Made by a program: the position numbers and the translations under genes. A DNA stretch of 48,583 bases from a virus. Lineage: Duplodnaviria; Caudoviricetes. How positions within the stretch are numbered: the first letter of the stretch is position 1; each line of letters begins with the position of its first letter. Where the stretch lies: positions 1 through 48,583 of IMG/VR virus record IMGVR_UViG_3300017785_007713. The stretch is one strand, 5' to 3'. Below are positions 1 through 48,583 of this stretch, piece after piece. The notes beneath the pieces are model-generated. The model was not told the origin of the DNA. It saw only the letters and a list, made by a program, of their open reading frames with translations, and ran no database searches.

Positions 1-1619
1 GAAGAACATGGAGATGGCATACCAACTATTCCAACCAGATATCCACCACCAACTTTTGTTCCAATTGGAAGACATGGCTGAACAGTGTTTGCTCTACAAT
101 CAGTTGATGCGTTGAAGTAGTCTTGAATAAAATTGCTACCACAACACTCAACTTCAACACAAGAGCTTCCAGCACCATGGAAGATTCCACCCAATGCAGA
201 GCATTCGGCTGGAAGCTGTTGCTCACAGATATATTCCCCATTGACTTTTCTACAACATGCTCCCGCAAGACCTTGACAACACGAAGCATCGGAGGTTTCT
301 GATGTACAGAAACCTCCACTGGTAAATACAGCACCAGGAATTTGAGAACATTCAACATTCGTTAAGTTAAAGCAATATCCCTTGTAGCAGCATCTTCCAG
401 TATTCACTGATCCTGGACATGTGTCTGGGCATGTAAATGACGATGCGGCATTTCTTTCACCAGAGCATATTTCTCCTGGGAAAAATGTACCATTATATTG
501 AAGACATTTTTCTAATGATGAATTTATACATTTACCATTGACACAGCAAGCACCTTCTGCATAACAATCACCAGATGATATTCTTTCTATACAGGGGGTT
601 GTGCTGAAACTACCACCGACATTGTTGCAATAACCCCTTGACACATAATCAAGACATCCTATTTCTGTCGTCCCACTTTCACAGAAACAACATGAACCAA
701 TATCATCAGATTCTATGTACTGTGGATCGAATATAGAATTTTCACTGAATGTGTTTTTTATGAATTTAAACGTCAGGTTATCTGAACCAGTAACACCGAG
801 ATTCAATGTTACTTGGGATATCGCTGGATCCTCGACCAATTGATAATTGTTGTTATTCAGACCGAATTGGCCATAGTTAACACTGAAAAATGCAAATCCA
901 GTGGCACCAGAAGCACCAGATATATTCTGATTGGAGAATGTGTATGTTGGTGTCCCTATATTCTGATTATTGTGAATTGGATGTCTGTCTGCTGCCAATG
1001 GGACACTCAGCAATCCTGTGCTCGCATTGTAATTCGACCCATCGACAGCAAACATCAAGTTATTTGCCTTGTATAGAATTTCTCCAGTGTTTCCAACTGC
1101 ATTAAATGAATATGTTCTGCCAACCAAATACAGATAACTTCCATCTGCACTTAATCCGACGAGTGCTCCACCAGATGATTCGAAGCTACGAATCTTGAGA
1201 GCAACCTCATCATTCGTTGGATCGAATCCTGAAAAGTTTGGTTGTATTGAAATTTGATTCGTGGATTCAAATACATTGACAAAGCTGTAAAGTACAGAAT
1301 AGCCTCTTGTTGCTGGTGGTCCTGATGTTAAGCCCTTGGCAACTATAATCGATTGTGGAACACCATTTACAAAGCTTGTTCCAGCATTTCCAGAAAACTG
1401 AACATAAAATTTACTTCCATTGAAATTTTCAAATGAAATTCCACTGGATGCGTAGAATACAGCAACTATACCCTGTCCAGTCGGACCAGTTCTACCAGTT
1501 AGTGCATCTCCAGTTATTCCAGTTGGGCCAGTTGGGCCAGTATCCCCCTGCAATCCTATTGCGGCTGGAATTACAGATGAATATACGGGGATTGGCGAGC
1601 TTCCAGGAAATGCACTCAT
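1..1619 (-). CDS. Cys-rich tail fibre/adhesin-like protein, partial (runs off the left edge); paralog of 1619..4498
   Basis: Not in the ORF track; translated by hand. ATG at 1619 overlaps the upstream TAA (TAATG). Reads MSAFPGSSPIPVYSSVIPAAIGLQGDTGPTGPTGITG..., then GSCCFC, GACCVNGKC, GRCCYKGYC, GACCRK repeats and ...PCLPIGTKVGGGYLVGIVG. No stop codon before position 1. Confidence 0.85.
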   Translation of the reverse strand, partial: MSAFPGSSPIPVYSSVIPAAIGLQGDTGPTGPTGITGDALTGRTGPTGQGIVAVFYASSGISFENFNGSKFYVQFSGNAGTSFVNGVPQSIIVAKGLTSGPPATRGYSVLYSFVNVFESTNQISIQPNFSGFDPTNDEVALKIRSFESSGGALVGLSADGSYLYLVGRTYSFNAVGNTGEILYKANNLMFAVDGSNYNASTGLLSVPLAADRHPIHNNQNIGTPTYTFSNQNISGASGATGFAFFSVNYGQFGLNNNNYQLVEDPAISQVTLNLGVTGSDNLTFKFIKNTFSENSIFDPQYIESDDIGSCCFCESGTTEIGCLDYVSRGYCNNVGGSFSTTPCIERISSGDCYAEGACCVNGKCINSSLEKCLQYNGTFFPGEICSGERNAASSFTCPDTCPGSVNTGRCCYKGYCFNLTNVECSQIPGAVFTSGGFCTSETSDASCCQGLAGACCRKVNGEYICEQQLPAECSALGGIFHGAGSSCVEVECCGSNFIQDYFNASTDCRANTVQPCLPIGTKVGGGYLVGIVGMPSPCS

Positions 1620-4498
1620 TATTGATTATCTATAATTGATTCTGACAGGATTGGTATGTTCCAGAACTTGAAATTTGCATCTGTATTCTGATAGTACCGC
1701 TTATCGCAGCGTATTAGTTTGATTGGTCTTACTTTATATTCATTTGTTCTGGTCTTCTTTGATATTGACATATTTTCAGATATGCCATCAACATCTATAT
1801 TAATAGCCCATGCATGTGATCCATGAGTTATTCCAGCAGTTGAATATATTCCCTCATTATCTGAAACATTAAAAGAACCAGTGGAAGACCAGTGCCAACC
1901 ACTAAGAGGGGTGTGTCCAAGTTCAATCAATCTTGCATTTAGATTGAAGTCAAACGTATTTCTACAGGAATTTGCCAGGAAAGCCAACTCATCTATGCTT
2001 GGTACGAACCAGTTAGTTGCATATGTTATTCCAGATGGCAAATATCTGTTGTAGATAGAAAGTGCTCTTGCTGCCGTCAACTCTCCAGTTGATGGTATGT
2101 AGTTTGTCAGAGTCGCACCACCACTAGAATAGCCTATGTTGTAGTAGAAGTATTCTGATGATGTGAGTCTTATTGTATTGTATAGACCATTATTTCTAGT
2201 CCAGTTGCCATTGAACGATTGATATGGTCTATTCTCCAAGAATGTGTATGCATCAGTGTCGAATCTAGCGGAAGAACAAGTAAGGAAGCTATTCTGATAT
2301 AAATTCAACTTAGACGATTCTTCGTTGTCTGAGTCGTAGATGTATCCTTCCTTGTATGCCAATCCACCATTATCGAAATCACTTACGGTTGAGCTGGCTA
2401 TGTCAATCAGTGGACCCCATGCGACCGATCCATTTGACCATATGAAGTTCGATGTATTTGACGAACCATCAAGAAGTGATTTGTCCGTGTTTAGGTTCAC
2501 TGGGTGTTTTGAGACAAGAACAATGTAACTATCAGAATCAGCATCACACACTGTAGCTGGATCGAAGCCATAACCAGAATAATCATATTCGGTCAAATAC
2601 TCAGTGCAATTTTCATTTGTTATTCCAATTAGATCGGAATATGATGTTTTAAGTCCAGCAAATAATTCTGATCCAAATGACGTAGTTTTATTTGGATTGA
2701 ATATACCGACCACCACCCCATCGTCTATTTCTAGACCAGGATATATTTGTGTATTTTCAATTATTGAGTAGCATGGTATTTCAGCTGGAGAACATGTGAA
2801 ATTTCCACATGTTGACCCATCACCAAAATATGTCTTGAATTCGGACAAACAAGTGGAACCAGTTATTCCTGGCGAACAAGTTATGCCAGAATCACAGCAA
2901 GATCCATATCCATCATAACACACATTCAATCCATCTGATGTGCCACAATTGATTCCAGTGCCTTGGAAATAGTGACCGTTAGATGTGCATTCATCTGATG
3001 TCAGTTCAGTACATCCACCGATTCCATCACAACATGCACCTACGCCAAGTTTGGCGTTAGTGCAATTGAAATCCGCACAACTCTTCTTAAGCGAAGTAAA
3101 TCTATTCCATTTGTAGGCAAGTCCCGATTGAGAGGCAGCTTGAGCACATTCACAGAAGGATAATTCCTGACATGGAACAACGATATTTTCATCTTCTGAA
3201 TACAAGCAACATGCTCCAAGATTCGAGCATGGACCAGAGACTCCACATGTGGATCCCTGATAGAAATAACCATTGCATTCAAAATCATAAGATGATTCAC
3301 ATGTGCAATCTGCCTTGCAGCAAATGCCCTCTACTGGATTGAATGTTATTCTATAAAAATTTTCTAAATTGTCTGGTTTACATGAAAATGATGCTGGTAT
3401 TGTCTTCGTTGTCGCAACAGTATTAAGGTCAGTGTCGAATATTGCTGGAATTCCAATATAACGAGATCCAGATGAGATGAAATTTATGACATCATATTTC
3501 TGCGATGGACAAAAGTATGATCCATATTGCCATACTACATTTGGTGAAAATATATTTTTAAACTGAAGAGTTGTAAAATTACTTTGAACTATATCACCAT
3601 CATTGTCGTATGTTGAATAGAACAGTCTGCTTTGTGGTGTTTCAACATAAAAATTGCTTGGAAGAATTACAGTGAATGCCTTTGTTGAATTTGTGGTGAC
3701 ATCCTTCTTTATGACTATATGATGTCCGTAAATCCCAGGGGATGGTGATGTTATTGGAAGATAACCAGCAAGGTAAAAAACAGATCCGATAGTTGGATCG
3801 ATTCTCCAAACCTGAATTGTATTTGATGATAGATTTATCGGATTCACAACAACCAGTTGTTCTGCTCCATTTAATATTCCAAAACCAGCAGCATTCTCCT
3901 CTGAGTTGTATGTGGATCCAGTGTAACCACTCTGGATATTTCCTGGGTTGTTTATGACCAATGATCCATCTGGTCCACCAGAGACATTGGATGCACCAAG
4001 ATTGAATACATCATAGGTCAGTTTTATTGTTTGACCTGGTTCTCCTTGATTTGGCGAGGAAGGTGGGCCTTTGTATTCCAGTTTTATGAATGGAGATGAA
4101 TTCGTCTTTATGTTCTTGAAGTTGAGTCTTCTGACGATCTCAAATGTATTAGTGTCACCATCTTCATTGTATATAAAATTCTGATCGTATATTTGCTGGG
4201 TTGAAGCCAATGGTGAGAAATTTCCACCAGTAGTGGCCGTTATTTCAAGTACGTAGTTTCCATTTACTTGCTGTATTGTAGATGATGTCTTTACATCTCC
4301 ATCGGTATAAACTGTGTTTATCTTGTTTCCAATGAAATTGATGAATGTTACACCATATCCAGTTGGGCCAGTTGGACCATATCCAGGATTTCCCTTTGGT
4401 CCTTGAGGTCCGACTTCACCCTGTGCTCCTTTGGCTCCACTGGAGGCGTAGAAGGTAAGACCAGTTATGTTGAATGGAGATGATCCGTATAGAGACAT
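1619..4498 (-). CDS. Tail fibre/receptor-binding-like protein: collagen-like N-terminus, G(A/S/I)CC Cys repeats, C-terminal DUF1566/Lcl-like domain
   Basis: 959 aa. GAKGAQGEVGPQGPKGNPG; four GxCC...C...G.F/Y.G.G..C repeats; C-terminal WFVPSIDEL...WHWSST...AWAI...VRPIK pattern typical of DUF1566. Confidence 0.75.
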   Translation of the reverse strand: MSLYGSSPFNITGLTFYASSGAKGAQGEVGPQGPKGNPGYGPTGPTGYGVTFINFIGNKINTVYTDGDVKTSSTIQQVNGNYVLEITATTGGNFSPLASTQQIYDQNFIYNEDGDTNTFEIVRRLNFKNIKTNSSPFIKLEYKGPPSSPNQGEPGQTIKLTYDVFNLGASNVSGGPDGSLVINNPGNIQSGYTGSTYNSEENAAGFGILNGAEQLVVVNPINLSSNTIQVWRIDPTIGSVFYLAGYLPITSPSPGIYGHHIVIKKDVTTNSTKAFTVILPSNFYVETPQSRLFYSTYDNDGDIVQSNFTTLQFKNIFSPNVVWQYGSYFCPSQKYDVINFISSGSRYIGIPAIFDTDLNTVATTKTIPASFSCKPDNLENFYRITFNPVEGICCKADCTCESSYDFECNGYFYQGSTCGVSGPCSNLGACCLYSEDENIVVPCQELSFCECAQAASQSGLAYKWNRFTSLKKSCADFNCTNAKLGVGACCDGIGGCTELTSDECTSNGHYFQGTGINCGTSDGLNVCYDGYGSCCDSGITCSPGITGSTCLSEFKTYFGDGSTCGNFTCSPAEIPCYSIIENTQIYPGLEIDDGVVVGIFNPNKTTSFGSELFAGLKTSYSDLIGITNENCTEYLTEYDYSGYGFDPATVCDADSDSYIVLVSKHPVNLNTDKSLLDGSSNTSNFIWSNGSVAWGPLIDIASSTVSDFDNGGLAYKEGYIYDSDNEESSKLNLYQNSFLTCSSARFDTDAYTFLENRPYQSFNGNWTRNNGLYNTIRLTSSEYFYYNIGYSSGGATLTNYIPSTGELTAARALSIYNRYLPSGITYATNWFVPSIDELAFLANSCRNTFDFNLNARLIELGHTPLSGWHWSSTGSFNVSDNEGIYSTAGITHGSHAWAINIDVDGISENMSISKKTRTNEYKVRPIKLIRCDKRYYQNTDANFKFWNIPILSESIIDNQ

Positions 4499-4519
4499 TT
4501 TAATTATTTATTCTTATTT

Positions 4520-6793
4520 TTATAACTCTTTGTACACTACAAATGCGTCTAATGCAATGTGTGAAAATGTTGATCCATAATCTGGTCCAAAATCTAATCT
4601 CATTTGATTTATTTTTGTTATATCCAGAGATTGATTTTTCATGAAAAAATCACCAGCTCTAAAAAAGGAAAAATTTGGTATTGTTGGAAATCCACCAATA
4701 TAAAATGGATCTACTAAAAATGGATTTATTCTGTTATCTATTTTTGTTTGTGGATAAAATCCACTAGAATAATTTTTTGAACTTATGGTAGCACTATTAT
4801 TAGATTCATCTATTAGTGTTAAATTAAAATTTGAATATTTATCATTTTTAGATATTCCAGATATTCCATGTATGTGCGTCTGACAAGCTCTAAGAGCAAT
4901 ATAATTATTTTCAGTCAACGATATTGAATTTTGAAATGTATATCCTAGTATTATATTTGATTCTATTGGAGTAAATAAAGATCTATATGAATTAAAAATT
5001 ATTCCATTATATGTGTCATTGTCCGTAAAAATATCGTTAATATTAAAATCTATTAATGTTGAAATACTTTTTAATTCAAATAAACCATTAATGAAAGTCT
5101 GACCTGGTTGTGCGTAAATTGTTGGTGGTATAGTATAAAATGCAGAGTCCATTGTATAATCAAATGTAAATCCAAGAGGATTATTTAATGTGAATCCAGT
5201 AGAACCAGCATATGATAAAGTTAATCCATAAAAATTATCAATTTGTATTTTGATGTCTTCTGCCACTGGATAAAAAGAATGAAATACAGCAGTTTTTGGA
5301 TTATTTTTTATTACGTTATCTATTTTTTGTTTATGTGGTGAAACGTATCTTAATTTTTTTAATTTATTGCTAGAAAATACATTAATTCCTAGAAAATATA
5401 AAATCCATGCAATGTGTTCGTTTAATACTAGCCTATTTGAATTTAAATAATGATTATCTATGAATCTATTTGATATTGAAAATGAAAGTTCAACCTCACC
5501 ATTTGACGTTAAATCTATTAATCCATTGTGTTCTCTGTTTGAAATTAAAATATATTTATCTAAATGATTTAATTTATCAATGTAGCTAAATCCTGGACTA
5601 AATACATGATTAACATACCCACTAAACCATCCTTCATTATCATTCAAACCGTTTATCACCATTAATGGTATATCATGATCTACTGTCAGATAGTTCAAAC
5701 TATCTTCAGCTGGATTACATTCACTAAAAGAAGAATCAATTTTATAATTTTTATTTATAATACCATCTACACCAACCGTATATCTACCAACAGATCCCAA
5801 TGTTATTATGGCTTTTATATCGGTATAATCAAATGACAGAGTATTTAATCTTGAATATTCAGCATTTTTTCTCTTCATTTGCATGGCAATAGATTCAACA
5901 AAAGCTCCACTCATACTTAATCCAATAAAAATAATTTTATTAAAATCTAATTTTCCATTGAATCTACCAGAATTTATTTTAGATATATTAACTTTAATAT
6001 GATCTAATAATGTTAAAATATGAAATTCACCAGTTTCCAACTGTATCTCTGGACTTATGTAAACGGAAATGCAAAAATATCCATAAGATGCAAATGTAGA
6101 AAGATAACTATCAAATCCTTCAACATATTGTTGATTTCCGTGTGCATATACCAAAACTGGCATTTGGTTTGATATGTTTGATGGATAAAAACATCTAACA
6201 GATTCTGCACCTAACATAGATGGGCATTTTGTAAATGCAGCTTGCCTTTCAGATATACTAAAGTCTGATGGACTTAAAATATCCAATTGTAAAAAATCAA
6301 CATCATATGGTCCAGTTTCATATGTATTTAAACACATATTTAAATCACTCACAATGTCATTTGACAATATTATCTGCTGATTTCCAACACCAGAGGAATT
6401 TTGAAATATCCTGAAAACAATTTTAAATTTTTTAAATAAATTATGAATATCTGAATCAGTTGTGTGCAATAAAATATAATCATTAGTTAATAAATCAGTG
6501 ATATTTCGCAAATCAACATTTAAAAAATTATTTGTTATATTTGATGTAGACAACGTAAAAATACTGGATAAAAATGTACCAGTGGTTTCAGCATTCATTA
6601 TTCTTACAAAAAGACTATACGACGAAATATTTCCAGAATTTATGCTTGTACCAATTAATGAATTTAACATCGATAAAGATACTATAAAATTTATCGGAGT
6701 TTTTGATATAAATGTATCGTTAATAGCACATGGTATATCAGTTACTGTGTTTATATCGTCTATTGGAATTCCTGTTAATGTTTTTTGAATCAT
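4520..6793 (-). CDS. Alpha/beta-hydrolase-fold protein within the tail module
   Basis: 757 aa. PVLVYAHG, LSTFASYGY, nucleophile-elbow-like FIGLSMSG, candidate Asp (GLND) and His (REHNG). Very AT-rich. Confidence 0.6.
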   Translation of the reverse strand: MIQKTLTGIPIDDINTVTDIPCAINDTFISKTPINFIVSLSMLNSLIGTSINSGNISSYSLFVRIMNAETTGTFLSSIFTLSTSNITNNFLNVDLRNITDLLTNDYILLHTTDSDIHNLFKKFKIVFRIFQNSSGVGNQQIILSNDIVSDLNMCLNTYETGPYDVDFLQLDILSPSDFSISERQAAFTKCPSMLGAESVRCFYPSNISNQMPVLVYAHGNQQYVEGFDSYLSTFASYGYFCISVYISPEIQLETGEFHILTLLDHIKVNISKINSGRFNGKLDFNKIIFIGLSMSGAFVESIAMQMKRKNAEYSRLNTLSFDYTDIKAIITLGSVGRYTVGVDGIINKNYKIDSSFSECNPAEDSLNYLTVDHDIPLMVINGLNDNEGWFSGYVNHVFSPGFSYIDKLNHLDKYILISNREHNGLIDLTSNGEVELSFSISNRFIDNHYLNSNRLVLNEHIAWILYFLGINVFSSNKLKKLRYVSPHKQKIDNVIKNNPKTAVFHSFYPVAEDIKIQIDNFYGLTLSYAGSTGFTLNNPLGFTFDYTMDSAFYTIPPTIYAQPGQTFINGLFELKSISTLIDFNINDIFTDNDTYNGIIFNSYRSLFTPIESNIILGYTFQNSISLTENNYIALRACQTHIHGISGISKNDKYSNFNLTLIDESNNSATISSKNYSSGFYPQTKIDNRINPFLVDPFYIGGFPTIPNFSFFRAGDFFMKNQSLDITKINQMRLDFGPDYGSTFSHIALDAFVVYKEL

Positions 6794-6797
6794 ATTA

Positions 6798-8855
6798 TTA
6801 AACTATTTGTTGTTCTAAGAATCTCTGAAGTGTAGAATTATATTTAAATATTTTATTATTTAAAATAAAAAATTCACCATTGGCGTTATAATAAAAATTA
6901 GCTTTTACAAAATCTAAATCTGTATTGATTCTAATAAATGTTGATGTGCTATATGTGTAGACTATAATATAGCTAGGCGTGCATAAAAAAAATAAATCTT
7001 GTGTTCCGAATAAGTTAAAAAATGTTAAAGAATTTATTTCAGGTATATCCATAGAAGTAAATTTTTTAATAAAACCACTAAAAGATGGAGATGGCTGAAT
7101 TGATGCAGTTTTAGGATTTCTTTCGAAATATCTAAAAACTGTATTTCCATCCTCTGTATAGAATGGAGCTCTGTAAACTGTTAATGATTTTTGATTCAAG
7201 TTGTAAAAGTTGTATAAAATAGCTGATGTGAAGTATGTCTCTGTAGAATACATCCTAGAGCACAAAACTTCTCTAGCAGTATTTGATGGTGTTGGAGTAA
7301 ATGATGGACCAAATGTAGTTTCTGCATCAAAATTATTAGCTGAGGAAAATTGTGTTATAGAAACTCCATCAACTAGTGATGGTCTTTCTGGAATAAATCC
7401 ATAAAATGTCTTGTAAGAATTATCCTCATAATAATAATTATTAATTTTTCTATGTATGTTAAAATTTATATTTGAAGACTGCAATTCAAATGTTCTAACT
7501 GGTTTTGCTGTATATAATATAAATACATCATCAATAAAACTATTTGCCGTTGTTTTTACATTTCCAGTTATTCCTATTAATCTTGTGTTTGCTTGTATAG
7601 ATGAAGGATTTACAATTCCTTGATATCTTGGTAGTTGTATTGTAATCTCTCTACTATTATAATCTATTTGATCATTTTTTAGTGCAAAATTTGTTAAAGT
7701 ATAATTTTTTCCGATGCATTTTATATCACAGGTTCTAAAAATACCTGGTATATTAGAATAAGAAGAATTTACGACTGGATTAAATGATGGTTGATTGTCT
7801 TTTATAAAGCCATGTGCATGACCCTCATGACATTTTTTCCACTTATGTTTAAACCCAGATAAATTATTCACAGATCGTCTATAATACTTTATTGGTGATG
7901 AAACTGACGGAGACGTATGTCTACAATCGTTATTTGATGGTGATTTATTCAAACCTTTAGTTGATACCACCATAGATGTCAATTCATCATCCGCTGCCCA
8001 TAATTTATCTTCTGGTGATCCTGGTAAATTTACATTTACAATAGCTTTTAATGTAAAAACAGATCCATTTATGTTTATGGAATAAATTTTATTAGTATTT
8101 TTTGCAAACAACAGAAGATCATTTCCATCATTTGATATTTTTGCTTCATAATTTGGTGTTGTTCCAAAATCAACCACATCCAATCCTGGTTCTATTACAA
8201 TGGAACTTTTTCGCACTTGTGCTATTTGTGCCGTATCGAATACATTGCTAGCTGCACGATATGTCAAACTTTTGATTACAAGCGTATCAGATTCTGGCAC
8301 ATAAAATAATGCTTTAGTCATGTCCTGAGAAATTGCACTTAATACCCGAACTCCTTGCGGTGCATTATTCACTAAAACAGGATTTATATATCCTAGATAA
8401 TTTCTAACTAAACCAGTATATTGTCCATGTGGAGATGCCTGATATATTGGTTTTATAACCATTCCAGTAAATGTAGGTCCACAATTCTGTAGCCACCCAT
8501 AACTAGTTCCACTTAAAAAATAAATATCATTAAGTCCAGAATTAGTTCCAGATACGTTAACGAGTCTATTTGATGGAATGGTTATTGAGCCATTTACCAC
8601 TACATTGAGTGATAAATCGGAATTCATGCTTTCAACTATACCGAAAACTTCAGCATTTTCTGGGAAATCTGCTTTTGATAGATTATATTGATTGGCAACT
8701 GTGTCAAATCGAATAACACTGCCAGTGGTTACACCAGAAACATATTCTGATTCTTTTATATTTACTATTATTCTAGATGTACCATAATTTGAATCATCTA
8801 TTGAGATGATCTTCTGCTGTTTGTTTATTGTTGAATAGTTGTTATCAAGACTCAT
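6798..8855 (-). CDS. Virion structural protein; N-terminal module paralogous to 8857..9363
   Basis: 685 aa. GSVIRFD...AEVFGIVE...IYFLS...G.LQN..P..G.VIKP module followed by an AT-rich C-terminal region. Confidence 0.65.
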   Translation of the reverse strand: MSLDNNYSTINKQQKIISIDDSNYGTSRIIVNIKESEYVSGVTTGSVIRFDTVANQYNLSKADFPENAEVFGIVESMNSDLSLNVVVNGSITIPSNRLVNVSGTNSGLNDIYFLSGTSYGWLQNCGPTFTGMVIKPIYQASPHGQYTGLVRNYLGYINPVLVNNAPQGVRVLSAISQDMTKALFYVPESDTLVIKSLTYRAASNVFDTAQIAQVRKSSIVIEPGLDVVDFGTTPNYEAKISNDGNDLLLFAKNTNKIYSININGSVFTLKAIVNVNLPGSPEDKLWAADDELTSMVVSTKGLNKSPSNNDCRHTSPSVSSPIKYYRRSVNNLSGFKHKWKKCHEGHAHGFIKDNQPSFNPVVNSSYSNIPGIFRTCDIKCIGKNYTLTNFALKNDQIDYNSREITIQLPRYQGIVNPSSIQANTRLIGITGNVKTTANSFIDDVFILYTAKPVRTFELQSSNINFNIHRKINNYYYEDNSYKTFYGFIPERPSLVDGVSITQFSSANNFDAETTFGPSFTPTPSNTAREVLCSRMYSTETYFTSAILYNFYNLNQKSLTVYRAPFYTEDGNTVFRYFERNPKTASIQPSPSFSGFIKKFTSMDIPEINSLTFFNLFGTQDLFFLCTPSYIIVYTYSTSTFIRINTDLDFVKANFYYNANGEFFILNNKIFKYNSTLQRFLEQQIV

Positions 8856-8856
8856 G

Positions 8857-9363
8857 TTAATCTATATCAATTATTGAATATCCAACGTAATTTACAACAG
8901 TTCCAGTGAAGCTTGATCCATGTGGTGCCCGTTGATACACTGGCTTCACTATATTTCCAAGATTTCCTGGTGGAAGATTCTGTAATCTACCAGGCTGTGA
9001 TTCACTGAGGAAGTATATGTCATTTCCACCAAAATTAACACCATCAAGATTTATCAATCTATTCGTTGGATAATTTATGGATCCATATGTAACGACATTC
9101 AACGAACCATCAGTGTTAACATTTTCGACTATTCCAAATACTTCCGATGTCGCAAGTGAATTTGCCTGTGCCCTGGTGTATCCATTGAGAGCGACATCGA
9201 ATCGTATCACATCACCACCAGTCAATCCTGGAGCAAGGAATCCTGCATATTGATTCGTTAGATTTACAAGTAATCTGGATCCCTCATATGCACGCTGAAC
9301 CGTTACTTTCAGCTCAGATGAGCGTATGTTAGAGCTGTTGCTTGTATTGCTTGCTGATGGCAT
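8857..9363 (-). CDS. Small virion structural protein (single copy of the shared module)
   Basis: 168 aa. GDVIRFD...SEVFGIVE...IYFLS...GRLQNLPP..GNIVKP. Confidence 0.65.
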   Translation of the reverse strand: MPSASNTSNSSNIRSSELKVTVQRAYEGSRLLVNLTNQYAGFLAPGLTGGDVIRFDVALNGYTRAQANSLATSEVFGIVENVNTDGSLNVVTYGSINYPTNRLINLDGVNFGGNDIYFLSESQPGRLQNLPPGNLGNIVKPVYQRAPHGSSFTGTVVNYVGYSIIDID

Positions 9364-9371
9364 GGATTATC

Positions 9372-11747
9372 TCATATACTGAAATCTGAATTTGCTACTA
9401 TATTGAAATACAACTCGTCGTATGTTACATATCCACCAAGAGCGCATATGTTTGCACCATGTATCGATGGTGTTGCAGAAATCGTTGAGGCATTGAGTCT
9501 GGACTCACGAACTGAGCTTCCATATCCTATTGTTCCAGAAGTATTTCTCATATCAAGACCAGCGGTCTTATTGTATGCATCGTTCTGCACTCCAGAGAAT
9601 GGAGAATAGATTGAAACCGTTGGAGTTACACGCATTCTTGTTGGCCACCGAAGCATGTTGCATGTTTTGTTTGGCAATATGAATGTGTCAAGTGAATTTG
9701 ATGTCGGTGTGGTTGTATCAAACATCGTGATAGAACCAATTGTCTGCGTTTCAGTGTAATTCGTATAGTAGAATTGCTGGCAGTATTCGAGCTGATCGTT
9801 GTAATCCTGATATATGGCATTTGGAACACTTGTACCTACTGTGGCGACGAATGAAGCCACACTCACTGTTATATTCTGACCTAGTGTGATTCCATTGATG
9901 TTTGCCTGTTCCATCAGAGGAATGAAATCAATGCCAACCTCGCAGTAGTCGTCGTTCAGATCAATATCAATTCCATTATTTTCAAGTGCTGCAATGGGTG
10001 AATTGAATGTGAATGGTTGCCATGTTCCAGTTAGATTTGCCGTTCCAAGTTTCTTGTAATCTATCAGCGATAAACCAGAATATCTTGTGAAATACACATC
10101 GACTGGATAGATGTCAGTGGATACTTTTCCATAGAACTTGACATTCAGATTGTTCAAATCAAATTTCTTGGCACCTGGAATAACATGGCCAACCATGAGA
10201 TGGTCATAGTCATTGTATCCACCAGAGGTTCCAGAGGCACCCATAGCGGATAAACCTAGATGCTTGAAATCTACATAATACCGTGGATTTCCTTCTATTT
10301 CTGTTTGATATTCATCGAATTCACTTCGAATTATCGAATAACTCTTTGTTCCATCCGAACCAGAAATATCATCATGTCTTCTCCACATATCTGCAAATAC
10401 GAGACTTCCCGATGCAGTATATGCGTTTTCTCTACCAGTATTATCTCTCTGCCAAACCTCAAAGTTTCCATTGACGAGATAATTGGTTCCCTGATTCAGA
10501 CCACCACTTGCACCGTCAGCGGAAATATATGTGCTTGATGATGCTGGGAGGGATCTATCTGTAACGTATCCAGATTTGGCCTTGTTTACTACAACGGCTC
10601 CGTTCGTGGAATACTTTATGAATGCAACATGCTCAGATGGAGTCTGGGTATATTGTGGATTTGCAGATGGATTTGCACCATCATACAGTGGATTCAAATA
10701 GTAGGTTCCAGCTGAATAGCTATTGAATATGTCAGTGAATCCATATAAAGATATTTCAAGGAATCCAAGACCACCGATATCCAATATGTCTGTAACAACA
10801 CCAAGTGCATTTTCTGGTCGAATATTTACCGTGCCGCTAAATGGTGGATTTGACCAAGCTATGGATCTTTCCGTCATAGAGGAAATTAAAGCATAACCAT
10901 TTGGAATATCGCTACCAGCAATTCCACCGTAAAGTTCATATCCAAGGCTTTGCATCTCTGTTCTGGATTGACCTTGGACTTCAATCAAGGAAACCATGGT
11001 CCCATCAACAATCGTTGTGGATGTAAGTACAGCAGATGAACCAGTGTTGATTATGATTCTATCGTTAGCACCAGTGCCACCACTAAATCCTTCAGAGTTG
11101 AGATAATTACCTCTCATCTGAAGAACCATGCCGACATTACCAGTTATACCCATGATTACTGGTTTTGAAACTTGACCAGTTTGAATTGGTTCTACATCCG
11201 TTATTGATCCAGTTGTGCCTGGATCCAGGAAGTATATCCAGCCAGCGGTTAGGCCAATTCCTCTTGTATTGACAGTGCTAAAATCACCAGTTATCTGACC
11301 AAGAAGAGTTACATATGCATATGTCGATGTTATTTCAGATACCACACCGAAAACTTCGGCCTGATCGGGATCATTGCCTCTGGCTGCTTCATATTTGTTT
11401 GTGTTTGTTGCTATGTCTCTATAGACTCGAACTGGAGTACCAAAAGTATATCCACCAACTGTAGAATTAATGGTGGGAACTCTAACCGATATGTTGGGAA
11501 TGGCAACTGTATTGTTGAAATAGACTGGTCCGTTGAAGGATATTCCATTATCAACTTTTCCACTTAGGCTTATGGTTGCTTTTCCAGTCAAAGCAATAGG
11601 AGCAGTGATACCATCTCCACCCTCAACAGTGAATGTGTTGATTAGATTCAACTTTTCGATTATTTCATTGTTTTCTTTTTGAAACCAATCGTAAAAGGAA
11701 CTATCCGAGTTCAGTTGGGTTATCTGTGTGTCTCTATCTATTGCCAT
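9372..11747 (-). CDS. Tail fibre protein
   Basis: 791 aa. Contains the shared AEVFGVV...IYFLDP...VSKP module and a C-terminal NYLVNGNFEVWQR...ADMW...LEYCQQFY domain typical of phage fibres. Confidence 0.7.
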   Translation of the reverse strand: MAIDRDTQITQLNSDSSFYDWFQKENNEIIEKLNLINTFTVEGGDGITAPIALTGKATISLSGKVDNGISFNGPVYFNNTVAIPNISVRVPTINSTVGGYTFGTPVRVYRDIATNTNKYEAARGNDPDQAEVFGVVSEITSTYAYVTLLGQITGDFSTVNTRGIGLTAGWIYFLDPGTTGSITDVEPIQTGQVSKPVIMGITGNVGMVLQMRGNYLNSEGFSGGTGANDRIIINTGSSAVLTSTTIVDGTMVSLIEVQGQSRTEMQSLGYELYGGIAGSDIPNGYALISSMTERSIAWSNPPFSGTVNIRPENALGVVTDILDIGGLGFLEISLYGFTDIFNSYSAGTYYLNPLYDGANPSANPQYTQTPSEHVAFIKYSTNGAVVVNKAKSGYVTDRSLPASSSTYISADGASGGLNQGTNYLVNGNFEVWQRDNTGRENAYTASGSLVFADMWRRHDDISGSDGTKSYSIIRSEFDEYQTEIEGNPRYYVDFKHLGLSAMGASGTSGGYNDYDHLMVGHVIPGAKKFDLNNLNVKFYGKVSTDIYPVDVYFTRYSGLSLIDYKKLGTANLTGTWQPFTFNSPIAALENNGIDIDLNDDYCEVGIDFIPLMEQANINGITLGQNITVSVASFVATVGTSVPNAIYQDYNDQLEYCQQFYYTNYTETQTIGSITMFDTTTPTSNSLDTFILPNKTCNMLRWPTRMRVTPTVSIYSPFSGVQNDAYNKTAGLDMRNTSGTIGYGSSVRESRLNASTISATPSIHGANICALGGYVTYDELYFNIVANSDFSI

Positions 11748-11757
11748 TTTTTATCCG

Positions 11758-12471
11758 TTAATTTGTTCCAGTTGCAAATACCTGAGCATTGTTATTGTAT
11801 GGCCAGTTGAGAGTAAACTGGGATGATGATGTTCTTATAGCGGTAAATAATGTTGAAAACTTACCAAGACCAGTGTTTGTTTTTGTCAATTGAATGCTCT
11901 GGAGCTTTATTCTGTTTGCACCAGGCACTGTCATGTTTGCATTTGCAGAGTTTGATTCATCATTTAGAGTATCATCGACGCTTGAATTTACATCAGAAAT
12001 ACTATATGTGAACCCATACTTCAATGGAGTGGTTGAGGTTTCTGCAAATGTTACGTTTATGGTTTGCTGAGTTTCCAGATATATCCAATACCCAAATCCA
12101 GAGTTCAATACACCAGCAGTTGGAGTTGAAATCGTATCAACAATATAATACCATCCGCGTGCAGCTGTTACGGTCAAAGTGCCAGAAGTTGGTATAGTAA
12201 CAGTTAGAAGAGTTGGGGTGTATGGAGTACATCCATCCCAAAATGGATTTCCAGCGGTATAAACGTCTTTCCAGTTGTTATGTGTTCTGTTACTTAAAGT
12301 CTGATAGAACAGGAATTGCTCCTGCATTTCATTCAACTCAGCGGCCTGTAGGGCAAATCCAGGTCTAAATCCAGCTAAAACATAATTTGCTGGTCTAGAC
12401 ATGAACTCTGAAACTCTGGAGAGATAGACTCCAGTATCCAGTGGTAGAGTTGAAAAGGGTGTTGCCGCCAT
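11758..12471 (-). CDS. Short DUF4815/VrlC-like baseplate-associated protein
   Basis: 237 aa. FRPGFALQAAELNEMQ and PGANRIKL motifs; lies directly after gp8, as in T4-like marine and freshwater phages. Confidence 0.65.
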   Translation of the reverse strand: MAATPFSTLPLDTGVYLSRVSEFMSRPANYVLAGFRPGFALQAAELNEMQEQFLFYQTLSNRTHNNWKDVYTAGNPFWDGCTPYTPTLLTVTIPTSGTLTVTAARGWYYIVDTISTPTAGVLNSGFGYWIYLETQQTINVTFAETSTTPLKYGFTYSISDVNSSVDDTLNDESNSANANMTVPGANRIKLQSIQLTKTNTGLGKFSTLFTAIRTSSSQFTLNWPYNNNAQVFATGTN

Positions 12472-14202
12472 TTAGAATCCTTTTACGATATTTATACGGA
12501 ATATCTTTGTATTTTCTGTCTCCGTGGTAGCATTTCCAAATGTGAGTGGATTTTCCAGTATTTTTGTTTGGGAAACCTTGCCACTGTATTGTTTGAATGC
12601 TGGTTTGTATTCGACGGAATCGACAACATATAGTGTGGAGTTCACCGTAAGAGATGTGATACTATCGACATCCTTATAATTTATATTAGCAACTTCGACC
12701 TTTAACTGACCACCACTGCTGTCTATATTGGTGATTTCAACATCACTCAATATGTTTCCGTTTTCCAATGTTGCCTCACCTACAATTTCATCCTCAAGTG
12801 ATCCAGCACCAGTTAATACAAGTTTACTGGTTGTTTTTTCAACATACGTATTGTCTTTGCCATATTGAGATCCAGCAACTATTTCAAGACCATCATCAAG
12901 AATTTCTATTGGATTCTCAACAAGAGCATAGAAATTTATTTTATTTGGTATTGAAAGATTTTGTTGTCTGAGAACATTTGTCTCTATTCTAACATCAAAC
13001 ATTATATTCTGTGCAGATAAGGCAGATACTGGATCAAAATTAAGTCCATCAAGAATATCAAGATTTATTTCAATTGAGGCTATAAGTTGGTCAATTTGTG
13101 TTGACGTTAGATATGTAAATGTCGAGTAATCGATTGAAAGATTGTAATCTTTATATCCCTCACCATTTGATATTAGAGATAACCCATTTATTATATTTTC
13201 ACCATTGGTATTTACATAAGTTGTAAATCTTAGAATTGCTCCAGATCCAGAGGCACTGGTGATTGTTATCTCTGGATTTTGTCTTTCAACAACAAGATCA
13301 TTGATATCAAAGGCTGATAGATTAAGCATCGCAGATACAATTGCACCATCTGCTAGTCCGTCAGCTGAGATCTTGTATAACGAATAATATGCCGAGGAGG
13401 TCGATATCTGATTTGTGTTTACCAATTCCTCTATCTGATCAAATTTGTCTTTAATTGTTATTGTCGGTAAAGCTGATCCAGTTGAGCTATATGGTACTGC
13501 CACATATCGATCATCTGATTCAAATAGATAGAAGCATTCCTGACAACTTATTTTAAATGAGGTGTATAGATCGCCAGCAGAATATGTGGTAAAATTACCA
13601 AATGTCTCTTCTATTTGTGTAGTATTATTGAAATAAACTCCACAATTGACAGAAGTTCCCTGGCTATTATTGCAAAATTTATTTGCATTTATATATTTTG
13701 ATGTGTCATTTGTCCTAAAATCATCAAATGTAATCACTGGAATCCAGGCTGAATTCACAAAACGAAGTAAATCTGCGGTTATTCTATACAAAGGTAGCCA
13801 AGTATATCCATCTGCATATGTTTTTGTGCCAGCAGAATGGGTAGGAATCTGGGTCGAGACACTTGTCATCGACAAATCCTTGCGATTCAGTGGATTATTT
13901 GAAACACAAAGATAGACAATGCCATTTGTCTTATTCCAAACATAGTAAGATCCAGTATTTTGTTCAGTGCTCTTCCAGTAATTATAGACATTACCAGAAG
14001 ACCATATTCTATTTGGAACAACTGCTATTGAATCCTTCTTACCAACTCTATAAGACATCTCGGATGTTCTCCAGATGTCTATTCCGCTATCTGCGGTATT
14101 GCTTGTGACCGTATTTGGGGTATTTCCGAAAAGAAAAAATACCTGATTCTTCGTTCCAATATCCCGCAGATAACTCTTGAGTGTATTTGATTTATTTAAC
14201 AT
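12472..14202 (-). CDS. gp8: Baseplate wedge subunit (T4 gp8-like)
   Basis: VVPNRIWSSGNVY, VYLCVSNN, PTH...DGYTWLPLY motifs; gp6-gp7-gp8 synteny. Confidence 0.8.
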   Translation of the reverse strand: MLNKSNTLKSYLRDIGTKNQVFFLFGNTPNTVTSNTADSGIDIWRTSEMSYRVGKKDSIAVVPNRIWSSGNVYNYWKSTEQNTGSYYVWNKTNGIVYLCVSNNPLNRKDLSMTSVSTQIPTHSAGTKTYADGYTWLPLYRITADLLRFVNSAWIPVITFDDFRTNDTSKYINANKFCNNSQGTSVNCGVYFNNTTQIEETFGNFTTYSAGDLYTSFKISCQECFYLFESDDRYVAVPYSSTGSALPTITIKDKFDQIEELVNTNQISTSSAYYSLYKISADGLADGAIVSAMLNLSAFDINDLVVERQNPEITITSASGSGAILRFTTYVNTNGENIINGLSLISNGEGYKDYNLSIDYSTFTYLTSTQIDQLIASIEINLDILDGLNFDPVSALSAQNIMFDVRIETNVLRQQNLSIPNKINFYALVENPIEILDDGLEIVAGSQYGKDNTYVEKTTSKLVLTGAGSLEDEIVGEATLENGNILSDVEITNIDSSGGQLKVEVANINYKDVDSITSLTVNSTLYVVDSVEYKPAFKQYSGKVSQTKILENPLTFGNATTETENTKIFRINIVKGF

Positions 14203-14203
14203 T

Positions 14204-15400
14204 TTAGCAATTCGCGCAAGTCTTTGTATCGTTCGGGCTAGTCAATCCAGTGCTGTAGCATAACTCTATGAAGCTTAAAATATTTATATCAAAAAATCTA
14301 GTTTCTGTTATGGCACCAGTCCAGGTGGGGAGGACATGTATCGGTCCTGTGAATCCAGTAGCAGCTGGTATTTGGTATGATCCATCACACCCAGAGCACC
14401 CAGTAAGACCATACAGTGTTATTCCATAATGACTGCCAAGTTCTCCATACGATAAAGTCATGGAATAAGCTGCATAGTTCTTTAGCATTGGGTATTCGCA
14501 TATTATGATGTTTTCATCGGCAACACCTGGTCCCTGGTAATCGCTGATTTGCTTACCATAAATCAATCTCAATCCAGCTGGATGCAATGACTTGACATAT
14601 GCATCTCTGAGAGTTATATTTTCCTGATAATTGTTGATATAGACAAGATATGACCAATCCTGAAACCAATCATTATCCTGAAATCGTGAGATGTTCAATC
14701 CAGAACCAAGGCTATTTGTCGCACTGTAATTTCCAGTGGCAGAGGCAAATGCAAAATAATCATTCGCAAACATTCCACCATTAAGACGAAGAACATCCAC
14801 CTTTGGATAGTATACGAGAATATCATCTTCTGTTATATTGAATAGCTTAGTGAAAAAATAGTTTATCGATTCAAGATTTGTTTTTCTTCCGTGGAGATTT
14901 TTCTTGATCCCTACTATGAATTCTCTTGCTTTCTGAAGATCAAATTGAAGTTCGGCACTGTTCTTAACCGAATCGTAAGGAAATGAAGCAAAATAATTTG
15001 CATATATTTTCTTGAGAAATTCTTCTCTTGTTTTCTCTACATCTATAATGTCAAGTAGATTATTTGCAAGAGCGTATCTTCCACCATCTGGGGAATCACA
15101 ATAGAGCCAATCATAGTATTTCTGTAAAAAATCAAATACAGAGATTACATTGGATTCACCTTTGGCGACTCTTGAAGATTTTTCTGCAATTACCCAATTT
15201 GGTATGAGTCTACTGATATCATAGTTGGTTGTACACGAAGATTCGTTAAATGCCAAAGGATCAAGACCTTGCTGTTGCTCGGTTGATCTTTGAGTTATTG
15301 TTCCATAGCTTTGCTCATACTCTGAATTGATATCGACAAGAAAATCAGCAAGTGCATGATTTATGTTTTTTACTGAATTGTTGAGATATCCAGATATCAT
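14204..15400 (-). CDS. gp7: Baseplate wedge initiator (short T4 gp7-like)
   Basis: FLQKYYDWL, DIIDVEKT, SRFQDNDWFQDWSY, LHPAGLRL motifs; lies between gp6 and gp8. Confidence 0.7.
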   Translation of the reverse strand: MISGYLNNSVKNINHALADFLVDINSEYEQSYGTITQRSTEQQQGLDPLAFNESSCTTNYDISRLIPNWVIAEKSSRVAKGESNVISVFDFLQKYYDWLYCDSPDGGRYALANNLLDIIDVEKTREEFLKKIYANYFASFPYDSVKNSAELQFDLQKAREFIVGIKKNLHGRKTNLESINYFFTKLFNITEDDILVYYPKVDVLRLNGGMFANDYFAFASATGNYSATNSLGSGLNISRFQDNDWFQDWSYLVYINNYQENITLRDAYVKSLHPAGLRLIYGKQISDYQGPGVADENIIICEYPMLKNYAAYSMTLSYGELGSHYGITLYGLTGCSGCDGSYQIPAATGFTGPIHVLPTWTGAITETRFFDINILSFIELCYSTGLTSPNDTKTCANC

Positions 15401-15402
15401 TT

Positions 15403-17169
15403 TTACTTCAATTCGACTGATGATGTTCTAAATCTAAACTTATTATTGACGTTTGATACAAAGTAACTGTTTTTAAACATGACAGATATGGTGACTGGGG
15501 AGCCTGAAAGACGAGCATCATAGATCTCTATCACACCCCTCTTGATGTTCACTCTTCCATTTATATCTGTACTTACTAGGAAATTTCCAGATGTTTGCTT
15601 GACTAGGGTTTTCAGATTAATGAATTCAAACTGATTCTGACCAGCTTGAACATACGCAACTAACTTTATTGTCTGATTGAGTTTATTCTTGAATTCGCCA
15701 GTTATCTCGTAGTCTGTATATAATGGAATATCCAATTCATTTTCAACGTTTACTAGTATTGGTCCATCTTCGGTGAATGTTTCGGAATAACTAAATGTAA
15801 AGTCAGATGGCTCTATTATTACCTCTGGATATACATTGTTTATCTGAGTGATCGCATCTGTAGCATTGAAGTAGAAATTATACTCACCATCCGAATCAAA
15901 ATTATTATTCAATATTGTCTTGATTCCATTTCGTATCGCCTGCTGTTCACCTTGCGTATATGATCTTGTACTTGCAAGTCGATAGGTAACATCATTCTCA
16001 ACACTTCTATTTTTTGGTGTCGTGAATTCTGGTATTACAGTTACAACACACTTTGTTCTCAGAAGATCATAAATCTGCTGTATCTTCTGCAAATCACCAT
16101 CAACCCCTGGATCCAAATCTGCCGTGAAGAATACTCTTCCATACATTCTTGGAAATACTTCATCCCCACCAAAGACATTGAATTCCGATGAAGATGTGAA
16201 GAATGGGGCAACTATGGCCTTGATATCGTCCTTTGTAACAGCTCTGTTCTGTGACCCGAACGATCTTGGGGCAACAAACTTAACATAATCAATATCTGGC
16301 TCATCAAGCCCACCAGCGGATTTCTTAGCCAGACCTATTGTTAAATTTCCAGCAATTTCGGTTGGTGCAACAAAAGAGAAGGCAACAATATCATTCGCCT
16401 GACTTCCACTTGAGGCCAGATAATCTACGAATATCTGATCAGAACCATCATTTATAGAATTTCCAAGGCTATTTTCCTTTCCAAAGAGAACATAGACTCC
16501 GTTGTTTGCTCTTTCCAGGTAGTACACATTCTGATTTGCTGTGGTAGTATTTCCAAGAGTATCGGCAAGAACCCAAGGATCCTTTGAGTTGGTTGGAACA
16601 TTAAGACCATCCAACTGAATCTTGACTTTAAGCGTTCTCACATCAATATCTGGATCATTGATGAAAAATCTCTGCTTAATTGAATCAAATCTATTGCTGA
16701 CATTCAAATCCTTGTAGATTCTCTTACCCTCATATACTTCAACATTCAATGCATCGCTATCGACGGCCTGATATGATGCTATGGTATAGAAGGAATATAT
16801 TATACCATCTGAGTTTATTCCATAGAAATGTGCAAATTCTGGAATATCATCCACTAGACCAAAAACATTTATTACTGCCTTAGCGGAGGATTTCAATGGA
16901 ACAAAATACCCAAGTGGCTTTGTCAGGGAAACAATTGAATCTATTCTCTGCGCAGAATCAAGAAAGGTTTCATTTGAAACCATGTTTGCGTAAAAGGCAT
17001 AGTAATAGGTATTGTATGCAAGAGCATTCAAGATGGTCTGCATAACCGATCCTTCGAAATTAAAATCCCGAAGACTGTCTTGGTTCTTTAGATAACTCTT
17101 AAGACTTTCCTTGATATCTTCAAAATTTAAATTTCCTAGAGTTGGTGTTTGATTTGGATATGCTACCAT
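15403..17169 (-). CDS. gp6: Baseplate wedge subunit (T4 gp6-like)
   Basis: LNFEDIKESLKSYL...DFNFEGS...LAYNTYY...NETFLDSAQ...GY.P.S; QNRAVTKDD. Confidence 0.92.
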   Translation of the reverse strand: MVAYPNQTPTLGNLNFEDIKESLKSYLKNQDSLRDFNFEGSVMQTILNALAYNTYYYAFYANMVSNETFLDSAQRIDSIVSLTKPLGYFVPLKSSAKAVINVFGLVDDIPEFAHFYGINSDGIIYSFYTIASYQAVDSDALNVEVYEGKRIYKDLNVSNRFDSIKQRFFINDPDIDVRTLKVKIQLDGLNVPTNSKDPWVLADTLGNTTTANQNVYYLERANNGVYVLFGKENSLGNSINDGSDQIFVDYLASSGSQANDIVAFSFVAPTEIAGNLTIGLAKKSAGGLDEPDIDYVKFVAPRSFGSQNRAVTKDDIKAIVAPFFTSSSEFNVFGGDEVFPRMYGRVFFTADLDPGVDGDLQKIQQIYDLLRTKCVVTVIPEFTTPKNRSVENDVTYRLASTRSYTQGEQQAIRNGIKTILNNNFDSDGEYNFYFNATDAITQINNVYPEVIIEPSDFTFSYSETFTEDGPILVNVENELDIPLYTDYEITGEFKNKLNQTIKLVAYVQAGQNQFEFINLKTLVKQTSGNFLVSTDINGRVNIKRGVIEIYDARLSGSPVTISVMFKNSYFVSNVNNKFRFRTSSVELK

Positions 17170-17195
17170 CTTTCTTCTTTCTATTTTTTATTTAT

Positions 17196-20100
17196 TTAAA
17201 ATATATCTCGTTTGTAAGTGCTTGGTGTAGATGGATTTTCCTTTTCCTGATAATATGAATCCCTATTCAGGGTAACGACCATAAATTCTATGTTACTTGA
17301 CTTGAATACTCTCGAAATTCCAGTAACCATCCATTTTCCACTGACACGATCATATCGATTCTTGTACTGGATAGATGGATTTGGCCTCTTGATCGTTATA
17401 ATACTTCCGATCTTCAATTGATCATTTGGATATATTGTCATTACAGCCCTTTGTGCATTGAACATCATCATCTGAGCCTGTCTTCTCAGCGGAGTCTCTG
17501 GTGGGGTTGTATAGAACGTGGCATTGGACCTAATGGTGTTGAGGAAGGTTGGGAAATATTTCCCTTGTTCTGGGCAATTACACGATGCTACATTCTGGTC
17601 GTCGGATAGAATGCAGCCAAGGTAATCTTTACCGAGATACTTCTCAATCAACTTACATTCCTTGGTTTCCTCGAATGCAATGGCCAGTTCCTTATAACTT
17701 GGCTCTCTTTCCTTTGGCATTATGTTCTTTGCTGGGCAGTTGCAGTATGGATCGTTTTCTGGACAATCAATATTCGACACTTGGCCCTTTGGGTTTAGGC
17801 ACTTTAGCTTGAGCTTTTTGCAGATGTTAGACTCCGAGTTTGACTGAGAGAACACCACAAACTGGGCCGCAAAGTTATTATCAAACAGATCGTATTCTGG
17901 TGGAAGAGTTGGTGGACTAGTCATTCCATACTCTGCCTCACCGAATACATCGTACTTCCAGACATCCTTCGTAAGCAATCCTGGCCGATATATTGTGAAA
18001 TCTCCATTCAGATAGTATTCGATGTCATCTGTGAATATCTGAGGAAGATTATTCTGCGAGGAGAAACTAATTCCAGAGAATTGATTTAGTATAGAATTGC
18101 CAGCCAAATCCAAATTATCGAATATAATGTTATCGATAGAATTTGATTGTAAGAATGTTCTTAGCGGTGCCGTACTTTTGAGTGCTATTGAATTTTCAAC
18201 TGCCAGAGAAAAATCATTTCCACCAAATGCCGCAAAATCATCTCCAGTCAATAATGTTTCAACATCAAATATTGGTATACTAACACTGGGTTTATAATTA
18301 TTAAAATTAGCAATTCTATTCAAAAGTGTATTAAAATACAACTTAGATGGGAATGTAAAATCATACCAACTTCTTCTAACATTATAATGTAGATGTGATC
18401 CAATTAAATTATATGATCCATACTTTGCATCAGATATTGTTTTAACTATAGATGGTTTTGCCATCTTTATATAACTGGATACTTGGGATTCATCTTTGAT
18501 TGGAATAAAATATTCAGTTGGAGTTAAAATATTATTCAAAGCTAAATTCAATGAATAATAATAATTATTCACTCTATAATCTGGATAAAATGAACCATTT
18601 GATCTATTTACTCCCAGGTTTAAAAACACGGGTCCAACTGCACCGATATAATTATCATATTCAGTAAAATCTGCTCCAACATCAGCTACATAAGATCCAT
18701 TATTTTCATAATATGTAAATTCATTCTCAAATTGTTTTTCAGACCAAAGTGACATATCATGAATATCATGTGTCGATTTATCTAGTTTAATTTTATTTAA
18801 TGGTTTATGCCACCAATAATAACCCCACTCTTTATAATCAGAATAATTATTTTTTGTCTTATTTTTCTTTATAGCAACATCGAATCCATATGGATCAATT
18901 CCAATTACGGCTACATTTGATTGAATTGATTGTCTTCCATTTGGTCCAGCTGTCAATTGAACCAAGTAGGGTAAAAAGTATTCACTGCCAGCATCTCTCA
19001 CAAATCCACTTGGAAAATCGACAAGACGATCAACTCCAATTGGATTGACAAATTCTATTCTAACATAAGAACTTATTTCCTCTTTTACCAGAGACGGTGG
19101 CTTCTTGCCATCTACGTTTGAAAATATATTAAATTTATTTGTTATAGAATCTAATGTTGTATTTTGTGGAAGATATGCAGAAACTGCTCCAGTGGAATCA
19201 AGTGTAGCTCCAGATTGATAGAATAAATTATTCTGTTGATATATTCCCGCTGGAAGAACTAGTGAAGCCCCAATATCACTTGGTAGTGTTGATTGTTCCA
19301 AGCCTGGTGGACCTACAAGATAATTTAAATTATTATCATAATAATATGCATCGGCATAATCTCTTTTTTCTGTATCAAGACCTGGTTTTGTTGCATAATT
19401 TATGGATAACTGACTATTGTCATTTCTAAAAGTTTTATATTTTTGATCATAATATGGATGATTTCCAGTTATTCCTGGATTTCTAGATCTATCATCTCCA
19501 AAATAAACATCATACACATAACTACCAACACCACTGGTTATGCCAAATCTTTTAGAAAGAACTTCATATTTACTTCCACGTATTGGTTTTCTTTTAATTG
19601 ATTTTATATTAAAAAGATTTAATGATGATTGTTTATTGTAAATATTTCCTGGCTGCAATGGATCGAAAGGATTTTTTGATATAAAAAATGCTTTTCTATC
19701 TATGAATTCTTCATATTTTGCATTGAATGTATTTTGAACATTTTGAAGCTTTGATATTATATTTTCCAAAACAAGACGGCGCAATTTCAGTTGCTTCAAT
19801 ACTTTTGCATATTCAAATTTTGCACCTTGCAATGCAATTGGATCTAGACATGTATCGCACCATATAGTTTCATTGTCTACACCATCATTAAGATCTTGAT
19901 CTAACCAACTACTCTCGTCAGCAACTTCAATTTCATTATAATCAGTTGGTATAAAATTTGGATCCTGATATGTTCTATGATATGTGCCAGTTAAAAGTTT
20001 TGTCTTTGAACACGAATATAGGAAGTCTGGCTTTTGGAATGGAAGTTCATATGCCATTGTTCCGTCCACGGCAACTGGACAACCAAATTGAAGATAAACC

Positions 20101-22301
20101 AATCTTGCAGCTGGTGTTATATACCATGGATATGTTTTTGATGTAAAGCTGTAATTTATAAATTTTTTCCAATATCCAGAAAAATCCACTGGATATGTCG
20201 GAAATTGATCTTTATCAAATTGAAGATTTACATAAAGAGGAAGCTTTCTAACATCGCATGGATGTACACCAAAATCAAATCTTAGATCAGTTCCATTTAA
20301 TTGCGATCTATGATAATACAATTCATTGCTGGCATATGGATAATCGTTTAATATACCAAACAAGTAGCAATTAAAATCATTGTATTGGTTACAGCATCTT
20401 ATTCCAGTTCCAGGTCCACCGTTTGGAGTTCCATCAAGAGTTGGACTAGAGCATGTTTGTAAAAATCCTGGTGTCAAATTTGAATATGCAAGATCTACAG
20501 CATCCGTTATCCATGAGTCAACGAATGGGAGAAAATCATTTTCAATTCGCGCAATGTATGGATTTATCTTATTAAGCTCGGTTTGATATTCCGATAATGT
20601 TCTGTTTATCTGATTATTAACCTGAGCCAAATTTTCCTGGAGATGGTAGAATTCTCCTATTGATTGGTTGTATGGATATGAATTCATATCATATGCCAGA
20701 GTCAATCCATTACCAGTTACTCCAGTTACACCAGGAAGATAATTGACAACATCGGAGAATGCTCCAGCTGCCACTATTCCATAACCTTCAGTTATCAAGT
20801 CCCCGAATATTCCAGTCGCACCATAATAATAGAGATAATCTCCAGTATTACCAGTAAGACCACTTAGTATCTTAAGATCAGCTGTTCCACCAGCTTGTGT
20901 CGAGCAGCAGACTGAGCATCGATAAACTTCCCATTTTCTCTTGGCATTCTTTAGGTTTACATACTTCTCACGATTCTTGATTAGATTCTTTCTGACAAGT
21001 TTATCATATGCATAGAGAACTTCTGGATAGACTTCATCATCAAGATCAAATTGATTCTGCCAAACTACATTTGATAGACGAGTATCGGCAGAAATTCCAA
21101 GATAATCCCAGTCCTGCGCGTGCGGGGTGTTATATCGATTCTTCGAGAAGAATCCATATATTTCATCGTCTTTTCTCTTGCTCTCTGGGAACTTAGAATA
21201 GTTTTCATTTACATCGGATGTTATTCCAGCCTGAAATAACTTACCTTCCTCAATGTGATTGATGTATTCATATTCCTCATTGATGTCGTATTTTATCTTC
21301 TTTCTAACCAATGAATCCGTGGAATCAACGAAATCAAGATAAGGATCAGCATAGTCTGGTATTATTCTTTCATACCATGAAAAATAAGTATCAGCATTCA
21401 TCAGATTCAACGCATCATACTCACTCAGTGTGTTGAAACTTCTTATACTGGTGGCCTTGAGATCTATGTCACTAAAATCAAAGGCTATTTCACCAGCACT
21501 TTGCATGTTTTCCGATATCAGTGAATTTATGGATCTGAAATGAAATCCACTGAAGTCTTGCCAGAATAGGTAATTGACAGCTTCTGGATTGTCATATTCA
21601 GTTGCATTTTCTGCAAGATACTGCAATGTCTGCAATATTGTTGCTTGGCCCTTCAGCTTTCCCCATGGATATGCCACATTGTTTTTCTTCAAGTAGCATA
21701 CATTCCATGTAGGAGTTCCATCCAAAACTATGTTTAGCTTTTCCTTTAGATACTGATCAAACCCCCTGATTGTTATTTCAGTCGATTCCCCACCATTCAA
21801 CTTAACCTTGACTGGATCTGGATTGATGATTGGGCCTATGAAATTCTCATCTTCAAGTAAAGATGCTAGAAATTCGGATGTTAATATGCTTTTACTGACA
21901 AATTGAATCGTAACAGCCTTTGTCGTCTCAAGGCTATTCTGATATGCTGAGTTTGCCAAGTCAACTGTATTTTTTACATTTACTATTTCAAATGTAAATG
22001 AATTCAATTTGATACTGCTGGAATCATCACCAGATAATTCATCTGCTGTTTTCTTTGTATTGATAGAAATCAATACTTCATCGAAGGCATTCAATTGCAT
22101 TTCCGATGACCAATCACCGATATCCTTAACCACAAGTGTTCCCTGCATCAGGGGTGTAAAGATATTCTCATCTATTGAGAGGGAAATCAGTGGAGATAGA
22201 TTTGCAGCTGTCCATGGAAGAATATCAATTCCAGATCCACTTTTTTTCTGTATCCGAATACTTTTTAATGCATCAATTGCAAATGGAAAATTACCAGCCA
22301 T
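17196..22301 (-). CDS. Baseplate hub protein (gp27-like termini) with very large internal insertions
   Basis: 1701 aa. N-terminal SLSIDENIFTPLMQGTLVVKD and YLFWQDFSGFHFRSINSL; C-terminal LKIGSII...SGKWMVTGISRVF; follows gp53. Confidence 0.6.
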   Translation of the reverse strand: MAGNFPFAIDALKSIRIQKKSGSGIDILPWTAANLSPLISLSIDENIFTPLMQGTLVVKDIGDWSSEMQLNAFDEVLISINTKKTADELSGDDSSSIKLNSFTFEIVNVKNTVDLANSAYQNSLETTKAVTIQFVSKSILTSEFLASLLEDENFIGPIINPDPVKVKLNGGESTEITIRGFDQYLKEKLNIVLDGTPTWNVCYLKKNNVAYPWGKLKGQATILQTLQYLAENATEYDNPEAVNYLFWQDFSGFHFRSINSLISENMQSAGEIAFDFSDIDLKATSIRSFNTLSEYDALNLMNADTYFSWYERIIPDYADPYLDFVDSTDSLVRKKIKYDINEEYEYINHIEEGKLFQAGITSDVNENYSKFPESKRKDDEIYGFFSKNRYNTPHAQDWDYLGISADTRLSNVVWQNQFDLDDEVYPEVLYAYDKLVRKNLIKNREKYVNLKNAKRKWEVYRCSVCCSTQAGGTADLKILSGLTGNTGDYLYYYGATGIFGDLITEGYGIVAAGAFSDVVNYLPGVTGVTGNGLTLAYDMNSYPYNQSIGEFYHLQENLAQVNNQINRTLSEYQTELNKINPYIARIENDFLPFVDSWITDAVDLAYSNLTPGFLQTCSSPTLDGTPNGGPGTGIRCCNQYNDFNCYLFGILNDYPYASNELYYHRSQLNGTDLRFDFGVHPCDVRKLPLYVNLQFDKDQFPTYPVDFSGYWKKFINYSFTSKTYPWYITPAARLVYLQFGCPVAVDGTMAYELPFQKPDFLYSCSKTKLLTGTYHRTYQDPNFIPTDYNEIEVADESSWLDQDLNDGVDNETIWCDTCLDPIALQGAKFEYAKVLKQLKLRRLVLENIISKLQNVQNTFNAKYEEFIDRKAFFISKNPFDPLQPGNIYNKQSSLNLFNIKSIKRKPIRGSKYEVLSKRFGITSGVGSYVYDVYFGDDRSRNPGITGNHPYYDQKYKTFRNDNSQLSINYATKPGLDTEKRDYADAYYYDNNLNYLVGPPGLEQSTLPSDIGASLVLPAGIYQQNNLFYQSGATLDSTGAVSAYLPQNTTLDSITNKFNIFSNVDGKKPPSLVKEEISSYVRIEFVNPIGVDRLVDFPSGFVRDAGSEYFLPYLVQLTAGPNGRQSIQSNVAVIGIDPYGFDVAIKKNKTKNNYSDYKEWGYYWWHKPLNKIKLDKSTHDIHDMSLWSEKQFENEFTYYENNGSYVADVGADFTEYDNYIGAVGPVFLNLGVNRSNGSFYPDYRVNNYYYSLNLALNNILTPTEYFIPIKDESQVSSYIKMAKPSIVKTISDAKYGSYNLIGSHLHYNVRRSWYDFTFPSKLYFNTLLNRIANFNNYKPSVSIPIFDVETLLTGDDFAAFGGNDFSLAVENSIALKSTAPLRTFLQSNSIDNIIFDNLDLAGNSILNQFSGISFSSQNNLPQIFTDDIEYYLNGDFTIYRPGLLTKDVWKYDVFGEAEYGMTSPPTLPPEYDLFDNNFAAQFVVFSQSNSESNICKKLKLKCLNPKGQVSNIDCPENDPYCNCPAKNIMPKEREPSYKELAIAFEETKECKLIEKYLGKDYLGCILSDDQNVASCNCPEQGKYFPTFLNTIRSNATFYTTPPETPLRRQAQMMMFNAQRAVMTIYPNDQLKIGSIITIKRPNPSIQYKNRYDRVSGKWMVTGISRVFKSSNIEFMVVTLNRDSYYQEKENPSTPSTYKRDIF

Positions 22302-22302
22302 A

Positions 22303-23280
22303 TTAAACCTTTGTACTAATTAATCTAGAATTTATATTTTCGTTTGATATTAATGTATTGAATGTATCAAGGAATGAAGATAGGATTGATCTTGGTATTA
22401 TCTTGATTCTTCTAAATTGTTCATTTTTATTCTTCAAATCATCTATTAGAGAAAGATATGCAACATCATTGACTGCCTGGGAATTCATAAGGTAGTGATA
22501 CAGAATTGATTGCTGGAATGCATTATCATCAGTTAGATCAGCATACATTCCATTTGCATCTAATTTGACAAAATCATTTATTAATATCGTACTTGAGAAC
22601 TTCTGATATGGTGAAAGTATTGACATATCGGATGTATTGTACATGTAAACTGGGGAATTTAAGTAAGTGTCAACCTTCTTGAGTTGAATCACACATGCAT
22701 TGATATCATCTGCACCAACATTCAATCTCTTGGTGAATGATACAAGGTTTAGTTTATCTCCAGCCTTTCGGAATACCGCCACCTTGTCACCAGCAGCAAA
22801 AGTAGAACTTATATTAGTAACTCTGGCGTATCTAAATTCATTGCTATAAGTATTCACAAAACAATACTTATCACTATTTAAATCACTAGACAGCAGATTT
22901 TCGGGTAGGGTATTGATAGATGTTGAGGAGTTTATTGATATGATAATATCACCAGGAAGTATGTCTATATTTTCCTGAATGTAGAATATCGTACCATTAT
23001 ACTTTGTATCATAAAGATATTGCATCAAAGCTGTTGATTTAACAAATTCATCCACTGGGTTTAGAATATTATTTGTTACTGCTATTACCCATGATAGGCT
23101 AGGATCATCATAATATTTTTCCGCCAAGGATTCAATGGTGTCCGAATCAGTAACGACGATTTCATCATATAGCGTATTGCTGGTTGCCTTTGCTATCGCA
23201 ACTTTGCGGAATATATCAACAACCTCTTCGGTTCTTCCATTAATTGTATATGTTGTGGTTGGAAATGAATTAAAATACAT
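22303..23280 (-). CDS. gp53: Baseplate wedge subunit (T4 gp53-like)
   Basis: MYFNSFP...DIFRKV...ESLAEKYYDDPSLSWVIAVTNNILNP...NEQFRRIKI. Confidence 0.85.
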   Translation of the reverse strand: MYFNSFPTTTYTINGRTEEVVDIFRKVAIAKATSNTLYDEIVVTDSDTIESLAEKYYDDPSLSWVIAVTNNILNPVDEFVKSTALMQYLYDTKYNGTIFYIQENIDILPGDIIISINSSTSINTLPENLLSSDLNSDKYCFVNTYSNEFRYARVTNISSTFAAGDKVAVFRKAGDKLNLVSFTKRLNVGADDINACVIQLKKVDTYLNSPVYMYNTSDMSILSPYQKFSSTILINDFVKLDANGMYADLTDDNAFQQSILYHYLMNSQAVNDVAYLSLIDDLKNKNEQFRRIKIIPRSILSSFLDTFNTLISNENINSRLISTKV

Positions 23281-24161
23281 TAGCCAAATATCCCATTTGC
23301 CGAATTTCCGCCTAATATAGCTAGTGCCTGAGATCTAGAAACCATGTTTAATGTACCACTTTGACGATAGATAGGTTCAATTTCAACAAAATTCAAAGCA
23401 ATTGTCGTAACAGAGGGTTTCAATCCATACTTGGTAAACACCGCATACGACCCACCATCTGGTGCAGATCTATTCACAGCAACAGAGGCTAGAGAACAAA
23501 GTTGTGGATCAGTCAACCAAGTATAATCCACGAATGGTCCAGTACCTGGTCCAACTCCAAATCCCCACATAGGTGGATGCTTGAATGTAAGAACACTTCC
23601 ACCAGTGTAAGCCACGCTTAATGCTTCGAATGCTCTGCCAATCGCAAATGCAGCAAAAGAGTCCTCATCTGTTAGACATGGTAGAACAAGATTAAACTTG
23701 AATGTTCTTTTATTCGTTCCAGCGAAGATGTTGTCGTTAAAATCTGGTGGAACTATATCAAGAAAGTATCCACCAAGCGCATAGAAAAGCTCTGCAAAAT
23801 TTTGAGCTATCCCTATACCAGCAGCAACTCCACCCAAAAGTCTACCAGTGACTGACTTCTTACCCTCTATTCCAGTAGCAATGGCTTGGCCAGACGACAA
23901 GATTCCAGCAAAACTATCAAAAATTGTCTTAACTGGAGTTTCATTGAACTTATTTCCAACACCACTAGTCAACATTGTTGGTGCTGGAACATAAATTGTA
24001 GCCAACATTGCTGGTGGAGCTGGCATGACACCATCAATACTTCCACCAGCTGCTACATAACGACCAGCAAAGCCACGGTACTCGAATGCTCTGAACTTGA
24101 GCCAGAGTGGTATCTCGTTTCTTAATTTTGGGTTTGTTGGATATATTTGTTGAACTAGCAT
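23280..24161 (-). CDS. gp48: Baseplate tail-tube cap (T4 gp48-like)
   Basis: IYVPAP, FAGTNKRTFKFNLVL, CSLASVAVN, LNFVEIEPI motifs; lies between gp4 and gp53. Confidence 0.7.
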   Translation of the reverse strand: MLVQQIYPTNPKLRNEIPLWLKFRAFEYRGFAGRYVAAGGSIDGVMPAPPAMLATIYVPAPTMLTSGVGNKFNETPVKTIFDSFAGILSSGQAIATGIEGKKSVTGRLLGGVAAGIGIAQNFAELFYALGGYFLDIVPPDFNDNIFAGTNKRTFKFNLVLPCLTDEDSFAAFAIGRAFEALSVAYTGGSVLTFKHPPMWGFGVGPGTGPFVDYTWLTDPQLCSLASVAVNRSAPDGGSYAVFTKYGLKPSVTTIALNFVEIEPIYRQSGTLNMVSRSQALAILGGNSANGIFG

Positions 24162-24182
24162 TTTTTTCTGATAAATAATTTT

Positions 24183-24617
24183 ATGGCCTACAGAAATAAA
24201 TTCTTTCCAAAGAATACATCCAAATATATAGGCGATTATTCTAATATCGTCTGCCGCTCTCTTTGGGAGAGAAAATTCTGTAAATATTTAGATGAAAATA
24301 AAAATATTTTACGATGGGCCTTTGAAAAAATAAAAATTCCATATCAGTCACCACTAGATAACCAACTACACCACTACATACCAGATTTCATAGTGGAGAA
24401 GAAAAATAGAGACAATAGCGTATCTACACTACTAGTTGAGATCAAACCACTGAAGCAGACAAAGAAGCCAGTACTTACCGAATCAGTCTCCAAAAAAACA
24501 TTCAGCAAGAATATGCAAACATATCTGGTGAATCAAGCAAAGTGGAAAGCTGCTAAAAGTTTTTGCGAAGAAAACGAAATAAAATTCATAGTTCTAACCG
24601 AAAAAGAGATATTTTAA
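24183..24617 (+). CDS. gp4: Head completion nuclease (T4 gp4, TnsA-like)
   Basis: KYIGD...RSLWERKFC...W.FE.I.IPYQSPLD..HHYIPDF...EIKP...NQAKW.AA. Confidence 0.9.
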   Translation: MAYRNKFFPKNTSKYIGDYSNIVCRSLWERKFCKYLDENKNILRWAFEKIKIPYQSPLDNQLHHYIPDFIVEKKNRDNSVSTLLVEIKPLKQTKKPVLTESVSKKTFSKNMQTYLVNQAKWKAAKSFCEENEIKFIVLTEKEIF

Positions 24618-25252
24618 TGGCAGATAAATTCCCAAGAACACCAGAGAACTTCATCCCCAAAACAGTTTCCAGTCTTCGGTCGAACATAGTTCGGCGCGAA
24701 GGTGTTCAACTAGCCAGCAGATATATTGTCGAGTTTGTCACCCCAAAGGATTCATTTGTAACCTATCCAACGGAGGTAAACATACCACAAAGAGCTTTGA
24801 TGACCTATAACGCTGGTCAGCCACAGTCATTATGGGGAACTAATAGAAAAGTCCCCCTTATGCACGAATACGACGAATTAACCATGTCATTTGTCGTGTA
24901 TCAGGATTGGGCCGAGAGGAACTTCTTTGAGCAATGGATGGACTTCATAATAAATAAAGGTGCATATGAAGACGAATATTACGAGTATGCCAGACCATAT
25001 TTCAGCTATGTTGGAAAAATCTACATATCGACCCTGAAAAATGTCAGCAATCTTCATAGACCAGAGAAGCCAGTTCGATTCAGTTCAATGACGCTTCTGG
25101 ATGAGGCATATCCACTATCCTTGCTACCAATATCTTTGTCTGCCGAGAACACTGGATATCCAACATATGTCGTAAATTTTGCATATAGAAAACTATACAA
25201 TCTAGAGGTAAATAGTGACCTATTGATTGAGTTTGATCAAATTAATAATTAA
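24617..25252 (+). CDS. Tail tube initiator / tail-tube-fold protein (gp54/gp19-like)
   Basis: Likely start is the ATG at 24617 overlapping the gp4 TAA (MADKFPR...). ERNFFEQWMDFI, LDEAYPLS, VNFAYR motifs. Confidence 0.65.
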   Translation: MADKFPRTPENFIPKTVSSLRSNIVRREGVQLASRYIVEFVTPKDSFVTYPTEVNIPQRALMTYNAGQPQSLWGTNRKVPLMHEYDELTMSFVVYQDWAERNFFEQWMDFIINKGAYEDEYYEYARPYFSYVGKIYISTLKNVSNLHRPEKPVRFSSMTLLDEAYPLSLLPISLSAENTGYPTYVVNFAYRKLYNLEVNSDLLIEFDQINN

Positions 25253-25261
25253 GGTATAAAC

Positions 25262-25951
25262 ATGAATTTAAAAAATGCATTGACAGATTCCCTTCCAAAA
25301 TATGCGTGCGAACTTCCTTATAGCAGAATAAAGACAAGGTTCAGGCCATTTCTGGTCAAAGAAGAGAAAAAACTTCTGATTCTGGAAGAGACATCAACAC
25401 AGGCTGAAATATACAATGGGATAATCGAAGTTCTTGAGTCATGCTTTGACGAAAACATAGATTTTAGAAAAATACCATTGTTTGAAGTCGAGTATTGCTT
25501 TTTGAAGCTGCGGGCAAAGTCCGTGGGTGAAATGATTACCCCCAAGATTCAATGTCCAGTTACGGGGGAAACTCATGTAGTTTCCGTGGATCTAACCTCA
25601 GTCAATCTCAAGAGCACCACAAACCCAGAAGTGATAGATCTTGGAAATAACTTTACCCTTCATATGCGGTATCCAGCAATCGGAGATTTGATAGACGATA
25701 ACAGCGATATTAATTCACTGGTGGCGAATTGCATCGTATATTTCGAAGATAAAGAGGAAAAGGTAGAATCATCCACATTCAAGAAACAAGAAATTCTTGA
25801 GTTTTTGGAAAATATGACGAGTTCTCAGTATGAGAAGATAATAAACTTCTTCGAGAAAATGCCATCTTTAGAAATACAAGTTAGATATCAGACAAAGGAT
25901 ATGGAGGTTAGAGAGCTGACGCTCAAGGGGATAAAAGATTTTTTTTCCTAA
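25262..25951 (+). CDS. gp26: Baseplate hub subunit / tail assembly chaperone (T4 gp26-like)
   Basis: LPKY...FRPFLVKEEKKLL...FEVEYCFLKLRAKSVGE...MRYP...FFEKMP...LKGIKDFF. Confidence 0.9.
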   Translation: MNLKNALTDSLPKYACELPYSRIKTRFRPFLVKEEKKLLILEETSTQAEIYNGIIEVLESCFDENIDFRKIPLFEVEYCFLKLRAKSVGEMITPKIQCPVTGETHVVSVDLTSVNLKSTTNPEVIDLGNNFTLHMRYPAIGDLIDDNSDINSLVANCIVYFEDKEEKVESSTFKKQEILEFLENMTSSQYEKIINFFEKMPSLEIQVRYQTKDMEVRELTLKGIKDFFS

Positions 25952-26127
25952 ATCTTAGTCATATATCCCTCAAGAACTATTTTGAGATAATGTATATACT
26001 GACTAAGCACTATAAATATTCTTTAAGTGATTTAGAAACCATGTTGCCTTGGGAAAGAGATGTCTATGTCGAGCAGCTCCGAGCTGACGTAGAGAAAGAA
26101 AAGACGAAGAACAAGACATGGAAATAA
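25948..26127 (+). CDS. gp51: Baseplate hub assembly protein (T4 gp51-like), in the -1 frame relative to gp26
   Basis: Not in the ORF track. Reads LNLSHISLKNYFEIMYILTKHYKYSLSDLETMLPWERDVYVEQL...TWK*. The first ATG (25990) lies downstream of the SH.SL.NY segment. Confidence 0.8.
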   Translation, partial: LNLSHISLKNYFEIMYILTKHYKYSLSDLETMLPWERDVYVEQLRADVEKEKTKNKTWK

Positions 26128-29100
26128 ATCAAAATCAAACTCCATCCGATAAGTCAGAACTAAAAGAAAAGCTGAAGAATATCTTTTTGCCCTTAACTGG
26201 CGAAAACACCATTCAAAAGCTTCCGATCAATACTGAAAAGTACAAAGTCGAAAAAAAAGAGGAGCTGACGACTGAGATAACACCAGTCAAAAAACACGAT
26301 TCGATTCGTGAAAAAACTAATGGAGTTGATTTTAAAAATTTTGATTTTGGACTATCTGATAAATTAATACAAAATAGCCTAAACAATTATTTCATAAACA
26401 ACACAAGTATTTTGCCATCATCTGATACTGTAAATAATGAATCAAAATCATTTACAAACAGTGTTGATAGGTTGCTTGCTGAAAAATTACAGAATAATAG
26501 TGACTATTTTTCCATACTTGGAAATACAAGAAATAAAAACTATAGATTTAATCTTGTAAATTCAATTAAATCAAATCCAATATTTAATTTAACCAAAAGT
26601 TCATCTGTTGGTGGTTACAATTATCTCAGCGACTCCAATACGATCAATCAATCAGATTATATACAGAACTCAACCAGGAGTGATGTAAGCAATCAGGAAA
26701 ATGCATCCACCAAAAATACAACCCAAAATAATCTTTCTAGACTAGTAGATTCTAACGATTCGTCAAACACTATCAAAAACTCTGCTGTTAATACAAATAG
26801 TATAGTCAATAGTAACTCAGATTCAAATGAATCAATGTCTGTAAAGACTGACACCAGGAATTCTGAAACTGTAAAAAGTAACGTATCGTCAGCTACCGTA
26901 GCTCGTCCTACAAATTATTCTAGTAATTCTACATCAAAATCAAATGCAGAATCGACAAATAACACTGAAGAGATAAGTAAAATAGATTCAAATACTGCTG
27001 TCAATGAAAATAACAATACAGTATCCGATATCGGTTTCATCAAATCCGATAAAATTGATATAAATCAATCTTCTCCAGCAATTTCTAGATCTGATAATTT
27101 ACAACAGATGTCAAATAACGTAAATTATTCCTCAAGCACTATATTGCCTGGGTATACAGATGCAAATTCAAATTTAATAGATTCAACCAATATCATCAAG
27201 AATACTGCGACAAATCCAAATAGCATCTCGGTAGAGAATTCAACTAATAACAATGATGCCATTTCCTCAAAAACGCAGAATACAAGTAATAGACAAATTG
27301 ACATAATTTCAAATAACTCAAAAAATGCAGATTCCAACTCAATAGAAAAAAATACAAATATTTCTGTAAATTCAGCGAATACTGCTGAAAGAGCAGAAAC
27401 CAAATTAGTCAATCTTACCGAATCAATAACTGAAAGTTTAACAAATAATCAAAATTCAACAAATATTTCTGATGCAAATACAAATAGAACTAATGCACAT
27501 CAGTCAAATATCTCAAATACCACAGATCAATCGCAGATACAATCAAAAGATATATCAAATGTCGAATCGCAGTTATTTTCAAATAATAATGTAAATTCAA
27601 CAAATAGTAATTCATCTTCAAGTAAAATAAGCGACTCCGTAGTAAATAAAACAATCAATTCTGATATAGAAAAAGCTATAAGTTCAGCGAATGTAGATAG
27701 CTTGATAAAGAATGATTTATTTAATCCAAACAGTTTATCTGTCGATTTAACTAACAATTCAACTGATTCAACAAATGTTCTAAAAAATAATTCAACGAAT
27801 CCAAACAGTTTATCTGTTGATTTCAATGAAACTATTAATAGATCTCAAACTGACATTTCACCAAAAAATATAGAGTATGTAAAATCTATAAATGAAAATT
27901 CTTTGATTGGAATTGATTCCACACAGAATACTAACAAAATTAGTGATAATACAGAAAATACAATCAAACAACTTAACTCTGTTATTTCTGCTATTGAAAA
28001 TAGAATTGATGATACTTCTAAGAATGAAATAGTAGAAAATAAAAATAATAAAGTTGAGACTACAAATAATACAGAAAGAGAAGACTACGTATCTTCTCGA
28101 AACAATGACATAAGTCTATCAAATACTACAATCAATAGAACAGTTAATCCAAACAGTTTATCTGTCGATTTAACTAACAATTCAACTGATTCAACAAATG
28201 TTCTAAAAAATAATTCAACGAATCCAAACAGTTTATCTGTCGATTTAACTAACAATTCAACTGATTCAACAAATGTATTGAAGAGAATCGATGCAATCAG
28301 TAATATTTTTGACGGGAACAAAAAAACATCTTCGAATAATATAGTAAACGACAAAAAGGTAAATATTGATATTGGAATGTCATCTATTTCCCTAAGTGAA
28401 CGTCAAAGTTCACCTAAATCTACAATTAACAAAAATCAAACTAATATACAGAAAACACAGATTAATTCCAACATAACACCAAGTCATGAAAACAACTCAG
28501 ATAAAAATCTGAATGAAATCACAGATAATAGTAAAAAATCTTCAACTAATTATAAAGTTGATAATAAGACAATAAAGATTATTCCATCAAAACAAAAGAA
28601 TGCGGTAAACCAAAATAATAATAAAGCTTCAAATGTATTTGTTCTCATGAACAATTCTAGAAGTTCCAAAAATGCATTGGCAAAAGCATTTACTTCAAAA
28701 AGTAATAATATTAAGAACGACAATAATAATTCTTTAGTATTAAATGAAAATTCCAACGATACAAATCAAACTGATAATTTAAGTAAAACTCTAAAATTTA
28801 CTTATATTGATCCAAACAATATACGAAATATCGAAACAAATTATAAAAGCAATCCAGTATCATTGGCTAGTGATGTAAAAGTTACCAATATAAATCAAAA
28901 TAAAAAACAAAATACAAATAATAAACTTACCAGTTCCCCAAAAACGCTGAGTAAAGTTACGATAATTGATGGAAATACTATCGTGGGTGGAAATAACGTT
29001 GTCGATAGGAATAAAATCTCCAATGCTGTTTCAGATAAATCAATTGTAAATTTCTCCAATTTAACGAGTGATTTTATAGATCCATCCACGATAGTATCCA

Positions 29101-29798
29101 TCAAGAATAATTCTGTTGGAAATAATATTAAAAATCTTCAATCCAATACGGATAACATAGACTTTGATCACACATTCATTCCATCAGAAAGTGTTGTGAA
29201 TCAGATACAAGAAAAGTTCTACAATAGAACGACAAATAAATTACACAAGACTGCTGGTTCAACCAGTTCGTTCAAATTATTATCAAATTCAAATAGAGAA
29301 AATAATAAAAATAATTTTGTCAGTTCAAAATCATACATGGCAAAACAGACAAATGCCATGCCAGCACTTCGTTCTGGTGGGTTTGTCAAGACACCAACGG
29401 TTGCCTATCTACATGAAAATGAAGCAGTAGTCCCACTTGATAAGTCAAAGGAATTTTCAAAATTCATAACTGATATGAAATACTCCGACTCAAAGGCTGT
29501 TGAAAAAAATGAAATGAATTCGGATATTCGTGTAATTGATGATCAAAAAACATCAACAAGTAGTACAAAAGAAATACTAAAACAAATAACAAAACTTATA
29601 GAAACCACGAATAGCCGACAACCAGTACAACAAGTTGCCGCGCCAGCACCACAACCAATGGCAGCACCAGATCCAGCGAGTCCTGATATCTCCCAAGGTA
29701 CAAATAGCGTTGGTGCAGTATACAATGGTTCAGGATCGATATCAGATATGTTTGTAAAATCTTTCAGAGTTCCAGACTGGCGAACACGAATGGGATAA
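26118..29798 (+). CDS. Asn/Ser-rich low-complexity protein in the tape-measure (gp29) position
   Basis: 1226 aa, follows gp26/gp51. C-terminal PALRSGGFVKTPTVAYLHENEAVVPL motif resembles tape-measure C-termini. Confidence 0.55.
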   Translation: MEINQNQTPSDKSELKEKLKNIFLPLTGENTIQKLPINTEKYKVEKKEELTTEITPVKKHDSIREKTNGVDFKNFDFGLSDKLIQNSLNNYFINNTSILPSSDTVNNESKSFTNSVDRLLAEKLQNNSDYFSILGNTRNKNYRFNLVNSIKSNPIFNLTKSSSVGGYNYLSDSNTINQSDYIQNSTRSDVSNQENASTKNTTQNNLSRLVDSNDSSNTIKNSAVNTNSIVNSNSDSNESMSVKTDTRNSETVKSNVSSATVARPTNYSSNSTSKSNAESTNNTEEISKIDSNTAVNENNNTVSDIGFIKSDKIDINQSSPAISRSDNLQQMSNNVNYSSSTILPGYTDANSNLIDSTNIIKNTATNPNSISVENSTNNNDAISSKTQNTSNRQIDIISNNSKNADSNSIEKNTNISVNSANTAERAETKLVNLTESITESLTNNQNSTNISDANTNRTNAHQSNISNTTDQSQIQSKDISNVESQLFSNNNVNSTNSNSSSSKISDSVVNKTINSDIEKAISSANVDSLIKNDLFNPNSLSVDLTNNSTDSTNVLKNNSTNPNSLSVDFNETINRSQTDISPKNIEYVKSINENSLIGIDSTQNTNKISDNTENTIKQLNSVISAIENRIDDTSKNEIVENKNNKVETTNNTEREDYVSSRNNDISLSNTTINRTVNPNSLSVDLTNNSTDSTNVLKNNSTNPNSLSVDLTNNSTDSTNVLKRIDAISNIFDGNKKTSSNNIVNDKKVNIDIGMSSISLSERQSSPKSTINKNQTNIQKTQINSNITPSHENNSDKNLNEITDNSKKSSTNYKVDNKTIKIIPSKQKNAVNQNNNKASNVFVLMNNSRSSKNALAKAFTSKSNNIKNDNNNSLVLNENSNDTNQTDNLSKTLKFTYIDPNNIRNIETNYKSNPVSLASDVKVTNINQNKKQNTNNKLTSSPKTLSKVTIIDGNTIVGGNNVVDRNKISNAVSDKSIVNFSNLTSDFIDPSTIVSIKNNSVGNNIKNLQSNTDNIDFDHTFIPSESVVNQIQEKFYNRTTNKLHKTAGSTSSFKLLSNSNRENNKNNFVSSKSYMAKQTNAMPALRSGGFVKTPTVAYLHENEAVVPLDKSKEFSKFITDMKYSDSKAVEKNEMNSDIRVIDDQKTSTSSTKEILKQITKLIETTNSRQPVQQVAAPAPQPMAAPDPASPDISQGTNSVGAVYNGSGSISDMFVKSFRVPDWRTRMG
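27723..28276 (+). repeat. In-frame 75-bp (25-aa) direct repeats NPNSLSVDLTNNSTDSTNVLKNNST
   Basis: Full copies at 27723-27797 and 28146-28220; partial copies at 27798-27823 and 28221-28276; degenerate copy near 27180-27250. Confidence 0.9.
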
Positions 29799-29803
29799 TA
29801 ACG

Positions 29804-29834
29804 ACAAACCCCGCGAAAGCGGGGTTTGTTTTTT
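29804..29834. terminator. Intrinsic terminator between convergent genes
   Basis: ACAAACCCCGC-GAAA-GCGGGGTTTGT followed by a T run. Confidence 0.85.
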
Positions 29835-30724
29835 CAACTCTCCATCTCAAACAACTTCATCGGATCAATGTCTTCCGATTCATCCTCAACCTTTGGCTGT
29901 CGCTTCTGCTTACCAGGAGAAGACTTTTCCCTGAAATCTGACTCATCCATGTCCTCTGCGGTCTTACCACCAACTGGTGTAGTTCCACGAATATCTCCAC
30001 CCAGAACATCGTACAGACGCTTCTTGAGTTCATCATAGCTCTTGAAGCTATCTGGTGCGATGAACGCCTGTAGAGAATGCTGCTGCTTCCACAGAACTTC
30101 CAACTTCTTTTCATCACCAGCGAAAAGAGCCGATGTTGAATCAAACTCAGACTTATCGTAATTGGTGTATCCACCAATCTTACGAATCTTCAACTTGAAA
30201 TTGCAACCATTCCAAAAATCAAATGGATTGATTGCATCTTCATCCTTGAACTCTGGCTTCATCTTCTCTTGAATCTTGTCAAAAATCTTGGTTCCGTACT
30301 TGTACAGGAAAACCTTACCTTCATTCTGGGGATTCGCTTCATCCTTGATTACAAGGATGTTGCTAATGTAGGTGGTCTTGCGCTTACGCGAGCGCGCGAT
30401 ATTCTTATCTTCCTCAGAACCAGTGTTCCAGAGTTCGCTGTTGAGTTCACTTACTGGATCCTTCTGCTGAAGGGTAGTGAGAGAATTCTCAATATACCAT
30501 CCACCCATTCCCTGGAATGCGTGTGAATAGACCTTAACCCATGGGCAATCTTCGCCGTCGATCTCTGGAAGAAATCGAATTACAGCAAAACCATTGCCCT
30601 GCTTATCCTGCTCTGGTCGCCAAAAACGATCATCCTTATAATCCTTCTTGGTGCCATCCTCAAGCTTCTTCATCAGGTCGTTGATACTGTTCTTCGACCT
30701 ACTCTTAAGATCCTTAAAACTCAT
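29834..30724 (-). CDS. gp32: Single-stranded DNA-binding protein (T4 gp32)
   Basis: DDRFWRP..DKQGNGFAVIRFLP, HAFQG.GGWYIENSLTTL, NEGKVFLYKYG.KIFDKI, NYDKSEF; acidic tail. Confidence 0.97.
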   Translation of the reverse strand: MSFKDLKSRSKNSINDLMKKLEDGTKKDYKDDRFWRPEQDKQGNGFAVIRFLPEIDGEDCPWVKVYSHAFQGMGGWYIENSLTTLQQKDPVSELNSELWNTGSEEDKNIARSRKRKTTYISNILVIKDEANPQNEGKVFLYKYGTKIFDKIQEKMKPEFKDEDAINPFDFWNGCNFKLKIRKIGGYTNYDKSEFDSTSALFAGDEKKLEVLWKQQHSLQAFIAPDSFKSYDELKKRLYDVLGGDIRGTTPVGGKTAEDMDESDFREKSSPGKQKRQPKVEDESEDIDPMKLFEMES

Positions 30725-30809
30725 TTTTTTCTCCCCTGGGATCTACCCAGACCTTTTTTGCTAACGGGAACTCCCCGCTTTTGTATTTTACCAGAAGCAC
30801 TCTTCTTCG

Positions 30810-31037
30810 TCAAGCGAACGGAAGAGTGCTTCTTCCTTTTTTTATTAGATTCAAATCCCTGCCCTCCTGCTCCAGCTTTTCCTTAAGCGGCTGGGAAAGG
30901 AATTTTGCTATCAAGGAATAATCCAACCCATAATCTTCCTGCATTTTTAAAACAGCATCAAGATATGAATATTGCTTCTCAATTACTATATTTTCGACCT
31001 TTTTGCAGAAATCTTCTTTTGTTATGGTTGGTAGCAT
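30810..31037 (-). CDS. gp33: Late promoter transcription coactivator (T4 gp33)
   Basis: SYLDAVL...IAKFLSQPLKEKLEQEGRDLNLIK...LP; lies upstream of gp32. Confidence 0.85.
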   Translation of the reverse strand: MLPTITKEDFCKKVENIVIEKQYSYLDAVLKMQEDYGLDYSLIAKFLSQPLKEKLEQEGRDLNLIKKGRSTLPFA

Positions 31038-31084
31038 AGACTCAAATCACTTTTTCAACTTATATATAAAAATAAAGGATAAAC

Positions 31085-32362
31085 ATGGCAGACGATATTA
31101 CAAGTAATATTTCAATTACTACTAGCGATGGGACTGCTATCCTAGCGACCGATTATGGTACTAGTGGAACTGGCATAACAGCGGCACATGTTCAACTGGC
31201 AAAATTGGCATGGGGTACTGAGTCCATCACAAATAGAGTAAGTGAAGCATCACCTCTACCAATCTATTTATACGGTACAACTGGGTCTGCCTTACTCGGA
31301 ATTACTGGATTTGTAACTGGAACTGGTGGTGTATTTCCAATCAAGAATACAACCAATGGATTCATAGTAGTCGGTGGCCCAACTGCTGGCTTTACATTTG
31401 GTTACAATCCAGTTCAAGTCTCTGGTTATGTTCAAGGTGTTACGAACGGAACCTTGCTAGGTGTAACTGGTACGGTAAGACTAAATCAAAATCTCAGCGT
31501 TCAAGGTATAACAAACGGTGTTCTCGTCGGAGTTACTGGTGGAAGAATATTATCAAGTTCAACCGACAGTGTAACTGTCGTTGGAAATGTCGGTATATCT
31601 GGCGGATTGGCTCTCTCAGCCGCTTCCAACTCCATAGCTGTCTGGGGATCAGATCTTGGCTCAAAGGTCTTAACGAGGCTCTACGCGAGCGATGGAACCA
31701 CGCTAGGATACTCTGGTAATGCACTCAACGTCAATGTAGTTGGTGCGGGAATTACAGCTACAGTATCAATTAATCCAGTTATTGGTGTAACTAATGGTTA
31801 TGGGCTTCCGTTGAAGGTCTGCGGTAGCGGTGTCACAACAGACGCAGCAGTAATCATTCAAGGAAAGCTTTCTGGTGGAGCAGTTGAAATCGGCGCACTC
31901 AGTCCAGTTCCAGTTGGAATAACTGGAACAATAGACATTGATGATACTGGAATAATCGATTCTCTTGAATCCACAACAAAACCACTTATCTCAAATCTAA
32001 TAACAGTAAAGAATAATACTGCGGTTATTTCCACCATTAATGAAAAACTGAATAGTGGAATAGTCCAGTCAAAGGTTACTGAAATTGTTCGTCCAACTAA
32101 ACTGTCAAATGGTGTAAAGGATCTCACAACGACCGCTACGGTCATTGGGACCAGCACCGCACTCAAGGTGGGAGTACATCTCAAGGCACCTCTGACGAAC
32201 ACACAGACGGTTTATCTTGGATCCAATACACTCGTAACCACTCCAGCGGGAGGATTCCCACTAGAACCAGGTGAATCAATCTTCATTGAAATCGACAACT
32301 TGAATAAATTGTATGCTAGGTCAAATGCAACTGGGCAAAAGATAACATTCATAGCGTCATAA
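31085..32362 (+). CDS. Gly/Thr/Val-rich putative structural protein with GxTG repeats
   Basis: 425 aa; many GITG/GVTG/GVTNG motifs; AAGGA RBS upstream. Confidence 0.6.
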   Translation: MADDITSNISITTSDGTAILATDYGTSGTGITAAHVQLAKLAWGTESITNRVSEASPLPIYLYGTTGSALLGITGFVTGTGGVFPIKNTTNGFIVVGGPTAGFTFGYNPVQVSGYVQGVTNGTLLGVTGTVRLNQNLSVQGITNGVLVGVTGGRILSSSTDSVTVVGNVGISGGLALSAASNSIAVWGSDLGSKVLTRLYASDGTTLGYSGNALNVNVVGAGITATVSINPVIGVTNGYGLPLKVCGSGVTTDAAVIIQGKLSGGAVEIGALSPVPVGITGTIDIDDTGIIDSLESTTKPLISNLITVKNNTAVISTINEKLNSGIVQSKVTEIVRPTKLSNGVKDLTTTATVIGTSTALKVGVHLKAPLTNTQTVYLGSNTLVTTPAGGFPLEPGESIFIEIDNLNKLYARSNATGQKITFIAS

Positions 32363-32363
32363 A

Positions 32364-33425
32364 ATGGCATCAAGATCCTCATATAGTACAAGCAAAAGAT
32401 TTTCCAGGGGAGAAGATGCAGAACTTGTTCCCGCAAGGAGCAATGTTCTGTATGGAATTGAGACGAAGAAGGTAAATCAACAGAAGAATACTACCAAAAG
32501 AGAAATCAAAGTAGTTCCAAATATAACATTCTACACAAACTTCACGAAGATGTTCCTGGATTTTTCTGATTACATGAATAATCAGGATAGACTGGATGTT
32601 AAGAATTTCTTTGATCTGCTGCAAAGCGGATCACAGTTTAGTCTGTTGAATTCCATGTGGAATAATAAATCAATCGATCCAGCAACATATGATCTATCTG
32701 GTACATACACATTTAGAAAAATAGCAGATAATATCATATTTGCAGATGTTGTGTCGATTGAATCATACTCGACATCAATTGCAAGATATGACAAGGAGTA
32801 TTTTCTTGAACTTCCACTAGTCGAATTCACCACTGCAATAGACAAGGGAAAGTTGGAAGTGAAGAGTTATATTTTCAATCACCTTGGAAAGAACAGCAAG
32901 AACTCATTTTCATATCTCGGTGTTCATGTTGGGGATTATGTCCAATTGCAGACAAAGACAGAAAAGCACCAGGTTCTTGAGATAATGGGAGATAATGAAG
33001 GTAAGGAAACAATTGTTGTTTCTGGTGATCTTGGGGACAGTTCATACATCGGCAGTCCAACTTTAGTTACTGTTCATCAAAAGAATATCAACAAAATTCA
33101 ATTGAACTTTGATAATGAAAAAACTGGAAAGTGTGAGATATTCCAAGATGGTGTTTTAATTGAATGTATTGATAGCCACACCCTTCTCCAATCAAAACTA
33201 AGAGAAGACTCATTCAATAAGATAACCAGTGTTTTCAGCGAAGGTGAATTCTGCACTCAAGTTGTATCGGAAGCCACTCAGCAACTGAACGAACAGACCA
33301 TAGCAAATCTAACAACTCAACTGAATGCTGCAAGAATAGCACAGCCACAGACAACCAGATTGACGGCAATAAATTCATCACTGTTGTCCAGAACAAATCT
33401 CATAAACAATATATTCAACGCTTGA
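32364..33425 (+). CDS. Hypothetical protein
   Basis: 353-aa ORF starting 1 nt after the previous stop codon. Confidence 0.75.
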   Translation: MASRSSYSTSKRFSRGEDAELVPARSNVLYGIETKKVNQQKNTTKREIKVVPNITFYTNFTKMFLDFSDYMNNQDRLDVKNFFDLLQSGSQFSLLNSMWNNKSIDPATYDLSGTYTFRKIADNIIFADVVSIESYSTSIARYDKEYFLELPLVEFTTAIDKGKLEVKSYIFNHLGKNSKNSFSYLGVHVGDYVQLQTKTEKHQVLEIMGDNEGKETIVVSGDLGDSSYIGSPTLVTVHQKNINKIQLNFDNEKTGKCEIFQDGVLIECIDSHTLLQSKLREDSFNKITSVFSEGEFCTQVVSEATQQLNEQTIANLTTQLNAARIAQPQTTRLTAINSSLLSRTNLINNIFNA

Positions 33426-33633
33426 TTGTCTTCTTTGGCATAATCTCGAATGCAATAATGAGAAATTGCTTGAGTTTTTCCGCAATCACCTCGTCTTCAC
33501 ACGTGACGATCAATTCCACTGTACTGTTCGATACTCCATAATACTGAATCTTACATTCACGTATTTTTTCGATTTCTCGTTTTGGTTTTGCCCCAAAGGT
33601 GTCGTAATCGTAGCTGAAGTGGAGATCTATCAT
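33415..33633 (-). CDS. Hypothetical protein
   Basis: 72-aa ORF; late-promoter-like AATAAATA just upstream. Confidence 0.55.
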   Translation of the reverse strand: MIDLHFSYDYDTFGAKPKREIEKIRECKIQYYGVSNSTVELIVTCEDEVIAEKLKQFLIIAFEIMPKKTIKR

Positions 33634-33654
33634 GTAATTATTTATTAATTAAAT

Positions 33655-33686
33655 AAAAAACCCTGAATCCTTTCGGACCCAGGGTT
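33655..33686 (-). terminator. Intrinsic terminator
   Basis: Minus strand AACCCTGGGTCC-GAAA-GGATTCAGGGTT followed by TTTT. Confidence 0.8.
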
Positions 33687-33705
33687 CAAACATGGTAACA
33701 AACAC

Positions 33706-34062
33706 TCACTTACGCTTTGGAGCATCACGCCGAAGTGATTCAATCTCATTCCAAACTGAATCAAGACGGCTTTCAAACGAACGGTTGCAGTTTGCAACAT
33801 CTTCAAAAGCACTACGCTCTGTATCTTCAATACGCCGCCAAACATGATCTTCGAATCGATCACGTGCCTGGTCATCCTTAAGTTTATCTTCCTCTGACGG
33901 AATGGCAAGACCATTGAATACAGTAGTTGCAATTACAAACAGAAGAGTTGTAATTAGACCAAATCGAACTACTGCTTGATCCTTAGTCAGGAAAAACATG
34001 ACCACACTAAACAGAAAAATGGTAAACGATAAAATACTAAACAAAAGACTTACATTACGCAT
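33706..34062 (-). CDS. Small membrane protein (two predicted TM helices plus a charged tail)
   Basis: 118 aa; two hydrophobic stretches; AAGGAG RBS. Confidence 0.75.
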   Translation of the reverse strand: MRNVSLLFSILSFTIFLFSVVMFFLTKDQAVVRFGLITTLLFVIATTVFNGLAIPSEEDKLKDDQARDRFEDHVWRRIEDTERSAFEDVANCNRSFESRLDSVWNEIESLRRDAPKRK

Positions 34063-34077
34063 AATTTATCTCCTTAA

Positions 34078-34153
34078 CGCGGGTGACAGGAGTCGAACCT
34101 GTATAAGTCCAGTTACGGTACTACTGCTTAGAAGGCAGAGCCGATACACCCGC
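34078..34153 (-). tRNA. Non-canonical tRNA-Arg(UCU)-like gene with no D-arm at the normal position
   Basis: GCGGGTG/CACCCGC acceptor stem, CTGC-CTTCTAA-GCAG anticodon arm, ACAGG-TTCGACT-CCTGT T-arm. No encoded CCA. Confidence 0.7.
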
Positions 34154-34159
34154 TTATTT

Positions 34160-34501
34160 TTAGTCAAGCGTCAACTTGAGTTTGGAATCTCCAGAGGGCT
34201 GTACAAGCTTCTTGGACGGCACAGCAAGATTATTCACAATGGTTGTCATGTAATGATCCTTGAGATCATCGGTTGGGGTAGCCACAAACATGACATACTT
34301 GGAATCAATCGTAAGACCATCCTGGATCTTAGCATATGGAAGCCAACGACCAAACATGAGCCGACCATCGACTGGATTTGGAATCAGGATTGCTGCTTCC
34401 TTGATATTATACGAGATCTGGCCAGCATTGTCAACGATTGTCAGCTGACAAACGATTTCCTCACCAGTAGTTAGACGAACGATATTGATATTTTCACTCA
34501 T
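34160..34501 (-). CDS. Conserved T4-like small protein (probable Sm-like fold)
   Basis: NIVRLTTGEEIV...WLPYA...VMFVATP...L..HY pattern; AAAGG RBS. Confidence 0.7.
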   Translation of the reverse strand: MSENINIVRLTTGEEIVCQLTIVDNAGQISYNIKEAAILIPNPVDGRLMFGRWLPYAKIQDGLTIDSKYVMFVATPTDDLKDHYMTTIVNNLAVPSKKLVQPSGDSKLKLTLD

Positions 34502-34520
34502 AATTTATACCTTTCAATAA

Positions 34521-34662
34521 TAGGAATGGAAAGAGTCGAACTTTCCGATATTTGATGGTTCTTCCCCGTATGACGATCCTAAGTGACGAATTAGCGCATA
34601 ATAAGCGTAATACACGCCCGATAGTATGAAAGAGCTAAACCAAATATCAACCGATATTCCCA
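34521..34662 (-). ncRNA. ~142-nt tRNA-like structured RNA
   Basis: TGGGAAT/ATTCCTA acceptor-like stem, GGAAAG-TTCGACT-CTTTCC T-arm, and a long GATATTTG/CAAATATC helix enclosing ~85 nt. Intergenic. Confidence 0.65.
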
Positions 34663-34665
34663 CTT

Positions 34666-35007
34666 TTATTTATTTCGTTTCTTCTTACGCTTTTTCTTCT
34701 TTTCCACTGGCTTGACATCGTAATTGATCATTAGTATGGGAACTCCATGATCATATGTCAAGCCAAGACTTTCTGCAAATTTACCAGAAAGAATTTCATC
34801 GCCTAGACTTACATAAGGTCCACCTTCAAACTCAACAACCGATAAAACTGATGAACCTTCATTCTCATAACCTTCTCTCAGATATTTGGCTGGACCAAAC
34901 ACATAGAGAATTCTATTTGACTCGTCCTCAAAAAAACAACGAGTATCACCCATTGGGCTACGCATACCAAGAATCGGTTTGCATGTTTTGATGATTTCCT
35001 CTAACAT
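34666..35007 (-). CDS. Hypothetical protein with a Lys-rich tail
   Basis: Start reassigned to the ATG at 35007 (MLEEIIKTCKP...) because the track's longer version overlaps the tRNA. Confidence 0.65.
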   Translation of the reverse strand: MLEEIIKTCKPILGMRSPMGDTRCFFEDESNRILYVFGPAKYLREGYENEGSSVLSVVEFEGGPYVSLGDEILSGKFAESLGLTYDHGVPILMINYDVKPVEKKKKRKKKRNK

Positions 35008-35009
35008 AG

Positions 35010-35084
35010 TACGCCGTCTTGGATTCGAACCAAGTCTTACTCGATTATAAGTCGAGCTGAGATAACCAAGACCTCCCACGGCGC
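35010..35084 (-). tRNA. tRNA-Ile(UAU)
   Basis: GCGCCGT/ACGGCGT acceptor, GAGG/TCTC D-stem, CTCGA-CTTATAA-TCGAG anticodon arm, CTTGG-TTCGAAT-CCAAG T-arm. No encoded CCA. Confidence 0.88.
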
Positions 35085-35096
35085 GTTGATGTGTGA

Positions 35097-35125
35097 ATTA
35101 TATCACACATCTAGTTGTCTGTCAA
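35097..35125 (-). promoter_or_regulatory. Consensus sigma70 promoter for the tRNA-Ile unit, with the -10 embedded in a palindrome
   Basis: TTGACA-17 bp-TATAAT; GATGTGTGA-TATAAT-TCACACATC at 35088-35111. Confidence 0.85.
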
Positions 35126-35553
35126 GCACCATTCCACTTTTTCAGAATCCAACTTGATGAATTCTTTTTACTCTCTCCACCAACAGCAAATACAAAACTA
35201 ATGTTGTCGTCTGGAACATCCATCTCTGGAATATTTTCAGATGTCCTATCACCACCATTTGCAAAGATCAGATGCTCAGTTGGATAAAGTTTTCTAATCT
35301 TCTTGATGGCATCTCTTGCACTTCCATCAGAATCATCAAATCCAACGATTGTCTGATCGACTGGTTTCAGATTCACGACAATTTCATTTCTTTCCTCAAG
35401 TGGAAGAAATGCCTTGCCCTTCTTTCGAATCAACCATTCATCCGAATTCAAACCAACAACAAGCACATCACCAAGTTGTTTTGCTGAATTGAGATACGCA
35501 ATATGCCCACTATGCAGTGGATCAAATCCACCAGTAACTAAAACTACCTTCAT
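35122..35553 (-). CDS. Cytidylyltransferase-family nucleotidyltransferase (RfaE domain II/TagD-like)
   Basis: GGFDPLHSGH (HIGH motif), VVGLNSDEWL.RKKG, FANGGDR, KNSSS. Confidence 0.9.
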   Translation of the reverse strand: MKVVLVTGGFDPLHSGHIAYLNSAKQLGDVLVVGLNSDEWLIRKKGKAFLPLEERNEIVVNLKPVDQTIVGFDDSDGSARDAIKKIRKLYPTEHLIFANGGDRTSENIPEMDVPDDNISFVFAVGGESKKNSSSWILKKWNGA

Positions 35554-35786
35554 GCATTCTCCTTTAGTCGAATCTTCGACTTCTTGTTATTTACGTGACC
35601 ATTTTCATTCTTCATCATGTAATTTGACTTTTGACGATCATCATCATGGCCTAGACGATAATTGATTTCTTCGACCGAGTTGTTGTTCAATCCACTCATG
35701 TATTGAATGATCATATTCGAAATCTGAATAGATTCCTGTTCAGTGAACGGAAGTGGAATATCGATATGCAGACGATACTGGCTCAT
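35550..35786 (-). CDS. Hypothetical protein
   Basis: 78 aa; ATGA overlaps with both neighbours. Confidence 0.65.
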   Translation of the reverse strand: MSQYRLHIDIPLPFTEQESIQISNMIIQYMSGLNNNSVEEINYRLGHDDDRQKSNYMMKNENGHVNNKKSKIRLKENA

Positions 35787-36148
35787 AGTTTCTTGAATCC
35801 TTCGTTGTCAGTATAATAGATCTTATCAAATACTTCAACACACCAACCACTGCAAACCTCGCATGGACGAGACATTCGGAGTTCACCATCGACATTCATT
35901 CGAACATTGACGAGAGTCAACTTCTTGTCTCGAAGATGACGTGGAATTTTTCGATATGCATCAAGTTCGGAATGCATTTCACTATAAAGATATCCAAGTT
36001 TATGTGCCTTTGGATGAGTCTTGAAATAATTTCTTCCGATTGAGACAATTCGATTCTTATGCAGAATCATCGATACATGCTTCTTCTGTCTGGGAATTTC
36101 CATGCACAGAGGATAGGAGAGAATCTTGATTTCTTCAAAATCTACCAT
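35783..36148 (-). CDS. Zn-dependent cytidine/dCMP-deaminase-like protein
   Basis: HSE...SRPCEVC motifs. Start moved to the ATG at 36148 because the track's start lies inside a terminator. Confidence 0.75.
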   Translation of the reverse strand: MVDFEEIKILSYPLCMEIPRQKKHVSMILHKNRIVSIGRNYFKTHPKAHKLGYLYSEMHSELDAYRKIPRHLRDKKLTLVNVRMNVDGELRMSRPCEVCSGWCVEVFDKIYYTDNEGFKKL

Positions 36149-36149
36149 A

Positions 36150-36181
36150 AAAAAGAAAGAGGTGAACTTAATCACCTCTCC
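36150..36181 (-). terminator. Intrinsic terminator
   Basis: AGAGGTGA-TTAAGT-TCACCTCT followed by TTCTTTTT on the minus strand. Confidence 0.7.
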
Positions 36182-36200
36182 CCATGAACACCATCACAAT

Positions 36201-36476
36201 TCAGCGGCTATCGCTAGACGCGCACATCGACTCAATGCAGAACTTCTGCTTGCTACCACCGCTGTTACGCATGAAGTAACGAGTTCCACCGTTGCGAGTC
36301 TCCTCAGTATCAATCTCCCAATTACCATAACGCTCGACAAGAGTGCGAATATCACTCATCATTGCACGAATGTTCTTGACACCAAAACGGGAACGAGCCT
36401 CAGCAGCAGTGATTCCACGACCAGCAGCAAGATAATTCAGAACGCGACGCTTCTTCGAAACAATAGTATTAGCCAT
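36201..36476 (-). CDS. Small helix-turn-helix DNA-binding protein
   Basis: RVLNYLAAGRGITAAEARSRFGVKNIRAMMSDIR...RY; GGAG RBS. Confidence 0.75.
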   Translation of the reverse strand: MANTIVSKKRRVLNYLAAGRGITAAEARSRFGVKNIRAMMSDIRTLVERYGNWEIDTEETRNGGTRYFMRNSGGSKQKFCIESMCASSDSR

Positions 36477-36585
36477 AATAAAATCTCCATTGACTCTAAG
36501 TTTTGATCATTGCAGCGAGTCTTATGCAATGACGAACATTTTATATTTTTTAGACTCTAGATTAAAATATAATAAGTTAATCTAA

Positions 36586-36657
36586 TGCTTTGGGTGGGTA
36601 CTGCCCCCACATTCTTCACCTTAAAAGGGTGCTGCATTACTAGTCTGCCACCAAAGC
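36586..36657 (-). tRNA. tRNA-Lys(UUU) with non-canonical D and T loops
   Basis: GCTTTGG/CCAAAGC acceptor, CACC-CTTTTAA-GGTG anticodon arm, GTGGG-GGCAGTA-CCCAC T-arm. Confidence 0.75.
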
Positions 36658-36673
36658 TATGTTGTATGCGGTT

Positions 36674-36702
36674 ATTGTACCCTTAGTGTTCGCGCTTGTC
36701 AA
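36674..36702 (-). promoter_or_regulatory. Sigma70 promoter upstream of tRNA-Lys
   Basis: TTGACA-17 bp-TACAAT. Confidence 0.8.
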
Positions 36703-37043
36703 GGGATCACACCAAATTTTTTTAGAAGATCTTGATTGGTGTGCTCCGCGATATGACAATTGGCACACAACAATACGCACTTCTTGGCTTCCTCATACCT
36801 ATCAGCACGAAGAAGGTTCTTGGAATAGAGTGCATAACTCTTCGTTGATGGATCAACATGATGGAATTGCAGCGATGCTGGATTTCCAAAAAAGCCACAC
36901 TGAGTGCACTTGCCACCAAGAAGCTCAATAAGCTCCTTACGCGCCTCCCAGCGGCGTTTGGTCGTATCACACGATCCACAGACGGTGCAGCCCTTCTTGG
37001 CCTTCTGGGTGAACTCACGCTGACAATACTTGCATAGACACAT
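36699..37043 (-). CDS. Free-standing HNH endonuclease
   Basis: MCLCKYC...CTVCGSC...LGGKCTQCG...LQFHHVDP...KCVLLCANCH. Start at 37043 with a GGAAGG RBS, overlapping the end of the DenV-like gene. Confidence 0.85.
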   Translation of the reverse strand: MCLCKYCQREFTQKAKKGCTVCGSCDTTKRRWEARKELIELLGGKCTQCGFFGNPASLQFHHVDPSTKSYALYSKNLLRADRYEEAKKCVLLCANCHIAEHTNQDLLKKFGVIP

Positions 37044-37536
37044 TGTTAATTCCTTCCATGAACCACTCTGGGGGTTGAGTCTTCCACTTTGCAAATCCAG
37101 CCTTTTCTCCGATGTAGTAATTGCGATATGCTTGAACTGGATTAGAATTCTTATATTTATCAGGCATTGCCTGAGCAAACTCAGTCAATTCACCGATTGG
37201 AACATTGTGTGGAATCACCTTGGTGAACCAGACGCACATATCATGTGCCTTGTGAATCTTGCGAGGATATCGCAAAGAATATTCCCTGGACAAAGCAAGC
37301 GTATGATTTGCCAGCCAAAGATAATTTTCGGATGTTTTTCGTGCCCAGATGGTGCAAGGATGATTCTGAAAAGAAGCCTTGTACAGTTCCACTGGAGCAT
37401 AGATCACATGACTTGAACCCATTCGATGAATTGTAGAAAGCATTTGACAGCCTTCCACAATCATCTTGACCACGTGCTTATTACACAACTGCTGTGCTGC
37501 AATTTCAGGATCATAGTCTACCGCAAAGATGTTCAT
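37015..37536 (-). CDS. Pyrimidine-dimer DNA glycosylase family protein (DenV-like)
   Basis: MNIF..D.DP..AAQ..CNKHVVKMIVE.CQML, NHPCTIW, QAMPDKYK, AYRNYY..EK. Confidence 0.85.
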   Translation of the reverse strand: MNIFAVDYDPEIAAQQLCNKHVVKMIVEGCQMLSTIHRMGSSHVIYAPVELYKASFQNHPCTIWARKTSENYLWLANHTLALSREYSLRYPRKIHKAHDMCVWFTKVIPHNVPIGELTEFAQAMPDKYKNSNPVQAYRNYYIGEKAGFAKWKTQPPEWFMEGINNVSMQVLSA

Positions 37537-37542
37537 GCCATG

Positions 37543-37571
37543 ATTGTAACATCAGCCATCAGTGCTGTCAA
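37543..37571 (-). promoter_or_regulatory. Sigma70 promoter, probably giving a leaderless mRNA
   Basis: TTGACA-17 bp-TACAAT ending 6 nt upstream of the ATG at 37536. Confidence 0.75.
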
Positions 37572-37573
37572 AT

Positions 37574-38617
37574 TTATTTCTTATTATAGCGTGATCTTGC
37601 TGTTCTATACGCTCTAACATTACTCTTTGATCCAAATTCACGTTCCAACACAGATGCCTTCTTTCCTCTGGCACCTGAAATCACATCCTCTACTCCCTGC
37701 AACGCAGCATCGACATCACCAGCCTGTGCCTGCTTCATTCCTCGCTTAAATAATTTACCACTAGCAATTCTACCAGCCTTACTTTTCTTAACTTCAGGTG
37801 AAGTAGAAATCGCAAGTTTTTCTTCCTCACGACTCATTTTAGGTGTCTCAGATTCAATATTTTTAAGTCTGGCAGTTAGTCTTGCTTTTTCTTGTTTTGG
37901 ATCTCTTCTCATCTTTTCCGTGAGAAGTACCATGATATCTCTGAATGTTTTCGTTGATTCACCCATCTCTGTCCATTCACCATTTTGCTGCCTAAGAACT
38001 CTTGTAGTTTCTTCTGCTGCTGGTTTACTTGGAAGTGCTTTTCTGCGACCAGGGGTTGTTTGTCCTGTATGTGGTCTGGCATGATCTTTCAAATGGGCAG
38101 TATAATCTTGCATATATTGAAAATTTCTTATCTCTGACCAGGGAGTCTCTGCATTGATTGGAGGCATAGTTTCTTTTGGGACAGGTCTTCTTTTACTAGC
38201 AGCTGCCCATCTTGCCAATTCTGGATCTTGGCGAAATGCCTTGAATGCTGTATTGATATCAGCTGAGACAGTTGCTTGAGTAATTTCAAATGCATCTGCT
38301 ATTTCTTGTTGCGAATATCCATGTCTAGGATCACGGTTAAACCCCTTTACAAATTTCGATTTACGTTTTTTTGGTTTTGAGGTTTCCTCTGGAGTTTCTG
38401 ATGATTTTTCTATATCGTCTATAGGTTCTTCCATTGGTTCACTAGAGTCAGTCTTACCAAATTTAGCCATCATTCGTTTGAATTCGGGGGGAGATTCATA
38501 TGGCACATTTATATCTGCTCTAGGATCATTTTCACTAGATGCAGCAATTGCTTGTTCTCTGGCCTTGGCGTTACGCTGTTGTTGTTCGTCTCTTAAATGG
38601 GCTATAAGTGATTTCAT
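37574..38617 (-). CDS. Putative internal head protein with a sigma-region-4-like HTH
   Basis: Starts MKSLIAHLRDE; contains YSQQEIADAFEITQATVSADINTAFKAFR; TATAAATA late promoter upstream. Confidence 0.6.
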   Translation of the reverse strand: MKSLIAHLRDEQQQRNAKAREQAIAASSENDPRADINVPYESPPEFKRMMAKFGKTDSSEPMEEPIDDIEKSSETPEETSKPKKRKSKFVKGFNRDPRHGYSQQEIADAFEITQATVSADINTAFKAFRQDPELARWAAASKRRPVPKETMPPINAETPWSEIRNFQYMQDYTAHLKDHARPHTGQTTPGRRKALPSKPAAEETTRVLRQQNGEWTEMGESTKTFRDIMVLLTEKMRRDPKQEKARLTARLKNIESETPKMSREEEKLAISTSPEVKKSKAGRIASGKLFKRGMKQAQAGDVDAALQGVEDVISGARGKKASVLEREFGSKSNVRAYRTARSRYNKK

Positions 38618-38622
38618 AACAC

Positions 38623-38630
38623 TATTTATA
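38623..38630 (-). promoter_or_regulatory. T4-type late promoter
   Basis: TATAAATA 5 nt upstream of the start at 38617; gp33 is encoded in the window. Confidence 0.7.
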
Positions 38631-38661
38631 AAAAAAATGGGAGGCTCAGAGCCTTCCCATC
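38631..38661 (-). terminator. Intrinsic terminator
   Basis: ATGGGAAGGCT-CTG-AGCCTCCCAT followed by a T run on the minus strand. Confidence 0.7.
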
Positions 38662-38739
38662 GCTATCTTCGGAAGTCTTCCCTCAGAGTGCAGTTTTTGA
38701 ATTGTCTTCTTCTTTGCGAATTCTAGAATTTGTTGCTGA

Positions 38740-39132
38740 CTATTTCTTTTTATTCGGTCTTTTCGCTTGCGGTGCTTGCGCTTTACGTCGATCTGGGCTG
38801 CGTTTGGCATTATCTACTCCTTTTTGTTCACTTGTCTCTGGTTTCTTTCCACGAAGTTCATCTTCTGTATGAAAATACAGAACATTTGGGATATAAAACG
38901 ATTTCCAATCTCTTGACACCACATCAAATACTGGTAAAAGATTAGGATCCCCCTCACCACCAATTGATTTTGCTACACCATCGTAGTATTTTGCTGGAAT
39001 TTGCTTGGTATCAAGTGTGCAGACAAGTGACCTGAACCGACCATTTGTCTGCTTTCTAAATTGAACCTTGCAAAACCCCTTCGTTAGGTGTTCGACAAGA
39101 GATTCTCTGTTGATTTTTTCTCCGTGAATCAT
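38740..39132 (-). CDS. DUF2693/WYL_2-like SH3/Sm-fold protein
   Basis: L.KG.CKVQFRK..G.FRSL.CTL...VFDV...DWKSF pattern. Confidence 0.75.
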   Translation of the reverse strand: MIHGEKINRESLVEHLTKGFCKVQFRKQTNGRFRSLVCTLDTKQIPAKYYDGVAKSIGGEGDPNLLPVFDVVSRDWKSFYIPNVLYFHTEDELRGKKPETSEQKGVDNAKRSPDRRKAQAPQAKRPNKKK

Positions 39133-39173
39133 AGATTTCTGTATTTTAGCATATTTTTTACTAAAAACAACAT

Positions 39174-39368
39174 TTAATTTGATCTTTTATATGGTCTAAA
39201 TCCAAGATCTCTTGATTTTTCAAATTTATCACCATCGGTTCTTGGTTTTGGCTCAGATTTTTTTGGATTTTGTGGATTTTTTGGTGGAAGCCTCTTTGGT
39301 ATTCTCTGTGCAGGAGAAACTGGCTTGATTTTTTCAGTTTCAATCAAAAAATCTTTAAAATTTTTCAT
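39174..39368 (-). CDS. Small basic putative internal protein
   Basis: 64 aa starting MKNFKDFLIE. Confidence 0.65.
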   Translation of the reverse strand: MKNFKDFLIETEKIKPVSPAQRIPKRLPPKNPQNPKKSEPKPRTDGDKFEKSRDLGFRPYKRSN

Positions 39369-39522
39369 TTATTTTCTTTCCAAAATACAGTTTATTTAGC
39401 TTTTTTAGCATTTTTTTAGTTGACTTGTTGTTTTTTGGGAAAAAAGCAGGATCCGACACATCTCCAGCGTACTTGTATGGTAACTCAACCCACTCTTTGA
39501 ATGTTTTCAATGTTCTTTTCAT
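39355..39522 (-). CDS. Small basic putative internal protein (55 aa)
   Basis: Not in the track. MKRTLKTFKEWVELPYKYAG...KINEKF*; ATGA overlap with the upstream gene. Confidence 0.55.
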   Translation of the reverse strand: MKRTLKTFKEWVELPYKYAGDVSDPAFFPKNNKSTKKMLKKLNKLYFGKKINEKF

Positions 39523-39971
39523 GACATTCGCTGAATATTGAGTCTTGCTTTTGCTATTTTTCTTTGAAGTGTCTGAATTCTTTGTGGACTTGTCTCTGTA
39601 CTGAGAGCCATTTCATGCTTTCTAATCGTATCATGAAGTCCAACAACCCCCTTCAGTCTATTTCCAGCTGAAGAAAAGTCTTGTCCTTGAAATCCACGTG
39701 CCACTCTTCGGTCAACTTTTGCAATTGCAGCATTTCTGGCTGCTTCTATCTCTGGAAGTTCATGTGAAAGCTTTTCAATTTCATTTGCTTTTTCGGTTCT
39801 ATCTTGCTGTTGTCGATATAGATTCAAAAATCTACCAACTTTTGGTATTATTCCACTACTTCGTTCTTGTTCTCTTTCAAGATTTATTTTCTTTACAAAT
39901 TTCTTTGCGGCAGAAATCTTTGTCCTTCTGGAACGCAAAACACCCTCAAGTAACTGATCTAATGTTTTCAC
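39519..39971 (-). CDS. Basic putative internal protein
   Basis: 150 aa, GTG start, MKTLDQLLE. Confidence 0.65.
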   Translation of the reverse strand: MKTLDQLLEGVLRSRRTKISAAKKFVKKINLEREQERSSGIIPKVGRFLNLYRQQQDRTEKANEIEKLSHELPEIEAARNAAIAKVDRRVARGFQGQDFSSAGNRLKGVVGLHDTIRKHEMALSTETSPQRIQTLQRKIAKARLNIQRMS

Positions 39972-39973
39972 TG

Positions 39974-40585
39974 TTATTTTCCGATTATATTGCTTGAAAC
40001 TGTTCCAGATGATGCACTATTACTCCCAATACTGGATTGACCGTAATATTTTGGATTTAAATTAATTGGTTTTGGTTGCCATGGTTTTGATGAACTACCA
40101 ATTGCGCCAATATCTCTAAATTCTTTTTCTTCTCTTGGTAAAATTCCAGCATTTTCTCGCTCTTTTTCCCATTGTATCAATGAGTATCCAGGATTTTGTG
40201 GTCTTGGATTTTTTGCTTCCCATTCTATTGCTTTTCTTTCATTCTGTGGATTTGACCACCACTGTTTTCGTTCACCCTGCTGTTTTTCCCAGGCTTGTTT
40301 TTTGGAAGTAGAAGCTTCTGAGGCTAATCTTTCTCTTTCCGCATATACCTTTGCCTCGTCTGGATTTTTTGCTTCCCATTCTCGTCTGAGGCGTGAATTT
40401 TCTTCTTCAGCTTTTTTCTGCTGTTCTGGTGTGGTTCTTTGTCCCCCACCAAAAGATATTGATGAGCGACCAAGATTACTTTGACCAGACATGGGCATTT
40501 TCATTGCTTCATTGACAAGATTCATTTTTTTTGAAATTAAGTCTTGCAATTCCTTGAATGTTTGATTGTTTGGGTGGTCTAGCAT
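39974..40585 (-). CDS. Charged putative internal protein
   Basis: 203 aa; QTFKELQDL...LVNE; internal EWEAKNP repeat; TATAAATA at 40610-40617. Confidence 0.65.
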   Translation of the reverse strand: MLDHPNNQTFKELQDLISKKMNLVNEAMKMPMSGQSNLGRSSISFGGGQRTTPEQQKKAEEENSRLRREWEAKNPDEAKVYAERERLASEASTSKKQAWEKQQGERKQWWSNPQNERKAIEWEAKNPRPQNPGYSLIQWEKERENAGILPREEKEFRDIGAIGSSSKPWQPKPINLNPKYYGQSSIGSNSASSGTVSSNIIGK

Positions 40586-40625
40586 ATATTATTTTCCATC
40601 TTATAAAAATATTTATATTTTTCAC

Positions 40626-40653
40626 TTGACAGGTTTATTTTCGTTGATATAAT
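40626..40653 (+). promoter_or_regulatory. Consensus sigma70-type promoter firing antisense into 40690..41892
   Basis: TTGACA-16 bp-TATAAT with TGn upstream of the -10; no credible plus-strand ORF follows. Confidence 0.6.
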
Positions 40654-40689
40654 TCTTTTGTCTGAGAGAAAGGGATAATAAATTCTAAG

Positions 40690-41892
40690 TTAATTACTAG
40701 AAGCCTGGGCTATTTTGGCTTCAGTCCTTGCCAAAGATTGTTGCACTCTCTTTTGTCTCTTCTCACCTAGACGAGAAAGAACAATTGACTTTAGTCTATT
40801 CTGCTTGTCCTTCAATTCATCAATCGATGGACCAGATGCTTCAGAAGGTTCACCCACCATTCTATTTGGTCTTCGTGCGATGTTTCCACGTGATTCATTT
40901 TTCTCTGGAGTATATCCTCCAACTTTAATCAAATGATCTCTGACTCTTGTCAGTGCATAAATCGCTGTTTTTGGGCCAATATCACCTTGTGTGAGTGTAT
41001 GAATTAGTTCACCAGAAGATGATCGAATTTTTAGGTGCTTTCCTTTGGTTTCAATGTTTAAATGATTAGAATATTGCTCTAAGTGTCTTCTCAATCCATT
41101 AGTCGTCATTTGCAGGGGATTTACTCCTAGAATTCTTTTACCACCCGATTCATTCAACGATTTTTTGGAATTGCCAATCTTTTCAAGAAGAACGTTGAAT
41201 CTGCATGGTTCATAGGAATCACCTATTGTCCTCATGAGATTATACTGAGCCATTGGCATACTCTCTGGTTTTGGTCCAATTGCTGCCCTGATATCTGTCG
41301 ATGTTGGAACTGCTGCTTGTGGCTGTGGATCCCTGCTTCTTTTTCCACCAGTCTCGCCAATATATTTGTTTACTGTATTCAAATCACCAAGCGCAACTTG
41401 ATCCTGCTGTGGCACTGGTAGATTACTTTGACGAAGATGATCGTCTCTGTGTGTTTTACCTGTGTCAAATCCATTTAGTGATATTCCAAATGAATGGTTT
41501 TTTGGAAGACTTTCCAAGGCTGGTTTAAATGTCCTCAATGGTTCTATGAAATCATGTGGGTGTGCGTTGTTTGTATCACTCGATATTATTATACTATGTG
41601 TTTTGGAGCCATCTTCATGATGTGTTGTACTACGCCAGCTACGCATCCATCCAAGATCATTGAGTGCTTTATTCACGTGATATGATTCGGCCCTTTCGTT
41701 ATTTCTCATACGAGTGTATTCAGCATCATTGCCTACAGCGGCTTTGAATTCTTCGTGTGACATCCCAAATTTTTCTGGATTCTGTGCAGCAAAAACACCA
41801 TGATCCTCTGGTGGACCGAAATCTGGTTCTGGAATTGGGGCAATTGCTCCACTCTTATGCACCCAGGCTTTTCTTGGAATATTCATGTTCAA
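40690..41892 (-). CDS. Hypothetical protein, possibly with a C-terminal HicA-like domain
   Basis: 400 aa. Internal LLE/LNE sites, then LRRHLEQY...ETKGKHLKIRSSSGELIHTL..GD.GP. Confidence 0.6.
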   Translation of the reverse strand: MNMNIPRKAWVHKSGAIAPIPEPDFGPPEDHGVFAAQNPEKFGMSHEEFKAAVGNDAEYTRMRNNERAESYHVNKALNDLGWMRSWRSTTHHEDGSKTHSIIISSDTNNAHPHDFIEPLRTFKPALESLPKNHSFGISLNGFDTGKTHRDDHLRQSNLPVPQQDQVALGDLNTVNKYIGETGGKRSRDPQPQAAVPTSTDIRAAIGPKPESMPMAQYNLMRTIGDSYEPCRFNVLLEKIGNSKKSLNESGGKRILGVNPLQMTTNGLRRHLEQYSNHLNIETKGKHLKIRSSSGELIHTLTQGDIGPKTAIYALTRVRDHLIKVGGYTPEKNESRGNIARRPNRMVGEPSEASGPSIDELKDKQNRLKSIVLSRLGEKRQKRVQQSLARTEAKIAQASSN

Positions 41893-42380
41893 TACTCGGC
41901 TATTCCCCGTGAAAGTCTACCTCTTGCCATTCCTCTTGCCGCATCAGTGACTTGTATCAGTCCCTTGGAACTCATGATTTTGGCAACAGTTGGGCTTGCC
42001 ATGATCTTTGCCATCTTTGGTCCATAGATCCCAGCCTTTGCCGCATCTCCAGCATATGGAACCATACTGATACCATGAAGTGCTGCGTTCGTATAGTGTT
42101 CTTTTTTCTTCGCGGGATCGCCAGCAAATAATCCACGAACAAGTGATATTCCAGTGTTGATACCATCCATTGCTGGGGTTGGATCAGCAACGCCACCAAC
42201 GGCAAGAAGACCTTGACCAACATCAAGGGCAGTGTCTATGAATCCAGGAGACTCTGGTTGCTCTGGAGCCTCTTCTTCTTCAACCTCTTCTATTTCTTTT
42301 TTCTTTTTCTTTCCCTCTTCTTCACCCTCTTCGTATTCTTCGTCCATAGATTCAACGATAAATTGTTTGAATGATTTCAT
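41889..42380 (-). CDS. Putative internal protein with a pre-toxin-TG-like domain
   Basis: MKSFKQFIVE, an acidic linker, then LDVGQGLL...DGINTGISLV...YTNAALHGISMVPYAGDAAK. Confidence 0.65.
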   Translation of the reverse strand: MKSFKQFIVESMDEEYEEGEEEGKKKKKEIEEVEEEEAPEQPESPGFIDTALDVGQGLLAVGGVADPTPAMDGINTGISLVRGLFAGDPAKKKEHYTNAALHGISMVPYAGDAAKAGIYGPKMAKIMASPTVAKIMSSKGLIQVTDAARGMARGRLSRGIAEY

Positions 42381-42856
42381 TGTTTTTTCCTTGCTCTTAT
42401 ATTTTTTATCAAATCCCGTCTTTTCAGATATATTTTATGTGCTTCTTGACCAATCTCATGATCTGTCACACCTTCGTATGGCTTGGTTGCATCGTGAAGA
42501 TCTACTAATCCAGCACGAATCTCTTGACCAACCATCGCGTGGTCATAGTTATGTGTATAGATTTTATGAGCCTTTTCTCTCATAAGTTCATCCAATGACA
42601 TCACTTTAGGATCATCATCATTTCCAATTGGAACACCGAGTTGACCGTGAGTGGTATGCATGTTCACATCCTCCACATCGAACTCACCCTCGTTGGTTCT
42701 TCTTGCAAGTCTCATCTCGGCGCGGTCGAGCTTCTTCTGAGATACACCACGTTCATACATGGAGTCGATGCGATCCTCAAGCTTCTTGGTATCTCTTGCG
42801 TATCGCTTTTGTCCCTTTGGACGGGCTTCTGTCAAGTATTCGATAAAAGTTTTCAT
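42377..42856 (-). CDS. Putative internal protein
   Basis: 159 aa starting MKTFIEYLTE. Confidence 0.7.
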   Translation of the reverse strand: MKTFIEYLTEARPKGQKRYARDTKKLEDRIDSMYERGVSQKKLDRAEMRLARRTNEGEFDVEDVNMHTTHGQLGVPIGNDDDPKVMSLDELMREKAHKIYTHNYDHAMVGQEIRAGLVDLHDATKPYEGVTDHEIGQEAHKIYLKRRDLIKNIRARKKQ

Positions 42857-43455
42857 TGCTTAATTCCAAGCTTTCTCATTCTTCCACGATTTCTATTTAA
42901 ATGTGTAGCCAATATACCCCTGGTTTTTTCATTCGTGGATGGATCTTGAGCTCTTTTGATAATATTCTCAAAACTTGCTCTTTCTTTGTTCTTTCTTTCA
43001 GATGAAATCGAACGACCCAATGTTGCTTTTATATTTGCATCATAGTCAAAGTTTTGAAGCAATGGCTCGGTCACATGCCTATAGGAAAAGCTATCATCGG
43101 CTGTCTGTGAATTTATCGTGTGGAGAAGATTTCCAAAACCAGAGGCTGGGTTGTATCCAAGAGCCTTTGCGGATCTATAAATCCTACTACCAGTATTCTT
43201 ATCAACCAACTCTTTTTTCTTTTTCGATGCGGCTAGACTAGCGGCTTCAGCAGATCTCGTTGCTCCTTCTTCGTTCGCCTTCGTGTCTAAATTATCAGCA
43301 GCTAATGAAACTCTAATCAGTTTTTTATTCGCAGTGGCAAGAGGATTCGTGCCAAAATATTCTGTCATTTGGTTGCGAGACATCTGCCTAGCAGCTCTAT
43401 CCCTTTGCCTGCGCTTTTTCCACGATTCATGAAGGTATTCTTTGAATGATTTCAT
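42853..43455 (-). CDS. Putative internal protein
   Basis: Starts MKSFKEYLHE (ATG at 43455); GGAG upstream. Confidence 0.7.
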   Translation of the reverse strand: MKSFKEYLHESWKKRRQRDRAARQMSRNQMTEYFGTNPLATANKKLIRVSLAADNLDTKANEEGATRSAEAASLAASKKKKELVDKNTGSRIYRSAKALGYNPASGFGNLLHTINSQTADDSFSYRHVTEPLLQNFDYDANIKATLGRSISSERKNKERASFENIIKRAQDPSTNEKTRGILATHLNRNRGRMRKLGIKQ

Positions 43456-43461
43456 ATTCAA

Positions 43462-44289
43462 TTATTTAGGAGATTCTGGAAGAACAAGCAGGCGAGACTC
43501 GGTTCTATTTCCCATCTTGATCTGATCGTCAATCCTTTGTTGATCCTTGACTGCATCACGATATCGACCAGATGGAACCTTTGATTTATTTCCAGTCCTC
43601 TTCTTCGTCACGTCAAGGCTGTAGGCATCTGAGAAGTTCCTTGGGGTCACATGACCATATGACTTCCACGACAATACTCTTTCACCAAATTTCTCACCAG
43701 GATATCTTTCATTCGCACCCAGCTGGAGAACTCTATGGACTCGATTTCCAGTCTCATGTCCGTGGTTCACGGTCTTTCTCCACATCGATATTCCACCCTT
43801 TGACTGCATTCCTCCACTCATTATGCCAAATCCTGTTGCATTTGCAACAGAGTGCAATAAATTACGGGGAAGGTCAAATACACCCTTTTTCACATTTGTT
43901 CGAGTTTTTCCTGGAGTTCCAGAGAACATCCTAATGCTTCTGCCATCTGGTCCGTGGAAGAAATCAGCACGACCAGAACTCATGGAGTAGTGCATCAGCG
44001 AAGTCTTCTCATGGCCTGGTTTGCTGGAAAACACACGAACACTCATGTAATGAGGATCAGTCTCTTTCTCACCTGGCATATGGTCAATCATCGCATGAAA
44101 ATCATCATTCAACTGAACTCTCTTGGTAGTCTCCGTTGGAGCATAGTTGGCCCCGATGTCCTTGACCAATGAGGCCATGTCTGGAATCAATTTTTCTTTT
44201 CTGGACTTCTTGATGATCTCAGGATTCTCTGAATCATAACCACCCATAATGTCTTCTACAAGGTAACGAATAAAAGATTTCACGGTCAA
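43462..44289 (-). CDS. Putative internal protein, possibly GNAT-like
   Basis: (M/V)KSFIRYLVE start; IMSGGMQSKGGISMW motif. Confidence 0.55.
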   Translation of the reverse strand: MTVKSFIRYLVEDIMGGYDSENPEIIKKSRKEKLIPDMASLVKDIGANYAPTETTKRVQLNDDFHAMIDHMPGEKETDPHYMSVRVFSSKPGHEKTSLMHYSMSSGRADFFHGPDGRSIRMFSGTPGKTRTNVKKGVFDLPRNLLHSVANATGFGIMSGGMQSKGGISMWRKTVNHGHETGNRVHRVLQLGANERYPGEKFGERVLSWKSYGHVTPRNFSDAYSLDVTKKRTGNKSKVPSGRYRDAVKDQQRIDDQIKMGNRTESRLLVLPESPK

Positions 44290-44558
44290 TTTACTCCGAA
44301 TCCACGATCAAGCCGATCATTTTCCCTGGCTCTGGCTTCCTGCTCAGCTTTTCTTTTTCTTTCGGATCTCATTCGATCCAAGGGTTGTTCCTTTCCCTTT
44401 AGCTTCGTGGTTTCAACACCTGGCTTGGCCGATGTGCTAGGCTCCTTTATCACCCTGACACTCTCTATTTCATTGTAATCCCTATCGACTCTGCTCAGGA
44501 CATCCTGCTCCATCATCAAAGTTAAAAATCTCTGTTTAAAATATTCGACCAGTGTCAT
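44286..44558 (-). CDS. Small protein, paralog of 45274..45630
   Basis: MTLVEYFKQRFLTLMMEQ...VDRDYNEIE...GFG; GGGAG RBS. Confidence 0.7.
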   Translation of the reverse strand: MTLVEYFKQRFLTLMMEQDVLSRVDRDYNEIESVRVIKEPSTSAKPGVETTKLKGKEQPLDRMRSERKRKAEQEARARENDRLDRGFGVN

Positions 44559-44599
44559 TTTTTACTCCCTTTAATTATTTATTCAACAAGAAACCCCCA

Positions 44600-45235
44600 T
44601 CACTGGGGGTTCTCCTTGATTCCATAATGGTAATTGTCCGTGTCCTCTGTTATCCACTTCGGACATTGCTCCGATGTCCAGATTCGACTGTTCAATTTCC
44701 TCTGGATCACCATCTCACCAGACTTCACGGTAAACGAAGGATCATGGACAAGAATTCTATTATTTGGTTGAATGGCAAAGTTACCATTATCAAGACGAAT
44801 GACATGACCACACTTGTGCTGACCAGGAGCCTCCGAGAACCCCGTATCCAATGTGTTCGCGTGACCAGAGGCCCAGTCAAGAGTAAACATGTAGTCACCA
44901 AAGACCTTCTCTCCAGATCTTGATATGTAAGACATCTTTTTATTCTTCAGAACATCAAACACGGTGGCACAGGAATAATAGGAAAAGGAATCCCATAGGA
45001 CGAGTTCTGGGAGTTCCTGGGCCTTTGCATTCTTCTTCCAACAGAAGGCCGATATGGGCATTCTCCACCATATTCCACCATCCTCCATGAGAAAATGAAA
45101 GAGGGGAGTACGGGAGGGTATGCTAGACATTCCAAAGACAAGACATGGAAACTTCTTGTCAAACGAATCTTCCATATTTCTCAGATACTCTCCACGAACT
45201 ATGCATTCGATGGGGGGAATGTTTATGTTGAACAT
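44600..45235 (-). CDS. Conserved phage hypothetical protein
   Basis: NIPPIEC.VR.EYL...WWRMPISAF...LWDSFSY...YMFTLDW...HKCGH...GNFAIQPNNR; has its own promoter. Confidence 0.8.
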   Translation of the reverse strand: MFNINIPPIECIVRGEYLRNMEDSFDKKFPCLVFGMSSIPSRTPLFHFLMEDGGIWWRMPISAFCWKKNAKAQELPELVLWDSFSYYSCATVFDVLKNKKMSYISRSGEKVFGDYMFTLDWASGHANTLDTGFSEAPGQHKCGHVIRLDNGNFAIQPNNRILVHDPSFTVKSGEMVIQRKLNSRIWTSEQCPKWITEDTDNYHYGIKENPQ

Positions 45236-45241
45236 GTGTAG

Positions 45242-45270
45242 AGTATATCAGAGAAAAATAAAAAAATCAA
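45242..45270 (-). promoter_or_regulatory. Sigma70-type promoter, probably leaderless
   Basis: TTGATT-17 bp-TATACT with TGn; the ATG lies 6 nt downstream. Confidence 0.6.
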
Positions 45271-45273
45271 ATA

Positions 45274-45630
45274 TTATTTTCTATTTGCTCCGAATCCAGG
45301 ACCAGCACGAATATCCTCAACAGAGTTCATACTAGAGTTTGAATTAAAAATGTTATTATTTATTTTTGCTTCACGTTCTGCCTGCTGTGCTCTTCTTCTT
45401 CTATCCATTCTGATCTGATCACCTGTTTTTTCCTTTGGTTTAGGTTCTATAAATTGCGTACCTGGATTTATTGCGAGATTTGGTGGACGCATTGTTCTTA
45501 TATCTTCTATCTCGTCATAGCTTCTATCTACATTCACTTTAGATGAACCATGGAATCGAACATCACCTACCATATCTTCTTGTTCCATCAAGTATAAAAA
45601 ACGTTGTTTGAAATATTCTACTAGTGTCAT
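45274..45630 (-). CDS. Small protein, paralog of 44286..44558
   Basis: MTLVEYFKQRFLYLMEQ...VDRSYDEIE...GPGFG. Confidence 0.7.
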   Translation of the reverse strand: MTLVEYFKQRFLYLMEQEDMVGDVRFHGSSKVNVDRSYDEIEDIRTMRPPNLAINPGTQFIEPKPKEKTGDQIRMDRRRRAQQAEREAKINNNIFNSNSSMNSVEDIRAGPGFGANRK

Positions 45631-45876
45631 TTTAATACCCTTTAAAGTATTTAGAAAAAAACTAATAGAGTGTTTTTTTCTAGGAAAAAATTTTTGAGTT
45701 CTGGGAGTCCCATGATGAGTAAGGGGGTGGGGAGGGGGTCTGAGGTGTTGAAGAGCAAGCCCCTAGCGACAGATGGGATCCCAAACGCTGTTTTTACTGT
45801 TCTGTGACAGGTTTGGAGCGTGACAAGGGTCACGGCCAATTGCTGATAGTGTTTACGAAAAATCTTGTCGAAGCAT

Positions 45877-45905
45877 CTATATTGAGATGCAGAGTGTGGT
45901 ACAAT
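45877..45905 (+). promoter_or_regulatory. Cassette promoter 1
   Basis: CTATAT-17 bp-TACAAT; hairpin GGGC-AATTCT-GCCC at 45912-45925. Confidence 0.8.
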
Positions 45906-45940
45906 TCGGTAGGGCAATTCTGCCCAACAGGAGATTTGAA

Positions 45941-46189
45941 ATGAATAAGTTTAGAGTTACCACACTTAACGGTGGCTCGAACCTGCTCGTTAGCAGGTTC
46001 GAATTTGAAGGGTTATCTTACGCCATCAAGGTGGCGGAAGAAACCCCCGAGAACCTTCGGGCAATCGTGTCTGTCTTCAACCCCTATAAGGGGGGGTGGG
46101 TTGACATTCTCGACCGTAGGGCGGCACACACGCCACCCGAAGGCTACGGCCTTCGGACCAGGCCGCCTGTCCTGTTGCCGATCTTCTGA
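45941..46189 (+). CDS. Cassette 1 hypothetical protein (82 aa)
   Basis: AGGAG RBS then MNKFRVTTL...PVLLPIF. Confidence 0.75.
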   Translation: MNKFRVTTLNGGSNLLVSRFEFEGLSYAIKVAEETPENLRAIVSVFNPYKGGWVDILDRRAAHTPPEGYGLRTRPPVLLPIF

Positions 46190-46210
46190 TCGGCCCCCCC
46201 CCCCACATCG

Positions 46211-46268
46211 TCTTTTCTCCCCACGGGGCTACGGTGGTTCACCCGACCACCGTAGCCCTTGTTTATTT
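46211..46268 (+). terminator. Terminator-like hairpin, copy A
   Basis: GGGCTACGGTGGT-TCACCCG-ACCACCGTAGCCC followed by TTGTTTATTT. Confidence 0.8.
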
Positions 46269-46330
46269 GGTGGTTGCACTATCAGCACCCAGCTGCTGAT
46301 AGTTCTCCTAAAGAAATTGCTACGATGGCT

Positions 46331-46359
46331 CTATATTAGAAGTTCATCTGTGGTATACT
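46331..46359 (+). promoter_or_regulatory. Cassette promoter 2
   Basis: CTATAT-17 bp-TATACT; hairpin GTTGGC-AATGGT-GCCAAC at 46366-46383. Confidence 0.8.
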
Positions 46360-46399
46360 TCACTCGTTGGCAATGGTGCCAACCCTGTCTGGAGGATCC

Positions 46400-46654
46400 A
46401 TGAGTAAACTTTACTGTAAGATTTCGGAGTCCGCTCGTCGGACTGTCCCGACCGCACGCGCCCACCACGCGGCGACCGTTGAGGTCGCCAACTGGAAGTT
46501 CCGCATCTCTGTGCGGATGATCGCCAACGGTGGCGGTGGGGCCGATATGGTTTCGGTGATCATCACCAACCTGGAATCGGGTTGGTCTGAACAGATCGTG
46601 AACGAAACCGCTGGCGAAATCTGGCGCAAGCAAACGCACGCGCCATCCCTCTGA
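46400..46654 (+). CDS. Cassette 2 hypothetical protein (84 aa)
   Basis: GGAGG RBS then MSKLYCKISES...THAPSL. Confidence 0.75.
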   Translation: MSKLYCKISESARRTVPTARAHHAATVEVANWKFRISVRMIANGGGGADMVSVIITNLESGWSEQIVNETAGEIWRKQTHAPSL

Positions 46655-46712
46655 TCTTTTCTCCCCATGGGGCTAGGATGGTTCACCCGACCATCCTAGC
46701 CCTTGTTTATTT
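46655..46712 (+). terminator. Terminator-like hairpin, copy B
   Basis: GGGCTAGGATGGT-TCACCCG-ACCATCCTAGCCC followed by TTGTTTATTT. Confidence 0.8.
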
Positions 46713-46772
46713 TGTCCTTGTACTATCAGCAACACGCTGCTGATAGTTCGGCAAAGAAATCCCAAGATTGAT

Positions 46773-46801
46773 CTATGTTTGGTGACACCGTGTTGTAGAA
46801 T
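46773..46801 (+). promoter_or_regulatory. Cassette promoter 3
   Basis: CTATGT-17 bp-TAGAAT; hairpin GGGC-AATGCC-GCCC at 46808-46821. Confidence 0.78.
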
Positions 46802-46833
46802 ACCCTTGGGCAATGCCGCCCACGGAGGATTGT

Positions 46834-47229
46834 ATGTCCATTCACGAAGCGTTTATGAAATTGGTTGAACAGCCGATTTCGTGTGGGAAGTTCTATGTGG
46901 TCCTGTGGAAAGAAATGCAGTTCTACGGTGGCCCACAGGAGGGCGGATGGTGGGGCTGGGACAGCGTTCCAGAATCCTATGTGGTCGTCAACACCCGCGA
47001 GGATGCGATTGGCCTCGCCAAGCGCATCGTTGGGCTGGCAGCGGAACTGAACCGCGAGGCGATCATGGAACACGGGCGCGCATGTATCGCCCAGTTGGAG
47101 CACTGTGAGGCTCGAGGCATCGAAGACGCTAACACCGTCTTCGGTGAGGTTGGTGGTCCCGACAGGTACAAGGTCAGGATCTCGACTAAACTCCCTCGCG
47201 CACGCTACGGAGATCGGCAGTGGTCTTGA
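46834..47229 (+). CDS. Cassette 3 hypothetical protein (131 aa) with a YGGPQEGGWW motif
   Basis: GGAGGATTGT RBS then MSIHEAFMKL...; GC-rich codons. Confidence 0.8.
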   Translation: MSIHEAFMKLVEQPISCGKFYVVLWKEMQFYGGPQEGGWWGWDSVPESYVVVNTREDAIGLAKRIVGLAAELNREAIMEHGRACIAQLEHCEARGIEDANTVFGEVGGPDRYKVRISTKLPRARYGDRQWS

Positions 47230-47231
47230 GC

Positions 47232-47263
47232 GAGGGGGCTTCGGCCCCCTCTGCCTTTTTTTT
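47232..47263 (+). terminator. Intrinsic terminator
   Basis: GAGGGGGC-TTCG-GCCCCCTC, then TGCC and T8. Confidence 0.85.
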
Positions 47264-47321
47264 AGTGGCACTATCAGCAACACGCTGCTGATAGTTCGGC
47301 AAAGAAATCTTGTAGAATCAT

Positions 47322-47350
47322 CTATATTGGAGCGCAGGGTATCGTAGAAT
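47322..47350 (+). promoter_or_regulatory. Cassette promoter 4
   Basis: CTATAT-17 bp-TAGAAT; hairpin GGGC-AATTCC-GCCC at 47357-47370. Confidence 0.8.
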
Positions 47351-47385
47351 ACCGATGGGCAATTCCGCCCTTTGGAGGATTGTAA

Positions 47386-47670
47386 ATGATCGTCAAGAAT
47401 GTGAGCATCGCTCAGGCGACCTCGCATCTGTCGCACCCCGCACAGATGCTCTACACGGGGATGACCCCCGATGATGTCCGCAAGGAACCGTTCGGGTTCC
47501 TCGCCATGTGCGAGGATGGCACGATTCGCGGTGGCATCACCGCCAGTCTCATGTCCCTGTCAGACATGATCGCAAACATGAAGCGGGAATATCACCCCAC
47601 GGAAATCATGTCGTTCGATTTCCGCGAGGCCGACCCGCGCGTTCTATTCCCCGCACGGAGGAGCGCGTGA
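47386..47670 (+). CDS. Cassette 4 hypothetical protein (94 aa)
   Basis: GGAGGATTGT RBS then MIVKNVSIAQ.... Confidence 0.8.
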   Translation: MIVKNVSIAQATSHLSHPAQMLYTGMTPDDVRKEPFGFLAMCEDGTIRGGITASLMSLSDMIANMKREYHPTEIMSFDFREADPRVLFPARRSA

Positions 47671-47674
47671 AACC

Positions 47675-47700
47675 CAACACCCGCCGAAAGGCGGGTGTTG
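47675..47700 (+). terminator. Terminator-like hairpin with a weak U tract
   Basis: CAACACCCGCC-GAAA-GGCGGGTGTTG. Confidence 0.7.
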
Positions 47701-47804
47701 TCATGCCATGGCCGCACTATCAGCAACCACGCTGCTGATAGTTCGCCGCACCCCACTTTCAGATTTCCCGTGAAATATAAATCTGGGAAATATCGTCAAG
47801 CCGT

Positions 47805-47833
47805 CTATATTGAAGTGCAGGGTATCGTATACT
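47805..47833 (+). promoter_or_regulatory. Cassette promoter 5
   Basis: CTATAT-17 bp-TATACT; hairpin GCGC-AATGTC-GCGC at 47840-47853. Confidence 0.8.
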
Positions 47834-47870
47834 ACACACGCGCAATGTCGCGCATTGGAGGATTGTCGAT

Positions 47871-48233
47871 ATGGTCAAGTTTGTTCGTGAGTGGTTCAGC
47901 CGTCTGTTCCCCGCCCCCGCACCCGCCGCGCCGATCACCGTCGTGTCGCCGTTCAAGTCGTTCGAGTACTGGGTGCTCGGAGCGCACCGCAGCAAGGTGA
48001 TCGCGGCGGGAACGGTGACCGCGCGGTGCGAAGCCGATGCGATCAAGTCGATCTACTCCCTCGCGGGAGAGCGCATCCAGTTCCACAACGGTGGACGCTA
48101 CCGCGTCCACCACGGCGGGGACGGCGTGGTTGTGACCCGCATCGACCGCGCGGATCGGCGGAAGGCTGGCGACCGCAAGCGGCACCGCGACCGCCGCGCG
48201 GAAACTGCCGACTGGGGAACGGTGGGGGAATAA
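47871..48233 (+). CDS. Cassette 5 hypothetical protein (120 aa, Arg-rich C-terminus)
   Basis: GGAGGATTGT RBS then MVKFVREWFSRLF.... Confidence 0.78.
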   Translation: MVKFVREWFSRLFPAPAPAAPITVVSPFKSFEYWVLGAHRSKVIAAGTVTARCEADAIKSIYSLAGERIQFHNGGRYRVHHGGDGVVVTRIDRADRRKAGDRKRHRDRRAETADWGTVGE

Positions 48234-48252
48234 CCCCACCCAACCCACGCAA

Positions 48253-48287
48253 CCCAAAGGGGGGCTTCGGCCCCCCTCGACTTTGGG
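48253..48287 (+). terminator. Terminator-like hairpin
   Basis: GGGGGGC-TTCG-GCCCCCC, extendable by CCCAAA/TTTGGG. Confidence 0.7.
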
Positions 48288-48349
48288 ACAGCCGTACTAT
48301 CAGCAACCACGCTGCTGATAGTCCTCTCAAAGAAATTTTGTTGAAGCAT

Positions 48350-48378
48350 CTATATTTGGGGGCGAAGTCTGGTACAAT
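48350..48378 (+). promoter_or_regulatory. Cassette promoter 6
   Basis: CTATAT-17 bp-TACAAT; hairpin GGGC-AATTCC-GCCC at 48385-48398. Confidence 0.8.
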
Positions 48379-48418
48379 CCCATAGGGCAATTCCGCCCCA
48401 CACAACTTGGAGGATTGT

Positions 48419-48583
48419 ATGGCTCTCAACTGGAATGTCGGCAAGGTCAAGGACTTCAAGACCGTCTGCTACAATGCGGACGGCAAGGTGAATGCGGTCA
48501 CCGAGACGCTTATCTGGGCAAGCATGATCATCGGGGTGAGCGACATCACCGAGAAGAACGCGGAGGAGTTCTTCTTCCGCATC
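48419..48583 (+). CDS. Cassette 6 hypothetical protein, partial (runs off the right edge)
   Basis: Not in the track. GGAGGATTGT-ATG, then MALNWNVGKVKDFKTVCYNADGKVNAVTETLIWASMIIGVSDITEKNAEEFFFRI.... Confidence 0.75.
   Translation, partial: MALNWNVGKVKDFKTVCYNADGKVNAVTETLIWASMIIGVSDITEKNAEEFFFRI

Follow-up and report, generated by a model that had tools for sequence, protein, structure and literature searches.

A variable array of self-contained small-gene units, each with its own palindrome or half-site and promoter, in a large T4-like freshwater phage

Introduction

The closest described systems to the locus reported here are the promoter/stem-loop cassettes (PeSL and PmSL) of T4-type phages (Arbiol et al. 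2010, PMC2839356). In these T4-like genomes a repeated intergenic stem-loop, an AT-rich tract, a promoter and a Shine-Dalgarno sequence precede small ORFans. The cassettes come in consecutive runs, and in nt-1 six consecutive ORFs have PeSLs (Comeau et al. 2014, PMC4122927). Relatives differ by insertion, replacement and displacement, and no dedicated recombinase is known. This layout is already published (PMC4122927) and common, so that an array is by itself unsurprising.

In mycobacteriophage Wildcat, genes 143-171 are small unknown genes separated by 80-100-bp gaps with shared motifs (Ko and Hatfull 2020, PMC7474061). This stretch is mosaic, with a saw-tooth RNA profile and the highest early expression, and 12 of its 29 genes (41%) are toxic to the host. 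Wildcat is the one cultured analogue. A third point of comparison is the T4 middle promoter, which depends on sigma appropriation and a MotA box; this box stands 12 +/- 1 bp from the -10 box and is centred at -30 (Hinton 2010, PMC2988021).

Here we analyse an array at the right end of a 48,583-nucleotide viral sequence (IMGVR_UViG_3300017785_007713), which as a whole we call the window. An initial annotation had read this region as single-gene expression cassettes, delimited by a palindrome, that are gained, lost and reordered by recombination at the repeats.

Results

The array and its modules

The window comes from a large T4-like freshwater phage, with matches to a gp32-like ssDNA-binding protein, a baseplate wedge, a gp33-like coactivator and head closure. 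The array consists of six consecutive units of 453, 444, 548, 447, 580 and at least 271 bp, the last at the window edge. Each unit has one unrelated ORF, a predicted terminator and its own module of palindrome or half-site and promoter.

45648..45825, no strand, non-coding border that parts the array from the leftward late genes
45841..45850, plus strand, right half-site TGCTGATAGT without left arm, opens unit 1
45876..45935, plus strand, unit 1 promoter TCTATATT-N16-TACAAT, 5' hairpin, RBS
45941..46189, plus strand, ORF u1, 82 aa, without family
46225..46259, plus strand, predicted intrinsic terminator after u1
46278..46303, no strand, palindrome with 10-bp arms and 6-bp spacer
46330..46397, plus strand, unit 2 promoter, 5' hairpin, RBS
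46400..46654, plus strand, ORF u2, 84 aa
46669..46703, plus strand, predicted terminator after u2
46722..46747, no strand, palindrome with 6-bp spacer
46772..46830, plus strand, unit 3 promoter TCTATGTT-N16-TAGAAT, 5' hairpin, RBS
46834..47229, plus strand, ORF u3, 131 aa, phrog_24642
47232..47263, plus strand, predicted terminator with T-tract after u3
47270..47295, no strand, palindrome with 6-bp spacer
47321..47380, plus strand, unit 4 promoter, 5' hairpin, RBS
47386..47670, plus strand, ORF u4, 94 aa, without family
47675..47700, plus strand, strong hairpin after u4 (z -5.8), weak T-tail
47716..47742, no strand, palindrome with 7-bp spacer
47743..47863, plus strand, unit 5 promoter and RBS, preceded by a long spacer that the u5-homologue unit of L001 also has
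47871..48233, plus strand, ORF u5, 120 aa
48258..48277, plus strand, predicted terminator hairpin after u5
48296..48322, no strand, palindrome with 7-bp spacer
48349..48415, plus strand, unit 6 promoter, 5' hairpin, RBS
48419..48583, plus strand, ORF u6, truncated at the window edge; full length 125 aa according to P0017

The six-unit array of the initial annotation is real and needs small corrections. A palindrome had been claimed for every unit. Five are full, ACTATCAGCA-N6/7-TGCTGATAGT at 46278, 46722, 47270, 47716 and 48296, and were matched in 0 of 100 shuffles; unit 1 has the right half-site only. The RBS GGAG(G)AT is found in all six units, and the AAGAAAT tract, described as usual, in four of the six. 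In unit 5 about 36 extra bp separate the palindrome from the promoter. The 5' hairpins are visible by eye but individually not significant against shuffles (z -1.4 to +0.8). The claim of terminator-like hairpins holds for all five, whose predicted folds are stronger than those of shuffled sequence (z -2.4 to -6.0), their activity being predicted. The terminator scan found T-tails after u1, u2 and u3, and none on the plus strand after u4 or u5; Rfam has no match within the array. The contrast of a GC-rich array in an AT-rich genome also stands (56% against 37% in bases 1-45700), and the array does run past the window end, with at least two further units in independent runs; records from X1, X2, X6, X8 and X11 reach as far as 1.6 kb beyond it.

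Neighbouring modules have common blocks (D3, D4, D8, D12) whose start and stop points differ, which is the pattern expected of unequal crossing-over. Block D4 is 87% identical over 95 nt, and the u1 terminator is a near-copy of the u2 terminator.

The palindromes have arms of 10-11 bp, foldable as single-stranded DNA (z -3.2 to -4.5), and spacers mostly of 6-7 bp; over the sites compared the spacers are 5, 6 or 7 bp, with one shortened site, and differ in sequence. The TGATAGT half-site is invariant in all 13 aligned modules, and the left arm is absent in four of them. Placed after the terminator and before the promoter, the palindrome is not part of the mRNA and therefore most likely acts as DNA. 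Half-site and promoter are 25 to 63 bp apart, and these distances follow no clear helical phase (7 distinct values, p about 0.2-0.3), which weakens a direct activator role for the palindrome. We suggest that the palindrome is probably a DNA-level binding site of a phage protein that would co-regulate the units, with the oriented TGATAGT as its working part, and that it may additionally give homology for crossovers. A tetO-like or a Chi-like half-site is a further candidate reading.

The cassette ORFs

The ORFs u1 to u5 encode 82, 84, 131, 94 and 120 aa. The cassette ORFs are mutually unrelated (best cross-match E 0.9), none of the six has a Pfam or NCBIfam family, and one, u3, has a PHROGs family. 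The 125-aa protein P0017 is identical to u6 over the 114 aa searched. Homologues of u2 are found in the related phage contig L001 (61% identical) and in L176 (36%), where it adjoins a u3 homologue, and u5 is 53% identical to L001 5318-5674.

The early host-acting role proposed for the cargo finds support, by homology, for one ORF only. The u3 homologue is Wildcat gp155 (36% identical, E 2e-4), a member of the early block with the highest expression; its toxicity index is 2, mildly toxic (PMC7474061). Repeat-punctuated small-gene runs surround u3 relatives at 21 of 65 loci. The predicted structure of u3 (pLDDT 87) matched nothing in the PDB at E <= 0.001; BFVD gave unnamed phage proteins only, and the Atlas no usable family. 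To judge from u3, the cargo probably acts on the host.

Close strains and the border

Record 1 of X1, possibly the window's source run, covers 44000-46751 with 0 differences, and record 25 of X6, from another study, also crosses the AT/GC border. Since independent runs cross it, the region is not a chimera, and the chimeric join that the initial annotation had named as a possible refutation is excluded.

Strains about 92-100% identical keep the unit order, with colinearity over 46331-47779 in X10 and 47497-48583 in X6. This suggests that shuffling is slow. In other strains the 3' half or the whole of the u1 ORF is replaced. In X6, and also in X3, 46041-46210 gives way to 152 other letters within a single long contig that is otherwise colinear, and at an X11 joint (45943-46210) the whole u1 ORF is replaced between start codon and terminator (inner letters not recovered). 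The strain breakpoints fall inside an ORF, on the start codon or the terminator, or between A-tract and -35 box. All are away from the palindrome; the annotation had placed recombination at the repeats. A second X11 joint (46317-47318), readable as a loss of u2 and u3, has a side of 29 letters and a depth of 4.75, under our threshold, and was not counted.

The annotation had also proposed looking for excised circles and a nearby recombinase. Circles were sought in the assembled contigs of eight runs, of which X8 and X9 look like a single data set, and none was found there; a further unit accounts better for the one backward joint. As for a nearby recombinase, the scanned ORFs hold no integrase family, and a crude motif search found none in the 48.6-kb and 18.4-kb contigs, each the smaller part of its genome.

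A distant relative at the same locus

Scans of viral contigs yielded one contig with this array. This relative, L001/L356, is syntenic with the window over 13 kb, from gp32 up to the same border, and the border itself (45648..45825 against L001 4527-4704) is 85.6% identical over 180 nt, compared with 69-79% for neighbouring coding DNA. Beyond it the relative has the same palindrome, 7 promoter units and 10 forward ORFs, three of the seven units having two ORFs, and three direct half-sites, spaced 18-19 bp, close its array. The two arrays share only u5 and u2 homologues, which in the relative are reordered and lie inside one unit. In the moved u5 unit the homology sets in at the palindrome, with a score of 66 on its right side (p 0.002) and 10 on its left (p 0.78), and the upstream spacer has moved together with the gene. 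A weak similarity between the left flank of the relative's second unit and window u2 (score 19, equalled by another unit) was set aside.

Cassette order and content are thus not invariant among relatives, differing at the same locus in one distant relative. The same flank and border, other genes, and u5 and u2 homologues in another order bear out the idea that units are gained, lost and reordered; with only one distant relative, gains are indistinguishable from losses, and uncountable.

A loose palindrome scan of viral contigs (34 of 64 parts) gave 121 loci, in which single matches look like chance; none of 8 inspected loci is an array, and L287, with two loose matches, is outside these 8. In the metagenome scan (32 of 64 parts, 119 loci) more than one palindrome occurs only in L056, which is the contig of the window itself, and in L078, a piece identical to it. 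The genome collection gave 14 matches, all single sites, and no DNA match was found among 50,697 phage records.

Two promoter classes

The motif TCTAT[AG]TT-N16-TAnAnT has six matches in the window, all within the array and on the plus strand (shuffle mean 0.1). Their -35 position reads the non-canonical CTATAT, the -10 box and A-tract are present, and none of the six passes a standard sigma-70 scan. Canonical TTGACA-N17-TAnAAT promoters stand before non-array genes on the minus strand, four in the window and five in the relative. The relative's seven cassette promoters have TAGAC[AT] or TCGACA as -35 box. The box therefore differs between the two phages in all units in concert, the orthologous u5 unit included, and a change in all units at once points to selection on regulation.

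From their sequence, the cassette promoters appear to form a separate class with a lineage-specific box replacing the -35. As in T4 middle promoters, such a box would probably require UP-element help or a phage activator, to judge from its non-canonical reading. What we regard as new is that both phages have canonical promoters elsewhere, but a shared lineage-specific box at the -35 position of every cassette promoter. Neither this motif set nor a promoter-class switch was found in the literature searched, mainly open-access texts.

We see one candidate for a trans-acting factor.

37574..38617, minus strand, putative trans-acting factor of 347 aa, behind a TATAAATA late-promoter box

This protein has, around residues 96-130, a weak HTH resembling sigma region 4 and is possibly virion-packaged. 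Its syntenic orthologue has 148 aa (L122 4776-5222); the orthologue's model (pLDDT 55) is too poor for structure search, and its sequence has no significant match in the PDB, with an RpoH region-4 stretch at E 0.71. The recognition helix is also changed between the phages, in a comparison of two genomes only. The scanned ORFs include no MotA or AsiA homologue. It is conceivable, though unlikely, that the HTH protein is packaged and injected and steers host RNA polymerase to the cassette promoters, with recognition helix and -35 box co-evolving.

Discussion

The array resembles the PeSLs in its T4-like genome, its predicted stem-loop terminators and its ORFans in a hyperplastic region, and in that relatives (one distant relative and strain contigs) differ by module-bounded units. 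It differs in having an invariant palindrome or half-site between terminator and promoter (the word stem 'palindrom' is absent from PMC2839356), a non-canonical -35 box where PeSLs have a sigma-70-like early promoter with TT-type -35 and 17 bp spacing, a 5' leader hairpin and a GC-rich composition relative to its genome. Mini-circles are reported for PeSLs (PMC2839356, PMC4122927); for this array none was found in the assembled contigs of eight runs. With Wildcat it shares a small-gene run with motif-bearing gaps and the u3 homologue inside, but Wildcat is a cos-type actinophage in whose gaps no single motif is common to all, whereas here every unit has the same module. Like T4 middle promoters, the cassette promoters combine a host-type -10 box, often with TGn, with a phage-specific box replacing the -35; theirs lies 16 bp from the -10, at the -35 position, in all six.

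We consider it probable that this is a variable array of self-contained units, likely singly transcribed and likely reshuffled by general homologous recombination. During the pre-replicative phase, host RNA polymerase would transcribe each unit alone, from promoters whose activity is predicted, and recombination between terminator-palindrome-promoter modules would reshuffle the units over evolutionary time, as at T4 PeSL.

A row of unrelated single genes in one direction, parted by palindromic sites, also recalls integrons. Integron arrays are unidirectional, their cassettes mostly promoterless, with imperfect attC hairpins and an adjoining integrase; dif/lox-type tyrosine-recombinase sites have two arms around a spacer that is constant in length and common to the sites in sequence. 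The palindromes might accordingly be dif- or integron-like sites at which a phage or host tyrosine recombinase inserts and excises cassettes, as their arm and spacer lengths, the ability of the arms to fold and the start of the moved u5 homology at the palindrome would suggest. We regard this as quite unlikely, because the spacers vary in length and sequence, four of the 13 modules have half-sites only, the relative's array ends in direct half-sites and the strain breakpoints lie elsewhere. All six units have their own promoter and a predicted terminator, in contrast to integron cassettes, every site is either a perfect palindrome of 26-27 bp or a half-site, and no integron integrase was found in scanned ORFs or by crude motif in the region up to the window's right end.

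The repeats might instead be kept purely as regulatory sites of a co-regulated regulon with no part in gene exchange. The conserved order in close strains and the concerted change of the -35 box, orthologous u5 unit included, agree with this, but at this locus the relative differs in both its genes and their order, the spacer moved with u5, and X11 shows a whole-ORF replacement between the same promoter and terminator, which makes this explanation rather improbable too. A chimeric origin of the array, or its being a separate element joined to the phage contig, is extremely improbable: the jump in GC and the position at the contig end would fit, but contigs from two studies span the border, and in an independent phage the same border recurs with an array of this kind behind it.

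General recombination of variable units remains our preferred reading. The array is a ready list of small phage genes, predicted to be separately expressed and probably acting on the host. One genome holds two promoter classes, and between the two relatives the cassette -35 box has been switched in every unit while the palindrome is unchanged, which offers a natural test case for the homogenisation of accessory-gene arrays. If the HTH protein does act as an injected factor, a foreign gene recombining into a module would at once join a first-minute regulon driven by that factor and poorly read by the host's own sigma. The locus would then also be a test case for whether a packaged factor can reprogram host polymerase ahead of any phage transcription.

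Results

The initial annotation described the array at 45841-48583 as cassettes delimited by a palindrome, and motif scans with shuffled controls confirmed the layout of palindrome, A-rich tract, promoter, ribosome-binding site and one ORF. We find five perfect palindromes, ACTATCAGCA-N6/7-TGCTGATAGT (shuffled controls 0/100), and the first of the six units opens with the right half-site alone. In each unit (u1 to u6, left to right) an A-rich tract comes next, then TCTAT[AG]TT spaced exactly 16 bp from a TAnAnT box, a short hairpin beginning 6-7 nt past this box, GGAG(G)AT and one ORF. All 6 matches to the promoter pattern in the 48.6 kb fall inside the array (shuffle mean 0.1), and cross-comparison found its ORFs mutually unrelated. 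The GC content is 56%, against 37% in the rest of the window. The proposed terminator-like hairpins 3' of stop codons all fold far better than shuffles (5/5), but the 5' hairpins tested singly do not.

The window is a single contig of 48,583 bp from what is, judging by its genes, a T4-like phage (gp32-like ssDNA-binding protein, baseplate wedge, head closure, late coactivator); the gp32-like protein has its best matches, 53-62%, with cyanophages and pelagiphages. The sequence occurs in metagenome runs from freshwater, lake and estuary sources. Adjoining gp32 is a 1,226-aa low-complexity ORF (26118-29798), rich in Asn and Ser and internally repeated. An assembly error at the AT/GC border, which would make the region chimeric, is ruled out: record 1 of metagenome run X1, possibly the window's source, crosses the border with no difference, record 25 of X6, from a different study, likewise spans it, and an independent phage, the relative, shares this border. 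The non-coding border at 45648-45825 contains A/T and G runs, shares 85.6% identity with the relative, above that of nearby genes, and could act as a signal for packaging or DNA entry, or as an origin.

That the array runs off the window was borne out by extension. A metagenome piece identical to the window (L078) adds 178 bp, all 8 runs examined hold a further module (the terminator-palindrome-promoter stretch between ORFs) whose promoter has the same format, and in one set of 4 runs, 3 show one additional palindrome followed by new sequence. We take this to mean at least two more units and disfavour deletions or circles, since the sequence beyond the shared part is new.

The relative, one viral contig (loci L001, L122 and L356), is syntenic from gp32 up to the border, over ~13 kb. 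Its array has seven promoter units, a palindrome of the same family and 10 forward ORFs; three units hold two ORFs, so the single-gene unit seen in the window is not a rule. Cassette content differs, with homologues of only u5 (53%) and u2 (61%), both inside the relative's second unit. The long upstream spacer of u5 travelled with the gene between the phages, and similarity begins at the palindrome. Strains ~92-100% identical to the window keep the unit order (X10, 46331-47779; X6, 47497-48583) and differ at the level of ORFs: X6 and X3 have other sequence in place of 46041-46210, and in X11 the whole u1 ORF is apparently replaced from start codon to terminator. Taken together, the array changes, but slowly, and breakpoints fall at several places within the module. 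At the end of the relative's array lie three half-sites in direct orientation, spaced 18-19 bp apart (L001 9215-9290); beyond them is a GC-rich gene that runs convergently and has a canonical TTGACA promoter (9343-9762).

Two promoter classes are found. Canonical TTGACA-N17-TAnAAT promoters precede non-array genes in both genomes (denV, tRNAs, a WYL_2 gene and others), the window having 4 and the relative 5 on the - strand; since on average 1.7 matches would be expected in the window by chance, the evidence for them is their position before genes. The palindrome core is absent from the 25 bp upstream of them in both genomes. Two tRNAs lie behind such promoters:

35009-35084, - strand, tRNA-Ile with anticodon TAT, also in L122
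36586-36657, - strand, second tRNA, found by Rfam only

No cassette promoter in either genome is canonical. At -35 the window cassettes carry CTATAT, except for u3 with CTATGT, and 0/6 pass a sigma-70 scan; the relative has TAGAC[AT] in six and TCGACA in one. The orthologous u5 units of the two phages agree in their core-to--10 distance (85 bp) and in the upstream spacer, but the -35 box is exchanged. The cassette promoters have thus changed in concert as a class between the two phages, through gene conversion between modules, through selection by a trans-acting factor, or through both.

Five array ORFs matched no family. The remaining one, u3, belongs to phrog_24642 and has 140 relatives among viral contigs; 80 of these were retained, and dropping loci < 8 kb and near-duplicates left 65 loci for analysis. 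An 11-mer repeated at least 4 times within 8 kb is found at 21/65 of these loci and at 1/41 control viral loci, not matched for gene size; a stricter test gave 12/65 and 0/41. The repeat motif differs by lineage, each having its own. Long small-gene runs with a lineage-specific motif ahead of each gene and a u3 homologue are found in other phages (L143, L188-L190, L139-L142 and L218), with up to 37 motif copies in 16 kb, and on a further phage contig (L176 8001-8620) homologues of u3 and u2 are adjacent, preceded by a repeated TTGACA promoter.

Discussion

Across 13 modules the right core TGATAGT is the sole invariant part of the palindrome. Positioned 3' of the terminator and 5' of the promoter, the site probably acts as DNA; it lies 25-63 bp from the promoter box with no clear phasing. 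Set against the features of tyrosine-recombinase sites, a protein-binding half-site fits better, because beyond the core the left arm is missing from 4/13 modules, the spacer varies in length (5-7 bp) and sequence, and half-sites occur in direct orientation. No recombinase was seen among the scanned ORFs of the window and the relative's contig, which cover a minor part of each genome.

A candidate factor for the cassette promoters is encoded 7 kb left of the array (37574-38617), with a syntenic orthologue in L122 that is 30% identical and has the motif RADIN.PY in common. Both genes are preceded by a terminator and a TATAAATA box. The HTH in both proteins is weak: the best E-values to Sigma70_r4 are 0.002 and 0.066, short of the Pfam cut-off, and other HTH families give similar scores. 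The recognition helices differ between the phages, as do the -35 boxes, and the palindrome is unchanged. Since this comparison covers two genomes and the orthologue's structure model is poor, a trans-acting role is speculative and a lead only.

The orthologue's N-terminus is a 10-residue leader resembling those of adjacent leftward genes, and the letters presumably resemble T4's targeting sequences. T4 internal proteins are packaged via 10-residue N-terminal targeting sequences (PMC9026906, PMC3012670). In the window, leftward genes at 39174-45630 (-) and 37574-38617 (-) have similar N-termini of 10 residues (among them MKSFKQFIVE, MKTFIEYLTE, MKSFKEYLHE and MKNFKDFLIE), several behind nTAAATA boxes, and are likely a large internal-protein locus. 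This locus is also variable: the relative lacks a match to g163, g202, g275, g90, the 211-aa gene and g118. Two paralogous leftward genes beginning MTLVEYFKQRFL flank the 211-aa phrog_3704 gene, and their starts and late-promoter boxes lie within a 68-nt direct repeat (75%) at 44514-44581 and 45586-45653.

An early action on the host, as proposed for the array, is plausible through u3, which matches mycobacteriophage Wildcat gp155. The gp155 block is described as a mosaic of 29 small genes, 80-100 bp apart, in the most highly expressed early region; 12/29 are toxic, and gp155 has a toxicity index of 2 (PMC7474061). Given this block and the repeat runs at u3 loci, small-gene runs punctuated by repeats and drawing on a shared gene pool are common in phages. 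T4 middle promoters, with a host -10 and a phage box upstream, are a known model (PMC2988021), but the box spacing described there differs, so cassette expression may be immediate or delayed early.

PeSL elements combine a promoter, an AT-rich tract and a stem-loop in hyperplastic regions, and are reported to form mini-circles with varied crossover points and no known recombinase (PMC2839356). Phage nt-1 has them along a stretch of six ORFs that shows many rearrangements, and some versions use middle promoters (PMC4122927). This array, with its predicted promoters, works in the PeSL manner, but is not a strict member of the class, because its promoters fail the canonical -35 test and the invariant palindrome is an addition. 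Our literature search found no description of this motif set; the array is a variant, with new features, of an already known PeSL-type design.

Follow-up and report, generated by a model that had tools for sequence, protein, structure and literature searches.

What reads the promoters of a row of small early-type genes whose −35 position is occupied by an unusual sequence? This question is raised by an uncultured T4-like freshwater phage, of which we analysed a stretch of 48,583 nucleotides (hereafter the window). The T4-like assignment is based on gp32 and baseplate-type genes in the window, and the early-type region bears an array of small-gene cassettes. According to the original prediction, these units share a new class of promoter, in which CTATAT lies exactly 17 nt upstream of a canonical −10 and is recognized by an alternative host sigma or by a phage factor that replaces sigma region 4.

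Anatomy of the cassette array

The head of each cassette, approximately 110 nt long, is a repeat that comprises a terminator-like hairpin, the palindrome ACTATCAGCA…TGCTGATAGT, an A-tract, the box, a −10 element, a leader hairpin and GGAG, with a small ORF. Six such heads occur in the window and five more in contig L128, which results in 11 cassettes; L119, L128 and the window come from one phage, and the L119/L128 overlap consists of 58 exact bases. The heads are 60–75% identical to each other. A sigma70-like −10 is present in 11/11 cassettes and a sigma70-like −35 in only 3/11: in the first eight cassettes, the usual −35 position is occupied by a TCTATA(T/C)T-type box, and TTGAC(A/T) follows in cassettes 9–11.

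A conserved non-coding junction (45648..45825), which contains TGGGAGTCCC, leads from the AT-rich minus-strand late/core block to the GC-rich plus-strand array, and the GC content rises from ~0.40 in the core block to 0.55–0.57 in the array. The junction is 85.6% identical over 180 nt with L100/L110, and the TGGGAGTCCC cluster is also found in G002, G006, G007 and G010. The boxes, −10 elements, predicted leader hairpins, terminator-like hairpins and ORFs that follow are all on the plus strand. Ahead of cassette 1 is a lone right arm, TGCTGATAGT (45841..45850, plus strand). This cassette has the box TCTATATT in the −35 slot (45876..45883), the −10 TACAAT with a TGn extension (45900..45905), a predicted leader hairpin, GGGC-AATTCT-GCCC, at the predicted start (45912..45925; z −1.75, not significant alone), an ORF of 82 aa with no PHROG or Pfam family (45941..46189) and a terminator-like hairpin (46225..46259). 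Cassette 2 comprises the palindrome ACTATCAGCA-N6-TGCTGATAGT (46278..46303), the box TCTATATT (46330–46337), the −10 TATACT with TGn (46354–46359), a predicted leader hairpin (46366–46383), an ORF of 84 aa (46400..46654) with a homologue in L100 (~4723–4955), and a terminator-like hairpin (46669..46703). In cassette 3, the palindrome (46722..46747) is followed by the box TCTATGTT (46772–46779), the −10 TAGAAT (46796–46801), a predicted leader hairpin (46808–46821), an ORF of 131 aa assigned to phrog_24642 (unknown function, E 2e-18; 46834..47229) and a terminator-like hairpin with a T-run (47232..47251). Cassette 4 contains a palindrome (47270..47295), the box TCTATATT (47321–47328), the −10 TAGAAT (47345–47350), a predicted leader hairpin (47357–47370) and an ORF of 94 aa with no PHROG or Pfam family (47386..47670). 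The palindrome of cassette 5 has an N7 loop (47716..47742); the box TCTATATT (47804–47811), the −10 TATACT (47828–47833), a predicted leader hairpin (47840–47853), an ORF of 120 aa (47871..48233) and a GC-rich hairpin (48260..48276) follow, and the nine database matches of this ORF (49–99% identity, its own sequence included) are all unnamed. Cassette 6, again with an N7 palindrome (48296..48322), carries the box TCTATATT (48349–48356), the −10 TACAAT with TGn (48373–48378), the predicted leader hairpin GGGC-AATTCC-GCCC (48385..48398) and an ORF that is cut at the window end and continues in L119 (48419..48583).

The leader hairpin lies 8 nt from the downstream −10 in 6/7 cases, and its stems covary around a common AAT loop start. 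Compared with shuffled sequences, none of the leader hairpins is significant (z −1.75 to +0.77), and no Rfam family was found in the array.

These cassette heads are an instance of the known PeSL architecture. PeSL and PmSL cassettes have been described in the T4-type phages RB49/phi1, PST/T4 and nt-1/KVP40 (PMC2839356; PMC4122927). As in those phages, a promoter-like motif with an adjacent stem-loop is repeated, with an AT-rich tract upstream and a Shine-Dalgarno sequence preceding each small ORFan; as there, too, the repeats lie in a variable part of a T4-like genome, cassettes are gained, lost or exchanged between close relatives and the promoter consensus varies by lineage. The published consensuses are TTGACA, TTTACW and TTGYVH, with Mot-box PmSLs in nt-1 (PMC2839356; PMC4122927). 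However, the early-type ones keep TT and remain near sigma70, whereas the slot of our array matches at 1/6 positions, varies among close relatives and shares its array with TTGACA cassettes; the TGATAGT palindrome and the leader hairpin are additional elements. The box and its fixed spacing do look selected, but to speak of a new promoter class says too much: the heads are of PeSL type (PMC2839356, PMC4122927), the hexamer is lineage-specific and cassettes 9–11 have TTGAC(A/T).

Conservation of the box and its spacing

All six sites of the original prediction are present, at 45877, 46331, 46773 (CTATGT), 47322, 47805 and 48350, each with T on either side and each exactly 17 nt from TACAAT, TATACT or TAGAAT (two of each), and the motif at all six is CTAT(A/G)T-17-TANA(A/C)T. 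The pattern CTATRT-N17-TANNNT has seven matches in the window compared with 1.31 expected, a number that 0/100 shuffles reach; the seventh match (9398) is antisense, within a structural gene. On the plus strand of the array, 8/8 TCTAT(A/G)(T/C)T words lie 17 nt from TANNNT, the spacing of every box cassette, compared with 0/15 in the 45.7-kb core. The distances from the palindrome arm to the box in the eight box cassettes vary (25, 26, 26, 26, 27, 27, 36 and 62 nt).

The spacers, which had been described as different, are indeed not identical, but neither are they unrelated: 5–15 of 17 bases are shared pairwise (mean 8.7, 51%), since all units derive, with divergence, from a single ~110-nt cassette head. 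Nevertheless, the proposal that motif and position are under selection stands, since the spacing is fixed and the box is conserved far above the spacer. Among the eight box cassettes (six in the window and two in L128), pairwise identity is 94% in the 8-nt box and 46% in the spacer (column-permutation P = 2.2e-4). The box thus forms an 8-nt conserved island between flanks that are 46% and 54% identical, and weak conservation extends upstream to GAAGCAT.

At first glance, the box might be a functionless, decayed −35 that was spread by recombination between heads, given that the heads are similar repeats, that relatives carry shuffled cassettes, that the heads of G007 are near-identical and recently homogenised, and that PeSL recombination is documented (PMC2839356). 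We find this account highly improbable. Conversion copies contiguous tracts, whereas the box is an island of 8 nt, and the same island pattern occurs in the sister phage and in L163, including inverted L163 copies. An origin of the box by a 22-bp tandem duplication was rejected by eye; the spacer and the upstream sequence are unlike. As a separate observation that is not used as evidence, none of the strain differences among the 40 of 256 listed falls in a box or −10; apparent recombination joints in the strain-variation reads were rejected as paralogue cross-mapping.

Compared with TTGACA, the box matches at 1/6 positions in the 17-nt register, at 1–3/6 in the 16-nt register and at 2–3/6 in the 18-nt register. 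The ordinary TTGACA-17-TAYAAT promoters that the genome was said to use elsewhere are present on the minus strand (37571, 36702, 35125 and 34434), together with a TTGACA-16-TATAAT at 40626 on the plus strand. The T4-late motif TATAAATA occurs eight times in the window, so that three sequence classes do coexist.

The −35 slot in related phages

Close relatives have core proteins 68–90% identical to those of the window phage. In the closest of these (sister L100/L110), TAGAC(A/T) or TCGACA occupies the slot in 7/7 cassettes, always at 17 nt (in L110, TAGACA four times, TAGACT twice and TCGACA once), and in L110 the hexamer is 87% identical pairwise compared with 41% for the spacer (P=3e-4). The array order and content differ between the window and L100; six cassettes are orthologous, and the slot differs in 6/6 of these pairs, as in the orthologue of window cassette 5, which has TCGACA-17-TATACT. 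The slot and spacer are nearer to their own paralogues in 6/7 sister cassettes, and several cassette flanks are nearer to the orthologue in the other phage (upstream s2–w5, 28 vs 1.5; leader s6–c10, 36 vs 28). Cassette flanks therefore partly track orthologues, and the slot changes in concert within each genome. The MAFFT register varies by pair, with TATATT aligned with TCGACA in one and TCTATA with TAGACA in another.

Other relatives have other sequences in the slot. In L163, an unrelated long box, TGCAGTCACRACAA-N7-TAYAAT, is present in 11/11 copies, with 95% identity in the box and 40% in the spacer, and this conserved-island pattern holds in inverted copies too. In L131, TTGACA-17 drives the same GGGCAATGTCGCCC leader, and TATATT serves there as a true-position −10. 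Three lineages retain TTGACA/TTGCAY in the slot. Across the nine stretches compared, each box is all but restricted to its own lineage, while TTGAC(A/T) promoter patterns occur in 9/9. The box is therefore a lineage-specific element and not a clade-wide class.

A strict full-motif scan of viral contigs returned one locus, a single intergenic copy in an unrelated AT-rich phage (L001), which we take as chance rather than as a second carrier; a looser scan returned 15 loci with one match each, none in a GC-rich cassette array, and these scans revealed a CTATAT array in no other lineage. Three palindrome scans, whose many single chance matches were dropped, gave 11 loci (two relevant), 33 loci (seven relevant, including the window: L117, L119, L125, L126, L128, L131, L136) and 37 loci (four relevant: L158, L159, L172, L163); L185 was rejected on reading, and L151, L152 and L111 are unrelated. 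The array had no blastn match among 50,697 phage records, and no earlier report of TCTATA(T/C)T was found in the literature looked up.

The first option of the original prediction, an alternative host sigma that reads a TATAAT-like −10 and a CTATAT −35, would explain the exact 17-nt geometry, a constraint that a single sigma imposes through its regions 2 and 4. This option is disfavoured because close relatives differ in the slot, both keeping TTGACA promoters elsewhere. A separate host sigma would be needed for each relative, and a canonical −35 is found at the same cassettes in relatives. We consider it very unlikely.

A different possibility is that the box is itself a second, sigmaS-like −10 (TCTATAYT), with tandem starts 22 bp apart. 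The first eight letters of the E. coli sigmaS extended −10 consensus, TCTATACTTAA (PMC3367168), match the array box at 6–8/8 positions; L128:918 is exactly the core TCTATACT and six other boxes are one base away, the variation is confined to tolerated middle positions, and L131 employs TATATT as a −10. However, the box occupies the −35 slot of another −10, TAA follows it in 0/8 cassettes, and it has no consistent −35 of its own upstream (best 1–3/6; one TTGAGA at 18 nt). Moreover, the phage probably infects no enterobacterium. The downstream −10 sets the position of the leader hairpin, the homologous sister slot TAGACA is not a −10, and independent −10s need no fixed spacing. A second −10 is accordingly quite unlikely.

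The box could also be an operator through which a repressor, of phage or host origin, silences the early cassettes jointly, the promoters being −35-independent sigma70 promoters (−10, TGn and UP-like A-tract) used by unmodified host polymerase. A poor −35 can be compensated by TGn and UP elements (PMC2613000), the A-tract is conserved upstream, the weak conservation up to GAAGCAT would suit such an operator, and lineage-specific change is as compatible with a phage-encoded repressor as with an activator. Yet TGn, present in 5/8 box cassettes, is absent in 3/8, an operator does not require exactly 17 nt in 8/8, and the slot of the sister remains one mismatch off TTGACA. We judge this explanation unlikely.

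Candidate readers and known promoter systems

Other boxes or the usual signal fill this slot in relatives, which points to a fast-evolving phage factor, acting with host polymerase, as the reader of the box. We believe, with a probability of roughly 45%, that the array sites are early promoters of the housekeeping sigma at which a lineage-specific phage factor, and not sigma region 4, supplies the −35 contact; from the sequence, this second option of the original prediction would fit best. The −10 TA(C/T/G)A(A/C)T would be recognized by host polymerase carrying the primary sigma, aided by TGn and the upstream A-tract, and transcription would begin at the leader hairpin, approximately 7 nt downstream of the −10. 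The partner would be a phage protein, either brought in with the virion or synthesized first, that binds the box or alters region 4, so that the box cassettes are switched as a group, separately from TTGACA promoters. Rapid co-evolution of box and reader would then leave every lineage with a box of its own. The long box of L163 has the geometry expected for a protein-read box.

Several observations count against a phage factor. The box is short (8 nt), with invariant positions that fit TANNNT (TATATT, TATGTT, TATACT), and TATATT serves as a −10 in L131; TTGAC(A/T) stands in cassettes 9–11, in one array with the boxes; and the MAFFT register of the slot varies by pair. The searches for a reader weigh on the same side. 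Profiles for Sigma70_r4, AsiA and MotA_activ matched in 0/5 relative fragments (13–49% complete; AsiA and MotA had no positive-control match), and the Sigma70_r2 profile gave one weak match in these fragments, a 202-aa gp55-like ORF adjoining gp47. The only winged-HTH protein in the window (36201–36476) was rejected as the box discriminator; the sister copy is 90% identical and has the same predicted recognition helix and a different box.

The logic of a phage factor that supplants sigma region 4 is already known from T4 middle promoters, where MotA/AsiA appropriate sigma and the MotA box replaces the −35 (PMC2988021). By analogy, the array would also combine a host −10 with a phage-specific box, and TGn is found in half of T4 middle promoters. 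However, the MotA box (WWWTGCTTtA) lies 12±1 bp from the −10 and the array box (TCTATAYT) 16 bp from it, the array genes are early-type cassette ORFans, unlike those of T4 middle promoters, and no TGCTT 12±1 bp upstream of a −10 was found in the window array. The mycobacterial PafBC system is a second model, in which a hybrid promoter joins a canonical −10 with an activator-read −26 element in place of a −35 (PMC8635444). PafBC is a host WYL activator, whereas the reader proposed here is a phage factor, and its motif, tGTCgg-N10-tA-N3-T, was found in none of the window array, L128 and L163. The logic at the array may be MotA-like or PafBC-like.

If a phage factor does read the box, these arrays supply orthologous promoters that nature has recoded in the −35 slot alone, in steps that range from the consensus via a single mismatch to entirely different boxes, and how promoters acquire a new specificity becomes directly testable. 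A protein that retunes sigma, and that is no relative of MotA/AsiA, would then be expected in a T4-like group whose early and middle regulation is not yet settled, as PMC2984593 states for the cyanophage branch. A bolder and more doubtful extension is that this phage clade has a promoter code of its own that evolves fast. A phage protein, which might arrive with the virion, would take over the role of sigma region 4 at the early cassettes, each lineage would rewrite both its reader and the slot box (TTGACA, TAGACW, TCTATAYT, TGCAGTCACRACAA), and early genes would respond to the phage's own factor alone, not to the factor of a relative infecting the same cell. If the box is instead an operator or a second −10, the array is a modest PeSL variant.

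No cultured relative was found, the best gp32 matches being cyanophages (53–62%). Scans of GTDB did not point to a host. In the ESM Atlas, the Cys-rich repeats of ORF 3–1619 match Planctomycetota (score 0.90), which serves only as a lead.

The promoter array and its conserved box

The predicted promoters lie in an array of one-gene cassettes that starts beyond a conserved non-coding junction (45648–45825), where the GC content climbs to 55–57%. Each cassette head, a repeat of about 110 nt ahead of an ORF of 82–131 aa, consists in order of a terminator-like hairpin, ACTATCAGCA-N6/7-TGCTGATAGT, an A-tract, the box TCTAT(A/G)TT, 16 nt, the −10, a small leader hairpin of the form GC-AATnnn-GC, GGAG and the ORF; cassette 1 has only the right arm of the palindrome. 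PMC4122927 and PMC2839356 describe such promoter and stem-loop (PeSL) cassettes as a known architecture of T4-type phages. As originally described, all six CTATAT or CTATGT sites carry T on both sides, the distance to the TACAAT, TATACT or TAGAAT that follows is always exactly 17 nt, and the window also holds other promoter classes, namely five TTGACA-16/17-TAYAAT sites and eight TATAAATA. The CTATRT-17-TANNNT-type pattern has 7 matches in the window, with 1.31 expected. The spacers had been described as different. They are indeed not identical, but the units are repeats that have diverged, and their spacers still agree at a mean of 8.7 of 17 bases.

Contig L119 matches the window end identically and adds 178 nt, and its last 58 bases are the first 58 of contig L128, where CTATAT-17-TATACT (209) and CTATAC-17-TATACT (918), both on the array strand, extend the box cassettes and TTGACT, TTGACA and TTGACA (1517, 2020 and 2848, each at 17 nt) occupy canonical slots. 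The full array therefore comprises 11 cassettes, eight with the box and the final three canonical. Over the eight, pairwise identity is 94% in the box, 46% in the spacer and 54% in the upstream 20 nt (permutation P = 2.2e-4), and box words stand 17 nt from TANNNT in 8/8 cases in the array versus 0/15 in the core, the remaining 45.7 kb. The simplest reading, which upholds the claim of selection on motif and position, is that the box and its spacing are under selection. Among the papers listed by a search of mostly open literature, none dealt, by its title or the opening of its abstract, with a phage promoter class; published PeSL alignment figures and supplements could contain variants of this kind.

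The same slot in related lineages

The box is more interesting in comparison with relatives than alone. Six lineages, including the window phage, have an array of the same kind. The closest relative, here called the sister (L100, L110 and L126; variant L136), has the junction, the palindrome and orthologous ORFs in common with the window phage, and its core proteins are 68–90% identical (one 43%). At 17 nt, its slot reads TAGACA (four), TAGACT (two) or TCGACA (one) in 7/7 cassettes. Here too the slot stands out by its conservation, with 94% identity in its first five columns and 41% in the spacer (P = 3e-4); the sister's core and opposing early genes have TTGAC(A/T) promoters. Near-identical heads in G007 and G010 carry TTGACA-17-TAG(G/A)GT four times (G007 gp32, 78%), G002 and G006 have TTGCAY and TTGACA (gp32, 62–63%), and L131 has TTGACA-17 three times, once ahead of the same GGGCAATGTCGCCC leader as L128:209. 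L163, tied to the window phage by common cassette proteins (tblastx E to 5e-37) and ACTATCAG…CTGATAGT hairpins, has TGCAGTCACRACAA-N7-TAYAAT in 11/11 copies, which are spread over the two strands and are 95% identical in the box and 40% in the spacer, and is a cleaner instance than the window of a box in place of the −35.

Across the six lineages, the slot is canonical or nearly so in three, at one mismatch in one and non-canonical in two, and each variant is essentially restricted to its own lineage. The slot is unlike in 6/6 orthologous cassette pairs of window phage and sister, and uniform inside the sister and inside the first eight cassettes of the window phage. Slot plus spacer are closer to their own paralogues in 6/7 sister cassettes; some flanks are closer to the orthologue in the other phage, the flank scores of the other cassettes being low and uninformative. 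The array is of PeSL type, and its −35 slot has been recoded from one lineage to the next. Of the "new promoter class" originally proposed, the real and selected motif stands, and what was called a class becomes a variant of the PeSL-type array with a slot that is lineage-specific among the six lineages. The hexamers can be ordered by single changes (TTGACA, TAGACA, TAGACT, TATACT, TATATT), provided that the spacer went from 17 to 16; because the register of homology is ambiguous, this path is offered only as a hypothesis.

The 11 L163 copies (2340–7450) run outward from the junction; in many of them ATG lies 6–7 nt past the −10, which would make their mRNAs leaderless. Several TTGACA promoters of the window (37571–37536, minus strand) and of L126 (5362–8959, minus strand) have ATG 6–8 nt past the −10; their mRNAs are predicted to be leaderless, beside the SD-led cassettes.

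Possible recognition of the box

Neutral homogenisation of the cassette heads is very unlikely, since contiguous conversion is not expected to leave conserved islands, and mere weakening of the −35 is not expected to produce the same change each time. The slot comparison points to a reader in trans, a factor recognising the box, which would differ between close relatives. From the TTGACA promoters of both phages, we infer that the housekeeping sigma is unchanged between window phage and sister; we give little credence to an alternative host sigma reading the box promoters. The reading that we favour, with a probability of about 0.45, is that host polymerase with its primary sigma would recognise the −10, assisted by TGn (5/8 box cassettes) and the A-tract, and that a phage protein would supply the upstream contact at the box. 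The box could instead be a second −10: TATATT acts as a predicted −10 in L131, and the box resembles the sigmaS consensus (PMC3367168), yet we hold this quite unlikely. That the box is a repressor operator and the promoters are −35-independent also appears unlikely. The favoured mechanism would resemble T4 sigma appropriation (PMC2988021) or PafBC sigma adaptation (PMC8635444) in its working; the box array has neither a MotA box nor a PafBC motif, and its promoters belong to neither system.

Among five relative fragments, 13–49% complete, no reader was found, and only a gp55-like ORF, adjacent to gp47, was matched. A 91-aa winged-HTH protein (36201–36476, minus strand; phrog_4973, PF14090 below cut-off; 54–91% identity across relatives) was rejected as the box reader because it is unchanged in the sister, whose box differs; a site present throughout the clade, for instance TGATAGT, is a possible target of this protein. 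A stand-alone WYL_2 protein (38740–39132, minus strand; PF10902, E 5e-08) has a sister copy 68% identical, and ORFs of similar look occur in L163 cassettes.

Palindromes, junction and genomic setting

TGATAGT/ACTATCA words reach about 35 times the density in the array (11 in 2.9 kb) that they have in the core (5 in 45.7 kb). They lie at 45841–48322 in the window and also in L128, L110, L145, L146, L147, L163 and L131 and, in contrast to the −35 box, are common to the clade. In L145, the palindrome arms flank long hairpins with compensatory changes. Among both ends of 193 loci, G007, G010 and L131 end exactly at TG(C/T)TGAT within an arm; L076 was rejected as a fourth case, its match lying inside a coding gene. 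These ends are possibly programmed nicks, although repeats break assemblies too. The junction (45648–45835) is 85.6% identical to that of the sister, is recognisable in G002, G006, G007, G010 and L163, and coincides with a switch of strand and GC content; it is a candidate genome end, packaging signal or origin. TTATCCACA, which we take to be a DnaA box, stands beside cassette promoters in L128 (1–3400; three), L145 (four), L163 (two) and also L131, with none in the six cassettes of the window or the sister array.

The window phage is T4-like and uncultured, its 48.6-kb fragment encoding gp32 (29834–30724), baseplate-type and other structural genes. The cultured phages with the best-matching gp32 are cyanophages (53–62% identity), and the runs containing at least half of the window (5 runs, 3 studies, one a possible source) are freshwater and crustacean metagenomes. 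Two long proteins (3–4498, minus strand), whose repeats are of the GPTG and the Cys-rich G.CC type, resemble Planctomycetota proteins (ESM Atlas score 0.90 for the first), a weak lead to Planctomycetota as the host. Three tRNA-like genes lie on the minus strand (34078–34153, 35009–35084 and 36586–36657), two given by Rfam and a third (Ile, anticodon TAT) by ARAGORN, with neither tool giving all three. L001, an unrelated AT-rich phage, has TCTATGTT-16-TATAAT once, between genes (3001–3049); a GGC-AATTAT-GCC hairpin and then an SSB-like gene come after it, and the match is probably due to chance.
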